From Gammaproteobacteria bacterium (GTDB lineage Bacteria > Pseudomonadota > Gammaproteobacteria > SZUA-229), in assembly GCA_030595325.1 (NCBI GenBank), contig JAUVDN010000001.1, positions 2,493 to 66,492 on the forward strand: DNA of 64,000 nucleotides, read 5' to 3'. The translations under genes were made by a program, and so were the position numbers. Position 1 is the first letter of the stretch, and each line of letters begins with the position of its first letter. Under the pieces are notes generated by a model. The model did no database searches and was not told the origin of the DNA. It saw nothing but the letters and a program-made list of their open reading frames with translations. Shown one piece after another: positions 1 through 64,000 of this stretch.

Positions 1-713
1 ATTACGCTACCGGTGAATTAAATATCGAGGTAACGGCCAATGTCATCGAAGGTATTGCCGAGGGTTGCCGTCAGTCTAACGCCGCCCTGATCGGTGGTGA
101 AACCGCTGAGATGCCGGGCATGTACGATAAGGGGGATTACGATCTGGCCGGGTTCTGCGTTGGTGTCGTCGAAAAACAAAAAATTATCGACGGTTCAAAA
201 GTGAAAGCCGGTGACGTCATGATCGCCATTGCTTCCAGTGGACCACACTCTAATGGTTATTCATTAGTTCGCAAGATTATTGAAGTGAGCAAAGCCGACA
301 TCAATGCACCTTTTAATGATGCCGGTTCATTAGGTGATGCCCTGCTTGCGCCAACAAGAATTTATGTCAAAGCATTACACGCACTGCTACCTGAGTTCGA
401 TATCCATGCCATGGCACATATCACCGGTGGTGGTTTGCTGGAAAATATTCCACGTGTTTTGCCCGAAGGTACACAAGCTGTTATCGATAAAGACAGCTGG
501 CAGCTTCCAGAGGTTTTTCAGTGGTTACAGAAAAACGGTAATGTTGTAGACAAAGAGATGCGCCGCACATTTAACTGTGGCGTCGGCATGGTACTGATTG
601 CTGATGCTGGTGATGCAGAAGCGATTATCGCATCACTGAATCAAAACAATGAAAATGCATGGTTACTTGGCTCAATCGAATCTGGCGATAAAGAACAGGT
701 TGTTTTTAAATAA
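1..713 (+). CDS. purM: Phosphoribosylformylglycinamidine cyclo-ligase (AIR synthetase), C-terminal part; 5' end lies outside the window
   Basis: The frame is open from the window edge. Translation reads ...[25 protein letters not shown]..., the conserved PurM core. purN follows, which is the classical purMN order. Confidence 0.95.
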
Positions 714-769
714 ACCTGTATAAGTAGACCTGCATAAATAAACCAGTATAAATAGACCAGCAAAGGACA
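714..769. repeat. Four imperfect tandem copies of a 14-bp unit (ACCTGTATAAGTAG / ACCTGCATAAATAA / ACCAGTATAAATAG / ACCAGCAAAGGACA) in the purM-purN spacer
   Basis: Read directly from the sequence immediately after the purM stop codon. Confidence 0.5.
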
Positions 770-776
770 ATCCGCA

Positions 777-1430
777 GTGACAGCTTCTCTTGTTGTTCTA
801 ATTTCTGGTAGCGGCAGCAACCTTCAGGCAATTATTGATGCTATTGCTAGTAAACAGCTTAACGCCGAAATAAAAGCGGTCATCAGTAATAAAGAAAATA
901 TTACCGGTCTTGAACGTGCAAGCAAAGCAAATATCCCTACACACGTTATAGAGCATCAGCAATTTTCTAGCAGAGAAGCTTTCGATCAGTCAATGATACA
1001 AATCATTGACCCGTTAAAACCAGACCTGGTGATACTTGCAGGTTTTATGCGAATTTTAAGTGATGGCTTCATCGATCATTTCCATCATCGTTTAATCAAC
1101 ATCCACCCTTCACTGCTACCCAAATACAAAGGTTTGAACACACATCAGCACGCTATCGACAACCATGACAAAATACACGGTGCCAGCGTTCATTACGTAA
1201 GTCATGAACTAGACAGCGGCCCCATTGTCATACAAGCTGAAGTACCAGTGCATGCAGAAGATACTGCAGAAACGTTAGCAGAACGAGTTTTATACGAAGA
1301 GCACAATATCTATCCACTAGCGATACAGATGCATATTGATGGACGTATTACATTTGATGAACAACTAAAAGTTGACGGCCAGCTTTTAACAAAACCATTA
1401 CAATGGAAAGATAAGCAGCTACTTAAGTAG
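777..1430 (+). CDS. purN: Phosphoribosylglycinamide formyltransferase
   Basis: N-terminal VLISGSGSNLQAIIDA, NIHPSLLPKYKG and GASVHYV..ELDSGPI motifs are typical of PurN. GTG start. Confidence 0.93.
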   Translation: MTASLVVLISGSGSNLQAIIDAIASKQLNAEIKAVISNKENITGLERASKANIPTHVIEHQQFSSREAFDQSMIQIIDPLKPDLVILAGFMRILSDGFIDHFHHRLINIHPSLLPKYKGLNTHQHAIDNHDKIHGASVHYVSHELDSGPIVIQAEVPVHAEDTAETLAERVLYEEHNIYPLAIQMHIDGRITFDEQLKVDGQLLTKPLQWKDKQLLK

Positions 1431-1469
1431 CCAGCACAGCAATCACAACAAAGATATATTTATATATAT

Positions 1470-2291
1470 ATGCTCAAACACCATTACAACGTGAAACTTT
1501 TTGTTCTTGCATTTATCTGCACGCTATTCAGTCAAGGATCAATAAGCCAAAACTTATCTGATGAAGCCCCTCTTTCCAGTCACGCACTACCTGAGTTTCA
1601 CGCTAAGTACGCCATTCAATTCTATGGCGTAAAAGCGGCTGAAGCGCACTACAAACTCTCCTACACTGACAGTGGATATAAATTCACGCAAGATACAAAA
1701 CTTTCCGGCCTCGCCAGCATGTTTGCTGATGACACTGTATCAGCTGTCAGTATCGTAGATGTAATCGATGACAAACTATTATTAACAAAATACACTTACA
1801 TCCAAACAGGAAAAGAAAAAAATAGAAATGAAGATATAAGTATTCATTGGGACACAACGGTCATTCCAGCAAAAGGAAAAATCACAGGGACCGTAAGAAG
1901 TAAAAATATAGACCTTGAAACAGATACGGCCGTTTGGGAAGCACTATCATTTCAATTACCATTAATGATAGATGCAAACAAAGATATAAAAAACTACCCA
2001 TACAAAGCTCTCCTTAAGGGCAAGATTGACACATACAACTTCGTGCTCACCTCCAGTAAAAAAATCAGCTTTGCCAATAAAGAATACACTGCACTGCAAA
2101 TGGTGCGCACCGACCCACACAAAAAAAGACAGTTACACATATGGCTGATACCAGAATTGCATAACATTCCAGTTAAGATAGAAAATTTCCGCAAAGGAAA
2201 ACTACACTCAAAGATTGAACTTGAAAGCGTACAATTTAATAATGCTAAAATTTATTTAGGCAAGCAGATAGAAGATGACGATGAATTCTAA
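1470..2291 (+). CDS. DUF3108-like secreted protein of unknown function
   Basis: N-terminal signal-like hydrophobic segment. Its position directly after purN matches the DUF3108 gene found there in many proteobacteria. Family assignment is from memory only. Confidence 0.6.
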   Translation: MLKHHYNVKLFVLAFICTLFSQGSISQNLSDEAPLSSHALPEFHAKYAIQFYGVKAAEAHYKLSYTDSGYKFTQDTKLSGLASMFADDTVSAVSIVDVIDDKLLLTKYTYIQTGKEKNRNEDISIHWDTTVIPAKGKITGTVRSKNIDLETDTAVWEALSFQLPLMIDANKDIKNYPYKALLKGKIDTYNFVLTSSKKISFANKEYTALQMVRTDPHKKRQLHIWLIPELHNIPVKIENFRKGKLHSKIELESVQFNNAKIYLGKQIEDDDEF

Positions 2292-2814
2292 TTTCAACAA
2301 AACAAACAATGAAACTGAAGAATCGGAATATGATGGTCCGAGCAAATCACAATTAAAACGTGAAAGTCACCACTACGTTGATATCGGGGATGAAATACTA
2401 AAACTGAAACCTGAAGACATCAAATCTTTAGACTTGCCGGCCGGGCTTGAAGAAGCCATAAACACTGCACTTAAAATAAAATCTAATAGCGGATTAAAAA
2501 GACAACGCTTGTACATAGGAAAACTGCTGCGCACATTAGAAGACCACTCGATTGAAGACAAACTAAGAAAAATACAACACAGTCACGATACAAATACAGC
2601 GCAATTTAAACGTCTGGAAAAATGGCGTGACAACTTAATTGAAAATGACAAGCAAACTCTCAATGAAGTCATCTCACGTTTCCCCAATGTTGATCGACAG
2701 CACATCAATCAATTAATTCGAGCCGCAAAACAAGAGAAAGAACGAAACAAACCACCCTCTGCCTCACGCAAGTTATTTAAATATTTACGTGAGCTGGAAG
2801 ACGCTTTGACTTGA
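2275..2814 (+). CDS. yjgA: Ribosome-associated protein YjgA/DarP (DUF615)
   Basis: About 180 aa, highly charged. The PSKSQLKRE..., LKRQRLYIGKLLR and LIRAAKQEKERNKPP pattern is typical of YjgA. Overlaps the upstream ORF by 17 nt. Confidence 0.75.
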   Translation: MTMNSNFNKTNNETEESEYDGPSKSQLKRESHHYVDIGDEILKLKPEDIKSLDLPAGLEEAINTALKIKSNSGLKRQRLYIGKLLRTLEDHSIEDKLRKIQHSHDTNTAQFKRLEKWRDNLIENDKQTLNEVISRFPNVDRQHINQLIRAAKQEKERNKPPSASRKLFKYLRELEDALT

Positions 2815-2832
2815 ATCGATTCAACAGTCAAT

Positions 2833-3999
2833 TCAATCCATACGATTACGGTCAGAGCTTGAAATAGGTGTTCTATAGCGATAAACCACCCAATACGTTG
2901 ATAAGACAAAGGTTACAATAACCACCATCTGTATTAGATAAGAAGCACGTAACTCTATTAGACCGGCAGATAGTGCGCTATATGAGACCAGCAGTGAAAA
3001 TTCGCTGCCCTGACCAAGCCTTGCGCCCAACTCCATTGAGAAATTTTTACTCTCACCAATAAGCTGAAAACCCTGCTTAAAGACCAGAGGTTTCATTATT
3101 ACTATCAGCAAAGCAATACTAATGCCGGCTAATAACACCTGCTGGGTAACCAGAATATTAAATTGCGCACCGATGGAAAAAAAGAAAAGAATCAGAAAGA
3201 AATCACGTAACGGCTTTAGCTGCTCAGCAATCACCATAGACACGGGAGACGATGCAAATGCAACACCCGCTATAAAAGCGCCCATCTCATAAGACAGACC
3301 AATAGCCTCTGCAACACCTGCACCGAGCAAGCCCCAGCCTAGTGCCAATAAAAAGGCATATTCCTGAATACTGTCAAAACGCATAAACAGATTGTTAATT
3401 ACATACTTGACCGTACCGTATGCAACGACAGCGAGCACGATTAATTTTATAAATAACAACGCTATTGTCATTGTGACATCATCGCCCTGCCCGCCTGATA
3501 ACATCACGATTAAAAGTATCGCTATGACGTCTTGCATCAGCAACACGCTGGTCATCATTTCACCGGTGTGCTTATGATGCAATGCAGTGGTAGGGATTAA
3601 TTTCAAGCTAACAATGGTACTGGAGAACATCAGCGCAGCGCCGATGATTATACTTTCGATAAAACTAAAACCAAAAACCAGTGCCGCAGATGTTACAGCT
3701 ATCAAGAAAATCAAACTGGTTAACAGTGTAACCACAGCGGTTTTACTGAATAGATGATACAGACGATCTGGCTTTAGATTTATCCCCAGAAGGTAGAGCA
3801 GTAGAATAACGCCCACATGTGATAATTTTTCAATGTGTTCGGGTTGCTCAATAACCCCAGCGCCCCAAGGGCCAGCGGCAATGCCAAGAGCAATATAGGC
3901 AAGAATGACCGGCTGCTTTAAATACAGAAAAATAGTAGCAAATATTGCTGCACCAGCAAATATCAATACAAATTCAAATATGATATTTTGGAAGCCCAT
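2833..3999 (-). CDS. Cation:proton antiporter (CPA2/Kef-type membrane domain)
   Basis: 388 aa, about 12 hydrophobic segments. N-terminus and overall layout are typical of the Na+/H+ exchanger family. Confidence 0.8.
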   Translation of the reverse strand: MGFQNIIFEFVLIFAGAAIFATIFLYLKQPVILAYIALGIAAGPWGAGVIEQPEHIEKLSHVGVILLLYLLGINLKPDRLYHLFSKTAVVTLLTSLIFLIAVTSAALVFGFSFIESIIIGAALMFSSTIVSLKLIPTTALHHKHTGEMMTSVLLMQDVIAILLIVMLSGGQGDDVTMTIALLFIKLIVLAVVAYGTVKYVINNLFMRFDSIQEYAFLLALGWGLLGAGVAEAIGLSYEMGAFIAGVAFASSPVSMVIAEQLKPLRDFFLILFFFSIGAQFNILVTQQVLLAGISIALLIVIMKPLVFKQGFQLIGESKNFSMELGARLGQGSEFSLLVSYSALSAGLIELRASYLIQMVVIVTFVLSTYWVVYRYRTPISSSDRNRMD

Positions 4000-4053
4000 A
4001 AATGCAGTGTTACTTCTATGTAATTATAAGGTCACTTATCTGACCGGAGGCAT

Positions 4054-4884
4054 CTATTTAGAGATTAACCCACATTGAAAACGTTTATGATCTAATGCCG
4101 GGAACATTTTTCTGGTGTGCTCTAACTTCTCGATATCTATAGTGGCGACGACAACACCAGTACCATGCGGCAGTCGATTTAAAATCCGCCCCCAAGAATC
4201 AACGATCATACTGTCACCATGTGTCTCACGTCCACCCACATGATAACCGCCCTGATCTGCTGCGATTATATAAGTAAGGTTTTCAATAGCACGTGCACGT
4301 AAAAGCGATTCCCAATGTACCTTACCCGTCAAACTGGTGAATGCTGATGGCAGTGCGCAGATTTCCATTTTCTGCTCAACCATGGCACGAAATAATTCTG
4401 GAAAACGTAAGTCGTAACATATACCGAGCCCCAAACGACCGAATGGAGTGTCTACGACGACTATATTGTCACCTGCCGTAATCGTTTCCGACTCAGTGTA
4501 ACTCTCGTTACTTGCTTCAATCGTTACATCAAATAGATGAATTTTGTCGTAACGCGCGACAACTTCACCCTGAGGATTAATCAATAAACAGGCAGAATAA
4601 ACTTTACCGCTTTCTTTTGAGCGTATAGGTATAGTACCCCCAACCAGCCAGATATTAAGTGAAACGGCCTGCTCCTTTAAATAATCTTGCAATAGGCCCT
4701 GACCATATTCTTCAGCAATTTTCACTTTATCTGTTTCAGATGTTCCCATGATGGCAAAGTTTTCTGGCAACACGACGAGTTCCGCTTCTTGCTGAACAGC
4801 TATTTTTATCAGTTTTTCAGCTTCAGCCAAATTTGCTTTTACATTAGGCCCTGACGCCATCTGTATTGCGGCAACTTTACTCAC
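4054..4884 (-). CDS. Carbon-nitrogen hydrolase family protein (Nit-like amidohydrolase)
   Basis: The Glu-Lys-Cys triad context is visible: VLPENF, YDKIHLF, GLGICYDLRFPE. Sits downstream of yhdP, as in many gammaproteobacteria. Confidence 0.85.
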   Translation of the reverse strand: MSKVAAIQMASGPNVKANLAEAEKLIKIAVQQEAELVVLPENFAIMGTSETDKVKIAEEYGQGLLQDYLKEQAVSLNIWLVGGTIPIRSKESGKVYSACLLINPQGEVVARYDKIHLFDVTIEASNESYTESETITAGDNIVVVDTPFGRLGLGICYDLRFPELFRAMVEQKMEICALPSAFTSLTGKVHWESLLRARAIENLTYIIAADQGGYHVGGRETHGDSMIVDSWGRILNRLPHGTGVVVATIDIEKLEHTRKMFPALDHKRFQCGLISK

Positions 4885-4931
4885 TTAACAATCTCCTAAC
4901 TTTTTATATATCATGCTATTTTGTCGCATGT

Positions 4932-5387
4932 TTATTTTATTAATTGAAACCTAATCATATCATCAGAGCCACTACCTGGCGCTGTAATCATATGTTTCGA
5001 AGGAATGCCTAATGAAACCAGCCAGTCCGTTAATTCTTGCACCCAGAATTCACCCTCTTCACCGCCCGGGTACTGTATTTCTATCTTCATCTGCCGGTCA
5101 TTTATCCAGGCAGTCACCAGTTTATTCAATACCGGTAACACTAATAATGATTCACCGCTTCGAGCAATATCCCATTGCTCTGCGTGCAGCTCCAGCACAC
5201 TCGTATCAGACACACTAACCGAAGCTGTTTTGTTGCCTGCGACCTTATCCGATGCACTTTGATTAGATGAAGCTAGTACCGGTTTCACACCCTCATTACC
5301 GTCAACAGAGTTTACAGCAGTTTCTGCATAACATTCAAAAACATAAAGTGATAAAACGATAAATAAAGCTTTAACGACCTGAGTCAT
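4932..5387 (-). CDS. Secreted hypothetical protein downstream of yhdP
   Basis: The signal-peptide-like MTQVVKALFIVLSLYVFECYA begins at the internal ATG at 5387. The ORF track extends to 5450, but that would overlap yhdP by 47 nt. A second in-frame ATG at 5402 is created by a 15-bp tandem duplication. Confidence 0.5.
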   Translation of the reverse strand: MTQVVKALFIVLSLYVFECYAETAVNSVDGNEGVKPVLASSNQSASDKVAGNKTASVSVSDTSVLELHAEQWDIARSGESLLVLPVLNKLVTAWINDRQMKIEIQYPGGEEGEFWVQELTDWLVSLGIPSKHMITAPGSGSDDMIRFQLIK

Positions 5388-5403
5388 TTTAAAAGGAGTC
5401 ATT

Positions 5404-8400
5404 TTAAAAATCATCTGCATTTTCGTCTTCAGTATCATCCAGCCCATCACTGCTATCTACAATTTTTTCTATCTGCGGATTATCCCAGCTACCCGTAATC
5501 GAATACACATTATGTCCGATGATACTGATATCAAATACTTTCTGAATAATAGCAAGACTTACACCAACAGCCACACCACCGAGAAGAGCCCCACCAGCCA
5601 AAGTTATGGTATCAGTATGAGGTTTAACACGCATCAACAAACCATAATCATTATTTATCAAATCGATACTACCAAACATGTTTATGTCCGCCGCAGGTGC
5701 AGACACATTAAAATTTTTCAAATAACCGTCACCGTCAACAAAGTCAAACTCGCCGTGGATAGCATCGAATGAAAAGCCGTCACGATATACGTCATCGAAA
5801 TCAAACACCAGACGATTGGTTAATTTAAATATATTCAATAAACCCAATAAACGACCGCCAGCACCAGGGTCCGCCTCAACAATCTCACCATTCTTCATTG
5901 TAAATAACGTTTTGCCTTTCATATTGGACCAAGATAGAGCATAGGGCTGTGCAGGCCATTTAGAGCTAAAATCTGCCTTATAGCTAGCGCGATCAATACT
6001 ACGTTGATAGCCAAGTCCGGTAAGCGTTTTTCCAATATTGCTACTGGTTATATTACCCTGTAACACGGTTTCATGTGAGCCACGCCACGAGGTTAACCAG
6101 GTACCACGCGCATTAAATTTCATCGCGGGCCCATCCAGTGACAACGTGTTAATTAACATACCATGTTTATGCCAATCTGTTTCTAATTCGACATTATTGA
6201 AAACCCAGTCTTTCCATATTACTGTTTTCGCCTTCCAATCCAATGCTGGAAATTGATCTGGTGTCAGTGGTTTCTCTCCATCACTTTTTTCCGAAACAAA
6301 TAAAGCATGTATATTCACTTCATGCAGATCAAGTTTTAAGTGTGTATCCTTACCTAAACCTTCAGTAAACTCTCCCTTACCTGTCAGGTATTTTGATTTG
6401 ATATCAAAGTTCCACAAGTCATTTTCATTTCGAGCAGCAAATAGATCAATAGCGGTTTCTCCTGCTTTCTTAGCAGCCTCATCAGTCAGTTTTGCATTCA
6501 CCCGTATACCTTTGTCCTCTAAAACGTCTATTTCTGCAAGCAGTGAATGTTTTGTGCTTTTAGCTTTTTGAACTTTGTCGGACATGCTATAGACAACATC
6601 TTCCAAGTATGATGCTACATTTATTCGCACCAGATAATCAACCGGCTCGTAAGGAATCTCAAAATCCATTGACCAGTTAGATTCACCGCTTATCCAATCT
6701 TCGGGGACCCAGTCATATCGCCGCAACAAATAATCCGCCTCGATAACACCATCCATATGAAATATTACTTCACGGCCTGAATCTCCATCTTGCGTAAAGG
6801 CATTCAATAAAACAGGTTTATCATCCACCAAAGCGACCATAGAATCTGCAAAGATAGTATTTTCGGTAAATTCGATAATGCCATTCACCTCGACCAGCTC
6901 ATACCCCAGTGCAGGATAGTAAAGTTTAGTGCCAATAAATTTCAAATCTCCATTGATACCTACATTGACTTCATCCTGATTTAACGGCACTTCCAATTTA
7001 AGATTTAAATCACTCTCACCTTCAAGCTGAAATAGTCGCAAGGCATTACCCAGCACTTCATCCAGAGCACTATTCCACACGTAAGATTGTACATCTTCAT
7101 TTTTAGCATGTGCATCTGTCTCTATCGTTAGATGAGGATCAGGCAGGTTTTTTATTTCAGCATAACCATTGAACAGATTAACTCCCTTGGTTTTACCTTT
7201 TGCTTTACTGACAATTAAAGACGAATTTTCAAATTTTAATGTTCCCGACGTTTCAGTAAGAACAGGCCAACCTTCTAGAAACTTCATCTTAATATCTTGC
7301 GCTGAAAACAGAACTTGAAAAACACCTTCATGTTTATCATATGGAAAGTCATTTAAATGGCCATGCAAGATAAATTGACCACTAGGTATATAACCATCAG
7401 TTACCGCCATATCCAGCCAATCAACCAATGATGGTTCCATTATGCCTACAGGAAGGTAATAAGAAGCATATTTAGCATGAACATCGTGAAAATTTGTTTG
7501 CACATCAATAAAAACAGCTTCATCAGATGCTACTTTCAACGTCACTCGAGACAGTGTATCGCCATGATTATTCTTTAAGTGTATTTTGTCCGATGTTAGC
7601 AACCATCCATCTTTATTATTCTCAATTTTTACCTTGCCATGTATTGTTTCAGCGAATAATGGTTGCCTGAACATATCCCTTAAATCAATTATGGCATCAT
7701 GCACTGCCAGATCTAACTCAACCGTACTACTATCGTAAAGTACAGAAAAATCAAAACCAGAGAAAGAAATATTATTACTGCTATCGTATGCAGTCAGATT
7801 ATGTATTGTTGCTTCCAGATATAAGTCTTCACGTATTTTTTCTAAAGTCATTTCCTTGGGCAACTGCATGCTGAAGTTGTATATATCTGCCCCTAGCTTA
7901 TAAGCCTTTAATTTATCCGTTTCCAATAGCTGTTCCGGCATCAATAAAACATCAGCAACCCTATGTGCATCAGAGTAATTAATATAATCAGAACTCAGGT
8001 AATAAAAATCATCGTCATCGCTCGCCAAAAATGTTGCTGGTTGCCCCCAAACAGGCTTATTCTTTTCACCAAAATAAAAATCCGTAACTGCAAGACCCCA
8101 ATGTTTATCATCGTGCACATAACGAGCATTTGCTGACAGATAATTGGTGCTCCATTTTTTCTTAGTGACGTTATTTTTTATGACTACTTTTTCAGCACCA
8201 AGCTGTATAAAAAGGGAACGAATATCATTATTCTCAATTTCTCCCCAAAGATTTACATCCAGCACCGAATCAACATGATAATCTTTAATGAAATTAAATT
8301 TCTCATTCCAGCGTTTAACATTTATTTGCTTTGCTTCAAAATAAACATCACCATTAAGCGCATCAATATCTCCCTGTAAATTTGCAACAACTGAAAGGCT

Positions 8401-9021
8401 TTTACCTACATTTTCCGGCAAGTTCATTGAAAATTTAATTTCATGGTTGTTAAAATTGTTTTGCACTTCCATATTTACATCTAGCAGGCTCAGGTCAAAT
8501 CCACCTTGCGTGTTGTCCTGATAGTAGATATTGCAGTCATGCAGTAGATAATCAGAGTTCTGCAACATGTAGATAAACTGTTCTGGAACCTCCGTTGAAC
8601 CTTCACTGGTAAATTTTATACCTTGCACCAACCATTCATTCTCAGATAGTTTTTCTATGGTGATATCTGCGCCGACAAGGCCGATATCAGCAACGATAAT
8701 CTCACGACGTAGAATCGACGCTATGACATCAAGCTCAACAAACGCTTCGCGTAAATTAATTAACGGAATTTTATTTTTTTCATCATAGACTGATACGTCG
8801 ATCAATCTCAGGCGGGGGGAAAACCAGTGTATGGCCGCATCAATGGAGTGAATTTCAACAGGCAGACCTAGCTGCTTACTAATCTCAAGCTGTATCTCGT
8901 TTTTATAACCTGTCGCGTACGGCAACACTGCACGCAGCACACTGAATACTACAGCAGCAGAAATCAGTACCACCGCCATACAGATGATGATGCAAACTCT
9001 GAAACGTAAAATCCATTGCAT
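5404..9021 (-). CDS. yhdP: YhdP-family (AsmA-like) large envelope protein
   Basis: 1205 aa with an N-terminal membrane anchor and a C-terminal hydrophobic/GG-rich segment. Located upstream of rng-adjacent genes, as yhdP is in E. coli and Pseudomonas. Confidence 0.8.
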   Translation of the reverse strand: MQWILRFRVCIIICMAVVLISAAVVFSVLRAVLPYATGYKNEIQLEISKQLGLPVEIHSIDAAIHWFSPRLRLIDVSVYDEKNKIPLINLREAFVELDVIASILRREIIVADIGLVGADITIEKLSENEWLVQGIKFTSEGSTEVPEQFIYMLQNSDYLLHDCNIYYQDNTQGGFDLSLLDVNMEVQNNFNNHEIKFSMNLPENVGKSLSVVANLQGDIDALNGDVYFEAKQINVKRWNEKFNFIKDYHVDSVLDVNLWGEIENNDIRSLFIQLGAEKVVIKNNVTKKKWSTNYLSANARYVHDDKHWGLAVTDFYFGEKNKPVWGQPATFLASDDDDFYYLSSDYINYSDAHRVADVLLMPEQLLETDKLKAYKLGADIYNFSMQLPKEMTLEKIREDLYLEATIHNLTAYDSSNNISFSGFDFSVLYDSSTVELDLAVHDAIIDLRDMFRQPLFAETIHGKVKIENNKDGWLLTSDKIHLKNNHGDTLSRVTLKVASDEAVFIDVQTNFHDVHAKYASYYLPVGIMEPSLVDWLDMAVTDGYIPSGQFILHGHLNDFPYDKHEGVFQVLFSAQDIKMKFLEGWPVLTETSGTLKFENSSLIVSKAKGKTKGVNLFNGYAEIKNLPDPHLTIETDAHAKNEDVQSYVWNSALDEVLGNALRLFQLEGESDLNLKLEVPLNQDEVNVGINGDLKFIGTKLYYPALGYELVEVNGIIEFTENTIFADSMVALVDDKPVLLNAFTQDGDSGREVIFHMDGVIEADYLLRRYDWVPEDWISGESNWSMDFEIPYEPVDYLVRINVASYLEDVVYSMSDKVQKAKSTKHSLLAEIDVLEDKGIRVNAKLTDEAAKKAGETAIDLFAARNENDLWNFDIKSKYLTGKGEFTEGLGKDTHLKLDLHEVNIHALFVSEKSDGEKPLTPDQFPALDWKAKTVIWKDWVFNNVELETDWHKHGMLINTLSLDGPAMKFNARGTWLTSWRGSHETVLQGNITSSNIGKTLTGLGYQRSIDRASYKADFSSKWPAQPYALSWSNMKGKTLFTMKNGEIVEADPGAGGRLLGLLNIFKLTNRLVFDFDDVYRDGFSFDAIHGEFDFVDGDGYLKNFNVSAPAADINMFGSIDLINNDYGLLMRVKPHTDTITLAGGALLGGVAVGVSLAIIQKVFDISIIGHNVYSITGSWDNPQIEKIVDSSDGLDDTEDENADDF

Positions 9022-9078
9022 ATTTATCGAGCGTCGCGATATAGATCTAAAAGAATAACCGGAAGCAATTCTATAGCG

Positions 9079-10548
9079 TTACAAAATAACCACATCAAAT
9101 TGTTCCTGCGTAAACATAGCTTCAACCTGAAACTTAATGGGTATACCTATAAAATCTTCAAGTTCAGCCAGACTGCTGGACTCTTCATCCACCAACAGGT
9201 CGACAACATCTTGTGCCGCTAATACCAGCAGTTCTTTGGCATCAAACTGACGAGCTTCACGCAAAATATCCCTGAATATTTCATAACACACGGTCTCAGC
9301 CGTTTTTATCGTGCCTCTGCCCTCACAGGTAGGACAAGTGCCACATAGCACATGTTCCAAACTTTCACGTGTTCGTTTACGTGTCATTTCCACCAGACCC
9401 AAAGAGGATACCTCGCTAATAGAGGTACGGGCATGATCTTTTTCTAGCGCCTTTTCCAATGCACGCATAACCTGGCGTTTATGCTCTTCTTCCATCATGT
9501 CGATAAAATCAAGAATAACGATGCCTCCCAGATTGCGTAAACGTAATTGTCTGGCGATGCCCTGTGCTGCTTCAAGATTTGTTTTAAAGATGGTTTCTTC
9601 AAGATTGCGACTGCCTACATAGGCACCCGTATTCACATCTATCGTCGTCATCGCCTCTGTTTGATCGATGATCAGATAACCACCTGACTTGAGCTGTACT
9701 TTTCTTTCCAGACCTTTCTGGATTTCATCTTCAACGCCATGCAGATCAAATACCGGGCGCTCGCCAGGATAATGTTCGATGAATTCAGCAACCTCGGGGA
9801 CATTTTTTTCTGCGAACGCAAGCATGATACTGCTGGTCTCACGCGAATCAACTCGTATAACTTCGAGATCTTCATCAACCATATCGCGCAGTACACGCAG
9901 GTAAAGTGGCAGGTCTTTATGCACGACACTTCCAGCTTTTACATCGGCTATATTATTAATATTTTCCCAGAGACGATTTAAATATTTTATATCACTGGCA
10001 ATAGAATCCTTGTCAGCCACTTCAGCTGCGGTACGCAATATGTAACCCGCATCCTTAATACGATGCTCTTGCTCCAGCAGATTATTTTTAAGCCGCTCTC
10101 GATCTTCTTCACTCTCGATACGTGAAGAAACCCCAATGTTGTCAGCATTCGGCATAAACACCAGATATCGAGAAGGAATGGTAATGTTTGTTGTTAAGCG
10201 GGCGCCTTTTGTTCCTAGCTGATCTTTGATGACCTGCACTAGTACTTCCTGACCTTCTCGTAATACCTGCCCTATCTGAACGGCCTCGCCATTGTTATTA
10301 GTTTTACTTGAGTGCTTACTAGAATGAGCCACATCTGAAACATGCAGAAAAGCCGCTTTTTCAAGACCTATTTCAACGAATGCTGCTTCCATACCTGGTA
10401 ACACTCGAACAACTTTTCCTTTATATACATTACCGACCAGACCACGACTTCGGTCACGCTCAATATATAAATCATGCAACATCCCATTTTCCAGAATCGC
10501 TACACGCGTTTCCTGTGGTGTTATATTAATTAATATTTCCTTGCTCAT
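9079..10548 (-). CDS. rng: Ribonuclease G
   Basis: 489 aa with an N-terminal S1 domain (GNVYKGKVVRVLPGMEAAFVEIG), the RNase E/G catalytic core and a C..C zinc-link motif (CGTCPTCEGRG). Confidence 0.93.
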   Translation of the reverse strand: MSKEILINITPQETRVAILENGMLHDLYIERDRSRGLVGNVYKGKVVRVLPGMEAAFVEIGLEKAAFLHVSDVAHSSKHSSKTNNNGEAVQIGQVLREGQEVLVQVIKDQLGTKGARLTTNITIPSRYLVFMPNADNIGVSSRIESEEDRERLKNNLLEQEHRIKDAGYILRTAAEVADKDSIASDIKYLNRLWENINNIADVKAGSVVHKDLPLYLRVLRDMVDEDLEVIRVDSRETSSIMLAFAEKNVPEVAEFIEHYPGERPVFDLHGVEDEIQKGLERKVQLKSGGYLIIDQTEAMTTIDVNTGAYVGSRNLEETIFKTNLEAAQGIARQLRLRNLGGIVILDFIDMMEEEHKRQVMRALEKALEKDHARTSISEVSSLGLVEMTRKRTRESLEHVLCGTCPTCEGRGTIKTAETVCYEIFRDILREARQFDAKELLVLAAQDVVDLLVDEESSSLAELEDFIGIPIKFQVEAMFTQEQFDVVIL

Positions 10549-10587
10549 AATTTTATTATTGTTTTATTAATGTATTGTATTTGTAAT

Positions 10588-11214
10588 TTATGGCTTGCCT
10601 GATGACGGCCTTAGTGTTGATACGCCACACTGTTTTAATAACTGAACCGTTTCATATAATGGCAAACCCATCACCCCGGAAAAACTGCCTTTTAATTCTT
10701 TTACAAATTGCGCCGCTATGCCCTGAATTGCATATGCGCCGGCTTTATCATCTGCCTCACCAGTCGCTATATAACAGTCAATTTCATTATCGTCTATCGA
10801 TTTAAAAGTAACTTGGCTACTGCTGGTGTTCAATATCGCATCGTCTTCTGTAACTATAGCCACTGATGTGTGCACTGTATGCTTTTGCCCTGAAAGCTGT
10901 TGTAACATTAGCTTGGCATGTTGAGCGTTTTCTGGCTTGCCTAAAACAAACCCGTTAATTTCTACGATGGTATCAGAACCTAAAACCGGCAGTTTCTCTT
11001 CATTATCGATTATCTCAAAACCACGCCGTGCTTTTTCCATCGCCAGGCGTTCAACAAAATCCATCACGGATTCACCGTCTTTTTGCGATTCATCGATATC
11101 CACCGACTGCACTTTCACTTCAATGCCAATCTGCGCCAGTAACTCACGTCTTCGCGGCGATGCAGATGCCAGAATTATTTGTGCCTCAGCTTTAGATGTG
11201 GAGTGTTGAGACAT
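10588..11214 (-). CDS. maf: Maf-like nucleoside triphosphate pyrophosphatase
   Basis: ILASASPRRRELL and KAGAYAIQG motifs. Adjacent to rng, as yhdE is in E. coli. Confidence 0.9.
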   Translation of the reverse strand: MSQHSTSKAEAQIILASASPRRRELLAQIGIEVKVQSVDIDESQKDGESVMDFVERLAMEKARRGFEIIDNEEKLPVLGSDTIVEINGFVLGKPENAQHAKLMLQQLSGQKHTVHTSVAIVTEDDAILNTSSSQVTFKSIDDNEIDCYIATGEADDKAGAYAIQGIAAQFVKELKGSFSGVMGLPLYETVQLLKQCGVSTLRPSSGKP

Positions 11215-11216
11215 AG

Positions 11217-11687
11217 CTATGCTCGATGATACGGATGATTATTCAAGATGCTCCATGCCCGATAGATTTGCTCCAATAGAACCACTTTTGCCAGGGTGTG
11301 CGGAAAGGTTAACGCCGACAATGACAGCTTGGCCGATGCTGCTGAGAGTAATTCATCAGATACGCCATCCGGCCCGCCAATAACGATAGATATATCTTGC
11401 CCTTGCTGTATCCACGTATCTAACATGACAGATAGTTTCATCGTAGTTACTGATTTGCCCAGTACATCCAACACGACTAGTTGAGAGCCTTTAGGCACTG
11501 CTGTCAGTATTTTTCTGCTTTCGTCGCGGATAATTCTTGGGATATCTGGATTTTTACCCCGTTTTATCAAGGGTAAAAGTATGCTGTTTATTTTAATTTC
11601 CGCAGGTAGCCGTTTGATGAAATCGTTGCTTGCAAGTTCGACCCATTCCGGCATTTTGTTTCCGATTGCAATAAGGTTTATTTTCAC
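11217..11687 (-). CDS. rlmH: 23S rRNA (pseudouridine1915-N3)-methyltransferase
   Basis: 156 aa SPOUT protein. The C-terminal LSLS.LTFPH......LLEQIYRAW..L.N.PYH motif is characteristic. Confidence 0.93.
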   Translation of the reverse strand: MKINLIAIGNKMPEWVELASNDFIKRLPAEIKINSILLPLIKRGKNPDIPRIIRDESRKILTAVPKGSQLVVLDVLGKSVTTMKLSVMLDTWIQQGQDISIVIGGPDGVSDELLSAASAKLSLSALTFPHTLAKVVLLEQIYRAWSILNNHPYHRA

Positions 11688-11701
11688 AGATGACTTATTC
11701 T

Positions 11702-12067
11702 CTAACTTACGTCCTGTTCTCTGATCTCAGCCTGTTTATTCATCGCATCCATAGACCATAGGCTTTCAAGGTCATAATATTCACGAACCTGCCGTTGCAT
11801 GACATGAACAATAACGTCACCTAAATCAACAAGTACCCACTCGCCTTCCGTTTGTCCTTCTGAGCCCAACGGCGTCTTACCCGCGTCTTTAGCCGCGACA
11901 AAAACACTGTTCGCCAATGATTTAACATGTCGGCTCGACGTTCCGGTAGCGACGACGACCCAGTCAGTTACCGTAGTTTTGCCTTTAACATCAATTACAG
12001 TGATATCTTCGGCTTTTGTGTCATCCAGCGTATCAACCGCCAGTTGTTTTAATTCATCTATTGTCAT
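11702..12067 (-). CDS. rsfS: Ribosome silencing factor
   Basis: 121 aa with DWVVVATGTSSRHV and YYDLESLW motifs. Lies between nadD and rlmH, the conserved order. Confidence 0.9.
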   Translation of the reverse strand: MTIDELKQLAVDTLDDTKAEDITVIDVKGKTTVTDWVVVATGTSSRHVKSLANSVFVAAKDAGKTPLGSEGQTEGEWVLVDLGDVIVHVMQRQVREYYDLESLWSMDAMNKQAEIREQDVS

Positions 12068-12701
12068 CTAAAGTAAACCTCTTTAATTGTTGAATAACAT
12101 CATCGGGCAGCCACTGACTGATATCTTCAGCGTTCAACAATTTTGTTCTAATTTGCGTGGACGATACATCCAGCTGTGGTACTGATTGTAACAGTATTTT
12201 ACCTGTTTCTAGCGGTGATAGCGCATTAACATCCTGCGTCATTTTTTGCGTCAAATACACGTAATCTTCATCGCTCATGTGCTCTGCTAACGATGCCTGA
12301 TCAAAACCGGGGCGTGTGGTCACCACCAGATGGCAAAAATCAAACAAACTGCGCCACTTGTACCAGCGGGTAAGGCCGAAAAAGGCATCCATACCGATAA
12401 TTAGACACAGTGTTTCAGCAGGCATTTCCTGCTTTAAGGATTGCAGTGTTTCAACCATATAAGATGGTCCGTCACGTCTGAGTTCGCGCTCATCAACACA
12501 AACATCAGGGATATTTTGCAGTGCCGATTTTAACAATGACAGACGCTGCTCACTGCTCAACCAAGGGATTTCACGATGTGGTGGAATCTTGTTCGGAATA
12601 AAGCGTATCTGAGCTAAATTCAATGCCTGTTTCACACTAAGCGCAGGTTTGATGTGACCATAGTGAACAGGGTCGAATGTGCCACCAAATACACCAATCA
12701 T
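12054..12701 (-). CDS. nadD: Nicotinate-nucleotide adenylyltransferase
   Basis: GGTFDPVHYGH nucleotidyltransferase motif at the N-terminus. Overlaps rsfS by 14 nt. Confidence 0.9.
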   Translation of the reverse strand: MIGVFGGTFDPVHYGHIKPALSVKQALNLAQIRFIPNKIPPHREIPWLSSEQRLSLLKSALQNIPDVCVDERELRRDGPSYMVETLQSLKQEMPAETLCLIIGMDAFFGLTRWYKWRSLFDFCHLVVTTRPGFDQASLAEHMSDEDYVYLTQKMTQDVNALSPLETGKILLQSVPQLDVSSTQIRTKLLNAEDISQWLPDDVIQQLKRFTLDDNR

Positions 12702-12719
12702 TGCTTAACCACTAGTTGA

Positions 12720-14015
12720 TTACTGCCTTATGTGGCCGTCACCTAACACGACATATTTGAGACTGGTCAGACCATCCAGGCCGACAGGTCCACGGGCATG
12801 CAATTTATCAGTACTGATACCGATTTCTGCCCCTAATCCATATTCAAAACCATCCGCAAAACGGGTAGATGCATTAACCATCACTGAACTGGAGTCCACT
12901 TCGCGTAAAAACTGGCGTGATTTAGTGTAATCCTCAGTGATAATAGACTCTGTATGTTGCGAGCTATACTGATTGATGTGGCTGATAGCCGCATTAATAT
13001 CCGCCACCATTTTAATCGACAAAATAGGCGCAAGATATTCCGTTGACCAGTCACTTTCGTCGGCTAATGCAACTGTGACACCCTGCTCTTTTAGAAATTT
13101 CTGAGTATGACTGCATACACGCAGCTCGACACCTGCTTCTAAATACATTTTAACCAGGTCAGGCAATATATCTGTAGCGGCTGATTCAGCAACCAGTAAG
13201 GTTTCCATGGTATTGCAGGTACCGTAACGCTGTGTTTTTGAATTAAATGCAACATTTAAGGCCTTTTCCTTATCCGCATTGTCATCGATATAAACATGAC
13301 AGATGCCATCAAGATGCTTTATTACAGGCACCTCTGATTCATTACTGATACGCTCGATTAAACTCTTACCGCCACGAGGAATGATGACATCAACAAATTT
13401 TTTCATTCGCAGCAGTTCACCCACCGCAGCACGGTCAGTCGTCTTAATCACCTGTACCGCATCTGCCGGTAGCCCAGACACTTCAAGCCCGTGTTTGATA
13501 CATTCAGCAATTGCCTGATTTGAGTTTATTGCTTCTGAGCCGCCACGCAAAATCACTGCATTACCTGATTTAAGGCATAAACCTGCTGCATCTGCTGTTA
13601 CGTTTGGACGTGACTCATAGATAATACCGATTACCCCTAAAGGCACACGCATCTGTCCCACCTGAATACCTGATGGTCGATAAGCGAGATTTGAAATAAT
13701 GCCGACTGGGTCAGGCAGCGCCGCTATCTGACGAAGGCCTTCCGCCATCGATGTGATGCGTTCATCAGTCAGCTCCAGTCGATCGAGTAACGCCGCATCC
13801 AGACCTTTTTCTTTTCCGGCAACCATATCTAACGCATTAGCCTTTTTCAACACCTCTGCCTGCGCCAGTATCTGCTGGGCAATCTCACCAAGTGCATGAT
13901 TTTTCTGTCCAGTTGATGCTTTACCAATAGCTCTAGACGCCGCCCGCGCGGCATAACCAACATCGGACATATATTGTTCTACATCATTGGAATCTGATTT
14001 TATATTTGCATTCAT
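12720..14015 (-). CDS. proA: Gamma-glutamyl phosphate reductase
   Basis: 431 aa aldehyde-dehydrogenase-like protein. Conserved [17 protein letters not shown] and [14 protein letters not shown] motifs. Confidence 0.95.
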
Positions 14016-14104
14016 GGTTTTACTTTACGGTTTCAATGAGCAAGCCTTGTTGGCACTCGCTTTAATAACAACATTATAGCGAATCGCCATTATGCTTGCA
14101 GTGA

Positions 14105-15274
14105 CTAAATAAAATTAATCTTGCTGCTCGATTCTTGTCGCTCAATATATCGCCAGACTATTACCATCGCCAATACCGTGCAGCAAGAAGCAAACACAAA
14201 CAATACCGATGCCCCCCATTGATCCCAAAGCAGGCCACTAATCAGACTGCCGATGGCCACGCCACCGCCAAAACTGACACTGGCATAAATCGCCTGCCCT
14301 CTACCCTGATGACTGCCAGTAAAATAATCATGTACCAACGAAATGCCCACCGAGTGGAACACACCGAATGAAAAAGCATGTATAAGCTGCGCAAAGAATA
14401 ACATCGAAAGATCATCAACATAAAAACCGATGATTAACCAACGGAAGGTAGTCAGAAATAATGTAATCAAGAGCAATTTTCTTGCCCCAAAAACAGGTAA
14501 CAGTCGATGCATCAATAAAAACACAACAACTTCAGCGATTACGCCAACCGCCCACAACACACCAATCATCTGCGAGCTATAACCCTGCTCTTCCAGATAG
14601 ATTGTGTAAAAAGTGTAATACGGTCCGTGGCTGCACAGCATTAAAAAACACACAACAAGGAACGCCATGACATTGCGCTGCTTTATTACGTGCCAGATAG
14701 GTGAATGGTCAGTGTGTGGTATATTTAATTTTTCCGGCACCATAAAACTGGTTATGGCGATAACGACAAATGTGATCAGAACAACAATAGGGATAACATC
14801 TGCATCGTAACTTTGCAGGAGGTAACCCATCAGTACCGCGATAACGATAAACCCTAACGATCCCCACAGACGAACCATACTGTAACGGTGCGTATCATTG
14901 CCCAGATGATTCAATGTCATCGCTTCAAATTGTGGCAAGGTGGCGTTCCAGAAAAAGCTGAACAGGATCATCACCAGAGTAAGCCACCACAGCTGTTGGC
15001 TAAAAAAGACCAGTGAAAAACTGAGTAACGCACATAGGCAGGCTATGCGGATGATAAACATCGAACGGCGCGTATGGTCAGCAAGCCAGCCCCAGATGTA
15101 GGGCGCGACTAATTTGGTGGCGGGTAAGATAGCAACCAGACCACCGATAATGAGACTGCTATAACCAAGAGACTTTAGGTACAGACTCCAGTACGGAATC
15201 AGCACGCCCAGTGAGGCAAAGTAGAAAAAATAAAACCCACTGAGCCGCCAGTAAGGAACGCTAGATTTTTTCAC
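14105..15274 (-). CDS. MFS transporter (HcaT/3-phenylpropionate-transporter-like subfamily)
   Basis: 389 aa, 12 predicted TM segments. The N-terminal YWRLSGFYFFYFASLGVLIPYWSLYLKSLG is typical of this MFS subfamily. Confidence 0.8.
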   Translation of the reverse strand: MKKSSVPYWRLSGFYFFYFASLGVLIPYWSLYLKSLGYSSLIIGGLVAILPATKLVAPYIWGWLADHTRRSMFIIRIACLCALLSFSLVFFSQQLWWLTLVMILFSFFWNATLPQFEAMTLNHLGNDTHRYSMVRLWGSLGFIVIAVLMGYLLQSYDADVIPIVVLITFVVIAITSFMVPEKLNIPHTDHSPIWHVIKQRNVMAFLVVCFLMLCSHGPYYTFYTIYLEEQGYSSQMIGVLWAVGVIAEVVVFLLMHRLLPVFGARKLLLITLFLTTFRWLIIGFYVDDLSMLFFAQLIHAFSFGVFHSVGISLVHDYFTGSHQGRGQAIYASVSFGGGVAIGSLISGLLWDQWGASVLFVFASCCTVLAMVIVWRYIERQESSSKINFI

Positions 15275-15505
15275 TATTTTATATGAAGTGAGAGAGTGTT
15301 GAACGATGTCGATTTTTCGTTAGGGCAAGGCAAATATTGTCGACTAATTTGCAGGAGCAAATTGAACAGCTCCGCTGACCCGAAGGGCAGGAGCCCGCAG
15401 TAAAAAAGTGGAGCTTACAATGAGTAAGTGAGTCAGTGAGTAAGCAAGCAAGTGAGATAATTTTTAACGCAGCCATAACGGAAAAGATGCTTCGTGCAAA
15501 GCTCT

Positions 15506-16603
15506 CTATGTATGTGATGGAATTATTGGTGTCTGCGAATGCACATCCATGTTCTGACCGCGTTGGCGTAACAGATGATCACTCAACACGATTGCCAGCA
15601 TAGCTTCACAGATAGGTGTCGCCCGTATCGCAACACAGGGGTCATGACGACCATGTGTTACAACGTCGATGGCCTTACCATCGACATCGACCGTATCACC
15701 ACTAAGACGAATACTTGATGTCGGCTTAAATGCAGTATGCGCAACGATATCCTGGCCCGAAGATATACCACCTAATACGCCACCGGCATGATTTGATTTA
15801 AATCCTTCTGGTGTTAGTTCATCTCTAAATTCAGTGCCTTTAGCTTCAACACAGCCAAAGCCATCGCCAACCTCAACACCTTTTGCGGCATTAATTCCCA
15901 TCATGGCATGTGCGATATCTGCGTCGAGCCGATCAAAAACCGGCTCACCTAGGCCTGGTGGCACACCTTCTGCAACAACCGTGATTTTCCCACCGACAGA
16001 GTTACCCTCTTTGCGCAGAGCATCCATATAAGTTTCAAGTTCAGCCACCAAGGACGCATCGCCACAGAAAAAGGCGTTATTATTTATTTCAGCTTTATCT
16101 AACATCGGCATCTTTATTGGGCCAAGCTGTGACATGTAACCGTATATGTCGATACCATAACGGTCTTTAAGAAACTTTTTAGCAATACCACCGCCGGCAA
16201 CGCGCATCGCGGTTTCACGTGCTGAAGATCTGCCGCCACCGCGATAATCACGAATACCGTATTTTTGCTGGTAAGTATAATCAGCATGCCCAGGGCGAAA
16301 GCGGTCCATGATGTTGCCATAGTCTTTTGAACGCTGATCCGTGTTTTCAATAATCAACCCAATACTGGTACCTGTGGTTTTGCCTTCGAACACACCTGAA
16401 AATATTTTTACTTTATCTTCTTCACGTCGCTGTGTGGTATGACGAGAGGTACCCGGCTTACGACGATCCAGGTCGATCTGCAAATCTTCTTCGCTCAACT
16501 CAATTCCTGGCGGACAGCCATCGATGATGCCAACTAAACCGGGACCATGCGACTCACCTGCCGTTGTTAAGCTGAATAATTTTCCTATTGTGTTACCTGA
16601 CAT
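15506..16603 (-). CDS. aroC: Chorismate synthase
   Basis: GESHG, RPGHAD.TY..KYG and GRHDPCV signatures are present. Confidence 0.96.
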
Positions 16604-16685
16604 ATGGCCAACTTGCTTCTATTAAAAGATATGTTAAAGATTTGTCACTAAAGACTACGATTAAACATTCTGTTTAAATGCTTTA

Positions 16686-17645
16686 CTAAATATTAACACG
16701 CTTGAAATCAGCCTGATATGTTTCCAGTTGATTTGCTGTTAATACAAACACGCCATCGCCACCAAATTCGAAATCAACCCAGAAAAAAGGTACTTCTGGC
16801 AGTAAATTTTCTAATATCACTTTCGAGTAACCGACCTCAACCACCAGAATACCATCCTCACTCAGATAATCTCTTGCCTGCATCAACATAGGAAGTACGA
16901 TATCCATACCCGTCTCACCAGCAGCAAGTGCTGTCGAACCGGGCTCAAAATCAAATTCAGCCGGCAATTCCGTCATCTCCTGCGCTGAAACGTATGGCGG
17001 ATTACTCACGATTATGTCATAACGTTTTTCAGGAATGGACTCAAACAAATTAGATTCTATTAGCGTAAGCCGCTGCTCCAGACCATGGTTCTTACGGTTA
17101 ATCTCCGCGACTGATAAAGCATCTGTAGATATGTCACTGGCATCAACCTGCGCCTGCTCAAAAGCATAAGCACAGGCAATGGCTATACAGCCACTGCCTG
17201 TACACAGGTCGAGAATATTATTAACCTGTTCGGGAGAAATCCACAGCGAAAACTGGTGCTCAATTAATTCAGCTATCGGTGAACGCGGAATCAGCACTCT
17301 TTTATCAACATAAAAACTCAAACCAGAAAACCAGGCTTCATTGGTTATATATGCCGCTGGTTTATGCTGCTCGATCCGTTGCTGAAAAAGCCCGAGAACA
17401 TGCAGACGTTCATCCATGGTAAGTATGCAATCAAAGTATTCTGCACTGAAGTCTGGTGGCAAATGCAAGCCGCTTAAACATAGATAGACAGCCTCATCTA
17501 TCGCTGTAGGCATGCCTTGAACAAAGCTTAGTTCAGCCGCATTAAACTGACTGGTGCCCCAGCGGATGAGGTCACGCAAGGTTTCCAGATCGTTTGCGAT
17601 TTCACGTTTATTTATCATGCTTGTATTGTACACATAATCCCGCAT
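16686..17645 (-). CDS. prmB: Ribosomal protein L3 glutamine N5-methyltransferase
   Basis: SAM-MTase motif LDLCTGSGCIAI and SNPPYV. Adjacent to aroC, as in E. coli. The start may be an internal Met. Confidence 0.88.
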   Translation of the reverse strand: MRDYVYNTSMINKREIANDLETLRDLIRWGTSQFNAAELSFVQGMPTAIDEAVYLCLSGLHLPPDFSAEYFDCILTMDERLHVLGLFQQRIEQHKPAAYITNEAWFSGLSFYVDKRVLIPRSPIAELIEHQFSLWISPEQVNNILDLCTGSGCIAIACAYAFEQAQVDASDISTDALSVAEINRKNHGLEQRLTLIESNLFESIPEKRYDIIVSNPPYVSAQEMTELPAEFDFEPGSTALAAGETGMDIVLPMLMQARDYLSEDGILVVEVGYSKVILENLLPEVPFFWVDFEFGGDGVFVLTANQLETYQADFKRVNI

Positions 17646-17843
17646 TTGAAGTCTGATTTTGCGGTTAGCTAATTATCAGATTAGTTGCTCAGGAGGTCAC
17701 TAGACTTGAAAATTAAATTAAAGCCCACACCATGATTATATTGATGGCTTGCTTTGAAGCGATTATAATTCGATTAAGTTTAGTCAGGGCAGTATCGGCA
17801 ACTAATTATTACCACTAAAATCCACCTACACAGTACCTTTATT

Positions 17844-18296
17844 ATGAAAAACATCATCACACTATTTATATTATTGATTTCAAGTTATAGCCATATCAGC
17901 TTCGCCAATGAAGCCGACTCAACAACGGTTAGGTTTACCGTAGAAAATGCCTGGATAGCAGAAGCACCTCCCGTTAGTAAAGTAATGGTCGCCTATCTAA
18001 CAATCAACAACCAAAGCAACCAAGCCATAACTATCGTTAAAGCTGAATCTGATCTTTATAGCAGTATCGAATTTCACGAGACCGTACATGAGAATGGCTT
18101 AGCCCGAATGGTTCGTTATAGCGAACTGCTCGTGCCTGCAAACGACAACCTTGAATTAAAACGTGGCGGTAAACATTTAATGCTATTTAATCCGACAAAA
18201 CGTTTGAAGATCGGTGACACTGTAACTATTAGATTAACCACCGCTGACGACACCTTTAAGATAATTTCAGTGCCAGTTAAAAAAGTACAGTATTAA
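17844..18296 (+). CDS. Periplasmic copper chaperone PCu(A)C (DUF461)
   Basis: Signal peptide plus the FHETVHENGLARM and GGKHLML His/Met motifs typical of PCuAC. Confidence 0.8.
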   Translation: MKNIITLFILLISSYSHISFANEADSTTVRFTVENAWIAEAPPVSKVMVAYLTINNQSNQAITIVKAESDLYSSIEFHETVHENGLARMVRYSELLVPANDNLELKRGGKHLMLFNPTKRLKIGDTVTIRLTTADDTFKIISVPVKKVQY

Positions 18297-18332
18297 TCAC
18301 TGCTTCAAAACCACAATAAAAAGAAAACTCAA

Positions 18333-19178
18333 ATGAAGCAAAAAATTCTCGCACTACTCTTTTATATTATTCCTCATCACGCGGTATCATGGTTGATGTT
18401 CAAAGCAGCAAGGATTACCTGGTTACCACTGAAAAACCTCATCATCCGAACCTACACTAATTTAAATCCGGTCAAGATGCATGAAGCTGTCGAAGAAGAT
18501 ATGTTTGCCTATGAATCACTTAATGCTTTTTTTACTCGTTCATTAAAACCGGGATGTCGTCCATTCGATGAAAACGAAGCGCATTGGCTGTGCCCTGTAG
18601 ACGGATCAGTCAGCCAGGCACAAGCAATAAAAAATGGTCGCATCTTTCAGGCCAAAGGTCAAAACTACAGTTTATTAGAGCTTGTTGGTGGTGATAAAGA
18701 ACTCGCAGAAGTATTTAATAACGGTCAATTTGCGACATTGTATCTATCACCAAGAGATTACCACCGTATTCACATGCCAACGACCGGTAAACTTAAACAT
18801 ATGCAATACATACCCGGACGCCTGTTCAGCGTCGCAACATTTGTTGTTAATCACATTCCACGACTGTTCGCACGCAATGAACGCTGCGTCTGTTATTTTG
18901 AAACTGAGCAAGGTCCGATGGCAATGATATTAGTTGGTGCTATTAATGTATCGGCGATAGAAACCGTCTGGCATGGATTGATTACCAGTAAAGCCAAGAA
19001 TGTTAAACGTTTTGATTACAGCCACGAAGAGATTATCTTGAAACGTGGCGCAGAGATGGGTCGTTTCAATCTAGGTTCAACCGTGATTGTTTTAACCACT
19101 AATCAGATGAAACTAAATGAGGAGCTGGTTGCCGGTACCGAGATTAAATTAGGTCAATGTCTGGCAACAGACAGATAA
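18333..19178 (+). CDS. psd: Phosphatidylserine decarboxylase proenzyme
   Basis: 281 aa. FNLGSTV contains the LGST self-cleavage site. YHRIHMP motif is present. Confidence 0.93.
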   Translation: MKQKILALLFYIIPHHAVSWLMFKAARITWLPLKNLIIRTYTNLNPVKMHEAVEEDMFAYESLNAFFTRSLKPGCRPFDENEAHWLCPVDGSVSQAQAIKNGRIFQAKGQNYSLLELVGGDKELAEVFNNGQFATLYLSPRDYHRIHMPTTGKLKHMQYIPGRLFSVATFVVNHIPRLFARNERCVCYFETEQGPMAMILVGAINVSAIETVWHGLITSKAKNVKRFDYSHEEIILKRGAEMGRFNLGSTVIVLTTNQMKLNEELVAGTEIKLGQCLATDR

Positions 19179-19193
19179 AATTAATCTGCGGAT

Positions 19194-20729
19194 TTAATTA
19201 TTTTCAGATTTTACCGGCTTTAAAGTTTCAACTTCTGCACGCTGTACAGGAGCGATACCTTCCCGCTGAGCCGCACTGCCTGATGGACTCGTGTAGCGAT
19301 CATTCATCCCCTGAATAAACTCACAGGCATCCGCTGTTACTTGCGCCAACGTTCTCTTCGAACGCATAGACCAGCCTACTGGCATCGGCCTAAAGATACT
19401 TCTTAAAGGCTGAGTGTTTTTCAGAAAAGCTTTTTTAATATCACCAGCAAGCAATTTACCTTCGCGGTGCTCGCCAGCCAGATTTTTATCGATGATGACA
19501 TTTTCAGTAATATTTCTGGCAACTATTCTTGCCGAAAAAGCACGTGCGGTAAAATGAACTACTGAAAAACTGGTAAGAACTATACCCAGTTTTATCGAGG
19601 ATACGATTCCAGCATTAGTGAAATCATAAGAAAACAATGCCCAGGAATCAAACCACTGCCCAAACACCATCATTATTATGACAAAGATACCGATTGCAAC
19701 AGCATCAAGAGTTAGCACCATCTTTAACCATTTATTCATCGCTTCTTTAACGACGGGAATAATATGGCTTTCAATATCATTAGCAATCGTCTGTAAGGCG
19801 CCCACAATACGGTAAGATCGCTCTACTTCAACTTGGTGAATACGTTCAAATATCGCTGCTTTATCTTGTGCACATTTACTTTCAAAGCGTTTACGCACGG
19901 CTTCGTCTTCGATAGGAACAGCAAGATCGTTGTTATATATAGAATAGAAACGCCCCGCAGTTAAACCTTTTGCAGCAAGTGCACGTTGCCAAGCTGCAAC
20001 CACGTCTTCAGGGTTGTCTTCCTGCGCTGCAGTATCTATCTGGTTAAGAATATACAGAAATTTTTCTGAGTCACTACGGTTAATGGTGTGACCAACCAGA
20101 TGATCCAGCGTATCTTGCATCGCACCCGGCTCAGGATGTCTGGCATCAAAAAACACCAGCACCAGATCCGACAGGTCAACAATATGATCGGTTAAACGTA
20201 ATATTGCATTGCGTTGTTCGTCAGCATCAAACCCAGGTGAGTCGATAATAATCTTTCCACTCAGTTTATCCGAGTGAGAAGTTTTCATCTGCAGATAAGC
20301 ATCTATGCGCCTGCCTTCACCATTTGTTACCTTATCGATCTCATCGCTCATCTGATAAAACGGAAAACGTGGATCAGCATTTAATGCGATGCCTGGTAAG
20401 ACACGATTATCTTTGCTGTTGCTATAGGTAATAACAGTAAACTTATCATCAACCGCCTGGTTACCAGTAAGCTGTAATTTATTACCAAGAAAATTATTAA
20501 TAAATGATGACTTACCCGCTGAGAATGTTCCCAGAACAGAGACTAATGGCCACCATGGAATATTTGTTGCATACGATTCACTGGTATCCAGCAAACCCAT
20601 TTTATATGCGACAGTGTCTAGCTTTTTAAAACGAGAAACCACGTCAAGCAACAACGGATTCTCATTATTTAAATGCGTTTCCAGTTTCGTTAATCGATCA
20701 CGAATTGATTTATCTGGGCGATTCAACAT
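19194..20729 (-). CDS. Membrane-anchored dynamin-like GTPase
   Basis: G1 P-loop GTFSAGKSSF, G3 DSPGFD and G4-like NQID. Two hydrophobic segments in the C-terminal third (LTLDAVAIGIFVIIMMVFGQWF and IVSSIKLGIVLTSFSVVHF). Confidence 0.65.
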   Translation of the reverse strand: MLNRPDKSIRDRLTKLETHLNNENPLLLDVVSRFKKLDTVAYKMGLLDTSESYATNIPWWPLVSVLGTFSAGKSSFINNFLGNKLQLTGNQAVDDKFTVITYSNSKDNRVLPGIALNADPRFPFYQMSDEIDKVTNGEGRRIDAYLQMKTSHSDKLSGKIIIDSPGFDADEQRNAILRLTDHIVDLSDLVLVFFDARHPEPGAMQDTLDHLVGHTINRSDSEKFLYILNQIDTAAQEDNPEDVVAAWQRALAAKGLTAGRFYSIYNNDLAVPIEDEAVRKRFESKCAQDKAAIFERIHQVEVERSYRIVGALQTIANDIESHIIPVVKEAMNKWLKMVLTLDAVAIGIFVIIMMVFGQWFDSWALFSYDFTNAGIVSSIKLGIVLTSFSVVHFTARAFSARIVARNITENVIIDKNLAGEHREGKLLAGDIKKAFLKNTQPLRSIFRPMPVGWSMRSKRTLAQVTADACEFIQGMNDRYTSPSGSAAQREGIAPVQRAEVETLKPVKSENN

Positions 20730-20735
20730 AACTGA

Positions 20736-21791
20736 TTATTTAGCTTTATCCGACACTGTCGCTGTTGGCTTTTTTACAGCAAACGGGCTTGTGCCTGGCA
20801 TATTGACTTCCGTTTTAATATTTTCAGCTTTTACGGCATCAACTTTTATATTTTCCTTTGGAACAACGAGTGGCACAGCGTGTTTTACCGGCATCACTCT
20901 TGCTGGTTGATATGGACGTGCATAAGTATTACGTTGCTGCTGAGGGTTGTTATATGAAGGCCAGGTCTTAGGTGCAGTCATCGTTGGCGGAACATTTGAA
21001 CTGGAGCTAAATGGCATCATATCGTTCATCATGCCAAATGGTCCACTGGAAACGGTTCGATTCATACCGTGCATATCACGCTGCATACCGTAAACAGAAC
21101 GATTCATACTGCCGATATTGTGCGTCATGCTCTGTATGTTATTGCTCATCGGTGTTAACGCATCCATCTGCGTTGACATGGAACCAATTTCAGTTGTCAT
21201 GCCATCAATATTGCCTGTCATATTATCGATACTGCCCGTCATGCTACCTAAATCTTTGGTCATGCGTGGCATTGCATCAGAAACGATTACCGCCATACGG
21301 GTAACCGACTGAGACAGAGTAGAAATATCATGCGTCAATCGATAGATCAAAAAGAAACCGTAACCAGCTAATAACACAAACGCAAACAATGACGGGTAAA
21401 CCACCATCTCCCAACGTCGCGCACTGCTATCAAACGTATTAGCTAATCTTTCTAACGGATCAGTTGGTTTATCACTAACATAAGCCTTATCCAGTATCTT
21501 TTGCTGTGCACGTTGTTTTGCTTCATGAGCGCGTGCTTTTAGATCATCAGAACTTGATTTAGATTTAGATTTGATGGCATTATCAGCCGCCGCCTTATCT
21601 ACTGCACTTATTTTTTTTGCAGCTGACTTCATGTCAGAATCTTTGTTCGCACCCGCCTTGGCAGTAGCGGCAGAACCTTTAATAACTGGTTTCGCTGTAC
21701 TTGCCTTCTCTATACTGGGCTTAGCTGAACTAGCCTTCTTAGCTGTCGCTTTGTCTTTTAACGTACTATCAGTTTTTTTATCTTCAGCCAT
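20736..21791 (-). CDS. Bitopic membrane protein: Lys/Ala-rich N-terminus, one TM, Met-heptad repeat region, Pro/Asn/Tyr-rich C-terminus
   Basis: aa 1-105 are rich in K, A and S (AKKASSAKP..., KAGANK...). The TM is at aa 128-150. aa 174-260 hold about 9 heptads of the form M-[TS]-x-x-I-[DG]-x. Only a 6-nt gap separates it from the downstream GTPase gene. Confidence 0.6.
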   Translation of the reverse strand: MAEDKKTDSTLKDKATAKKASSAKPSIEKASTAKPVIKGSAATAKAGANKDSDMKSAAKKISAVDKAAADNAIKSKSKSSSDDLKARAHEAKQRAQQKILDKAYVSDKPTDPLERLANTFDSSARRWEMVVYPSLFAFVLLAGYGFFLIYRLTHDISTLSQSVTRMAVIVSDAMPRMTKDLGSMTGSIDNMTGNIDGMTTEIGSMSTQMDALTPMSNNIQSMTHNIGSMNRSVYGMQRDMHGMNRTVSSGPFGMMNDMMPFSSSSNVPPTMTAPKTWPSYNNPQQQRNTYARPYQPARVMPVKHAVPLVVPKENIKVDAVKAENIKTEVNMPGTSPFAVKKPTATVSDKAK

Positions 21792-21792
21792 C

Positions 21793-22383
21793 TTAAAAAT
21801 CGCCCTCAGCGCCTCGATTCATAATCTCTAATATAATTTTCTTAACACCCATTGCTTCTTCTTTTAAAGCTGGCGGCAATGGTTTTCCACCATAAATCAT
21901 GGCATCCATGTTTAATGAGTATAGCCACAATTTACCTTCTTTATCCTCAACCAGACTGATACGGCACGGTAAATAGGCTGAAAATGCGTCACTGTAATCA
22001 AGCATCTGTGCCGCAGTTAACGCATTACAGAACATATATATCTTGAAGAATCGTGACTCTTCGCCATTCATTGCTGTAACTTGATCAGACAGAGGAAGCT
22101 CACCAACATTTTTAATGTTAAGTTCATTTGCAACTGCTTTGATAGTTTCATCCACATCTTCAACGGTCAGATCTTCTTCGACCGGAATCTTCCATACGGT
22201 TGCTTCAGCAGCATTACCGGTTTCGAGAAGTGTTGTTATCATGTCGCCATAAACATCGATCGCTTTTTCATCAAACTCTTCAAAAGCCTCCATCATAGGC
22301 GCAACTTTCACTGCCGCATAAATTGCGATAACAACAACAGCAAAGCCGATGAGCGCAAATAAATTACGTAACGCATAAAACAT
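21793..22383 (-). CDS. Membrane-anchored DUF302 domain protein
   Basis: N-terminal TM (LFALIGFAVVVIAIYAAV). DUF302-like core FKIYMFCNALTAAQML...LPCRISLVEDKEGKLWLYSLN. Its stop codon ends 1 nt before the next start. Confidence 0.7.
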   Translation of the reverse strand: MFYALRNLFALIGFAVVVIAIYAAVKVAPMMEAFEEFDEKAIDVYGDMITTLLETGNAAEATVWKIPVEEDLTVEDVDETIKAVANELNIKNVGELPLSDQVTAMNGEESRFFKIYMFCNALTAAQMLDYSDAFSAYLPCRISLVEDKEGKLWLYSLNMDAMIYGGKPLPPALKEEAMGVKKIILEIMNRGAEGDF

Positions 22384-22459
22384 ATAAATACCTCAAAATA
22401 ATCTCAAAAAATGATCCCATAGTTGCATTCAGCAAACCGCGACCCAAAATGACAATAGG

Positions 22460-23302
22460 CTACGATACCGTTGAATCAATCAACGTCTGCAATTCACTTG
22501 CTTTCGTGCTATCCAATTGTCGCAACAAGCCCATCAATGTACGGGCTCGTTGTATCTGTCCTTTACGTACTAAAATAGAAGCTGCTTCAAAATAAGCAGA
22601 GGCAGCTTGCTGTTTTTTTCCTTGATTAAAATATACATTGCCTAATTCACCGTAAGCATCATAGTTATCCGTCGTGTTATCAATAACATTTTGGTAACTC
22701 TGTTCTGACAAATCATACTTTCGTTGAAAAAAAGACTTCCTTGCGGTAATCCAACTGCCTCGAACCGCATCTTTTTCCATCGACTGACCAACCACTCGAC
22801 CATGCTTATCTACATTTTCTAATTTCTGCTCTACGTCAGCAGTAATGAATGTGTCCTGAGAGGCTTGACCTGTTACTGAATTGACAGTAGCTGGCTGTGG
22901 CTTGGCTGGCTGTGGTTTGGCTAGCGGAGGCGCAACAGTAAAGCTTGATTCATTTGCAGCTACTTGTCTCTGCCTATTTGGCAATGGCTGTGTACTGTTC
23001 TGTGGGGGGGTGACCGCTACATTTTCCTTAGCCACATTAGTCTCATCTACTGCATCTGCAAGCTCAGCTAACGGTGGCGCAACCTCTCTATTTTGAGTAT
23101 CCGCTGACAGTTTTGCCTGCTTTGCTTTTACCGCAGCAATAAACTCTTCAACCTCAACAAATTCATCTGAGAGATATGCCAGCGCTTTGCCTGCAGGTGT
23201 ATCATCACCCGCCAGATTACCCCAGAACATATACCCGTATATCACCGTCACAACTAACAGGATAAGAAAAATATGACTTAGGAACCATCGAATAATTTTC
23301 AT
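22460..23302 (-). CDS. Membrane-anchored protein with Pro-rich linker and C-terminal TPR-like repeat
   Basis: N-terminal TM (IFLILLVVTVIYGYMFW), a KPQPAKPQPA linker, and a C-terminal YDAYGELGNVYFNQGKKQQAASAYFEAA TPR-like helix pair. Confidence 0.55.
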   Translation of the reverse strand: MKIIRWFLSHIFLILLVVTVIYGYMFWGNLAGDDTPAGKALAYLSDEFVEVEEFIAAVKAKQAKLSADTQNREVAPPLAELADAVDETNVAKENVAVTPPQNSTQPLPNRQRQVAANESSFTVAPPLAKPQPAKPQPATVNSVTGQASQDTFITADVEQKLENVDKHGRVVGQSMEKDAVRGSWITARKSFFQRKYDLSEQSYQNVIDNTTDNYDAYGELGNVYFNQGKKQQAASAYFEAASILVRKGQIQRARTLMGLLRQLDSTKASELQTLIDSTVS

Positions 23303-23357
23303 ATAAACCTCTGTACCAACTTAACCTTTAAAAACAGCTTTGAACAAACCACTTAAT

Positions 23358-23981
23358 TTAGTCTAATATCGCTGCCAGCTTTTTCATTTCTTTTGATGCT
23401 TTACCCATCGGATCCAGCTCAAACACACCCAGACCTTCACTGAACGAACGACGATATGCAGTCCGCTGATAGAGACGAATATCAATCGCTTTTATTCCTT
23501 GCAGCATCTGTATCGCTTGCTCTGCCTCATCCGTTTCACGCACGCCCACATGGGTATCCGCTCGATTAATAAAACCTAATACTTCCGTTTTAGCATTTTT
23601 ATTATCAGCCACTATTTTCAAGAATCGTTGCGTCGACCAGATATCGGCCTGACTTGGCAGCACAGGGATAAGAATGCGACCTGCTAATGAAATCGCTTTT
23701 TCCATCGCCGGCATGTTACTGGCGCTCATATCAACGATAATAGGCTGCTTGTTTTTTTTATCACCAGCCAGTTTTTCTAACTCAGCTAAATCAGTAGAAA
23801 CTTCAAATGTTGGCTCAAAGCCATCTTCTTCGCGCACTTCACATACATCAACCAGTGTACATTGAGGGTCCAGATCAAATGCCATAACCCCTGCTTTATC
23901 ATGTGCCAACCAGACCGCTAGATTAAACGCAACTGTACTTTTACCTGTACCACCCTTTAAATTCCCAACGACTGTTAACAT
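23358..23981 (-). CDS. ParA/MinD-family ATPase (orphan, no ParB nearby)
   Basis: Deviant Walker A GNLKGGTGKST at the N-terminus. 207 aa. The DLDPQ motif is typical of small ParA-like proteins. Confidence 0.85.
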   Translation of the reverse strand: MLTVVGNLKGGTGKSTVAFNLAVWLAHDKAGVMAFDLDPQCTLVDVCEVREEDGFEPTFEVSTDLAELEKLAGDKKNKQPIIVDMSASNMPAMEKAISLAGRILIPVLPSQADIWSTQRFLKIVADNKNAKTEVLGFINRADTHVGVRETDEAEQAIQMLQGIKAIDIRLYQRTAYRRSFSEGLGVFELDPMGKASKEMKKLAAILD

Positions 23982-24063
23982 AAATGCATCCGATTATTAT
24001 TAGTGATTATAATTGTTATTTATATCAATATGTTATGACTTATATCAAGCAAAGCAGAGGTTA

Positions 24064-24867
24064 TTATTTACCTGCCATTGCTTCTGTGTTTATTTCTGTT
24101 TTAGTATTTTTTACAGCTTTTTGCGCAACCTTTAACGATGCATCAAATAGCTTATAATCCTTTGGTATAACAAACAGCTTTTTACTGACTTTACCAACCG
24201 TTATATTTCTCAGCTCATCAACAACATTATCTTTATATTGCTGCTTCACCACGATATCCAGCTTGTTGTCATACCACTGTACACCCTGCTGCTGCTCACC
24301 CGATCCGCTGAATGCAACCATGGTAAGTTTTCTGACCTTACGGTCATTCATTATTTGATCATCCTTAATTTCAACACTTAAACCCGTACCATCCGAGTTC
24401 TCCTGACGAAGTATATTTTTATACTTTACATCTATCCATTGAAATATATGAAAATCGTGACCTTCATTATTAAGTGTAATCAGCCATTTTTCTACATCTC
24501 GGTCATCAATCTTGGCTTTTTTAAGAAACATGCATTCAGCACCAGCAAACTGCTTACATGGGTCCGTATTCTTTTTACGTTTTTTACCTGTGATTACTTT
24601 TTCATCTGCAGGCATATCACGTTCAAGAAAAAATTTATTCTCGCTATCTAACCATATAATCTTATTATTCTTGTTATCAAAGATTTGCACCATAGGCACG
24701 CCATCTTCAGTATATTCAAAACGTACATTGCCATCTAGCCAAAACATCTTTGCATGGCTGACACTTTCGCCACGAATCTGTACCGCATCAGCGGTAAAAG
24801 ACTGCGCTTGCAATAAAGCTGAGTAGGATAAACAGACCAGAAAAAATAGATTTATTATAAATTTCAT
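24064..24867 (-). CDS. Secreted hypothetical protein
   Basis: Clear signal peptide MKFIINLFFLVCLSYSALLQAQS. The mature part looks predominantly beta-strand and Lys/Asp-rich. No motif recognised. Confidence 0.6.
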   Translation of the reverse strand: MKFIINLFFLVCLSYSALLQAQSFTADAVQIRGESVSHAKMFWLDGNVRFEYTEDGVPMVQIFDNKNNKIIWLDSENKFFLERDMPADEKVITGKKRKKNTDPCKQFAGAECMFLKKAKIDDRDVEKWLITLNNEGHDFHIFQWIDVKYKNILRQENSDGTGLSVEIKDDQIMNDRKVRKLTMVAFSGSGEQQQGVQWYDNKLDIVVKQQYKDNVVDELRNITVGKVSKKLFVIPKDYKLFDASLKVAQKAVKNTKTEINTEAMAGK

Positions 24868-24877
24868 AATAGTTTAA

Positions 24878-24908
24878 ACAGAAAAAGCGGTGCCACTCTG
24901 GCACCGCT
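24878..24908 (-). terminator. Rho-independent terminator after the Sgp-like gene
   Basis: Perfect 10-bp GC-rich stem AGCGGTGCCA / TGGCACCGCT with a 3-nt loop. On the minus strand it is followed by TTTTTCTGTTT. Confidence 0.75.
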
Positions 24909-24922
24909 CAATCAAATGCTGC

Positions 24923-25393
24923 TTACTGTGCCGGTGCTGCCTGCGGTGCAGACTGTGCAGGTGGCTGACCATAAGGACCAGGACCATAAGGCTGCTGACC
25001 ATAAGGACCAGGACCACGGTAACCAGGGCCTGGGCCATAATTAGGACGACCATAGTTCTGGTTGCCACCAGAATAACCATTATTCCAGGCATTACTGTTG
25101 TTCCAGTCGTTGTTTCCATAATAAGAGTTGTTGCCACGGCCCCTACCGCTGCCTTTACCTTGCATACTCATATTAAAGTTACCGTCAAATTCGCCCGAAC
25201 CATCGCCCGTGCCATCACCGTAACCGCTATTATCCCAGTTGTTGTTCCAATTGTTGTTGCCATTGCCCCAACCACTGTTACTATTATTGTTATTGTTATC
25301 CCAAGGACCACCCCAACCAGCATTTGCTGTCATTGAAGCCAGACCAAGCGTTAAGGCGGAAGATATTACTGCCAGTTTGATTATTGATTTCAT
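24923..25393 (-). CDS. Small secreted Gly/Asn/Trp/Tyr-rich repetitive protein, sulfur-globule-protein (Sgp)-like
   Basis: Start chosen at the ATG at 25393, which has GAGGA about 9 nt upstream. Signal peptide MKSIIKLAVISSALTLGLASMTANA. The mature part reads GWGGPWDNNNNN..GWGNGNNNW..GDGTGDGSGEFDGNFNMSMQGKGSGRGRG...GPGPGYRGPGPYGQQPYGPGPYG. Antisense and alternative-frame ORFs here are low-complexity shadows. Confidence 0.6.
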   Translation of the reverse strand: MKSIIKLAVISSALTLGLASMTANAGWGGPWDNNNNNSNSGWGNGNNNWNNNWDNSGYGDGTGDGSGEFDGNFNMSMQGKGSGRGRGNNSYYGNNDWNNSNAWNNGYSGGNQNYGRPNYGPGPGYRGPGPYGQQPYGPGPYGQPPAQSAPQAAPAQ

Positions 25394-25551
25394 ACGACTA
25401 TTCCTCATTACTTCCCTCATTAAAATGCGGCATTGAATCGAGGGATGCACCCAATACCTGGATTATTGTGAAGCCATCAATTGTAAAGCTAGTAACTTTT
25501 CAGTGGTGAACTACACACTATACCCTTGTTAATAGCTGGAATCTATTTCAT

Positions 25552-26313
25552 TTATAAGTTTCCATTAGGTCCGAAACTAAATGGATTGAAGACATTATTC
25601 GGCAATGGATTAAGCCTATCATTCAGCCTTCTATTTTCATCCGTTCCACCTTGATTACCCATAAAAGGCTGAACATGAATCGGCGGCAAACCACCTACTG
25701 CCGCATCTGGCATCCAGGGAAATGAACCGCCACGTTGCAATAAATCTGAACCATTACCCCACGGTGAAACCGAAGGCACATCAATCATTGGATTTGAATA
25801 GCCTCCCTGATTCGGCATGTTGTACATCGGCGGAGCATAAATAGACGGACCCGTCGCGCCAGGAACCGATAAACCATATACAGGCGGCGCAGGTAGGGTC
25901 TGAGCTGGCAAGTTTTGTACCGGCAAGTCCTGAACTGGTCTGCGCTGCTGTGGAGCCATACCGTACGAACCCCTATTTATCAGCCTATCGCCAGGCAGGC
26001 GTTGATACATCATTTGCTGCTGTTTTAATGATTCAAGAATTTCTGGTGTAACAAAGCGAGAGCCCTGGTGCTGTTGAGGTCGACCCTGCTGGCCACGGAA
26101 TAATTGGAATTTAGATTGCTCATCTACCTGGGGTAACGCCCAAGGATTAGAACGGCTATCTATTAACTGAAAGGAATAGTCAGGTATTTGCTGAGATATC
26201 ACTTTATCACCAGCAAAGGCAGCAGGCGCAAAAGCCAGCAGAAGGCTATACATTAAGCCACCCGTAACTTTGTTTATATGGTTGCGATACTGCATTAAAC
26301 ATACCCTAAACAT
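25552..26313 (-). CDS. Secreted Pro/Gln/Met/Gly-rich low-complexity protein
   Basis: Signal-like MYSLLLAFAPAAFAG; the start may be an internal Met near 26295 or 26253. The mature part is rich in P, Q, M, N and G, with motifs such as PVQDLPVQNLPAQTLPAPP and FNPFSFGPNGNL. Confidence 0.55.
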   Translation of the reverse strand: MFRVCLMQYRNHINKVTGGLMYSLLLAFAPAAFAGDKVISQQIPDYSFQLIDSRSNPWALPQVDEQSKFQLFRGQQGRPQQHQGSRFVTPEILESLKQQQMMYQRLPGDRLINRGSYGMAPQQRRPVQDLPVQNLPAQTLPAPPVYGLSVPGATGPSIYAPPMYNMPNQGGYSNPMIDVPSVSPWGNGSDLLQRGGSFPWMPDAAVGGLPPIHVQPFMGNQGGTDENRRLNDRLNPLPNNVFNPFSFGPNGNL

Positions 26314-26406
26314 CTACTCACAAATACAGTTGAAAATTCTTTACTTCATACATTTTCAAATTTAATAATCAAACAGCATAACGTATCTGCTAATCAGGCT
26401 TTCAAG

Positions 26407-27138
26407 TTAATTAGAGCCTGATTGATTATAACGCGGATTTTGAGCACGGTGAGGTGGTTGGGCTGGTCGTGCGATTTTATTGTTACTTGAATTTGGTCGA
26501 TAAGATGGCCCATTGTAATGAGGACCAGCTGGCGTGTAACCCATGGATGGCGTCCAACGTGAGCCGTTCATGTTCATAGCCGGCGCATTATATGCATTTG
26601 GCATGTAACCACCGGGGTGTTGCCGCCCAGTATAATTACCCATCACCTGACGCTGACCGGCATTAGCTGGAGCTTGCTGGCGTTTTGCTCGAGGAGGTGC
26701 CATATGCGTCATCGGTTGTGACGGTGCATAACGATAACCGCTTTCTGGCATCCAGCGGTTTGTATTATTACCACGTAAATTATTAGGCCAGGGAATATCT
26801 GGGCTAAACATATCCATAGGCACAAATGATGGATCATGCCGATACACAGGCTTATTGAAATTATGGCCAAAAGAAGGGCCTTTTACAGAGTAATCACTTA
26901 ACGCCGATGACATATACGGACCAGGCGGTGGTGGCGGAATAATTTCTTTTTTTACTTGATGTCGCTGTGTCCGTTGCGGATAACTACGCCCTGCTTCACT
27001 GCCCGGTTGCTGACCAGTATTAGCTGTATTCGCATCCGTTGCTTTTACAGATTCCGCCTGTAACAACGCAGGTAACAGTAGCAGAACCACTGGTAGGCAT
27101 AAATTTCTCAAACTTTTTGAACCATCGTTAAAATACAT
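26407..27138 (-). CDS. Secreted Pro/Asn/Tyr/Met/Arg-rich low-complexity protein
   Basis: Signal peptide LCLPVVLLLLPALLQAES. The mature part is rich in P, N, Y, M, G and R. The start lies only 12 nt after the RND stop codon. Confidence 0.55.
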   Translation of the reverse strand: MYFNDGSKSLRNLCLPVVLLLLPALLQAESVKATDANTANTGQQPGSEAGRSYPQRTQRHQVKKEIIPPPPPGPYMSSALSDYSVKGPSFGHNFNKPVYRHDPSFVPMDMFSPDIPWPNNLRGNNTNRWMPESGYRYAPSQPMTHMAPPRAKRQQAPANAGQRQVMGNYTGRQHPGGYMPNAYNAPAMNMNGSRWTPSMGYTPAGPHYNGPSYRPNSSNNKIARPAQPPHRAQNPRYNQSGSN

Positions 27139-27150
27139 TAATCGTTCCTT

Positions 27151-30100
27151 TTAGTTGCCACCATCATCCTTAAGCCGAATACCGCGACGGCCACCCGGTG
27201 ATGATTTTTTAGATGGCGCCTTTTTCACAGGGGCTTTCTTAGCCACTACCTTCTTGGCCACTGTTTTCTTGGCGGCTACTTTCTTTTTCGGCGCTGCTTT
27301 TTTAGTCACCGTAGATTTTTTTTCTGTAGGTGCCTTTTTAGCTGTAGGTGCCTTTTTAGTCTCGGCCTTCGTTTCAGGCTTCGTTTCAGGCTTCTTCTCA
27401 GCTGCTGGTGCGGCCTTAGGTGCAGGCGATGGTGCAGGCGGTGTTGATGGTGCAGGCGGCGGTGTTGATGGCGGCGCTGCTGGAGGTGGTGATGATTTTG
27501 GCATAATCATGCCTATCAACATACGCAGGATATTAAATACCATCTGGAAGATGACAACTATCCAGCCAACCAGACCGACGATACCACCGTAGATTCGCAT
27601 CCATAATGGTGTTTTATATTCATCAACTTCGGGTTCAGCATCGATCATTTCGTTACCGCTTCCATCAGCGCAGGCAACATTACAGTTCGGGAATGCTTTT
27701 CTGGCAGAAATACAACCTAAAGGAATAACGAACAAAGTCAGCACAGTAGAAACCACCACACCAAACAACAGTGAAATAGCCATACCTTCAAAGATGGGGT
27801 CACTCAAGATAACACTCGAGCCACCAACCAATGCCAATGCGGTAATGACGATTGGGCGGGTACGTGCCTGACAAGAGTTGATCACCGCATCCATTACCGG
27901 CACACCACGCTCTACTTCTTGTTTGGTGAAATCCACCAATAGTATCGAGTTCCTGACGATAATCCCGGCGAGAGCAATCCAGCCGATCATCGAGGTCGCG
28001 GTGAATTCTGCATCGAAGAACCAGTGACCTGGAATAATACCGACCAGCGTCAAGGGGATAGGTGCCATGATAATCGATGGGAAAATAAAGTTTTTAAACT
28101 CGATTACCACCAACATGTAGATCATGATCATCGCCAGCATGAAAGCACCGCCCATGTCACGGAAGGTCTCATAAGTAACTGTCCACTCACCGGTCCATTC
28201 AAACCCGGTTTCAGAACTGTTTGCAGGCGGACCAAAGTATCCACCACCGATAAAGCCGTGAGCAACGGTGACGCCGTCAGGTGACACATAATCTTCCAGC
28301 ATTTCATCGACCTGGAACATGCCATAAATAGGCGCAGCTAACTCACCGGCATTTTCACCAGTAACGAACTCTACTTCACGTAAATCTTTATGGTAGATAA
28401 TATCTTCTTCAACATCCTTTACAAATCGACCCAGCTCCGACAATGGCAACATCGAACCATCCGGTGCCTGCACAGGAATTGATCCCAACCGTGAGAACTC
28501 TGAACGCGCTGATAGCGGTACTTGTAAGATAATGTACGTTGGATCGACAACAGAGCCACGCTTCAAATCACCTACAACAAAGCCACCCATCGCCATCTCA
28601 AGCGTCGTGTTTATCGCATCAATGGTGATACCTTTACGCAACGCCTTATCGCGGTCAGCTTTGAAACGCCAGATTTCATATGGCTGCTGCATCAGATTAT
28701 CAACATCAGTGATACTGTCTGCCGCTTCAAACATTTTGGTCATATCACGCGCAAACTGTTGCCTTGTTTCCTGATCTGGACCATAGATTTCAGCAACTAC
28801 CGACTGCAATACCGGTGGACCTGGTGGCATTTCAACAACCTGTATACGGGCACCTACTTTTTTAGCTATTGGCGTCATTATTTCGCGCATAGCGACAGCA
28901 ATTTCATGACTGGTGGTCTCTCGCGCTGACTTATGTGTCAACACGACTTGCATATCTGCCTGCCATGGTTTTGTTCTTAAATAATAATGACGAACCAAAC
29001 CATTGAAGTTATACGGTGAAGAAGTACCAATATATGTCTGCAATGAGATAACTTCTTCAAATTGTCTGGCCTCGTCAGCAAATGTCGCCATCAGGTTTGC
29101 AGTATCGATTAATGACGTGCCTTCCGGGAAATTAACCACGATATCAAACTCAGACTTATTATCCAATGGCAGCATTTTCACCGAGACAGCCGTGGTATAA
29201 AACATCACACAACAAGCAAAGAAAACGACAAACAGTGACATCAGGAAGCCATAACCCAAAACGCTGTTTTCTATTAGAGGCGTGATTGTGTTACGGAAAA
29301 AACGTCCGAGTCTAGCGTTACCGGCTTCTTCCTTTTCAGCATGATGCTTCAAATTTGCCATCGATGGCTTTATCTTATTAGCAAGCCATGGGGTAAACGC
29401 AAAAGCAGCAAATAAAGAGAAGATCATCGCTACCGAACCCAAAGTCGGAATTGGCGCCATATAAGGCCCCATCATGCCACGCACCACGCCCATAGGCATC
29501 AGTGCAGCAATAACGGTAAAAGTCGCAAGAATAGTCGGGTTACCGACCTCATCTACCGCTTGGATAGACACTTCTTCACTCATATCTTCTTTCATCAGCC
29601 AGTGTCGATAAATATTCTCAATCACCACGATGGCATCGTCTACCAAGATACCGATAGAGAAAATCAACGCAAACAGGCTGACACGATCAATGGTCAGACC
29701 CAGCACCAATGCACTGAACACAGTGAATAGGATAACGATAGGGATGACGATTAGCACCACCAGCGCAGGACGCCAGCCCAGTGCAAACCAGACCAATGCA
29801 GTCACGATTGCTGTAGCGATAAACAGCTTAAAGATTAATTCATTAACCTTGTCATTGGCGGTTTCACCATAGTTACGCGAGACGTAGACGTTGACATTGC
29901 CTGGAATAATTTCACCTTTTAACAGCTCCAGACGCTCAAGAATATTCTCGTAAACGGAAACACCGTTTGAACCTTTTTTCTTGGCGATAGCGATAGTGAC
30001 CGCTGGTGCACCGTCAGCAACTTCAGTTTCAGCGCTAGCCGGACCAGTATAATGATTAACAATGCTGTGCACTTCAGATGGGCCATGCAACACATTGGCA

Positions 30101-30927
30101 ACATCACGAATATACACAGGTATGCCATTAGACAGACCGACAACAATATTCTCTACATCCTGCGCTGATTGCAAAAATGAACCCGTGTAAACCTTGAAAC
30201 TTTTATCCCAGGCTTCGATATCACCAACAGATTTCTCACTGTTTGCCTGCTGTATCACCTGCGCCAGTTTGGGCAAGCTAATACCATAACCAGATAATTT
30301 CTCTGGCAGAACTTCAACACGTAACTGTTCAGTACGGCCACTAACAACAAAGCCCTGATTTGAGTTTTCTACTTCACTTAGTTTTTGCAGAGTATCTAAA
30401 GCAATTAGTCGTATCGATGCATCATCAACTTCATTAGACCATAAGGTGATAGTCAGCCCCGGTACATCATCAACCGCTTTTGGCTTAACCATATAACCAG
30501 CCACACCTGGTGGCATAACGTCTTTATTTGAATCCAGCTTACTGTAGAGCTTGGTCAGCGAATCCTCCATCTCTTCACCGACATCAAATTCGACGGTAAC
30601 AATGGCATTGTCACGCTGCGATGCAGCGTACACATGTTTAACACCGGACATTTCACCCATGATTCGCTGCAACGGTTTAGCTGCGAGCGCGGCAACCTGC
30701 TCTGCAGAAGCACCCGGGTAATTAACAAAAATATCAGCCATAGGCACCGATATCTGAGGATCTTCCTGTCTCGGTGTAAAGGCAATACCGGTTAATCCCA
30801 TCAAAATAAAGATGATGATTAACATCGGTGTTAAAGGTGAGTTAATAAATGCCTTGGCAGTTGCGCCAGCAAGACCCAGGCTCTCATTTGCTGTTTCCAG
30901 CTTATTCGTTTCGTTATTATCTGACAT
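27151..30927 (-). CDS. RND-superfamily efflux permease (HAE-like proton relay) with extra C-terminal hydrophobic segment and 116-aa Pro/Ala/Lys tail
   Basis: AcrB-type architecture. The TM4 motif SIGILVDDAIVVIEN has an Asp-Asp pair. At 1258 aa it is about 200 aa longer than typical RND pumps. Confidence 0.9.
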   Translation of the reverse strand: MSDNNETNKLETANESLGLAGATAKAFINSPLTPMLIIIFILMGLTGIAFTPRQEDPQISVPMADIFVNYPGASAEQVAALAAKPLQRIMGEMSGVKHVYAASQRDNAIVTVEFDVGEEMEDSLTKLYSKLDSNKDVMPPGVAGYMVKPKAVDDVPGLTITLWSNEVDDASIRLIALDTLQKLSEVENSNQGFVVSGRTEQLRVEVLPEKLSGYGISLPKLAQVIQQANSEKSVGDIEAWDKSFKVYTGSFLQSAQDVENIVVGLSNGIPVYIRDVANVLHGPSEVHSIVNHYTGPASAETEVADGAPAVTIAIAKKKGSNGVSVYENILERLELLKGEIIPGNVNVYVSRNYGETANDKVNELIFKLFIATAIVTALVWFALGWRPALVVLIVIPIVILFTVFSALVLGLTIDRVSLFALIFSIGILVDDAIVVIENIYRHWLMKEDMSEEVSIQAVDEVGNPTILATFTVIAALMPMGVVRGMMGPYMAPIPTLGSVAMIFSLFAAFAFTPWLANKIKPSMANLKHHAEKEEAGNARLGRFFRNTITPLIENSVLGYGFLMSLFVVFFACCVMFYTTAVSVKMLPLDNKSEFDIVVNFPEGTSLIDTANLMATFADEARQFEEVISLQTYIGTSSPYNFNGLVRHYYLRTKPWQADMQVVLTHKSARETTSHEIAVAMREIMTPIAKKVGARIQVVEMPPGPPVLQSVVAEIYGPDQETRQQFARDMTKMFEAADSITDVDNLMQQPYEIWRFKADRDKALRKGITIDAINTTLEMAMGGFVVGDLKRGSVVDPTYIILQVPLSARSEFSRLGSIPVQAPDGSMLPLSELGRFVKDVEEDIIYHKDLREVEFVTGENAGELAAPIYGMFQVDEMLEDYVSPDGVTVAHGFIGGGYFGPPANSSETGFEWTGEWTVTYETFRDMGGAFMLAMIMIYMLVVIEFKNFIFPSIIMAPIPLTLVGIIPGHWFFDAEFTATSMIGWIALAGIIVRNSILLVDFTKQEVERGVPVMDAVINSCQARTRPIVITALALVGGSSVILSDPIFEGMAISLLFGVVVSTVLTLFVIPLGCISARKAFPNCNVACADGSGNEMIDAEPEVDEYKTPLWMRIYGGIVGLVGWIVVIFQMVFNILRMLIGMIMPKSSPPPAAPPSTPPPAPSTPPAPSPAPKAAPAAEKKPETKPETKAETKKAPTAKKAPTEKKSTVTKKAAPKKKVAAKKTVAKKVVAKKAPVKKAPSKKSSPGGRRGIRLKDDGGN

Positions 30928-31036
30928 GAGGACTACTTAATTATTCTCTAAGATTCAACCCTGTTCGCAATGATGCTACGAACACCTCCCAAACATTTGC
31001 CAGGCATAATCACCAGCAAATGACATTATTACTGTG

Positions 31037-32179
31037 CTAGTTACGCCCACGAACCAGTATTTTTTCACCTGGCCTCAGACCAGACAAAATAGTTACTGAA
31101 TCTTCATCGACGACTTCACCGATACGCACTAAGCGCATCTTAGGTTTATTATTTTCATCCAAAACTTGCACAGACGGTAAACTGCCTTTTTTATGAATCG
31201 CTGCAATTGGAACTACAGGTAGCGCACGACTTGGTGACCCCACATCAGGAATCATTATTTCTGCGTACATACCAGGACCACCCGGTACACCTTCTGGCAA
31301 ATCAAACTTAACGGTTACGGTATGCTGTTTACTGTCTGCTACAGGAGATATCTGAGCAACGCGTGCATTAATTAGCGTGTTACCTACATCAAGGCGCGCT
31401 GGAACGACCATACCTTTTTTCAGCCCCGGCATTAAACGCGCTGGAACTTCTGCTTGAATACGCAGGAATTTAGAATATGAAAAGATGATTAATGGCTGAC
31501 CCGGTTGAACGGTATCACCTATTTCAACCATCTTTTTCATGATAATACCATCAAACGGTGCGATTGCTTTGGTATCACGCAACTTGGCATTGATGGCACG
31601 CAAACCTGATTCGGCTTCGGTGACGTGTGAACGAGCTGAGGCAACTTGTGTACCCTGTGTAACTAAATCGGCATGACGCTCGATACTCTTATTGCCGCCG
31701 CTGCTGCCCGGCATCATATCGTTGTTTTCAAAAAAACCATCAAACATCGAAGGCATACCCATGCCAGCCATCGGACGAGGATTATATACACGAGGATTCC
31801 ACAACTCACGATTATACTGAACCTGTGCATTTTGCATTGCATTCTGTGCAGAATTCAGTTTTGCTTCGACAGCTGATTTCTTGGCCTGCAGATCATCATC
31901 ATTGATCTGCACAAGATTCGTTCCAGCACTAAACTCATCGCCTTCTTCACCGGCAATACTGATAACACGTCCTGGCATCTGTGCTGCTAGCGTTACTTCT
32001 TTAAGCGGGATAACACTACCGCCTAAGATAACTGCACCGCCATGAGAAGCAACACCAACTGTAATAACAGTATCTGCCTGCACTTGTGCAGACCAACCCG
32101 TAAGCAGCGTTAGCGAGAGATAAAAGGGAAATTTCATACGACTAATTATTGACATGCCCAAAGCTACCTTCATGTTCAT
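31037..32179 (-). CDS. RND periplasmic adaptor (membrane fusion protein, HlyD family) with Met-rich insert
   Basis: N-terminal signal/anchor, a lipoyl-like segment, coiled-coil segments (LQAKKSAVEAKLNSAQNAMQNAQ ... ARSHVTEAESGLRAINAKL), and the typical C-terminal V..G......V.ILSGL.PGEKILV. Confidence 0.85.
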   Translation of the reverse strand: MNMKVALGMSIISRMKFPFYLSLTLLTGWSAQVQADTVITVGVASHGGAVILGGSVIPLKEVTLAAQMPGRVISIAGEEGDEFSAGTNLVQINDDDLQAKKSAVEAKLNSAQNAMQNAQVQYNRELWNPRVYNPRPMAGMGMPSMFDGFFENNDMMPGSSGGNKSIERHADLVTQGTQVASARSHVTEAESGLRAINAKLRDTKAIAPFDGIIMKKMVEIGDTVQPGQPLIIFSYSKFLRIQAEVPARLMPGLKKGMVVPARLDVGNTLINARVAQISPVADSKQHTVTVKFDLPEGVPGGPGMYAEIMIPDVGSPSRALPVVPIAAIHKKGSLPSVQVLDENNKPKMRLVRIGEVVDEDSVTILSGLRPGEKILVRGRN

Positions 32180-32380
32180 TTACACAAATTAATTGAGTGA
32201 CACACACGCATAAAAATGCGAACGCGAGGATTGTAGAGAATGCCTTGTGTCATGAAAAAATGCAAGAGCTTTCGCCAACTGTAAGAGTAATTTATGACGC
32301 ACTGATGAAATAACCTGTGCCTTATCTATGATAATTAACAATTACCTGACAATATTTCAGAAAATCTTCATGATAATGAC

Positions 32381-33376
32381 TTAACTATTCTGCCACGGAA
32401 ATATTAGTACCTGTTCGATATGCGTACAAGCAGTTTTAACCATTAACAAGCGATCCAAACCAACGGCAACACCTGCACATTCTGGCAAACCATGCTCGAG
32501 TGCAGCTATAAAATTTTCATCAATCGCCTTGGGGGCCGCGCCGCTTTCGATACGAACATTATTATCCAACTGAAACCGTGACAACTGCTCTTCTGCATCG
32601 GTCAATTCATAGAAACCATTGGCCAGCTCCATCTCGCCGAAGAATAACTCAAAGCGTTTCGCCACGGCCACCTGCTGTTCGTTAGCGCCGATTTTTGCTA
32701 AAGCACATTGTGCAACAGGGTAATCAAAGATAAAGGTAAAACAGTCGCTCGCCAATGAAGGCAACACTTTTTGCGTTAACAGCCAGTCAAGCCAGTCGTT
32801 GACATCGTCATCAGCACTTAAGCCCTGCGGTATCTCAATATTTTTTTCCAGCGACAGCGAATAACATTGCGCAGCGCTGACTTCATGCGGATTAAAGCCA
32901 ATACTGTCTTCAAATACCTGCTGATAACTTTTAGTAATAAACACTGGTTCTTTATTTGCCTCACCGAACAACACCGTCACCAACTCAGCCAGTTCAGCCA
33001 TCAACTGCTGGTCATCGTAACCGGGCTGATACCACTCCAGCATGGTGAACTCTGGATTATGATTCACGCCAAGCTCGTCATCACGAAATGCCTTACAGAT
33101 TTGATAGATCGCCTGTTGCGAATCGGCAAGCAGTCGCTTCATCGCGTATTCTGGCGAAGTATTCAGATAACAATCCTGCTCGCGAAAGCAAGACTGCAAA
33201 CTCTCAAGATGCGGGTCCGTGGTTGCAAATTGTGATAACAAAGGTGTCTCAACCTCAAGAACATCTTTACCATCAAAAAAAGCTCTGATGTTTTTCAACA
33301 TCAGAGCTCTTTCTAGTATGACTTTATTGCTGGCTTTGCTACGCCACTGCCCCTTACTCATTATTACAGCACTCAT
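32381..33376 (-). CDS. epmA: Elongation factor P-(R)-beta-lysine ligase (PoxA/GenX)
   Basis: Truncated class II LysRS paralog with EFTMLEWY and RFELFFGEMELANGF motifs. Adjacent to efp. Confidence 0.9.
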   Translation of the reverse strand: MSAVIMSKGQWRSKASNKVILERALMLKNIRAFFDGKDVLEVETPLLSQFATTDPHLESLQSCFREQDCYLNTSPEYAMKRLLADSQQAIYQICKAFRDDELGVNHNPEFTMLEWYQPGYDDQQLMAELAELVTVLFGEANKEPVFITKSYQQVFEDSIGFNPHEVSAAQCYSLSLEKNIEIPQGLSADDDVNDWLDWLLTQKVLPSLASDCFTFIFDYPVAQCALAKIGANEQQVAVAKRFELFFGEMELANGFYELTDAEEQLSRFQLDNNVRIESGAAPKAIDENFIAALEHGLPECAGVAVGLDRLLMVKTACTHIEQVLIFPWQNS

Positions 33377-33445
33377 CGTTCAGTTCTCATTATTACTGCG
33401 AGACCTGATGGTGGTAAAGTTTGCCCAAGCTGAGAACAGCGCACA

Positions 33446-34009
33446 TTAAGCGCGCGATACATACTCACCGGTGCGCGTATCAATTTTTAAGATATCACCT
33501 TCATTGATGAAAAGCGGCACCTTAACCTCGGTACCGGTTTCAAGTGTTGCCGGCTTGGTTGCCCCCTGAGCAGTATCCCCTTTCAGACCCGGGTCGGTTT
33601 GCGCAACGGCAAGCTCGACAAAATTTGGCGGCGTTATTACCAAAGGCGCACCGTTCCACAACGTCATAACACAAAGCTCCTGACCCTTGATCCACTTAAC
33701 CGCATCTCCAACAGCAACTTTATCTGCAGCGTGCTGCTCAAAACTGGCCGGCTCCATAAAATGCCAGTACTCGCCATCACTATAGAGGTACTCAACATTC
33801 ATTTCATCAACATCAGCGGCTTCAACTGACTCTGTTGACTTAAAAGTACGCTCTAATACTCTTCCTGTTTTCAGATTCTTTGCTTTTACTTTATTAAATG
33901 CCTGACCTTTACCGGGTTTAACCACATTGTTTTCGGTAATCGAACAGGGGTCGCCATCCAGGATTATCTTTAAGCCATTTTTAAACTGATTTGTGCTGTA
34001 TGTTGCCAT
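33446..34009 (-). CDS. efp: Elongation factor P
   Basis: 187 aa. The VKPGKGQAF loop carries the modifiable Lys. Confidence 0.96.
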
Positions 34010-34184
34010 GTTAAACTTTTGCCTTTTCTTTTAGTGTACTGAGATGTTTTAACGCATTATCTTGCCGTAAAATCTTGCTATAAAACATTGCGCTATATTT
34101 TTTCAGTCTAGATTTTTGCAGTATATTACCCTGAATTTACACTAACTTAAATCACGACCTGTAAATTTACATAAATTTCAACGA

Positions 34185-35261
34185 TTGCTCACCACGACCC
34201 GAACAACTGTGCTCATGGCTCAACCCGCAAAATTAACTTTAAATCGCTCCGCCTCTCCAGCTTTGTTGACAGAACACGAGGCACCATGGAAAAAAGAACT
34301 GGCCAACGCTGTTACCGACCCAGGCACCTTATTAAAAAAACTCGGCCTTGAGGCACACCAGCAACTGATTGACAACAATACTTCTTTTAGATGCCTGGTC
34401 ACCGAATCTTTTATCAACAAAATCGAAATCGGCAATATCAATGACCCACTGCTACGACAGGTTTTACCACTGAATGAAGAATATCAGATAGATATACAGC
34501 AACACGGCGTCACCGACCCGGTCGGTGACATCAGCGCCATGGCATCACCGGGACTGTTGCATAAATATCATGGCCGAGCCTTACTCATCAGTACCGGCGC
34601 ATGCGCAATCCATTGCCGTTATTGCTTCCGTCGGCATTACCCCTATCAGGGTGCATCATGTTCCAGCAATGTCATCGACGATGCAGTGAATTATCTAACA
34701 AGCCACACTGAAATTGACGAGGTCATTTTAAGCGGCGGCGACCCCTTGGTGCTGGACAATAAAAAACTAGCCCGATTAATTTCTAAACTGGAAGCAGTAC
34801 CCCAGCTAAAAACGCTGAGAATACACAGTCGCCTACCCGTTGTCCTGCCCAATCGTATCGATGATGGATTGCTCACACTTCTCAAGACATGCCGTTTACA
34901 AGTCGTCATGGTCATCCACGCCAATCATGCAAATGAGCTACAACACAACGAAAGCCGAAAATTAAATCAATTACACGATGTAGGCATCACGCTACTAAAT
35001 CAAAGCGTTTTACTTAAAGGCATTAATGATGATTCTGATGCGCTGATCAGTCTAAGTAAGCGCCTGCTGGAGTGCAAAACGCTGCCTTATTATCTACACC
35101 TGCTTGATCCAGTTACCGGTGCCATGCATTTCTCGGTCGATGAAAATCAGGCATTAAAATTAATAACACATCTAGAGAAAAGCCTGCCTGGTTACCTAGT
35201 CCCCAAACTAGTACGAGAAATCAGTGGAAAGCAGTCAAAATCAGCAATTTTCAGTATCTAA
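34185..35261 (+). CDS. epmB: EF-P beta-lysylation protein, lysine 2,3-aminomutase-like radical SAM enzyme
   Basis: Radical-SAM cluster motif CAIHCRYCFRR. Divergent from efp. The more likely ATG start is at 34215. Confidence 0.9.
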   Translation: MLTTTRTTVLMAQPAKLTLNRSASPALLTEHEAPWKKELANAVTDPGTLLKKLGLEAHQQLIDNNTSFRCLVTESFINKIEIGNINDPLLRQVLPLNEEYQIDIQQHGVTDPVGDISAMASPGLLHKYHGRALLISTGACAIHCRYCFRRHYPYQGASCSSNVIDDAVNYLTSHTEIDEVILSGGDPLVLDNKKLARLISKLEAVPQLKTLRIHSRLPVVLPNRIDDGLLTLLKTCRLQVVMVIHANHANELQHNESRKLNQLHDVGITLLNQSVLLKGINDDSDALISLSKRLLECKTLPYYLHLLDPVTGAMHFSVDENQALKLITHLEKSLPGYLVPKLVREISGKQSKSAIFSI

Positions 35262-35368
35262 GCTACAATTAGCTGTAATAATGGAATAATTATAAACAAA
35301 TTGCCAAGTCATTGTTTTATATAGAAAGAACAAGAATTAAGGTAACAGAAAGCAGTATTTAACTAAAG

Positions 35369-37204
35369 ATGAAATTAAATATACCAGAACAACATAGTCC
35401 CTCAGCGGGCGCAACGCCCAGCCACCCTCGTAAGCTGAAGAAGGTACTCGCCGCCCTGCCCAACGCAAACATGGGCGAATTAACCAAACAAACGTTCCTC
35501 ATATTGCGCGACTTAAATCGACAGGAGATGCCCAACAAACATCGTCTGGAAAATATGGAAATGCTACGCGTTATGACGCGAGGTATATTTAATAATCTTA
35601 AAAAATATTTCATAAACCGTACCCTGCCATTACCGGATAAAAGTCAAAAAATCGTCAACCTGAATCAGTCCCTGTTACAGGAGTTAGTCCATGGTTACGA
35701 AATCATCGCTTACGAAGCTGCCAATAATATCGACACCAAGATTGATGATAAAACGCTAAGCACAGCTATCTGCCGGGCAATAAATTATCTCGCTGAAATG
35801 TTATTACGCGCCTGCGAAGTTTATGAGCCCTGCCCTAAAAATTTATGGAATGACGTACATGAGCTCTATGCTTTTGCCGAAAGCAGAGGCCTGACTGAAA
35901 CGGTCATACACGGCGGTGATAAAAAGCAAAACAAATCAACCATAGAAAACAGTTACAAACAAATTTTATTATTTTCTCTTGCCAGGCCAATCGCGCTAAG
36001 ACAACGTGATAGTGAGCGTGTATTTAACGAACTATTCGACTGGGCAAAGTATTCAATCATCAAACGTGACGCCTCAGAAAAACAGGTAGATCAAGTTTTC
36101 AGCATGCATATACACAAAGATTTGCCGCCCAACTATTTATCCAAACAAGATTTTGACAATGGCGCCATCATCCGGATTCTGGATGCGGGCAATCTGGTTA
36201 CACACATAACAGGAATAATAGAAGAACGCAGCGGCAAAAAAGAGAAGCTTGCTCTAGGTGATGAGATTCCCACAGAAACACTAATTACACTCGTTAACTC
36301 ATGGGGAGATAGTGCTAAACGTCGGTTCTCACGCGCAGACAGACAGGGTCACATCAGTGTCGCTATCGGTTTAGCAAACTCATCAAAAGCGATTAGCGGA
36401 TCACTTACAAGGGAACCAGAAATCAATGCAGGCTCGGGGTTTATTCGTACCGCAGCATCGCGCAACCAGGACCCGAGCTTCACGCTGGAATCTATAAATC
36501 GAGGTGAAGACTCTGACTTCCAGGGATATATGACGCACACCGAGGTTGGCTCAGAAGATAATAATTCCTGGGACATGGTGGCAAAGGGTCGCGCACTAAC
36601 AGAGACTTATACTAACGAACAAAAACACGTCAATGAAGACGATGTAAATCAACGACGACAAAAAGCTGATTCACATTGGGAGATTGTCAACATAAGTGCT
36701 GGCGGATATTGCTTGCGCTGGAACTCCGATGACACATCAAAAGCGCAGATTGGCGAATTGATTGCGCTACGGGAGCCTGGCTCTAATAATACTTTTGAGT
36801 GGCGCATCGGAGTAATTCGCTGGATGCAGTTTACTCAGGAGAATGGATTAGAAATTGGCGTTCAGGTAATATCACCTAAAGTCGTTGCCGCAACTGCGCT
36901 ACGCCACAACCGACCAAATGAAGCACCATTTGAATGTTTGATGCTTCCGGGAATAAAAGCATTAAAACAAGCACCAAGCATATTATTACCTTCCCATGCG
37001 TTCAAATCAGCTGATAAACTTATCGTTAGCATATTAGAAAGCAAGCTTAATGTAACCTTAGCTGAAACTAAAGAACACACCGGTTCTTTTACTCAGTTTA
37101 TCTATAAAAATTCTGACGTTGATAAGCGCATTAAAAAACAGGTCAAAAAAGAAGAGGCGAGTAAACATAAAGATGACTTTGATGAATTATGGACGTCATT
37201 ATAA
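35369..37204 (+). CDS. Large PilZ-like domain protein of unknown function
   Basis: 611 aa. The C-terminal region holds QRRQKAD...VNISAGGYCLRW. This resembles the PilZ RxxxR...(D/N)xSxxG signature, but the first half is only partly conserved. Sits directly upstream of the FimX-like gene. Confidence 0.55.
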   Translation: MKLNIPEQHSPSAGATPSHPRKLKKVLAALPNANMGELTKQTFLILRDLNRQEMPNKHRLENMEMLRVMTRGIFNNLKKYFINRTLPLPDKSQKIVNLNQSLLQELVHGYEIIAYEAANNIDTKIDDKTLSTAICRAINYLAEMLLRACEVYEPCPKNLWNDVHELYAFAESRGLTETVIHGGDKKQNKSTIENSYKQILLFSLARPIALRQRDSERVFNELFDWAKYSIIKRDASEKQVDQVFSMHIHKDLPPNYLSKQDFDNGAIIRILDAGNLVTHITGIIEERSGKKEKLALGDEIPTETLITLVNSWGDSAKRRFSRADRQGHISVAIGLANSSKAISGSLTREPEINAGSGFIRTAASRNQDPSFTLESINRGEDSDFQGYMTHTEVGSEDNNSWDMVAKGRALTETYTNEQKHVNEDDVNQRRQKADSHWEIVNISAGGYCLRWNSDDTSKAQIGELIALREPGSNNTFEWRIGVIRWMQFTQENGLEIGVQVISPKVVAATALRHNRPNEAPFECLMLPGIKALKQAPSILLPSHAFKSADKLIVSILESKLNVTLAETKEHTGSFTQFIYKNSDVDKRIKKQVKKEEASKHKDDFDELWTSL

Positions 37205-37274
37205 GCGCATACTAAGCCGCTACTTTTTAAAAAAAGCACAACACCAGCATAATCGGAATATTTGGAACCCCTAA

Positions 37275-39365
37275 GTGGAAGATAAAATAATCAACTTGAT
37301 TGTCATTGATGATTCATTCGACAGTGAAGAAAAAATCAGCAGTTCATTAAGAGCAGCGGGATACACCGCCAGATCTTCACGCGTGGAAGATGATGAAGAC
37401 CTGCTTGATGCATTATCTAAACAAGTTCCTGACCTGATCATCTATTTCGAAGGCATGGAATTAATATCGCTCAAACAAACCATCGAATGCTTGAACAAAG
37501 ACAAAAAAACAACAAACTGTCGCGTTATTTCTGTTAATAAAACCGAACAGCCCAATGTGGTAAACGCCATGCGCGCCGGTGCTGCAGATGCAACCAGTTA
37601 CGCTGACATCGAGCATCTGATATTAATCATCATCCGCGAACACCATTCGCAGCACAGTGCAAAACAGATTTCTAAACTCACCAAGTCATTTAAAGAATCT
37701 GAGAGACGATGCACCTCTTTACTTGACAGTTCACGTGATGCGATTGCATATATACATGAAGGCATGCATGTATATTCAAATCAATCATACCTTGAAATGT
37801 TTGATATCGAGGAATCAGATGAACTCGAAGGCATGCCTATTCTTGATATGGTATCTGCGGACGGCAGAGATGACTTTAAAACTTTTTTACGTGACTACAC
37901 AAAAAATAATGATCAGGTAAAAAAGCTGGACACTCAGTTACACAAACCTGATGGCGAAGAATTTAAAGGTGAGATGGAATTCTCACCTGCTCAAATTGAC
38001 GGCGAAGGTTGCATACAAATTATCATTCGCAAAGAAGACGTTAATTCAGAAGAACTTGAGCGCCAACTAAAAGTACTAAGCCAGAAAGATCAGCTGACCG
38101 GTTTATTCAACCGTCAATACTGTATTGAAAAACTTGAGTCCACCATTGAAGACGCCGAGCAAGGCAAATACACAGCAGCGCTATTAGAGATACACATCGA
38201 TAATTTTGAAGGAATCAAAGATTCAGTCGGTGTCGTCAAATCAGATCAATACATCGTAGAAGCTGCAAAGGCATTACAGAGTGTTGCTGGTGATAACGAC
38301 ATTATTGCCAGATACACACACGATAGCTTTGTCGTCATCGCTATCGATTACACCAAAGACAATATAGAAAGTTACGCCTCAGACTTTCAGAGCGCAATAT
38401 CGGCACTTGAAACCACCATTGACGCTTCGCACATTAATACGACCTGCTGTATCGGTATCGCACTCATCGATAGTAACTCACCCGAGTTCAACGATATCCT
38501 CGCCCGTTCAGAAAAGGCCGCAGCTTCAGCAGAAAAGAATGGTGCCAACCAGGTCGTCACCTACACACCGGAGAAAGGCGAACTTACGCGACATGAAGTT
38601 GATTCTAAATTTAAAGAACAGCTTACTAACGCTCTTAAAAATGACGATTTCTTACTACACTACCAGCCTATCGTTAGCCTGCACGGTGATACCGATGAAC
38701 GCTATGAGGTATTCGTAAGACTGGAGTCATCAGATAGCTCCGAAGTTATCATGCCCCAGGATTTTCTGCCGGCAGCTGAACGTATAGGCATGTCCATCGC
38801 TATCGATCGCTGGGTGTTATACAGAACAATTCAGGAATATGGCAAGCGAGCCGCCGAGGGCAAGAAAACCCGCTTCTTTATAAAATTATCAGCCTCATCA
38901 TTAAAAGATGAAACCTTGATTGACTGGTTAAGCTATCAGATAAAAGAAAAGAATATCCCGGAAAACACGCTGAACTTCGAAGTAAAAGAGACCGTCGCTG
39001 TAACCAACTTAAAAAACACTAAGGTTCTGTCACACAAACTAAAAAGCATTAAGTGCGGCTTCGTACTGGATGACTTTGGAACAGGTACTAACCCATTCCA
39101 GTTGCTAGATCATATACATGTTGATTATGTCCGGATAGAAAACAGCTTCATGGAAAACCTTGCTGAGAACCCGCACAACCAGGAAACAATAAAAGATCTT
39201 GCTTCGAAAGCTGCCGAACTTGGCAAACTTACAATCGCACAACGTGTTCCTGATGCGACCAGTCTGTCTATATTATGGGGAATGGGGGTTAACTTTATTC
39301 AGGGCTACTTCTTGCAGGAACCATTACCGAAGATGGAATATGACTTTACGGAAATGTCGGGGTAG
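37275..39365 (+). CDS. FimX-like REC-PAS-GGDEF-EAL protein with degenerate catalytic motifs
   Basis: 696 aa. The REC-like N-terminus has DLIIYF where the acceptor Asp is expected. The GGDEF position reads THDSF (about 38316-38330). The EAL position reads EVF (about 38706-38714). DDFGTG and QGYF are retained. GTG start. Confidence 0.8.
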   Translation: MEDKIINLIVIDDSFDSEEKISSSLRAAGYTARSSRVEDDEDLLDALSKQVPDLIIYFEGMELISLKQTIECLNKDKKTTNCRVISVNKTEQPNVVNAMRAGAADATSYADIEHLILIIIREHHSQHSAKQISKLTKSFKESERRCTSLLDSSRDAIAYIHEGMHVYSNQSYLEMFDIEESDELEGMPILDMVSADGRDDFKTFLRDYTKNNDQVKKLDTQLHKPDGEEFKGEMEFSPAQIDGEGCIQIIIRKEDVNSEELERQLKVLSQKDQLTGLFNRQYCIEKLESTIEDAEQGKYTAALLEIHIDNFEGIKDSVGVVKSDQYIVEAAKALQSVAGDNDIIARYTHDSFVVIAIDYTKDNIESYASDFQSAISALETTIDASHINTTCCIGIALIDSNSPEFNDILARSEKAAASAEKNGANQVVTYTPEKGELTRHEVDSKFKEQLTNALKNDDFLLHYQPIVSLHGDTDERYEVFVRLESSDSSEVIMPQDFLPAAERIGMSIAIDRWVLYRTIQEYGKRAAEGKKTRFFIKLSASSLKDETLIDWLSYQIKEKNIPENTLNFEVKETVAVTNLKNTKVLSHKLKSIKCGFVLDDFGTGTNPFQLLDHIHVDYVRIENSFMENLAENPHNQETIKDLASKAAELGKLTIAQRVPDATSLSILWGMGVNFIQGYFLQEPLPKMEYDFTEMSG

Positions 39366-39377
39366 ATTTTCTTTTCA

Positions 39378-39856
39378 CCTGTAGAAGCTGAATGCTTTAA
39401 TATTTTAGATTGGCATTCCGCAATTTATTTATTTTTTCCTTTTCTTGTTATTTAATTCATATCTGACTTCCGCTTATTTCTAATAGATTGCGGTATTCGC
39501 ACCGCGGGCGAGTCACTCTTTTGCTACAGCCCAAAAGAGTAACCAGAAAAGGCCGTCGCGACGCTGGCGCCCCTGTAAAAAACACAGGGGTTCCCACTGA
39601 ATTGTTGCTGGTGCCATGCTGTGAAAAAACTCGCAGAAGACGCTCAAACAGTTTTCACAGAAAGCCCATGACACCAACAACACCCCAGTGGCTTGGCTAA
39701 TGCGAAGGGAAGTCAAAAGAATAAAACAGTGCGCTTATTTTACTTTTGTTTATTTTTAAGTTCCCTTCTCGTTTGCTGAATGAAGTGGTGTTGGTAGAGG
39801 AAATATTAATATTGAAAGAAAAGTAACGCGCCAGTGGGGCGCGACCCACAATCTAT
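39378..39856 (+). repeat. Mosaic hairpin-rich intergenic repeat, copy A (short form; core 39483-39856)
   Basis: Shares long stretches with 44335-44938 and 53203-53863, which lie in the opposite orientation. Imperfect terminal inverted repeats: ATAGATTGCGGTATTCGCACCGCGGGCG ... CGCGCCAGTGGGGCGCGACCCACAATCTAT. Confidence 0.85.
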
Positions 39857-39913
39857 AAAAATCACACCAAGGTCAAATAAAAGAGGAAGGTGAATATATA
39901 TAAAATTAAAAAC

Positions 39914-42163
39914 CTACTCAACAACCAACCGATCAACCACCCGATACCCTTTCGAAAGTTTCAGCCCGCGACGACCACGTTCACCAGCGTAATCATCAAG
40001 CTCACTAGTCTTCATGGTTTTATATTTTTTACCCGAATGCACAACAAGTTTGCCACCATCCGGTACAACTGCAATAGCAGCAACTATTTCATCGCCCGCT
40101 TTCAAAAGCTTTGAAGGAATATTGATAATTTTATTACCCTTACCCTTTGCCATCTGCGGAAGCTGCTCAACCGGTGTCACTAGCATATGCCCTTCTGTAC
40201 TTACGGCAGCAATCTGGTCAGACTTAACTTCTGTAATTCTGACTGGTGGCAGTGCCAGCGCTTGCTTGCCAACATTTAATACTGCTTTACCTTTTTTCGC
40301 ATTAGCCTGCATATCGCCCAAACGCACGACGAAACCATAACCGAAGTTGCTGGACATCAGATATAGCTCATCCGGGTTGCCTATCAGCACACCGACAAAA
40401 TGCGACCCTGGTGTCGGTGTAAAATAACCGCTTAACGGATCACCCTGTCCTCTGGCAGACGGTAGTTTATGAGCAGGCAAGGTATAGGCACGACCACTCG
40501 AGTCTAAAAATATGGCGACTTGATTGGATTTACCCTGCGCAGAAGCCTGAAAACCATCACCCGCTTTATAGTTTAGTTTTTCAGCATCGATATCATGGCC
40601 TTTGGCTGAGCGCACCCAGCCTTTACTCGACAACACGACGGTTATTGCTTCACTGGAGATTAATGCAGTGGCATCGAGCGCCTGTGCCGCACTGCGCTCG
40701 ACGATAGGTGAACGTCTGTCGTCGCCATATTTTTCTGCATCAGCGATAATCTCTTTTCGAATAAGCGTTTTTAAACGTTTGGCAGAACCCAGTATTTTTT
40801 CCAGATAATCTTTTTCTTCAGCAAGCTCTTCTTGCTCACCGCGAATTTTCATTTCCTCAAGCTTTGCCAGATTACGCAATTTTAGATCAAGGATGGCTTC
40901 AGCCTGAATATCAGAAATATTAAATCGCTTCATCAATACCGGTTTAGGTTTATCGGTTTCACGAATGATGGCGATCACTTCATCGATATTCAAAAACGCG
41001 ATGAGCAACGCGTCTAGAATATGCAGGCGCTTGTTAACTTTTTCCAGACGCCACTGCAACTTGCGTCGCACGGTAACGGTTCTGAATTTTAGCCACTCTT
41101 CCAGTAGTAAACGAAGATTTTTCACCTGTGGCTTACCATTGATACCGATCATATTCATGTTGACCCGGTAACTACGCTCCAGATCAGTAGTGGCAAATAA
41201 ATGCGCCATTAGCTCTTCAATATTTACCCGGTTAGAGCGCGGCATGATAACCAGACGCGTTGGATTCTCATGATCAGACTCATCACGTAAATCTTCCACC
41301 ATTGGTAGCTTCTTGGCGTTCATCTGAGCGGCTATCTGTTCCAGAATTTTATTACCCGAAACCTGATATGGCAGCGCTGTAATAATCACTGCGCCATCTT
41401 CCATTTCATAGACCGCACGCTGTCGAATGCCACCTCGTCCCGTCTGATAAATTTCCAGGATATCTTTCTGTGGCGTAATAATTTCAGCCTCGGTCGGAAA
41501 GTCAGGACCTTTTATATGCTCACAAAGATCCTCAAGCGTAGACTTAGGGCTTTCCAGTAAACGCACACAGGCGCTGGCCACTTCTTTCAAATTATGCGGG
41601 GGAATATCAGTTGCCATGCCTACGGCAATTCCGGTACCACCATTCAGTAATACATTAGGCAGTCTGGCCGGTAAAGATTCTGGCTCATCCATGGTACCGT
41701 CAAAATTTGGTTTCCAGTCGACCGTACCCTGACCTAACTCTGTCAGTAAAATTTCTGAGTAAGCTGCCAGACGTGATTCGGTGTAACGCATTGCAGCAAA
41801 CGATTTGGGATCATCAGGTGCCCCCCAGTTGCCTTGACCATCGACTAGCGGGTAACGATAAGAAAATGGCTGCGCCATCAATACCATCGCTTCATAGCAG
41901 GCACTGTCGCCATGCGGATGATATTTACCCAGCACATCACCGACGGTACGTGCTGATTTTTTATGTTTTGAGGTAGCACTCAAGCCGAGTTCAGACATGG
42001 CGTAAACAATACGGCGTTGAACCGGTTTTAGACCATCACCGATGTACGGTAAAGCACGGTCCATGATGACGTACATGGAGTAATCCAGATACGCTCGTTC
42101 GGTGAATTCAGAGAGTGGAAGTTTTTCTATACCTTCAAATTCTAGTTCTGATTGTGATGTCAT
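39914..42163 (-). CDS. parC: DNA topoisomerase IV subunit A
   Basis: 749 aa GyrA/ParC paralog with the AAMRYTE active-site Tyr motif. Lies downstream of parE and lacks a GyrA-box-type long C-terminus. Confidence 0.95.
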
Positions 42164-42180
42164 AATTTCGCTATCGCTTA

Positions 42181-42296
42181 AATGAATAATGAATAGTGAA
42201 TAATGAACAATGAGAAATGAATATTAAATTTAAGTTGCATATGTATATCATGCGTTTGATTTTTATTATTCACTTTTCATTATTCATTATTCATTG
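42181..42296. repeat. AT-rich imperfect inverted repeat built from AATGAATA units in the parE-parC spacer
   Basis: The left arm AATGAATAATGAATAGTGAATAATGAA (42181-42207) pairs with the reverse complement of TTATTATTCACTTTTCATTATTCATTATTCATT (42264-42296). The arms are about 56 nt apart. Confidence 0.7.
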
Positions 42297-42312
42297 CTGA
42301 GATATAACTTTG

Positions 42313-44196
42313 TTATACCTCAGCGAGTGCGCCTTTCTTCTCTAACCACGCCTTCCGGTCAGGCGCGCGCTTCTTCGCTAACAGCATATCCAGCATACTG
42401 TGGCTCTTGCTGCCTTCACCTAAAGTTAATTGCACCAGACGTCGAGTATCAGGTGCCAGCGTTGTGACACGCAACTGCATCGGATTCATTTCGCCCAGAC
42501 CTTTAAATCGAGTCACCGTCACTTTGCCACGTTTTTTCTCTGCTTCGATACGATCAAGTACGCCCTGCTTTTCAGCTTCATCCAGTGCGTAAAACACTTC
42601 TTTTGCCACATCGATACGGAATAAGGGTGGCATCGCTACGTAGATATGCCCTGCTTCAACAAGCACTCTAAAATGTCGAAGGAACAAAGCACACAACAAG
42701 GTAGCAATGTGGTATCCGTCTGAATCCGCATCCGCGAGAATACAGATTTTTCCGTAACGTAAATCTTTTAAATCAGAAGAGCCCGGGTCAACACCAACTG
42801 CAACGGATATATCATGAACTTCCTGTGATGCTAACACCTGATCAGCTTCAACTTCCCAGGTATTAAGAATCTTTCCACGCAACGGCATAATCGCCTGAAA
42901 CTGTCGGTCGCGCGCCTGTTTGGCACTGCCACCCGCAGAGTCTCCTTCCACCAAAAATAATTCTGTGCGTTCTAAATCCTGAGATGAACAGTCAGAAAGT
43001 TTGCCGGGTAACGCAGGCCCACTAGTCACTTTTTTACGGATAACTTTTTTACCAGCACGCAAACGCTTCTGTGCATTCTCTATCGCTAGCATGGCAATAG
43101 ACTCACCGGCTTCGGTATGCTGGTTCAACCACAGACTAAAAGCATCTTTAACCACACCGGAAACAAAAGCAGCGCATTCACGCGAGGATAACCGTTCTTT
43201 GGTCTGCCCAGAAAACTGCGGGTCCGCAAGTTTGACTGACAACACGTAACAAACTTTATCCCAAACATCTTCAGGACTAAGCTTCACGCCACGCGGCAAC
43301 AGACTGCGTATCTCGCAGAACTCACGCAAAGCTTCCGTTAGACCAGTACGCAAACCGTTTACATGGGTACCGCCTACCGATGTAGGAATCAAATTGACAT
43401 AAGACTCTGTTGTTAAGTCGCCGGCATCAATCTGCCAGGTCAACGCCCAGTCGACCGCTTCAGTCGAACTCGCCATGCTGCCGATAAACGGCTCCAGCGG
43501 CAGACATTCTTTTTCAAAGATGCTTTCACCTAGATAGTCAGCAAGCCCACCTTCATACAGCCAACTTTGCTTCTCACCTGTTTTTTCTTCGGTAAAACTT
43601 ACTTCCAGACCTGAACACAGTACAGCTTTTGCTCGCAGAACATGCTTAAGCTTGATGATTGAAAAAGCGATGCTGTCGAAATATTTCTTCTCTGGCCAGA
43701 AATGAATCTTAGTACCAGTATTACGTTTACCGACAGTACCAGTTTTTTTCAATTTACTGATTTTAGCACCGTGTTTGAATGCCATCTCATGTACAACACC
43801 ATCACGTCGGACTTCTACTATGACTTTTGACGACAGCGCATTAACCACAGAAACACCAACACCGTGCAAGCCACCGGAAAACTCATAATTTTTATTGGAA
43901 AATTTACCGCCCGCATGCAGACGCGTAAGAATAACTTCGACTCCGGGAATACCTTCTTCAGGATGGATATCAACCGGCATACCGCGGCCGTCATCCGTCA
44001 CACTGACCGAACCGTCTTTAAACAAAACGACATCGATTTTGCTGGCATGACCGGCAATGGCTTCATCAACACTATTATCGATAACTTCCTGCGCCAAATG
44101 ATTTGGGCGGTCAGTATCGGTATACATTCCCGGTCTTTTCTGAACCGGTTCAAGACCGGTTAATACCTCGATTGCCGAGGCATCGTATTTGCTCAT
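42313..44196 (-). CDS. parE: DNA topoisomerase IV subunit B
   Basis: 627 aa GHKL ATPase plus Toprim, with EGDSAGGSAKQ.RDR and PLRGKILN motifs. Its size is typical of ParE rather than GyrB. Confidence 0.95.
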   Translation of the reverse strand: MSKYDASAIEVLTGLEPVQKRPGMYTDTDRPNHLAQEVIDNSVDEAIAGHASKIDVVLFKDGSVSVTDDGRGMPVDIHPEEGIPGVEVILTRLHAGGKFSNKNYEFSGGLHGVGVSVVNALSSKVIVEVRRDGVVHEMAFKHGAKISKLKKTGTVGKRNTGTKIHFWPEKKYFDSIAFSIIKLKHVLRAKAVLCSGLEVSFTEEKTGEKQSWLYEGGLADYLGESIFEKECLPLEPFIGSMASSTEAVDWALTWQIDAGDLTTESYVNLIPTSVGGTHVNGLRTGLTEALREFCEIRSLLPRGVKLSPEDVWDKVCYVLSVKLADPQFSGQTKERLSSRECAAFVSGVVKDAFSLWLNQHTEAGESIAMLAIENAQKRLRAGKKVIRKKVTSGPALPGKLSDCSSQDLERTELFLVEGDSAGGSAKQARDRQFQAIMPLRGKILNTWEVEADQVLASQEVHDISVAVGVDPGSSDLKDLRYGKICILADADSDGYHIATLLCALFLRHFRVLVEAGHIYVAMPPLFRIDVAKEVFYALDEAEKQGVLDRIEAEKKRGKVTVTRFKGLGEMNPMQLRVTTLAPDTRRLVQLTLGEGSKSHSMLDMLLAKKRAPDRKAWLEKKGALAEV

Positions 44197-44334
44197 ATAA
44201 GTTGGCTCATGTGGATTACTTACCCTGATTTATTATAGTTATTTGGGTTTTTATTTTTTGATACTTTACCATCAGGTTATATTGCCAGCAATGATGATGA
44301 AGATTTTGTATAACATTTATCACGTACTTTTTAT

Positions 44335-44938
44335 TTTACCTTTACGGGTCGCGCCCCGCAGGCGCCATAATAATCATTCTTGGCTTTTCTTTCAGTAGCA
44401 AAAGAAAAGTAACCAAAAGAATGCCATCCCGCACGTTTGCCCCGAGAAAAACGCTCGGGGTGCCTGAATGAAGTAGTGTTGCCAACAAGTCGCTCTGGTG
44501 CGCCATCCGGGCGCACCAGAGCTAACAGGCCGAACATGATTAATATTTCCTCTACCAACACGACTCCATTCAGCAAACGAGAAGGGAATTCAATAGCAAA
44601 CAAAAGCAAAGCAAACGCACTGTTTTATTCTTTTGACTTCCTCTCGCATTAGCCAAGCCACTGAGGTGTTGCTGGCGTCATGAGTTTTCTGTGAAAACTG
44701 TTTGAGCGTCATCTGCGAGTTTTTTCACAGCATGATGCCAGCAACACCTCTGTGGGAACCTCTGTGCTTTTTACAGGGGCGCCAGCGTCGCGACGGCCTT
44801 TTCTGGTTACTCTTTTGGGCTGTAGCAAAAGAGTGACTCGCCCGCGGTGCGATGACCGCAATCTATTTGAGTTACACAAAGGTTAAATAAATAAAAACAA
44901 ACAAAAATCGCGGAATGATAAAAATCCGCTCCTACAGG
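44335..44938 (-). repeat. Mosaic hairpin-rich intergenic repeat, copy B (long form, left terminus degraded)
   Basis: Reverse-complement match to copy A, plus a 143-bp internal module (44396-44538) shared with copy C. The right terminus is CCGCAATCTATTTGAGTTACACA. A flanking CGCGGAATGA...GCTCCTACAGG module abuts the stop codon of the next gene. Confidence 0.85.
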
Positions 44939-44947
44939 TTGAAGAGT

Positions 44948-46864
44948 CTACTTATGCACGTCATCTTCACACAACAATAAAACCTTATCCTGCAACATCT
45001 TCGCTGAGACTTGCTGCGGCTCAACCAAATCACCAACTGCCAATCCAATACTCGATTTAAAGCCTTTAAACAAACGATAGAATATATTCGACTTCTGCCG
45101 GCTAAATGCACTACCCCACAAACCCTGCAATGCCATCGGTATAACGGGTACTGCTCTTCGCTGTAAAATCCTTTCCACGCCATCTCTGAATGTATTCATA
45201 TCTCCATCAGCTGTTATCTTTCCTTCTGGAAAAATACAAACCAAGTCACCATCGGCTAATGCTTCATCGATATCATCAAAGGCTTTATTTAACAAAGCCT
45301 CATTCTCATACTTACCCGCAATCGAAATAGCTTTAGCAGTTCTGAATACAAAGTTCAGAATCGGTAAATTATATATTTTATAATACATAACAAATCTGAC
45401 CGGGCGTCTCACGCAACCAGCGATAATCATCGCATCTACAAAACTCACATGATTACAAACCAATACCGCAGGACCTTCCTGTGGAATCTTATCCAGCCCT
45501 TTTGTCGAAACACGATAAATACTATGAATCAATATCCACACCATAAAGCGCATAAAGAATTCAGGCACTAATGAATAGATGTATATAGCGACCAATGCAT
45601 TTAAAATCGCAACTAGTAAAAATAATTGTGCAATCGAATAACCCAATGAAAGAACGACGATAGCAATAACTGCGGACAGCACCATCAATAATGAATTAAT
45701 AATATTATTGCCCGCTATCACTCTGGACATATGTTCAGGATCCGAGCGCTGCTGCACCAATGCCATTAATGGCACGATATATAAACCACCAAAAAATCCC
45801 AACATGATGATATCGATTATTAATCGCCAGTTCCCATTATCCAAAAAAGCCTGCAGACCTAATACACTCGCTGGCACAACATCTGGCTGCGAGAAATAGA
45901 GATCGATACCAAACAAGGTTAAACCGATGGAACCAAAAGGCACCAGGCCAATTTCAATTTTTTTACCCGACAACCAGTTACACAATAAAGAACCCGTGCC
46001 AATTCCTGCAGTAAACAGTGTTAGCAACAAAGTGACGACTTGTTCATTTCCACCTAATGCAGTTTTTGTATAATTTGGAAGCTGCACCAGATACGTTGCG
46101 CCTAGAAACCAGAACCAGGAAACACCCAGTATTGATAAGAAAACGATACGGTTACTTTTTAGAAATTTGAAGTTGCGATAGGTTTCACTAAAGACATTCC
46201 AGTTTATTTTCAGGTCTTTATTTAATGAAGGCGTAACGGGAATAGAGCGGCTGGAGATGTAGCCAGCGATAGCGAATACCACAATTGCAATCGCGACATA
46301 TAAACGACCTTGCTCTTGAGCTATCATCACACCACCTATGATGGTGCCGATGAGAATTGCGACAAATGTTCCCATCTGCACCCAAGCATTACCTTCGATT
46401 AGTTCATCGGTCTTAAGATGCTGCGGAATATAACTATATTTTGCCGGACCAAAAAAGGTTGACTGCGCCCCCATGAGAAATAACAATGCGATCAGCAGGA
46501 TGATATAGCCTTTAACAAAGGCAAAGGCTGCAATCGACATAATCACAACTTCTAGTAATTTTATTGCTCTGATTGATTTTGATTTTTCGTATTTATCTAT
46601 CCATTGACCGGCTGTTGCTGAAAATAAAAAGAAGGGCAAGATAAACAGGGCCGCTGAAATATTAATTAACAGATCAGGGGAGGTTTCTACGAATTGCACT
46701 CCCTGGAAGGCAATCATTATGATTAGTGCATTCTTAAAAACATTATCATTAAAAGCACCAAAAAACTGCGTAATAAAAAATGGTAAAAATCGTTTTTGGG
46801 TTAGCAACTCAAATTGACCAGACGACTTCTTCCTGTTCACATTGCCGCTCACATTATTACTCAT
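44948..46864 (-). CDS. Fusion of lysophospholipid transporter (LplT-like MFS) and PlsC-type acyltransferase domain
   Basis: The N-terminal 12-TM MFS region begins FLPFFITQFFGAFNDN, as LplT does. The C-terminal domain has the HX4D motif NHVSFVDA and FPEGK. Confidence 0.8.
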   Translation of the reverse strand: MSNNVSGNVNRKKSSGQFELLTQKRFLPFFITQFFGAFNDNVFKNALIIMIAFQGVQFVETSPDLLINISAALFILPFFLFSATAGQWIDKYEKSKSIRAIKLLEVVIMSIAAFAFVKGYIILLIALLFLMGAQSTFFGPAKYSYIPQHLKTDELIEGNAWVQMGTFVAILIGTIIGGVMIAQEQGRLYVAIAIVVFAIAGYISSRSIPVTPSLNKDLKINWNVFSETYRNFKFLKSNRIVFLSILGVSWFWFLGATYLVQLPNYTKTALGGNEQVVTLLLTLFTAGIGTGSLLCNWLSGKKIEIGLVPFGSIGLTLFGIDLYFSQPDVVPASVLGLQAFLDNGNWRLIIDIIMLGFFGGLYIVPLMALVQQRSDPEHMSRVIAGNNIINSLLMVLSAVIAIVVLSLGYSIAQLFLLVAILNALVAIYIYSLVPEFFMRFMVWILIHSIYRVSTKGLDKIPQEGPAVLVCNHVSFVDAMIIAGCVRRPVRFVMYYKIYNLPILNFVFRTAKAISIAGKYENEALLNKAFDDIDEALADGDLVCIFPEGKITADGDMNTFRDGVERILQRRAVPVIPMALQGLWGSAFSRQKSNIFYRLFKGFKSSIGLAVGDLVEPQQVSAKMLQDKVLLLCEDDVHK

Positions 46865-46882
46865 GAAATTCCTTTATCGGAT

Positions 46883-47683
46883 CTATAGAGACTGCAACCA
46901 CTGATTTATAGCCTTTGTTAGCTCTTCACCTTTATCTACGTAATAATGATCGGCACCTTTAACAACAACCTGACCGGATTTCTTATTAGCCGCTTGTTTA
47001 ATCAAACGAAGGCGTTCATCCGCCATTTTTAAAACTGCTGGATAATCATTTTCTGCATATACATCCAACACGGGAACTTTAATAGTATCCAATGGAAACG
47101 CTCGTTTCATTGGCTGCTTATAATCAGTAGCACCCATACCAATACCTACGTAGGCATCTACTGATTCAAAAGAATCTACATCCGCCCATGCCATTGCCAT
47201 ATGCGCACCACAGCTGTGCGTTATCAGTACAATCTTTCCTTGTTCATTACTTAGCTGCTGCCTCGCATAGGCTATAGCGGCTTCTATCCGTGGAATTGCC
47301 TCAGGAAATAATGCCAGATAATCATAATATTTAGCCTGCTTTTCTAACACTGGCATCTGTATTGAAAGTGTGTTCCAGCCTGATTCAGTTAAACCCACTC
47401 GTAACGGATTTATCGCATCCTGCCAGTCCGGATGAAAGCCACGTCCGTGCATGATTATCGCAGTGCCTCTAGGCTTTTCTGTATCGACTTCTATGTCTGC
47501 TTCGGTGTAAATCGATAAAAATTCGTGATCACCAGCTGTTAAAAAAACAGCATCGCCATCAACGATAGCATCAATGATTTCATCCGCCATGCGTTTTTCA
47601 CGCTCTACATCTGATGCCGATACATCTGCTAATAAAAACAATAAAACAACAGAAACCGCAACTTTAAAACCTGTACTCTTCAT
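46883..47683 (-). CDS. Secreted alpha/beta-hydrolase-fold protein (DUF3530-like)
   Basis: Signal peptide, a nucleophile-elbow-like ITHSCGAH, and a C-terminal GADHYY. Family name is from memory only. Confidence 0.6.
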   Translation of the reverse strand: MKSTGFKVAVSVVLLFLLADVSASDVEREKRMADEIIDAIVDGDAVFLTAGDHEFLSIYTEADIEVDTEKPRGTAIIMHGRGFHPDWQDAINPLRVGLTESGWNTLSIQMPVLEKQAKYYDYLALFPEAIPRIEAAIAYARQQLSNEQGKIVLITHSCGAHMAMAWADVDSFESVDAYVGIGMGATDYKQPMKRAFPLDTIKVPVLDVYAENDYPAVLKMADERLRLIKQAANKKSGQVVVKGADHYYVDKGEELTKAINQWLQSL

Positions 47684-47808
47684 TGATTAATCACTAATTT
47701 TTACAAAATAGAATAAGTTTAAATTTAACATTAATCTGCTAAATTTATAGTAATTTCTGGCGTTGAGACTATCATTGTTAATAGTGTCTTTTGCTGAATA
47801 GGTTAATT

Positions 47809-48090
47809 ATGTCTGAGAATCATCGCCAATATCCACGCCAGGAAATACAGATCGAAGTTGAGCTTAGCTTTCTTGAAGATACTGCTCGCACCGTTATAAC
47901 GCGTGACATGAGCGAAGGCGGTCTATTTATGCGATTAAGTAATGCCAAGGATTACCCAATGGGTGAAATGGTCACACTGAATTTCAAAGACCCTTTAGCT
48001 GAATATGCAGAAACATCAAAAGACGGCATCATCGTACGTCACACAGATGATGGTATTGCTGTCGCCTATATAGAAATAGATGGGTTTTAG
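47809..48090 (+). CDS. Single-domain PilZ protein (c-di-GMP receptor)
   Basis: Canonical RQYPR (RxxxR) and DMSEGG (DxSxxG) motifs. ATG at 47809 is preferred over the TTG at 47791. Confidence 0.75.
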   Translation: MSENHRQYPRQEIQIEVELSFLEDTARTVITRDMSEGGLFMRLSNAKDYPMGEMVTLNFKDPLAEYAETSKDGIIVRHTDDGIAVAYIEIDGF

Positions 48091-48109
48091 TTAAAACCTT
48101 TGAATCAGG

Positions 48110-48310
48110 TCAGCCAGTAATTAAATCTTGATTGCATTCTACGCAATCCAGTTCAAAACCTATTTTATCTGACCTACCCTGCTGCGAAATAACCCAGACT
48201 CGATTCTGCCAAGGTGGATCGTGACGCACATGTTGCGTATGACCACATGCCAAATCAGCAACCCAGTCATCCAGCTCATCAAGATGAAAGCCAATTATTG
48301 CCTGCTTCAT
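48110..48310 (-). CDS. DUF3565-like small protein
   Basis: 66 aa. The pattern GFHLDELDDWVADLACGHTQHVRHDPPWQNR.WV plus a C-terminal C..C matches my recollection of DUF3565. Confidence 0.6.
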   Translation of the reverse strand: MKQAIIGFHLDELDDWVADLACGHTQHVRHDPPWQNRVWVISQQGRSDKIGFELDCVECNQDLITG

Positions 48311-48366
48311 TGCAAACCATTCTTCATTACAAACTATTCTTCACTGCAATCAGCCTAGCGGCCAAT

Positions 48367-49416
48367 TTATACCGGCCCAAGCAGATGCCCCAACCATTCG
48401 GTTTCTGGCTTGCTGTCCAACGCTAACTTGACCGTAATAGTGAGCGGCACTGATAACAACATGCCGACAGGCCCTAGTACCCAGCCCCAGAAGACCAACG
48501 AGACAAACACAACCAGTGTTGATAGACCAAGTCCCTCACCCATGTATTTGGGCTCAATAATACTACCGATTAATATGTTCACCGAAAGATAGACAGCAGC
48601 GACGAGCAATGCTGAAGGAAAGCCCAATTGCACGATTGTTAATAACACCGCTGGCACAGCGGCGATTATCGAGCCGATGTTTGGTACAAAATTAAGCATA
48701 AATGCCAACACACCCCACAACACCGGGTAATCCACACCAATCAACCATAATGCCGTTGCTATGATCACTCCTGTTAGTATGCTTATGATGGTTTTCATGC
48801 TCATGTAATTACGTAGTTTTTCCACGAACACTCGCGCAAACATCGTTTCATTTTGCTCAGCACCAGCACCAGCACCATTATCAGTGCCAGCGCCACCATT
48901 CAAGCTAATAAATTTTTGTGTCAAACCAGCTGTTTCAATCAGTATAAAAACGACAGTCAGGATGATCAAAAAAGAATCAGTTAAGACATTACCGAAACCT
49001 TTTAATATCGAAGACACCAAACCCACCGCAGCCGCAGGGTCCGCCATCTGCTTAATGCTGTCGGTAACAGAAACTCCATGATTATTTAACCATTGAATTG
49101 CACCGCCCCACTCTGCTGATATTTTCTGCTGATACAAAGGAAGCGTCTGACTAAAGTCAGTAAGCGAGCTGCCAATCAAAACCGTTAACAGAAAACCGAT
49201 TGTCACCACTAACAGCATCACAAACGTCAATGCCAGCCCTTTCGGCAAACCTTTTTGTTGCAGGTTGCTCATCAAAGGAAAACTTATCACTGCGATAAAT
49301 ACTGATAATAAAAAAGGTACCAACAGCGGTGAGGCGTATTTCATACCTGCGATAACAATAACAAGAGCTGCACTGACGATTAATGTACGCGAAGCGGGGG
49401 AAAATGATTTCGTCAC
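48367..49416 (-). CDS. AI-2E family transporter (PerM-like permease)
   Basis: 349 aa, about 8 TM segments. The FVPNIGSIIAAVPAV motif is typical of this family. Confidence 0.85.
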   Translation of the reverse strand: MTKSFSPASRTLIVSAALVIVIAGMKYASPLLVPFLLSVFIAVISFPLMSNLQQKGLPKGLALTFVMLLVVTIGFLLTVLIGSSLTDFSQTLPLYQQKISAEWGGAIQWLNNHGVSVTDSIKQMADPAAAVGLVSSILKGFGNVLTDSFLIILTVVFILIETAGLTQKFISLNGGAGTDNGAGAGAEQNETMFARVFVEKLRNYMSMKTIISILTGVIIATALWLIGVDYPVLWGVLAFMLNFVPNIGSIIAAVPAVLLTIVQLGFPSALLVAAVYLSVNILIGSIIEPKYMGEGLGLSTLVVFVSLVFWGWVLGPVGMLLSVPLTITVKLALDSKPETEWLGHLLGPV

Positions 49417-49435
49417 AGTAACTCCTTATCTACAA

Positions 49436-50752
49436 TTATTTAGTTGTTTCAGAAGCCAAGCCGTCAGAAGCCAATTCGTTAGAATCCGGAGCTTCAGAAT
49501 CTAATAGCTCGACGTCTTCATCTTTGAGCTCAACTTTTTCTATCTTCTCAAAACGACTGCTAATCTTAGTTGCTGAAATGTGCACATCTTCAACATCTTT
49601 ATTTGCCTGCTGAATATGTTTTGAAAGATTGTCCATACGTTTTCTGAAACGATCAAAATCTTTTGATAGATTAACCAGGTGCTCCTGAATAACATGGACT
49701 TGTTTACGAGTTGCCGAATCTTTTAATACTGCTCGCGCCGTAGTTAATACGGCCATCAGTGTCGTTGGCGATACCATCCATACCCTTGCACGTTGCGCTT
49801 CAGCAACCAGCTCTGGTTGATGCGCATGAATCTCTGCAAACACGGCTTCTGCAGGGATGAACATAATCGCACCGTCTGCAGTCTCATTCTCAATAATGTA
49901 TTTACTGGAAATATCTTTTATATGTTTTTTGATATCCAGACGGAACTGTTTCTCTGCAGCTTTTCGATCACTATCTGTTGCTTCGTTATCCATCATTCTC
50001 TGAAAAGAATCCAGCGGGAACTTTGAATCGATTGCGATATGCCCTGTCGGCTCGGGTAAAAACATCATGCAGTCAACGCGTGTGTTATTACTTAAGGTGT
50101 ACTGTAGCGCGTAACTTCCTTCTGGCATTACATTGCTGATAAGCCCTGCCATCTGAACTTCACCAAAAGCACCGCGTGAACGTTTGTCGGTTAAAACTTC
50201 CTGCAAGCTGACAACATTGCTAGAAAGCTCAGTGATACGTTTCTGTGCTTCGTCGATTAAGGCCAGACGTTTCACAACATCAGTAAAGGTCTCTGTAGTT
50301 TTTTCAAAGCCTTTATTCAACCGCTTCTCAACCTGGCCGCTGATATCATTAAGGCGGTTTTGCAATATTTCATGGAGTTCGACATTTGATTTTGCAAATG
50401 TCTCCAGACTTTCTTTGGACATCTCTCCCAGACGTTTCTCGATACTATTCTGCATGCCGCCAAAACGTTCTGTTGAAACTTGTGACATTTCACCCAGTCT
50501 TTTTTCCAGAGCCTGCTGCACGTCACCAAAACGCTGCTCCATCTTTGTTTGTGTATTGTTCTGCGCTTCCAGCATCGCTGCTCTGGTCTGCTGAAAATTA
50601 TCTAATAAACCTAGCGAGTGCTTAGCTTGTTCCGCACTCTTATATTCGAGATCAGAAAACTTATTATTCATGCGCGAGATCATTACCAGTAACGCAATGA
50701 TGATTATGACTAGCAGGCCAACAACGATGATTTCTACAGAGCTTATTTGCAT
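49436..50752 (-). CDS. rmuC: DNA recombination protein RmuC
   Basis: N-terminal TM, a long coiled coil with internal repeats (EKRLGEMS twice), and a C-terminal nuclease-like domain (AIDSKFP, MFIPAE). Confidence 0.88.
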   Translation of the reverse strand: MQISSVEIIVVGLLVIIIIALLVMISRMNNKFSDLEYKSAEQAKHSLGLLDNFQQTRAAMLEAQNNTQTKMEQRFGDVQQALEKRLGEMSQVSTERFGGMQNSIEKRLGEMSKESLETFAKSNVELHEILQNRLNDISGQVEKRLNKGFEKTTETFTDVVKRLALIDEAQKRITELSSNVVSLQEVLTDKRSRGAFGEVQMAGLISNVMPEGSYALQYTLSNNTRVDCMMFLPEPTGHIAIDSKFPLDSFQRMMDNEATDSDRKAAEKQFRLDIKKHIKDISSKYIIENETADGAIMFIPAEAVFAEIHAHQPELVAEAQRARVWMVSPTTLMAVLTTARAVLKDSATRKQVHVIQEHLVNLSKDFDRFRKRMDNLSKHIQQANKDVEDVHISATKISSRFEKIEKVELKDEDVELLDSEAPDSNELASDGLASETTK

Positions 50753-50850
50753 TGTTTTTATTATTCTAATTTAAGACACTTCTGTTTAAACAAACTTGAA
50801 GCTATACTTGCGATACATTTATCTCTATCAACCTTACTCTAACACACGTC

Positions 50851-51183
50851 GTGACCCATATTCTCTGCAAAACCACTGATATCAAAGACCCTGGAAGCAT
50901 AAGTTTTGAGGTGAAAATAAAATGTAAAATGCGGGAGATTTTTGTTGTACACAAAGACGGTTCTTTTTTTGCTTATTATAATACGTGCCCGCATACAGGC
51001 GCCACACTCGAATGGCAGGAAAACCAATTTCTCGACATGGATAATACGCTCATACAATGCGCCACACACGATGCGCTATTTATTATCGACACAGGCGAAT
51101 GTATTGCTGGCCCCTGTACAGGTGATTCACTCGAAGCACTGCCACTCATTATAGAGTCCAATCAGATACATCTTGATATCTAA
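50851..51183 (+). CDS. Small Rieske [2Fe-2S] domain protein
   Basis: CPHTGATLEW (C-x-H) and CATHDALF (C-x-x-H) ligand motifs. GTG start. Confidence 0.75.
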   Translation: MTHILCKTTDIKDPGSISFEVKIKCKMREIFVVHKDGSFFAYYNTCPHTGATLEWQENQFLDMDNTLIQCATHDALFIIDTGECIAGPCTGDSLEALPLIIESNQIHLDI

Positions 51184-51197
51184 TAACTCTTAATCAA

Positions 51198-52100
51198 ATG
51201 GATTTATTCATAAGACTTTTTCCATTATGGGCAATTGCCTTGTCCACACTCGCCTACTCAATGCCCGCCCCTTTTATAGAACTTAAATCCAGCATCATTC
51301 CTTTGCTGACGATTATCATGTTCAGCATGGGCTTAACTTTAAGCTTAGATGATTTCAAACGTGCTCTGGCCATGCCTAAACTTATTTTCAGCGGTTTAAT
51401 CTTACAGTTCACCGTCATGCCATTAACCGCACTGGTTATCGCTAACGTTCTCGAACTTGATCCCGCACTTACCATCGGATTAATATTAGTCGGCACCTGT
51501 CCCGGCGGCACCGCCTCTAATGTTATTACTTACCTTGCAAAAGGTAATGTTGCCTTATCGATAAGCCTGACTAGCATCTCCACCATTCTTGCGGTGCTGT
51601 TAACACCGGCAATTACCTTACTCATTGCAGATACCAGGATCGACGTACCTGCAATCAAAATGCTGGGCACGATTTTAACTATCGTTATATTCCCCGTTGC
51701 CTTAGGCATAACACTGAAACATTATTATGCATACCGGATTAAAGCGGTGGAGTCCTACCTTCCGCTTGTTGCAGTAAGCGCTATCGTCTTAATAATCGCT
51801 ATCATCACCGCACTGAATATTGAACAGTTCAGCCGGCTAGGCTTACTGCTGCTAGTCGCGGTCATTATGCACAATACTGCAGGCCTTCTGGCTGGTTACT
51901 ACAGCGCTAAATTACTCGGTTATGAAGCCAAAGAATGCCGCACACTTGCCATAGAAGTAGGCATGCAAAACTCCGGATTAGCCGTCGCACTTGCGATTAA
52001 GCACTTTTCAGCTGCCGCAGCCCTGCCTGGCGCCGTTTTCAGTATCTGGCACAACATTAGCGGCTCAACTCTGGCACTAATCTGGTCTAAAAAACACTAA
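51198..52100 (+). CDS. Bile acid:sodium symporter (BASS) family transporter
   Basis: 300 aa, about 9-10 TM segments. CPGGTASNV and EVGMQNSGLA motifs are typical of BASS/ACR3-like carriers. Confidence 0.85.
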   Translation: MDLFIRLFPLWAIALSTLAYSMPAPFIELKSSIIPLLTIIMFSMGLTLSLDDFKRALAMPKLIFSGLILQFTVMPLTALVIANVLELDPALTIGLILVGTCPGGTASNVITYLAKGNVALSISLTSISTILAVLLTPAITLLIADTRIDVPAIKMLGTILTIVIFPVALGITLKHYYAYRIKAVESYLPLVAVSAIVLIIAIITALNIEQFSRLGLLLLVAVIMHNTAGLLAGYYSAKLLGYEAKECRTLAIEVGMQNSGLAVALAIKHFSAAAALPGAVFSIWHNISGSTLALIWSKKH

Positions 52101-52117
52101 AACCTGCCATATTCACC

Positions 52118-52160
52118 TTGACAACCAGCACTTTATTTCATATGTTAGTAAACGTTTACT
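52118..52160 (+). promoter_or_regulatory. Sigma70-like promoter (TTGACA-17 nt-TATGTT) followed immediately by a perfect 14-bp palindrome AGTAAACGTTTACT (candidate operator)
   Basis: The -35 box is at 52118-52123 and the -10 box at 52141-52146. The palindrome is at 52147-52160, about 60 nt upstream of the tusA-like start. A TetR-family gene follows tusA. Confidence 0.45.
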
Positions 52161-52218
52161 TACATAAATTAAACATTTATAAATTTACAACTACACTCTA
52201 TTAAAAGAGGGGAACATT

Positions 52219-52452
52219 ATGAGCGATTTTGATTCAGAACTAGACGCAAGCGGTTTAAACTGCCCACTTCCAATCCTACGTGCGAAGAAAGCTATTTCTG
52301 CTCTAGACGCAGGTCAAACACTAAGAATTATTGCTACTGATCCAGGTTCTGTAAAAGACTTCGAAGCTTTTTGTAAGCAAACGGGTAACGAGCTTAAATC
52401 TAGCGGCGAAGAAGATGGCAAGTTCGTTTTCTTGATTCAAAAAGGTGCCTAA
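52219..52452 (+). CDS. tusA: TusA-family sulfur carrier protein
   Basis: 77 aa with the GLNCPLPILRAKKA active-site Cys motif. GAGGGG lies upstream of the ATG. Confidence 0.85.
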   Translation: MSDFDSELDASGLNCPLPILRAKKAISALDAGQTLRIIATDPGSVKDFEAFCKQTGNELKSSGEEDGKFVFLIQKGA

Positions 52453-52498
52453 GTTTGACCTTAGCTATTTAATTATAGCTATATAACGGACGATAAAG

Positions 52499-53140
52499 TT
52501 GAGTCATCGACTTTCAGGCCCTGAGCGCAGAGAGACTATTCTCTCTGCTGCTCAGGGCCTTTTTGCTGACAAAGGATTTCACGGCGTATCTATCGATGAA
52601 ATTGCCCGCGCAGTCAATGTCAGCCCGGCTATTCTCTACCGTCACTTCGATTCGAAGCAGACACTGTATACGGCAGTATTAGAAAAATTTGCTAGCCAGC
52701 GCCAAAGCTACGTTGACACTATTGTTAACCATGGCACACGATTTGAAGACGCCCTCGCCGGCATGACTCAGGTCTATATCGAAAATATCGCGAAGAACCC
52801 CGATATTTTAAAGATAGAACTCCACAGCCTGCTCGAAGGCAACCCAGCTACGCTAGCTTTTTTCCAGAATCGCTGGAAAAGCTTTACCGACTACATTGAA
52901 TTCGGCTTAAATGAATTATTACCTTATGATCTTCCTAACCGTGAAAAAACCATATTAACGGCCGGCCTGATGTTTCAGGGCATGGTACGTGAAGCACTAA
53001 TTCAGAAATGCCTGCAACCACAAGATCGACTAATCGACCTCAGCCTTTATGAACTGAGCAATGAACTGGTGGTTTTGTTTTTGCGCTCTATTGGTATTAA
53101 TAAGACACATATTTCCCGTAAGGCGACGATTTCTAGTTAG
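52499..53140 (+). CDS. TetR/AcrR family transcriptional regulator
   Basis: N-terminal HTH F...GFHGVSIDEIARAVNVSPAILYRHF. TTG start. Confidence 0.85.
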   Translation: MSHRLSGPERRETILSAAQGLFADKGFHGVSIDEIARAVNVSPAILYRHFDSKQTLYTAVLEKFASQRQSYVDTIVNHGTRFEDALAGMTQVYIENIAKNPDILKIELHSLLEGNPATLAFFQNRWKSFTDYIEFGLNELLPYDLPNREKTILTAGLMFQGMVREALIQKCLQPQDRLIDLSLYELSNELVVLFLRSIGINKTHISRKATISS

Positions 53141-53202
53141 CTTTCTTTATCTTTACAACTTACTTTATTATATTGCGGCATTTATACCGCCACGAAATAT
53201 AC

Positions 53203-53863
53203 CCCTGTAGGAGCTGAATCTTTTCATTCCGCGATGTTTTTTTACCTTTGCGCAACTCAAATAGATTGCGGTATTCGCACCGCGGGCGCGTTACTTTTCT
53301 TTATGAATAACATCCATGTTATTCACCCTACGGGCCGAGCAAAGCTCGTTCAAATTTGCTCCAGGAAAATTTAGTCAATAGCAAAAGAAAAGTAACCAAA
53401 AGAATGCCATCCCACATCGTTTGCCCCGAGAAGAACGCTCGGGGTGCCTGAATGAAGCGGTGTTGCCAACGAGTCGCTCTGATGCGCCATCCGGGCGCAC
53501 AGAGCTAACAGGCCGAACATGATTAATATTTCCTCTACCAACACCACTTCATTCAGCAAACGAGAAGGGAACTTAAAAACAAAATAAAAAACAAAATAAG
53601 CCCACTGTTTTATTCTTTTAATTTTCCCTCGCATTAGCCAAGCCATTGAGGTGTTGCTGGTGACATGAGTTTTCTGTGAAAACTGTCTGAGCGACTTCTG
53701 CGAGTTTTTTCACAGCATGACACCGGCAATATCTCAGTGGGAACCCCTGTGTTTTTTACAGGGGCGCCAGCGTCGCGACGGCCTTTTCTGGTTACTCTTT
53801 TGGGCTGTAGCAAAAGAGTAACCCGCCAGCGGGGCGGAACCCGCAATCTATTTGAGTTACACA
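53203..53863 (-). repeat. Mosaic hairpin-rich intergenic repeat, copy C (most complete; core 53261-53851)
   Basis: Both termini are present as about 35-bp inverted repeats: CAACTCAAATAGATTGCGGTATTCGCACCGCGGGCG ... CGCCAGCGGGGCGGAACCCGCAATCTATTTGAGTTAC. Contains the 144-bp internal module (53379-53522) and an extra unique hairpin segment. Confidence 0.85.
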
Positions 53864-53976
53864 GAAGTAAAATAAACTACTGAACAGAAAAGAACAAAAT
53901 GAACTGTAAATACTGACAAACCAGCCCATTTAAGTTAAATTCCACCCCACATTTACACAAACAAGAAGACCCAAAC

Positions 53977-54561
53977 ATGACATTTAAAAATCTACTATTA
54001 AGCATTGCCTCACTGGCACTAGTTTTTCAATTTCAACTTGCCCATGCTGCCAACCCAAAAGTAAAAATGGAAACCAGCAAAGGCACCATGATTATCGAGC
54101 TATACCCTGACAAAGCACCCGTGTCGGTGGAGAACTTTTTAAGCTACGTAAATTCCGGCGCATACGACGGCACGATCTTTCATCGCGTAATCAAAGGCTT
54201 TATGAATCAAGGCGGTGGCTTTACTCCTGACTATAAAAAAACCGATACTAAAGATCCAATTAAAAATGAAGCAGACAATGGCTTGAAAAATCTGGAATTT
54301 ACTGTCGCTATGGCACGTACCGGCCAACCTCACTCAGCGACTAACCAATTTTTTATTAATACCAATGACAACCACGCATTAGACCATACCGGAAAATCAA
54401 TGCGCGGCTGGGGCTACACTGTGTTCGGTAAAGTTATCGAAGGTCAAAATATCGTTGGCACTATTTCACGCGCTGCCACAGGACCAGGCGGGCCATTTGC
54501 TAAAGACGCGCCACGTACGCAAATAGTTATTACTAAGGTTACTGAAATAAAGGAAAAATAA
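53977..54561 (+). CDS. ppiA: Periplasmic peptidyl-prolyl cis-trans isomerase (cyclophilin type)
   Basis: Signal peptide plus FHRVIKGFMNQGGGF and the cyclophilin core. Confidence 0.93.
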   Translation: MTFKNLLLSIASLALVFQFQLAHAANPKVKMETSKGTMIIELYPDKAPVSVENFLSYVNSGAYDGTIFHRVIKGFMNQGGGFTPDYKKTDTKDPIKNEADNGLKNLEFTVAMARTGQPHSATNQFFINTNDNHALDHTGKSMRGWGYTVFGKVIEGQNIVGTISRAATGPGGPFAKDAPRTQIVITKVTEIKEK

Positions 54562-54569
54562 TAGCTGCC

Positions 54570-54608
54570 GTCAGCCGATGGTCGATTACTATTCGACCAT
54601 CGGCTGAC
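54570..54608. terminator. Bidirectional hairpin terminator between convergent ppiA and ubiC
   Basis: Perfect 16-bp stem GTCAGCCGATGGTCGA / TCGACCATCGGCTGAC with a 7-nt loop. A/T-rich runs lie on both sides. Confidence 0.75.
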
Positions 54609-54636
54609 GTAAAAATTAAGTAGTCAGGCAGAAAAA

Positions 54637-55173
54637 TTACTTAGCTTGATTTAGCAGTTCGGGAAGAAAATATTCACTCACTAAAATCGGCTTACCTGAT
54701 ACACGAAAAACAGAACGTCGCCCCCACACTGTACCTTCAGTTTTCACATACTTTCTCGCCTCATGTACGGCAGGCAACATCGCAACCTGAACGGCTTCAC
54801 GCCGCATCGTCCTATCGGCAAATAACATCGCACCGAGCGGCCTATTGCCCATGTTAGCAAAACGTTGCTGCGCACCTTGAATTGTTGTCGCAGGTATTAC
54901 CGTTCTCGCATACACCAGACGAGTATCACCACAACACAGCACCACCTGACGAACCAACGCTGAATGAACATTTTTTAGTGACATTGCAGATGCTTCTTCT
55001 GCACTCAGCTTGCGCCATTGCTGCGCGATAACCTGTACAGAAAATTCATTACCGCATAATTCAATTAAACGGGCGGTCAACGAAGAAGCATCAAACAGCC
55101 AGGACAATAATGAGCACGGTACTGATTGGTTAAATAATTGATGGCGCCGATACCAGCGTTGCGATGATTTCAC
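54637..55173 (-). CDS. ubiC: Chorismate-pyruvate lyase
   Basis: 178 aa. The WLFDASSLTARL N-terminal motif and the R...V....G....YARTVIP pattern are typical of UbiC. Confidence 0.72.
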   Translation of the reverse strand: MKSSQRWYRRHQLFNQSVPCSLLSWLFDASSLTARLIELCGNEFSVQVIAQQWRKLSAEEASAMSLKNVHSALVRQVVLCCGDTRLVYARTVIPATTIQGAQQRFANMGNRPLGAMLFADRTMRREAVQVAMLPAVHEARKYVKTEGTVWGRRSVFRVSGKPILVSEYFLPELLNQAK

Positions 55174-55258
55174 AATATAGGATTTACGATGATATGAATA
55201 AAAACGTTATTTTAGCGTGAAAGGGTAACTCACAAAAAGATTTTTTTGAAAGACTCAT

Positions 55259-57154
55259 TCATGGCAGCCATTTTTTTAATACTGTAGCGAGCTTGTCACG
55301 CTGAACGGGCTTACCGATATAGTCGTCCATACCCACTTCAAGGCAACGCTCACGGTCACCCGACATAACATTTGCTGTCATCGCCACAATCGGTAAAGGC
55401 TGCTGGCCTAATGTTTTGATATCCAGACGACGTATCTCTTTCGTCGCATCAAATCCGTCCATCTCCGGCATCTGGCAATCCATCAATATTAAATCAAATG
55501 ACTGCTCGCTTAGAACACTCAAAGCCTCAACGCCGTTATTTGCCAGCACTGGCTTTAGCCCAATTTTCTCAAGCATCTTTTGTGCGACCATCTGATTAAT
55601 CGGGTTATCCTCGACCAGCAGTACTTTTGCATTAAACTTAACATCAGCAGCGACCGTTGACTCTTGCAGTATATCCGGTGTTTCTTCTGTGCTTTGCAAA
55701 CTAATCTTGAACCAAAAAGAAGAACCCCTACCTTCGACACTATCGACACCTAAAGAGCCATCCATTAGCTCGACCAACTGACTAACGATAGCCAAACCTA
55801 GTCCCGTGCCACCATATTTTCTCGTGGTTGAACCATCAGCCTGAGTAAAAGCATTAAACAGTGTTTTTTGTGCCTCCTGTGAGATACCTATACCGGTGTC
55901 GGTTACCGTCACTTTCAACTCAACACTGGCCGCCCCTTTTTTCAAGACATCAACTTTGATCTTCACCTCACCTTGCTTGGTAAATTTCAACGCATTGGAA
56001 ACAAGGTTAACAATAATCTGTCGCAGCCTTGTCGGGTCACCCATCAAAGAGGCTGGCAATAAATTATCAATGTCCTGTGCAATCATCACACCATGCTGCT
56101 CTGCTTTTAATGAATACAAAACAACGATATCTTTAACGACATCTTCAAACTTAAATGCTATCTTTTCAAAACTCAACTTACCTGCTTCAATTTTTGATAG
56201 ATCGAGAATGTCATTAAGAATAGCTAACAGAGCATCTGCAGATTTATGCGCCGTATCAACAAGCCCTAATTGCTCATCACTCAACTTAGTATCTTCTAGC
56301 AACTGAAGCGTTCCTATAACACCATTCATCGGTGTTCGAATTTCATGACTCATATTTGCTAAAAATTCGCCTTTAGCCTGACTCATCTGTTCAGCTTTTT
56401 CTTTTGCTTCTTTTAGCTCTACTTCAATCTTTTTACCGTGCTTGATTTCCGCCTTTAAATTGTCGTTCAGATTTTCTAAATTAACACTGGCATTCGTTAT
56501 ATCTGTGATTAAAGCTTCATTCTTATAAGACAGTTCTAACTCGGCAATCGATGATTTATACATTCGGTAAACCGCCATCACCATCACACCTAAAAAGAAC
56601 CCCGTCATCGCCGACAAGGCGTAATAAATTTCTCCACCCATGTAAAACAGTCGTATCATCAGCGGCAACAATACACATCCGACGTAACCGTAATAGACCC
56701 AGGCCACTGAAGAATAAGCAACACCTGTTGCTGAGACGCCAACAAGAATAAATGCCAGCACAATCTGATGCAGCTCATTGAACGGGAACATCAAGGTTGA
56801 AGTAACCCCCCAACCCGCACCCGTTAGAAAAACGGTAACCAGATACCAGCGCCGAACGATAAACTTGTCGAGGGGCAACTTACTTTCTTCAGAATACAAC
56901 TTGAGATAGTGTGCAGCAGCGCGATAGACAAATAATAATGCCATAAAAGCAAGCCAGACACTTAGTACTTCATGTGGCAGATCTTTCCAGATCAAACCTA
57001 CCCAGATGATTGCCATTGCAAAGCCAGCAATATTACTAAAACCAGAACCGGTGATTAACCTGACTATCTGTGTCTGCAACACACGGTCATCTTGCTGATT
57101 GGGAAAATCTGCAGGAGAACTGTTATCCGTTAATAAAGTATTATCTGTTTGCAT
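55259..57154 (-). CDS. Hybrid sensor histidine kinase/response regulator with polytopic membrane sensor domain
   Basis: About 6 N-terminal TM segments, a coiled coil, the H-box [10 protein letters not shown], an HATPase domain (GTGLGLAIV), and a C-terminal REC domain ([13 protein letters not shown]). Confidence 0.9.
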
Positions 57155-57211
57155 ACTATTGTTTGTTTCGATCTATTGCTAAATTCAACCGCTTTAATTC
57201 ATCGTTATAAC

Positions 57212-59314
57212 TTATACATTAACAAAACGGTCGGCTTTTCCCAACCAGCGACGCACGATGGGCTCAACCGCTTTCGGGTGCTGACTTATAATATATAAGG
57301 CTGTTTTTTTAACCTCATCAAACCACAACTCATCACGTACTATATCAGCAATTCGTAATTGCATTAAACCCGTCTGTTTCGTTCCTAAAACTTCACCGGG
57401 GCCACGCAGTTCAAGATCTTTTTCCGCCACCTTAAAACCGTCATTAGTCTCTCTCAATATGCTCATACGCTGCTTTCCCTGCTCAGAGAGTGGCGCTTGA
57501 TACATCAGCACACAGGCGCTCTGCTTAGCACCACGACCCACCCGGCCTCTTAGCTGATGCAGTTGCGCCAGGCCAAGACGTTCTGCATTTTCTATTACCA
57601 TCAAGGAAGCGTTCGGCACATCAACGCCAACTTCGATAACAGTCGTTGCGACCAGTAAATCAATTTCATCATTTTTAAATTTATTAATGATGGCCCGCTT
57701 ATCCAGCGGCTTCATCCGGCCATGAATTAATCCAACTCTGGCATTACTCAGTTCAGCGGTTAGCTGCTCGGCCGCTGTTTCTGCCGCCTGGCATTGCAAC
57801 ACGTCAGACTCTTCCACCAGTGTACACACCCAATATGCCTGCTCGCCATTCTCGCATGCCTTTTTTATCCGTTGAATCACCTCTTCACGGCGTGAAGTAG
57901 AAACGACTACTGTGGTTACCGGTTTACGGCCTTTAGGTAGCTCATCGATAACCGAGTAATCGAGATCCGCGTATGCCGTCATCGCCAGGCTTCTCGGGAT
58001 GGGTGTTGCTGTCATTATCAGCTGGTGAGGAACGATGTTACCTCCCTTGCCATCCTTGCGGCCTTTTTCACGCAGAGCTAACCGCTGGTGCACACCGAAA
58101 CGGTGCTGTTCATCTACAATCAATAATGAAAGGTCCTTAAAAATAACATCATCCTGAAACAATGCATGTGTGCCAATAATTATCTGGCGAGCACCGCTTA
58201 CAATCTGCTCTAGCTTCTGCTGCCGCTTTTTACCCTTGTCTTTCCCGGTAAGAAATAAACAGGAATCATCATCAAACCATTGTTTGAAATTCACATAATG
58301 CTGCTCTGCAAGAATTTCCGTAGGCGCCATAATAGCTATCTGGTAGCCCGAAATCTTAGCCGCCATCGTGGCTGCAGCCGCAACCACGGTTTTTCCTGAA
58401 CCCACATCGCCCTGAACAAGACGCAACATCGGGCTATCTTTATTTATATCAGAAAAAATTTCCGCAATCACTCTTTCTTGCGCCATGGTCAGTTGAAAAG
58501 ACAATTTATCAATAAAGACTGAATAGTCTTCTTTTTTGACCGGTAATTTATTCGACGTCGTCTGCTTAATCTTATTACGCGCTTGTAACAGACTAAGCTG
58601 ATGCGCAAGCAGTTCTTCAAACAGTAATCGTTGCTGCGCTTTTGTAGCGCACGCATTTAATGCCGAAACATTCTCATTTTTGTGCGGCCGATGAACATTA
58701 GATAATGCAGTAACCAGATCAGGAAATTGATGCTTAGTCATCACCTGATCAGGCAACCAGTCGACCAGATGCCCCTGATTGATTTTAGCCAGGACCTGCG
58801 ATGAAATTTTCTTTAGCAGCGTCTGATGAACCCCTTCAGTTTTAGGGTATACCGGCGTTAGCGACTGCTCAACACTCTCACCACCTTGCTGGACAAGCTT
58901 ATACTCAGGATGAACAATCTCCAATCGACTTGCGCCTCGCCTTGCTTCACCAAAGCAGCGTAGCCGGGCACCATTTGATAAATTGTTTTGCTGCGCTTTA
59001 TTAAAATGAAAAAATCGTAAGACTATGGCGCCAGTATTATCTGAGAAATGACATAACAGACTACGTCGGCCACGACCGCCAAATTTTATCTCGCAATGAT
59101 TGATTACACCTTCAATTAACGCTTGCTGACCAGGCTGTAGCGAACCTATCGGTGTTAAGTTGGTCCTGTCTTCATAACGCATGGGCAGATGAAATAAAAC
59201 ATCCTGGACATTGTAGATCTCCAGACGTTTTAACTTTTCCGCGACAGCCTGCCCCACACCTTTTAGCGTCTGTACAGATTGATACTCAAAATTTTCAAGC
59301 CTTTCATCTTCCAT
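57212..59314 (-). CDS. recG: ATP-dependent DNA helicase RecG
   Basis: 700 aa with Walker A GDVGSGKT, DEQH box VDEQHRFG, and a wedge domain at the N-terminus. Confidence 0.95.
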   Translation of the reverse strand: MEDERLENFEYQSVQTLKGVGQAVAEKLKRLEIYNVQDVLFHLPMRYEDRTNLTPIGSLQPGQQALIEGVINHCEIKFGGRGRRSLLCHFSDNTGAIVLRFFHFNKAQQNNLSNGARLRCFGEARRGASRLEIVHPEYKLVQQGGESVEQSLTPVYPKTEGVHQTLLKKISSQVLAKINQGHLVDWLPDQVMTKHQFPDLVTALSNVHRPHKNENVSALNACATKAQQRLLFEELLAHQLSLLQARNKIKQTTSNKLPVKKEDYSVFIDKLSFQLTMAQERVIAEIFSDINKDSPMLRLVQGDVGSGKTVVAAAATMAAKISGYQIAIMAPTEILAEQHYVNFKQWFDDDSCLFLTGKDKGKKRQQKLEQIVSGARQIIIGTHALFQDDVIFKDLSLLIVDEQHRFGVHQRLALREKGRKDGKGGNIVPHQLIMTATPIPRSLAMTAYADLDYSVIDELPKGRKPVTTVVVSTSRREEVIQRIKKACENGEQAYWVCTLVEESDVLQCQAAETAAEQLTAELSNARVGLIHGRMKPLDKRAIINKFKNDEIDLLVATTVIEVGVDVPNASLMVIENAERLGLAQLHQLRGRVGRGAKQSACVLMYQAPLSEQGKQRMSILRETNDGFKVAEKDLELRGPGEVLGTKQTGLMQLRIADIVRDELWFDEVKKTALYIISQHPKAVEPIVRRWLGKADRFVNV

Positions 59315-59327
59315 TGATATGCGATGC

Positions 59328-59708
59328 TTAGAGTTCTATCACGCCATCCATTTCGACACCGGCGTCTTTAGGCAGAGCAGACACACCGATTGCTGCTCGT
59401 GCCGGATAAGGCTGTTGAAAATACTCTGCCATTACTTCATTAACGTGAGGAAAGTTTGACAGGTCCGTAAGGAATACATTCAACTTGACGATATCGGAAA
59501 GATTACCACCCGCGGCATTCGCCACTGCTTGCAAATTCTGAAATACACGATGAATCTGTTGCTTGATATCACCATCAACCATTTCCATCGTTTCAGGTAT
59601 CAATGGTATTTGCCCTGACAGGTACACGGTTGTTCCAACTTTTACCGCTTGAGAATAAGTGCCGATTGCTTGTGGCGCTTTATCAGTGGAAATTATTTCT
59701 TTTGTCAT
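59328..59708 (-). CDS. ridA: RidA/YjgF family reactive intermediate deaminase
   Basis: 126 aa with AIGTYSQA and [10 protein letters not shown] motifs. Confidence 0.9.
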
Positions 59709-59767
59709 TTTAATCTCTATTTTTATTCGTATTTATTTATTCACTAGCAGCCTTAACTACAGCCTCG

Positions 59768-61936
59768 CTACATACGTATGATACGCATGACGCTAGGCAC
59801 TCGGCGAAGCCGTCGCATAATCTTCGCCAGATGATTACGATCCGTTACTTTGATCAGGTACAACAAATTCATTGAAAAACCATCACGATCTTCCATTTCA
59901 ACATTTTCGATATCACCCTCACAATCTGAAATAATAGTTGCTGTTCTTGCCAGCAGTCCCGATTTATTTTCTATTTCAAGCTTAATCTCACAGTTAAATT
60001 CACCGCTGGCATCTTCTGCCCAATGCACTTCGATGTATTTATCAGAACGTTTACTTTCAGCAGCCAGATTTTTACAACCGTCACGATGCACAACAATACC
60101 GCGGCCTTTACTTAATTTTGCAACAATCTGATCACCCGGAATTGGATGGCAACAACGACCATAAGAAACCACCATGCCTTCCGTACCACTGATAGCAAGA
60201 GCAGACTGCGACTTCATCTCCTTGGTCTCTTCCGATTCCCCATCGGCAATACGCTCTGGCACCAATCGCCTTACGACTAAACTTGGCGGGCGATTACCCA
60301 GACCAACATCTTCCAGCAACTCATCAATAGCATTAAAGCCATATTCCTGAATTGCTATTTGAAGGTCATCTTTATTGATGTCATCAAGCCTCATACCTAA
60401 CGGCTTCAAACATCGCTCTAACAAACGGCGCCCCTGAGACATTGCCTCATCAGATTGCATGTTTTTAAGGTAGTTACGAATATTGCTTCTAGCTTTTGCT
60501 GTCACTACATAATTCAACCAGGCAGCATTAGGGCGCGAACTCGGCGATGTTACAATTTCTACTGTTTGCCCACTATACAAAGGCGTGTTCAACGGCGCAA
60601 AACTGTGATCAAGCTTTGCCGCCACGCAATGATTGCCAATATCGGTATGAACAGCATAGGCAAAATCGACAGGCGTCGCATTTCGTGGCAACTTCATAAT
60701 GTCACCATCAGGCGTATAAACATAAACCTCATCATGAAACAAATCGACTTTAACATTTTCCAGAAATTCTAATGAATCACCCGCTGACTGCTGCATTTCC
60801 AATATACCGGTTAACCAGTCGCGCGCTCTAGCATGCGCAACAATCTCACCTTTCTCATCGGGTGATTTATACAACCAATGTGCAGCAATTCCGCTTTCTG
60901 CAAACTTGTCCATCTCTTCTGTTCGTATCTGCACTTCCATCGGAATTCCGTGTGGACCGTACAATGCCGTGTGCAATGACTGATAACCATTACTCTTAGG
61001 GATAGCGATATAATCTTTGAACCGGCCGGGGATAGGTTTAAACAGATTATGCACAATACCCAGCACACGATAACAGTCATCAACTGAATCGACTAAAACT
61101 CGAAGCGCATAAACATCAAGCACTTTACTAAACGGAAGACCTTTGTCTTTCATCTTGTTGTAGACGCTAAACAGATGTTTTTTTCGTGAAACAATCTGAG
61201 AGTCTATCGACATCTCAACCAGCCTTGACCCCAGTGCCTGATTAATCTTATCGATTAATTCTTTTCGGTGACCACCGGTTTTATCAACCGCATGCTCAAG
61301 CACACGGTAACGCATAGGATGCATAGCTTTAAAGACCAGGTTCTCCAGCTCATGCCGGATGATATAAATACCTAAACGATTAGCAATCGGGATATATATA
61401 TCTAGCGTTTCCTGCGCGATACGACGGCGCTTTTCTGGCCTTAGTGCGCCGAGTGTGCGCATATTATGCAGACGGTCTGCCAGCTTAATCATGATGACGC
61501 GGATATCTTTTGCCATCGCCAGCAGAACTTTTTGAATATTTTCTGCCTGCTGCTCTATTTTGTTTTTAAATTTGATGTGCGTTAATTTACTAACACCATC
61601 AACAAGGTGCGCAACATCTTTACCAAATTCACGTTCGATTAACTTTCTTGTTGCGGGCGTATCTTCCAGAACATCATGCAGGATTGACGCGATGATGCTT
61701 TTAACATCCATATGCATCTGTGCAAGAATTCTTGCCACAGCAATAGGATGATAAATATAGGGTTCGCCTGAAACACGATGTTGCCCTTCGTGTGCCTGCG
61801 CACCAAAAAGATAGGCGTTATAGACTTCTTTGACTTGCTCCTGATCCATGTATTGCGAAATCAGATCGCAAAGATCAGAGATTAAAAAGCGTTCTTCTGT
61901 TTCCGCCTCATCAGTATGGGGGATGATTTTGTTCAT
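59768..61936 (-). CDS. spoT: Bifunctional (p)ppGpp synthetase/hydrolase
   Basis: HD domain (HDVLEDT), RelA/SpoT synthetase domain, and TGS and ACT regions. The start is set at MNKII (61936). The longer ORF to 62008 merely reads through a 12-bp tandem repeat (MYKQSYKQSYK). Confidence 0.92.
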   Translation of the reverse strand: MNKIIPHTDEAETEERFLISDLCDLISQYMDQEQVKEVYNAYLFGAQAHEGQHRVSGEPYIYHPIAVARILAQMHMDVKSIIASILHDVLEDTPATRKLIEREFGKDVAHLVDGVSKLTHIKFKNKIEQQAENIQKVLLAMAKDIRVIMIKLADRLHNMRTLGALRPEKRRRIAQETLDIYIPIANRLGIYIIRHELENLVFKAMHPMRYRVLEHAVDKTGGHRKELIDKINQALGSRLVEMSIDSQIVSRKKHLFSVYNKMKDKGLPFSKVLDVYALRVLVDSVDDCYRVLGIVHNLFKPIPGRFKDYIAIPKSNGYQSLHTALYGPHGIPMEVQIRTEEMDKFAESGIAAHWLYKSPDEKGEIVAHARARDWLTGILEMQQSAGDSLEFLENVKVDLFHDEVYVYTPDGDIMKLPRNATPVDFAYAVHTDIGNHCVAAKLDHSFAPLNTPLYSGQTVEIVTSPSSRPNAAWLNYVVTAKARSNIRNYLKNMQSDEAMSQGRRLLERCLKPLGMRLDDINKDDLQIAIQEYGFNAIDELLEDVGLGNRPPSLVVRRLVPERIADGESEETKEMKSQSALAISGTEGMVVSYGRCCHPIPGDQIVAKLSKGRGIVVHRDGCKNLAAESKRSDKYIEVHWAEDASGEFNCEIKLEIENKSGLLARTATIISDCEGDIENVEMEDRDGFSMNLLYLIKVTDRNHLAKIMRRLRRVPSVMRIIRM

Positions 61937-61964
61937 GACTTCACACAAACATCGCTGTCGATGC

Positions 61965-62018
61965 TTATACCATCGTTTATACGATTGTTTATACGATTGC
62001 TTATACAAACATTTATAC
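61965..62018 (-). repeat. Five GTATAA hexamers (minus strand) phased exactly every 12 bp upstream of spoT
   Basis: On the plus strand, TTATAC occurs at 61965, 61977, 61989, 62001 and 62013. Confidence 0.8.
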
Positions 62019-62044
62019 GAACGCCAAAAATAATGGGCGCATCA

Positions 62045-62083
62045 AACACATGTGAAATGTATTTGATGCGCCCAGTACCGCGA
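62045..62083 (-). terminator. Rho-independent terminator downstream of rpoZ
   Basis: Perfect 12-bp stem GGGCGCATCAAA / TTTGATGCGCCC with a 15-nt loop. On the minus strand it is followed by ATTATTTTTGG. Confidence 0.7.
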
Positions 62084-62119
62084 CCTGAGTCGCGTCCTGT
62101 GTCGCGTGCAGAAAACAGC

Positions 62120-62452
62120 TTAAGTGTTTCCCTTATCACCAGCCGCGCCACTAGTCGTGCCACTTGCTGTAAGACTAGCTTTAAGACTTTCTTCAAGCTC
62201 TACAGACAAATCACCTTCAATCATGGCTTCGATATCTTCCATCGGTGTTTCTTCTGGTGCTTCAAGAATTGCTTTATTAATCAGATTTTCTGCAATTTCA
62301 CGCAGAGCCAATACTGTTGGCTTGTCATTGTCTTCAGGTACTAAAGCTTCTGCACCCATGGCTAATTGACGTGCGCGCTGCGCAGCAATAAGCACCAATT
62401 CAAATCTGTTTTCTACGTTGTCCAGGCAATCTTCAACGGTTAGACGTGCCAT
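62120..62452 (-). CDS. rpoZ: DNA-directed RNA polymerase subunit omega
   Basis: The N-terminus [30 protein letters not shown] is the conserved RpoZ motif. Carries a Ser/Thr/Gly-rich C-terminal extension. Confidence 0.93.
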
Positions 62453-62479
62453 ATAATTTCTCCAAACTACTCTAAAAAG

Positions 62480-63106
<627 letters not shown>

Positions 63107-63159
63107 TCAATCCTTCTTTTATCTATATAACAGTTTATATGCATGCAACACGTATTGTA

Positions 63160-64000
63160 TCAATGACTACGGTGAACTGATAGTCGCGCTATATTCTCTA
63201 ACATTGTTCTATTGTCTGACTCAGGGAGATGCGCAAGTTCTGCTATGGCTAATTCTGCTTGCTGTTGCGCCATCTCTTCAGTGTACTGCAATGCACCGGT
63301 CTGCTGGATAATCGCCTGCACTTCATCGATTTTGTCGTAGCCGCCTTTTTCAATAGCCGATGTTATCAACATTACCTGCTCAGGCGTGCCTTGCTGCAGA
63401 GCATAGATCAACGGCAAGGTAGGTTTACCCTCAGCCAGGTCATCGCCCACATTTTTGCCCATTTCTTCACTGTTTGAACTGTAATCCATAACATCATCAA
63501 TCAGCTGGAAAGCAGTACCTAAATAACGGCCATAAGCTGCCATTGCCTGTATTTCTTCATCACTGCGCTGACACAAAACAGCGCCGAGCTGAGTCGCCGC
63601 TTCAAATAGCTTCGCCGTCTTACAATAAATAACTTCCAGATACTTTTGCTCTGTGGTTTTAGCATCATGCACATTCATTAACTGCATCACTTCGCCTTCA
63701 GCGATGATATTGGTCGTGGTCGCTAAAATCTTCATGACCCGCATATCATCAACATCTACCATCATTTCAAAAGCACGCGAGTATAAAAAGTCACCGACCA
63801 GCACGCTGGCGGCATTACCAAACAGAGCGTTGGCCGTCTCATTACCACGGCGCAGGTCAGACTCATCAACCACATCATCGTGCAACAGCGTCGCGGTATG
63901 AATAAACTCGATGATCGCTGCCAGCAGATGATGCATATCACCTTGATAACCAAAGGATTTTGCCGACAACAGCACCAATAACGGCCGTAAACGCTTACCG
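63160..64000 (-). CDS. ispB: Octaprenyl-diphosphate synthase, C-terminal part; 5' end lies outside the window
   Basis: The frame stays open to the window edge (GKRLRPLLVLLSA...). First and second Asp-rich motifs LHDDVVDESDLRRG and LIDDVMDYS are present. Confidence 0.92.
   Translation of the reverse strand, partial: GKRLRPLLVLLSAKSFGYQGDMHHLLAAIIEFIHTATLLHDDVVDESDLRRGNETANALFGNAASVLVGDFLYSRAFEMMVDVDDMRVMKILATTTNIIAEGEVMQLMNVHDAKTTEQKYLEVIYCKTAKLFEAATQLGAVLCQRSDEEIQAMAAYGRYLGTAFQLIDDVMDYSSNSEEMGKNVGDDLAEGKPTLPLIYALQQGTPEQVMLITSAIEKGGYDKIDEVQAIIQQTGALQYTEEMAQQQAELAIAELAHLPESDNRTMLENIARLSVHRSH

Follow-up and report, generated by a model that had tools for sequence, protein, structure and literature searches.

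The sulfur globule proteins SgpA-D of Allochromatium vinosum (Pfam SGP, PF17228) are repetitive, Gly/Tyr/Asn-rich proteins with Sec signal peptides, and their genes have been described as separate transcription units. In this organism sgpD, the gene of the most abundant globule protein, has its own terminator, is dispensable and adjoins the gene of a hydrophobe/amphiphile RND-type exporter (PMC10386293). No tie of sgp genes to a ParA, dynamin, DUF302 or LolA-like protein has been reported. Elsewhere, small ParA-type ATPases position cargo such as carboxysomes (McdAB), chemoreceptor arrays (ParC, PpfA) and plasmids (ParF-ParG), and the ParF/ParA-type ATPases of plasmid TP228 are activated by a flexible basic peptide of their partner. 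HAE1-class tripartite RND pumps include AcrAB-TolC, MexJK and TriABC. Membrane repair and stress are the processes to which bacterial dynamins like DynA and IniA have been tied. No paper describing the cluster reported here was found, and we treat it as an undescribed module.

The window is the whole 64-kb stretch of DNA that was analysed. When its open reading frames were re-read, eleven of them were found to run in one direction on the minus strand between positions 19194 and 32179. The genes, G1 to G11 in transcription order, and the features within and between them are as follows.

G1, 31037..32179, minus strand: RND periplasmic adaptor (MFP), 380 aa, matching TIGR01730, HlyD_3 and HlyD_D23.
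Approximately 31706..31765, minus strand: Met-rich insert at the tip of the G1 alpha-hairpin, GMGMPSMFDGFFENNDMMPG, consensus GGMGMPNLFDQMFT, seen in the orthologue alignment.
G2, 27151..30927, minus strand: HAE1-type RND permease, 1258 aa, with a C-terminal extension (ACR_tran, E 3e-133).
27154..27498, minus strand: disordered Lys/Pro/Ala-rich tail of G2, ~115 aa, net charge +24, following an extra hydrophobic segment.
27169..27189, minus strand: RRGIRLK motif near the G2 C-terminus, from an alignment of tailed RND proteins.
G3, 26407..27138, minus strand: secreted low-complexity protein with the motif PPPPGPYMSS, found by pattern scan.
G4, 25552..26313, minus strand: secreted low-complexity protein, Gln/Pro/Gly/Met-rich, with a signal peptide.
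G5, 24923..25393, minus strand: sulfur globule protein of the SGP family, 156 aa from its ATG, by Pfam SGP and orthologues.
24885..24909, minus strand: intrinsic terminator at the G5/G6 boundary, an 11-bp stem with 7 G-C pairs, then a T run.
G6, 24064..24867, minus strand: secreted protein, LolA/DUF4412-like fold by family profile matches, with a conserved Cys pair.
G7, 23358..23981, minus strand: orphan small ParA/ParF-type ATPase, 207 aa, with CbiA, MipZ and AAA_31 matches.
G8, 22460..23302, minus strand: N-terminal TM anchor, low-complexity linker and C-terminal TPR repeats (TPR profiles).
G9, 21793..22383, minus strand: N-terminally anchored DUF302 protein, 196 aa (DUF302, 44.7 bits).
G10, 20736..21791, minus strand: bitopic protein with a Lys/Ala-rich N-terminus, one TM and Met-rich heptads (family alignment).
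G11, 19194..20729, minus strand: membrane-anchored bacterial dynamin-like protein, 511 aa (Dynamin_N, 56.7 bits).

The intergenic gaps from G1 to G11 measure 109, 12, 93, 158, 55, 82, 55, 76, 1 and 6 nt; the 158-nt gap between G4 and G5 presupposes that G5 starts at the ATG at 25393 and shrinks to 101 nt with an upstream GTG. The re-measured gaps (1-158 nt) thus agree with the preliminary description, which had proposed a co-directional cluster with gaps of at most 158 nt, a strong terminator after an Sgp-like gene, housekeeping flanks (psd, epmA), and neither mobility genes nor an outer-membrane factor. Each of these points held: the terminator reads as an 11-bp stem and T run from 24909 to 24885, neither a mobility gene nor an outer-membrane factor gene was found within the cluster, and the flanks carry efp, epmB, prmB and aroC besides psd and epmA (EF-P modification). 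The same description's calls of an MFP adaptor, an oversized RND pump, an Sgp-like protein, an orphan ParA-like ATPase, TM-anchored TPR-like and DUF302 proteins and a membrane dynamin-like GTPase are all upheld by the profile evidence given below, weakly in the case of the TPR-like protein. Neither sox nor dsr genes were found within the 64-kb window. A PCuAC/LpqE-like gene lies near the cluster at 17844-18296, recognized through the Pfam match of the orthologue in locus L001. Dynamins of the LeoA type also occur in anti-phage defence islands, and G11 has a marginal LeoA match in PADLOC (E 5e-4, 17 bits). Such an island is effectively refuted here, as PADLOC gives no significant match and the locus is chromosomal, lies amid housekeeping genes in stable synteny, contains no mobility genes and lies in a region of uniform composition.

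Conservation of the cluster was assessed in the 80 species genomes with a close relative of the dynamin. In 57 of these 80 loci at least two other cluster families lie beside the dynamin gene, and dozens of metagenome contigs also carry the cluster. Two gene orders occur, one colinear and one in which the dynamin gene is divergent from the MFP gene, and the flanking genes differ. Dozens of genomes share this gene set, in two arrangements, which places the clustering far beyond chance. The named hosts (Thiotrichaceae, Sedimenticola, Ca. Thiodiazotropha, Chromatiaceae/Chromatiales, Thiohalobacter and Thiohalomonadaceae, the labels of metagenome-assembled genomes being those of their submitters) are almost all sulfur-oxidising, mostly globule-storing Gammaproteobacteria. 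The cluster, proposed earlier as a unit, is syntenic in related genomes, and it was not seen in non-sulfur organisms, the Methylococcales methanotrophs having only a lone, degenerate relative of the dynamin. The eleven genes could instead represent two or more unrelated operons, for example a pump-and-coat operon and a ParA-TPR-DUF302-dynamin operon, that are adjacent by shared ancestry and have no joint function. The terminator between G5 and G6, the solitary dynamin genes of several lineages and the absence of the TPR protein, the DUF302 protein, G6 or the Met-heptad protein from some clusters are consistent with this. However, linkage outlives both inversion of the dynamin gene and full replacement of the flanks, across families whose dynamins are only ~50-55% identical, and we consider independent operons quite improbable.

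Within the cluster G5 provides a connection to sulfur storage. Its reading frame reaches an upstream GTG at 25450, and a GAGGA ribosome-binding site backs the ATG at 25393. Taken by itself, the window protein reaches 11.3 bits against Pfam SGP, below the gathering score of 26.7, whereas a close orthologue (L012) scores 34.2 bits and another (L078) 47.8 bits; of ten further orthologues in the same position, seven pass this threshold and three lie slightly below. With an HMM made from two Pfam-positive SGPs, G5 scores 42.5 bits and the best of 1000 shuffled sequences -3.7, so the match is no artefact of composition. By these profile scores G5 and its positional orthologues, which share the Sec signal peptides and Gly/Tyr/Asn-rich repeats of SgpA-D, are members of the SGP family. 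G5 also resembles sgpD in carrying its own terminator, and the exporter gene beside sgpD is of the RND type, like G2 (PMC10386293). SGP genes recur within the cluster in at least four clades. No SGP gene was detectable in the Sedimenticola and Thiodiazotropha clusters, which encode other low-complexity proteins with YRFRP-type repeats instead. The two remaining secreted low-complexity proteins fit no known Sgp family. In a scan of 81 sequences the G3 motif P[PA][PNA]xGPY was restricted to the reading frame directly downstream of the RND gene (24 loci), and it was present in 7 further metagenome loci; the gene in this position frequently overlaps the pump stop codon. G4 gave no family match in profile searches, and its positional orthologues in close relatives are 33-38% identical.

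The adaptor and permease genes form the pair typical of HAE1-class tripartite pumps. G1 reaches 163 bits against TIGR01730 (cut-off 94.9) and is kept beside the RND gene in 36 loci. Each of the 35 orthologues aligned, which range from Thiotrichaceae to Chromatiaceae, keeps the Met-rich insert in its hairpin tip; on this alignment the insert is specific to the family. G2 has the ACR_tran architecture and the TM4 Asp-Asp motif of AcrAB-TolC, MexJK and TriABC, read off the sequence as VDDAIVV; its nearest solved pumps are MexK, MdtB and TriC (~190-198 bits). It differs from these pumps in adding ~190 aa or more at the C-terminus, comprising the hydrophobic segment, the basic tail and RRGIRLK, and alignments to the solved structures stop near residue 1070. 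The cluster further departs from the known systems in the conserved insert of the adaptor, in having secreted low-complexity proteins as obligate neighbors of the pump and in lacking a linked outer-membrane factor gene, although the last point carries little weight, as TolC is often encoded at an unlinked locus.

An unlikely alternative is that these genes form a specialized RND efflux and envelope-stress system, in which the pump clears the cell of toxic sulfur compounds that are hydrophobic or reactive (polysulfides, organosulfur) or of other amphiphiles, the dynamin repairs the membrane and the ParA places the pump, while sgp and the low-complexity genes are adjacent through shared sulfide regulation and not as parts of one machine. 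G2 is a typical HAE1-type RND with an intact proton-relay motif, TolC is often encoded elsewhere, a TolC-family gene adjoins the lone dynamin gene in several genomes, the terminator parts G1-G5 from G6-G11, and the modelled fold of G11 matches IniA. Against this reading, the low-complexity gene directly after the pump carries a cluster-specific motif and often overlaps the pump stop codon, SGP genes recur in the cluster in separate clades, and the LolA-like, TPR, DUF302 and Met-heptad proteins stay with the pump even where the gene order is rearranged.

The tail of the pump may be connected to the ParA-like ATPase. G7 reaches 126 bits against ParA_partition, its closest relatives of solved structure are ParF/ParA of plasmid TP228, and its orthologues in close relatives are 82-89% identical. 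The G2 tail gives weak histone-H1-like matches (NCBIfam), and RRGI[RQ]LK is present in 38 of 39 aligned tailed RND proteins (the window and 38 genome orthologues, two of which read RRGIQLK) and in all 28 metagenome matches. Two loci, L024 and L042, are missing both the pump tail with RRGIRLK and the ParA gene, and an intact tail-less pump together with a ParA was not found. The joint loss may represent one evolutionary event; since the tail and the ATPase belong to opposite halves of the cluster, it also argues against unrelated operons. Like the McdAB, ParC/PpfA and ParF-ParG systems, the cluster places a small, ParF-like, deviant-Walker-A ATPase gene next to presumed cargo genes, and the candidate partner likewise has a long disordered basic region, here ending in a short conserved Arg-rich peptide. 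Unlike them, it contains no ParB-, ParG- or McdB-like gene, the part of adaptor would fall to the tail of an integral-membrane RND pump, and the cargo would sit across the inner membrane. A single extra hydrophobic segment lies downstream of TM12 of G2; if it spans the membrane once, the tail would be periplasmic and out of ParA's reach.

Four further exported or anchored proteins separate G5 from the dynamin, in addition to the ATPase. In the G6 family, 13 of 18 members match DUF4412 (best E 6e-8), some also match LolA_like or MucB_RseB, and C104 and C112 are invariant; on these matches G6 is classed as LolA-like. Members of the LolA-like clan carry hydrophobic ligands. G8, kept in 34 loci, only just passes the TPR_17 cut-off (24.7 versus 24.4), and an orthologue matches TPR_19 at 32.8. 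G9 is conserved in length and 73-86% identical in close relatives; DUF302 genes lie within the sox clusters of sulfur oxidisers without SoxCD (PMC5037610). The G10 family has a conserved SARRWE-TM core and Met heptads (Met 6-12%), with a weak DUF948 match in a short orthologue, and the Lys/Ala-rich N-terminus is found in this lineage only. The Met-rich segments of G1, G10, G3 and G4 and the nearby PCuAC/LpqE-like gene (17844-18296) could suggest periplasmic Cu/Ag handling, in which the pump exports Cu(I)/Ag(I) bound by the Met-heptad protein, the Met/His low-complexity proteins and the Met-rich tip of the adaptor. This seems very improbable, as G2 scores higher with multidrug HAE1 models (393 bits) than with the CusA/CzcA model (209 bits) and has MexK, MdtB and TriC as solved relatives, an SGP-family gene lies inside the cluster, the host range tracks sulfur oxidisers and not metal resistance, and the PCuAC neighbor is confined to the flank of one lineage.

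G11 shares the Dynamin_N G domain, helical stalk and hydrophobic membrane-inserting hairpin of BDLP (Nostoc), DLP1/2 (Campylobacter), DynA (B. subtilis), IniA (M. smegmatis) and EHD proteins. Two hydrophobic segments lie near residues 335-400, and the AF2 model (pLDDT 65.6) is closest in structure to BDLP, the two Campylobacter DLPs, EHD2 and IniA, predicting a BDLP/EHD-like fold with a TM hairpin. G11 differs from these dynamins in being shorter (511 aa), in being a single gene and not a pair, in the G4 motif of its G domain (NQID, not N/TKxD), in its very high conservation (77-93% identity among the best matches) and in its new genomic context. The family is wider than the cluster, with lone relatives between moaC and tolC in some Gammaproteobacteria and others in Magnetococcales.

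Overall, we lean towards reading the cluster as a conserved module that spans the envelope and is devoted to the periplasmic sulfur globules of Gammaproteobacteria that store sulfur. The preliminary description had suggested an envelope system of this kind; it is supported in part by the conserved unit, the SGP member, the sulfur-oxidising hosts and the sgpD-RND adjacency in A. vinosum (PMC10386293), while the roles of the proteins are those that we infer as follows. In this model the cluster falls into two units at the terminator: G1-G5 would supply pump and coat, and G6-G11 would see to tethering, positioning and remodelling. G3, G4 and the SGP-family member G5, all of them low-complexity proteins exported by Sec, would build or seed the globule coat. 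The pump and adaptor could shuttle a sulfur species, hydrophobic or amphiphilic, between the globule and either the inner membrane or the periplasm, with the Met-rich hairpin tip of G1 touching the globule instead of, or besides, TolC. The LolA-like G6 and the membrane-anchored G8-G10 (TPR, DUF302, Met-heptad) might hold the globule at the inner membrane or service it there. G7 would distribute globule sites through RRGIRLK at the end of the flexible basic tail of the pump, much as other ParA proteins are acted on by peptides of their partners ParG/ParB and McdB, and G11 could remodel or repair the inner membrane round a growing or shrinking globule.

Magnetosome and other organelle islands (mam/mms) are likewise dedicated clusters for one inclusion, uniting its matrix or coat proteins with a transporter, scaffolds of TPR type and an NTPase for cytoskeletal or positioning functions. 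No homologous genes are shared, the inclusion here would be periplasmic, and a ParA and a dynamin stand in place of the actin-like MamK. For sulfur-storing Gammaproteobacteria, the cluster may be the machinery that builds and places sulfur globules.

The preliminary description listed eleven co-directional minus-strand genes, and the ORF listing bears this out:

19194-32179 (-), cluster of G1 (MFP adaptor), G2 (RND pump), G3 and G4 (secreted low-complexity proteins), G5 (SGP-like, SGP being Pfam PF17228), G6 (secreted, possibly LolA-like), G7 (ParA-like ATPase), G8 (TPR protein), G9 (DUF302 protein), G10 (bitopic Met-heptad protein), and G11 (dynamin-like protein)

The gaps from G1 to G11 are 109, 12, 93, 158 (or 101), 55, 82, 55, 76, 1, and 6 nt, and the start of G5 is probably the ATG at 25393, with GAGGA just before it. 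The strong terminator reported after the SGP-like gene lies in the G5/G6 gap at 24909-24885 and consists of an 11-bp stem with seven G-C pairs and a T run. Base composition is uniform throughout the region. The flanks are housekeeping genes, as had been stated: psd, a PCuAC-like gene, prmB, and aroC border the cluster at one end, and epmA, efp, and epmB at the opposite end. The remaining window genes are housekeeping as well, with no sulfur-metabolism genes among them, and an Rfam search of the window gave zero matches. Two long antisense ORFs, at 24890-25336 (+) over G5 and 27155-27592 (+) over the pump tail, were rejected as genes and are by-products of low-complexity coding on the opposite strand. 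Beyond epmB, a 611-aa ORF at 35369-37204 (+) has no Pfam or NCBIfam match.

The entire cluster and its flanks are syntenic in two related contigs, with the following identities to the window proteins:

Dynamin, ParA, and DUF302 proteins, 81-85%
G6, 70%
G10, 64%
TPR protein, approximately 54-55%
Pump, 52-76%
G3 and G4, approximately 35%

For G5, BLAST aligned the signal peptide only. With one genome per species scanned by profile, at least 593 carried a dynamin relative, and the best 80 of these were analyzed. The gene-neighborhood check that had been suggested found synteny in relatives: in 57 of the best 80 loci the dynamin gene is accompanied by two or more other cluster families, in eight it stands alone with both sides fully visible, and 15 are on contigs too short for judgement. 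Two arrangements occur, the colinear one of the window and one in which the dynamin and adaptor genes are divergently oriented, and a metagenome scan added dozens of further clusters of both kinds. Because the flanking genes are wholly different between lineages, the linkage has been selected and not merely inherited, and we consider it improbable that these are unrelated operons that are simply neighbors. The hosts, named by the labels of the submitters in the case of MAGs, include Thiotrichaceae, Sedimenticola/Sedimenticolaceae, Ca. Thiodiazotropha, Chromatiaceae/Chromatiales, Thiohalobacter, and Thiohalomonadaceae. Dynamin alone is found in Magnetococcales, in MAGs labeled Ectothiorhodospiraceae, and in one Desulfobacteraceae MAG. 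No published description of the cluster was found in the literature searched on dynamin, DUF302, ParA, RND, and globule topics.

G3, G4, and G5 are all secreted low-complexity proteins. G5 carries a Sec signal peptide, MKSIIKLAVISSALTLGLASMTANA, and Gly, Asn, Tyr, and Trp are enriched in the region after it, as read from the sequence, and its mature form is small, repetitive, and rich in Gly and aromatic residues, as in sulfur globule proteins. A homologue search returned a single match, owing to low complexity, and this match carries the Pfam domain PF17228 "Sulphur globule protein". On its own, the window G5 scores 11.3 bits on the SGP profile (E 0.65; gathering score 26.7 bits), covering profile positions 2-92, with Asn-rich insertions weakening the match. 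At L078 (L-numbers designate loci of G11 relatives in other genomes), the orthologue in the same position scores 47.8 bits. Seven of ten further positional orthologues reach the gathering score (L098 50.3, L042 49.4, L024 38.7, L027 36.7, L012 34.2, L018 33.2, and L108 27.1), and the other three fall just under it (21.0-26.5); L012, a close orthologue that passes, belongs to the window's own clade. An HMM made only from two Pfam-positive SGPs gives G5 42.5 bits, above all 1000 composition-preserving shuffles of itself (mean -22.7, maximum -3.7). The label "Sgp-like" fits the SGP-family orthologues at the G5 position and the shuffle comparison. SGP-family genes immediately precede G6 or ParA in four or more separate cluster clades.

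In Allochromatium vinosum, the most abundant protein of the globules is the product of sgpD (Alvin_2515), a gene that adjoins one for a hydrophobe/amphiphile exporter and has a promoter and terminator of its own (PMC10386293, Dahl laboratory). DUF302 genes, the family of G9, occur within the sox clusters of sulfur oxidizers that lack SoxCD (PMC5037610).

The G3 motif PPPxGPY is found in 24 loci, exclusively in the ORF immediately 3′ of the pump gene, which often overlaps the pump stop codon. Numerous aromatic-Arg-Pro repeats (YRFRP, KWRP, FRPD) characterize secreted low-complexity proteins of the Sedimenticola, Thiodiazotropha, and Chromatiaceae clusters, including the following four proteins, from which the SGP and PPPxGPY signatures are absent:

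L035, 1562-3531 (-), aromatic-Arg-Pro repeat protein
L023, 1289-3665 (-), aromatic-Arg-Pro repeat protein
L077, 1952-2740 (-), aromatic-Arg-Pro repeat protein
L069, 1571-2545 (-), aromatic-Arg-Pro repeat protein

These repeats are plausible candidate ligands of the periplasmic TPR protein.

G1 is an RND adaptor (TIGR01730, 163.3 bits; cut-off 94.9). The hairpin tip of canonical adaptors touches TolC. In G1 the tip bears a non-canonical insert, QYNRELWSP...GGMGMPNLFDQMFT, which is kept in 35 of 35 aligned orthologues. G2, described as an RND pump, is of the HAE1 type, matching ACR_tran over the full core (E 3e-133), with the TM4 Asp-Asp proton relay legible as VDDAIVV. Of the solved pumps, MexK, MdtB, and TriC are closest; because NCBIfam equivalog cut-offs were missed (393 vs. 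1250), G2 represents a divergent HAE1 subfamily. In agreement with the reported lack of an outer-membrane factor, no TolC/OEP-family gene is present in the cluster or the window flanks, and one may be encoded elsewhere in the genome.

The C-terminal extension of G2 consists of a hydrophobic segment of approximately 30-35 aa and a tail of 110-370 aa, disordered and with many Lys, Ala, Pro, and Ser residues, that leads to the motif RRGIRLK. This motif lies a few residues before the end of the pump in 38 of 39 aligned tailed RND proteins (the window and 38 genome orthologues), with the variant RRGIQLK in two of the aligned proteins, and was present in 28 of 28 metagenome matches. Between TM12 and the basic tail is an acidic linker (G2 residues ~1070-1143, window ~27499-27720) that contains a Cys pair in many orthologues (L005-L084), FPNCNVAC in the window, and the hydrophobic segment that follows has a conserved central Arg in G2 and the same set of orthologues. 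The membrane side of the tail depends on whether this extra segment forms one TM helix or a re-entrant hairpin, since a segment spanning the membrane once would place the basic tail in the periplasm. From the segment length, the central Arg, and the positive-inside rule, we favor a re-entrant hairpin, which would leave the tail in the cytoplasm.

G7, a small ParA, has the P-loop GNLKGGTGKST, as read from the sequence, fitting the KGGxGK[ST] signature of deviant-Walker-A ATPases, and matches the families CbiA, MipZ, and AAA_31; among solved structures, ParF and ParA of plasmid TP228 are nearest to it. It scores 126 bits against ParA_partition NF041546, below the cut-off of 180, and Pfam and NCBIfam family searches found no gene for a ParB- or ParG-like partner in the cluster. 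G7 is therefore an orphan, as had been proposed, and does not belong to the ParAs that partition plasmids or chromosomes. Intact pumps that lack the extension (1120 aa each, no RRGIRLK) come from just two loci, which are also the only complete clusters without ParA:

L024, 2000-5362, tail-less pump, Thiohalobacter-type cluster
L042, 1355-4717, tail-less pump, Thiohalobacter-type cluster

Both retain the MFP, low-complexity/SGP, TPR, Met-heptad, and dynamin genes, with G6 clear only in L024. Once ORF-calling artefacts were corrected, there were no tailed pumps lacking ParA. ParG/ParB and McdB engage their ParA partners through a flexible basic tether with a terminal Arg-rich peptide. On the basis of this likeness and of the co-loss of tail and ParA, we propose the pump tail with its RRGIRLK motif as a candidate ParA adaptor, which could act in McdAB-like cargo positioning.

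G6 is secreted, and its family is a candidate for the LolA/LolB/RseB-like clan: DUF4412 matches 13 of 18 members (best E 6.2e-8), LolA_like two, and MucB_RseB three, and the window protein itself, at 15 bits, is below the cut-off of 21.6. Sequence searches of the PDB with G6 and G9 gave no match, and a single-sequence AF2 model of G6 was unusable (pLDDT 38.7). G8 combines a TM anchor with TPR repeats, and G9 is an anchored DUF302 protein (44.7 bits, orthologue 44.5; cut-off 23). A rival reading of the cluster, as a system for the efflux of sulfur compounds and for envelope stress, we regard as unlikely.

G10 had been described as a bitopic protein with a Lys/Ala-rich part and Met heptads. The latter hold family-wide, in a core of juxtamembrane SARRWE, one TM segment, and Met-rich heptads (6-12% Met); one short orthologue gives a weak DUF948-like signal. 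The Lys/Ala-rich N-terminal ~120 aa of G10 (20736-21791) are confined to the window's Thiotrichaceae-like clade, and orthologues elsewhere (L032-L083) have 147-214 aa. This histone-like tail is consequently a lineage-specific addition; the pump tail, by contrast, is universal. Copper or silver handling was considered as a role of the cluster and is very improbable. The Sedimenticola and Thiodiazotropha clusters include, between the MFP gene and the divergent dynamin gene, a 131-aa cytoplasmic family (f9) that is 72-92% conserved, has no Pfam match, and is absent from the window:

L035, 9164-9559 (-), f9, with equivalents in L021-L084; in L055 and L063 it is upstream of the MFP gene

G11 was claimed to be a membrane dynamin-like GTPase, and it has the Dynamin_N domain (56.7 bits; cut-off 27), the P-loop GTFSAGKS, the DxxG motif DSPG, a helical stalk, and a hydrophobic hairpin with segments from approximately residues 335 and 375. 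An AF2 model on a 24-sequence alignment (pLDDT 65.6, pTM 0.62) matched BDLP 2j69 (E 4.8e-7), the Campylobacter DLP pair 5owv, EHD2 4cid, IniA 6j72, and SynDLP in Foldseek; the TM-scores were low (0.2-0.33), in part because the molecules are elongated. A canonical G4 motif is absent: at residues ~228-231, G11 and most of its family have LNQID rather than N/TKxD in the dynamin alignment. The nucleotide specificity is uncertain for this reason and may be altered, by analogy with the EHD ATPases. The best 120 database matches of G11 are 77-93% identical to it. A defense island was rejected, as PADLOC gave marginal matches alone (LeoA 17 bits, PDC-M28B 18 bits), and an anti-phage role for this cluster is scarcely credible.

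The dynamin family extends beyond the cluster, and some Gammaproteobacteria carry a G11 relative alone. A lone gene repeatedly occurs in the order glnD-moaC-dynamin-tolC (L030, L038, L043, L057, and L076), in which Pfam confirmed the tolC neighbor as OEP family, the glnD and moaC assignments being made by eye. Methylococcales methanotrophs have a distant clade, with approximately 30% identity and degenerate P-loops (GGNSTAKS, GSPTSGKA):

L085, 10001-11479, dynamin relative, Methylobacter/Methylococcales
L086, 10001-11446, dynamin relative, Methylobacter/Methylococcales

Its members lie between a gene for a small lipoprotein and one for a polytopic membrane protein, also small, and no gene for a pump, ParA, or DUF302 protein is nearby. 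They may be pseudo-GTPases whose role differs. A small neighboring gene considered as an f9 homologue was rejected as unrelated on a homology test. Cluster members are likewise absent near a further dynamin clade, P0131, so the cluster is confined to the main dynamin clade.

How periplasmic sulfur globules are nucleated, coated, enlarged, positioned, and mobilized is an old open question. To our knowledge, Sgp coat proteins are the only known players in globule building, and single sgp mutants have mild phenotypes. A general link between the cluster and sulfur globules seems somewhat probable, and the best-supported reading is an envelope-spanning module for these inclusions. Such a module would supply coat or matrix proteins, its pump and adaptor would handle hydrophobic sulfur species and possibly dock on the globule, and periplasmic carriers and tethers would act alongside them. 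In the cytoplasm, the ParF-like ATPase could recognize the RRGIRLK peptide of the flexible tail and in this way space the pump sites, and the membrane-anchored dynamin could shape the inner membrane around the globule. We put forward this full positioning and remodeling mechanism, an unknown organelle-biogenesis machine for a periplasmic inclusion, only tentatively.

The cluster provides a conserved candidate gene set for sulfur-globule handling that spans free-living sulfur oxidizers and the chemosynthetic symbionts of lucinid clams, and its presence in further genomes can be recognized from three simple sequence markers, RRGIRLK, PPPxGPY, and the adaptor insert. It also raises testable ideas: a ParA ATPase that works on a pump embedded in the membrane by way of a peptide tethered to the pump's C-terminus, a Met-rich RND adaptor tip that may dock on an inclusion instead of TolC, and a cellular role for an exceptionally conserved bacterial dynamin. 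If true, this would be the first ParA system with cargo across a membrane, and inclusion biogenesis would become a defined role of a bacterial dynamin.
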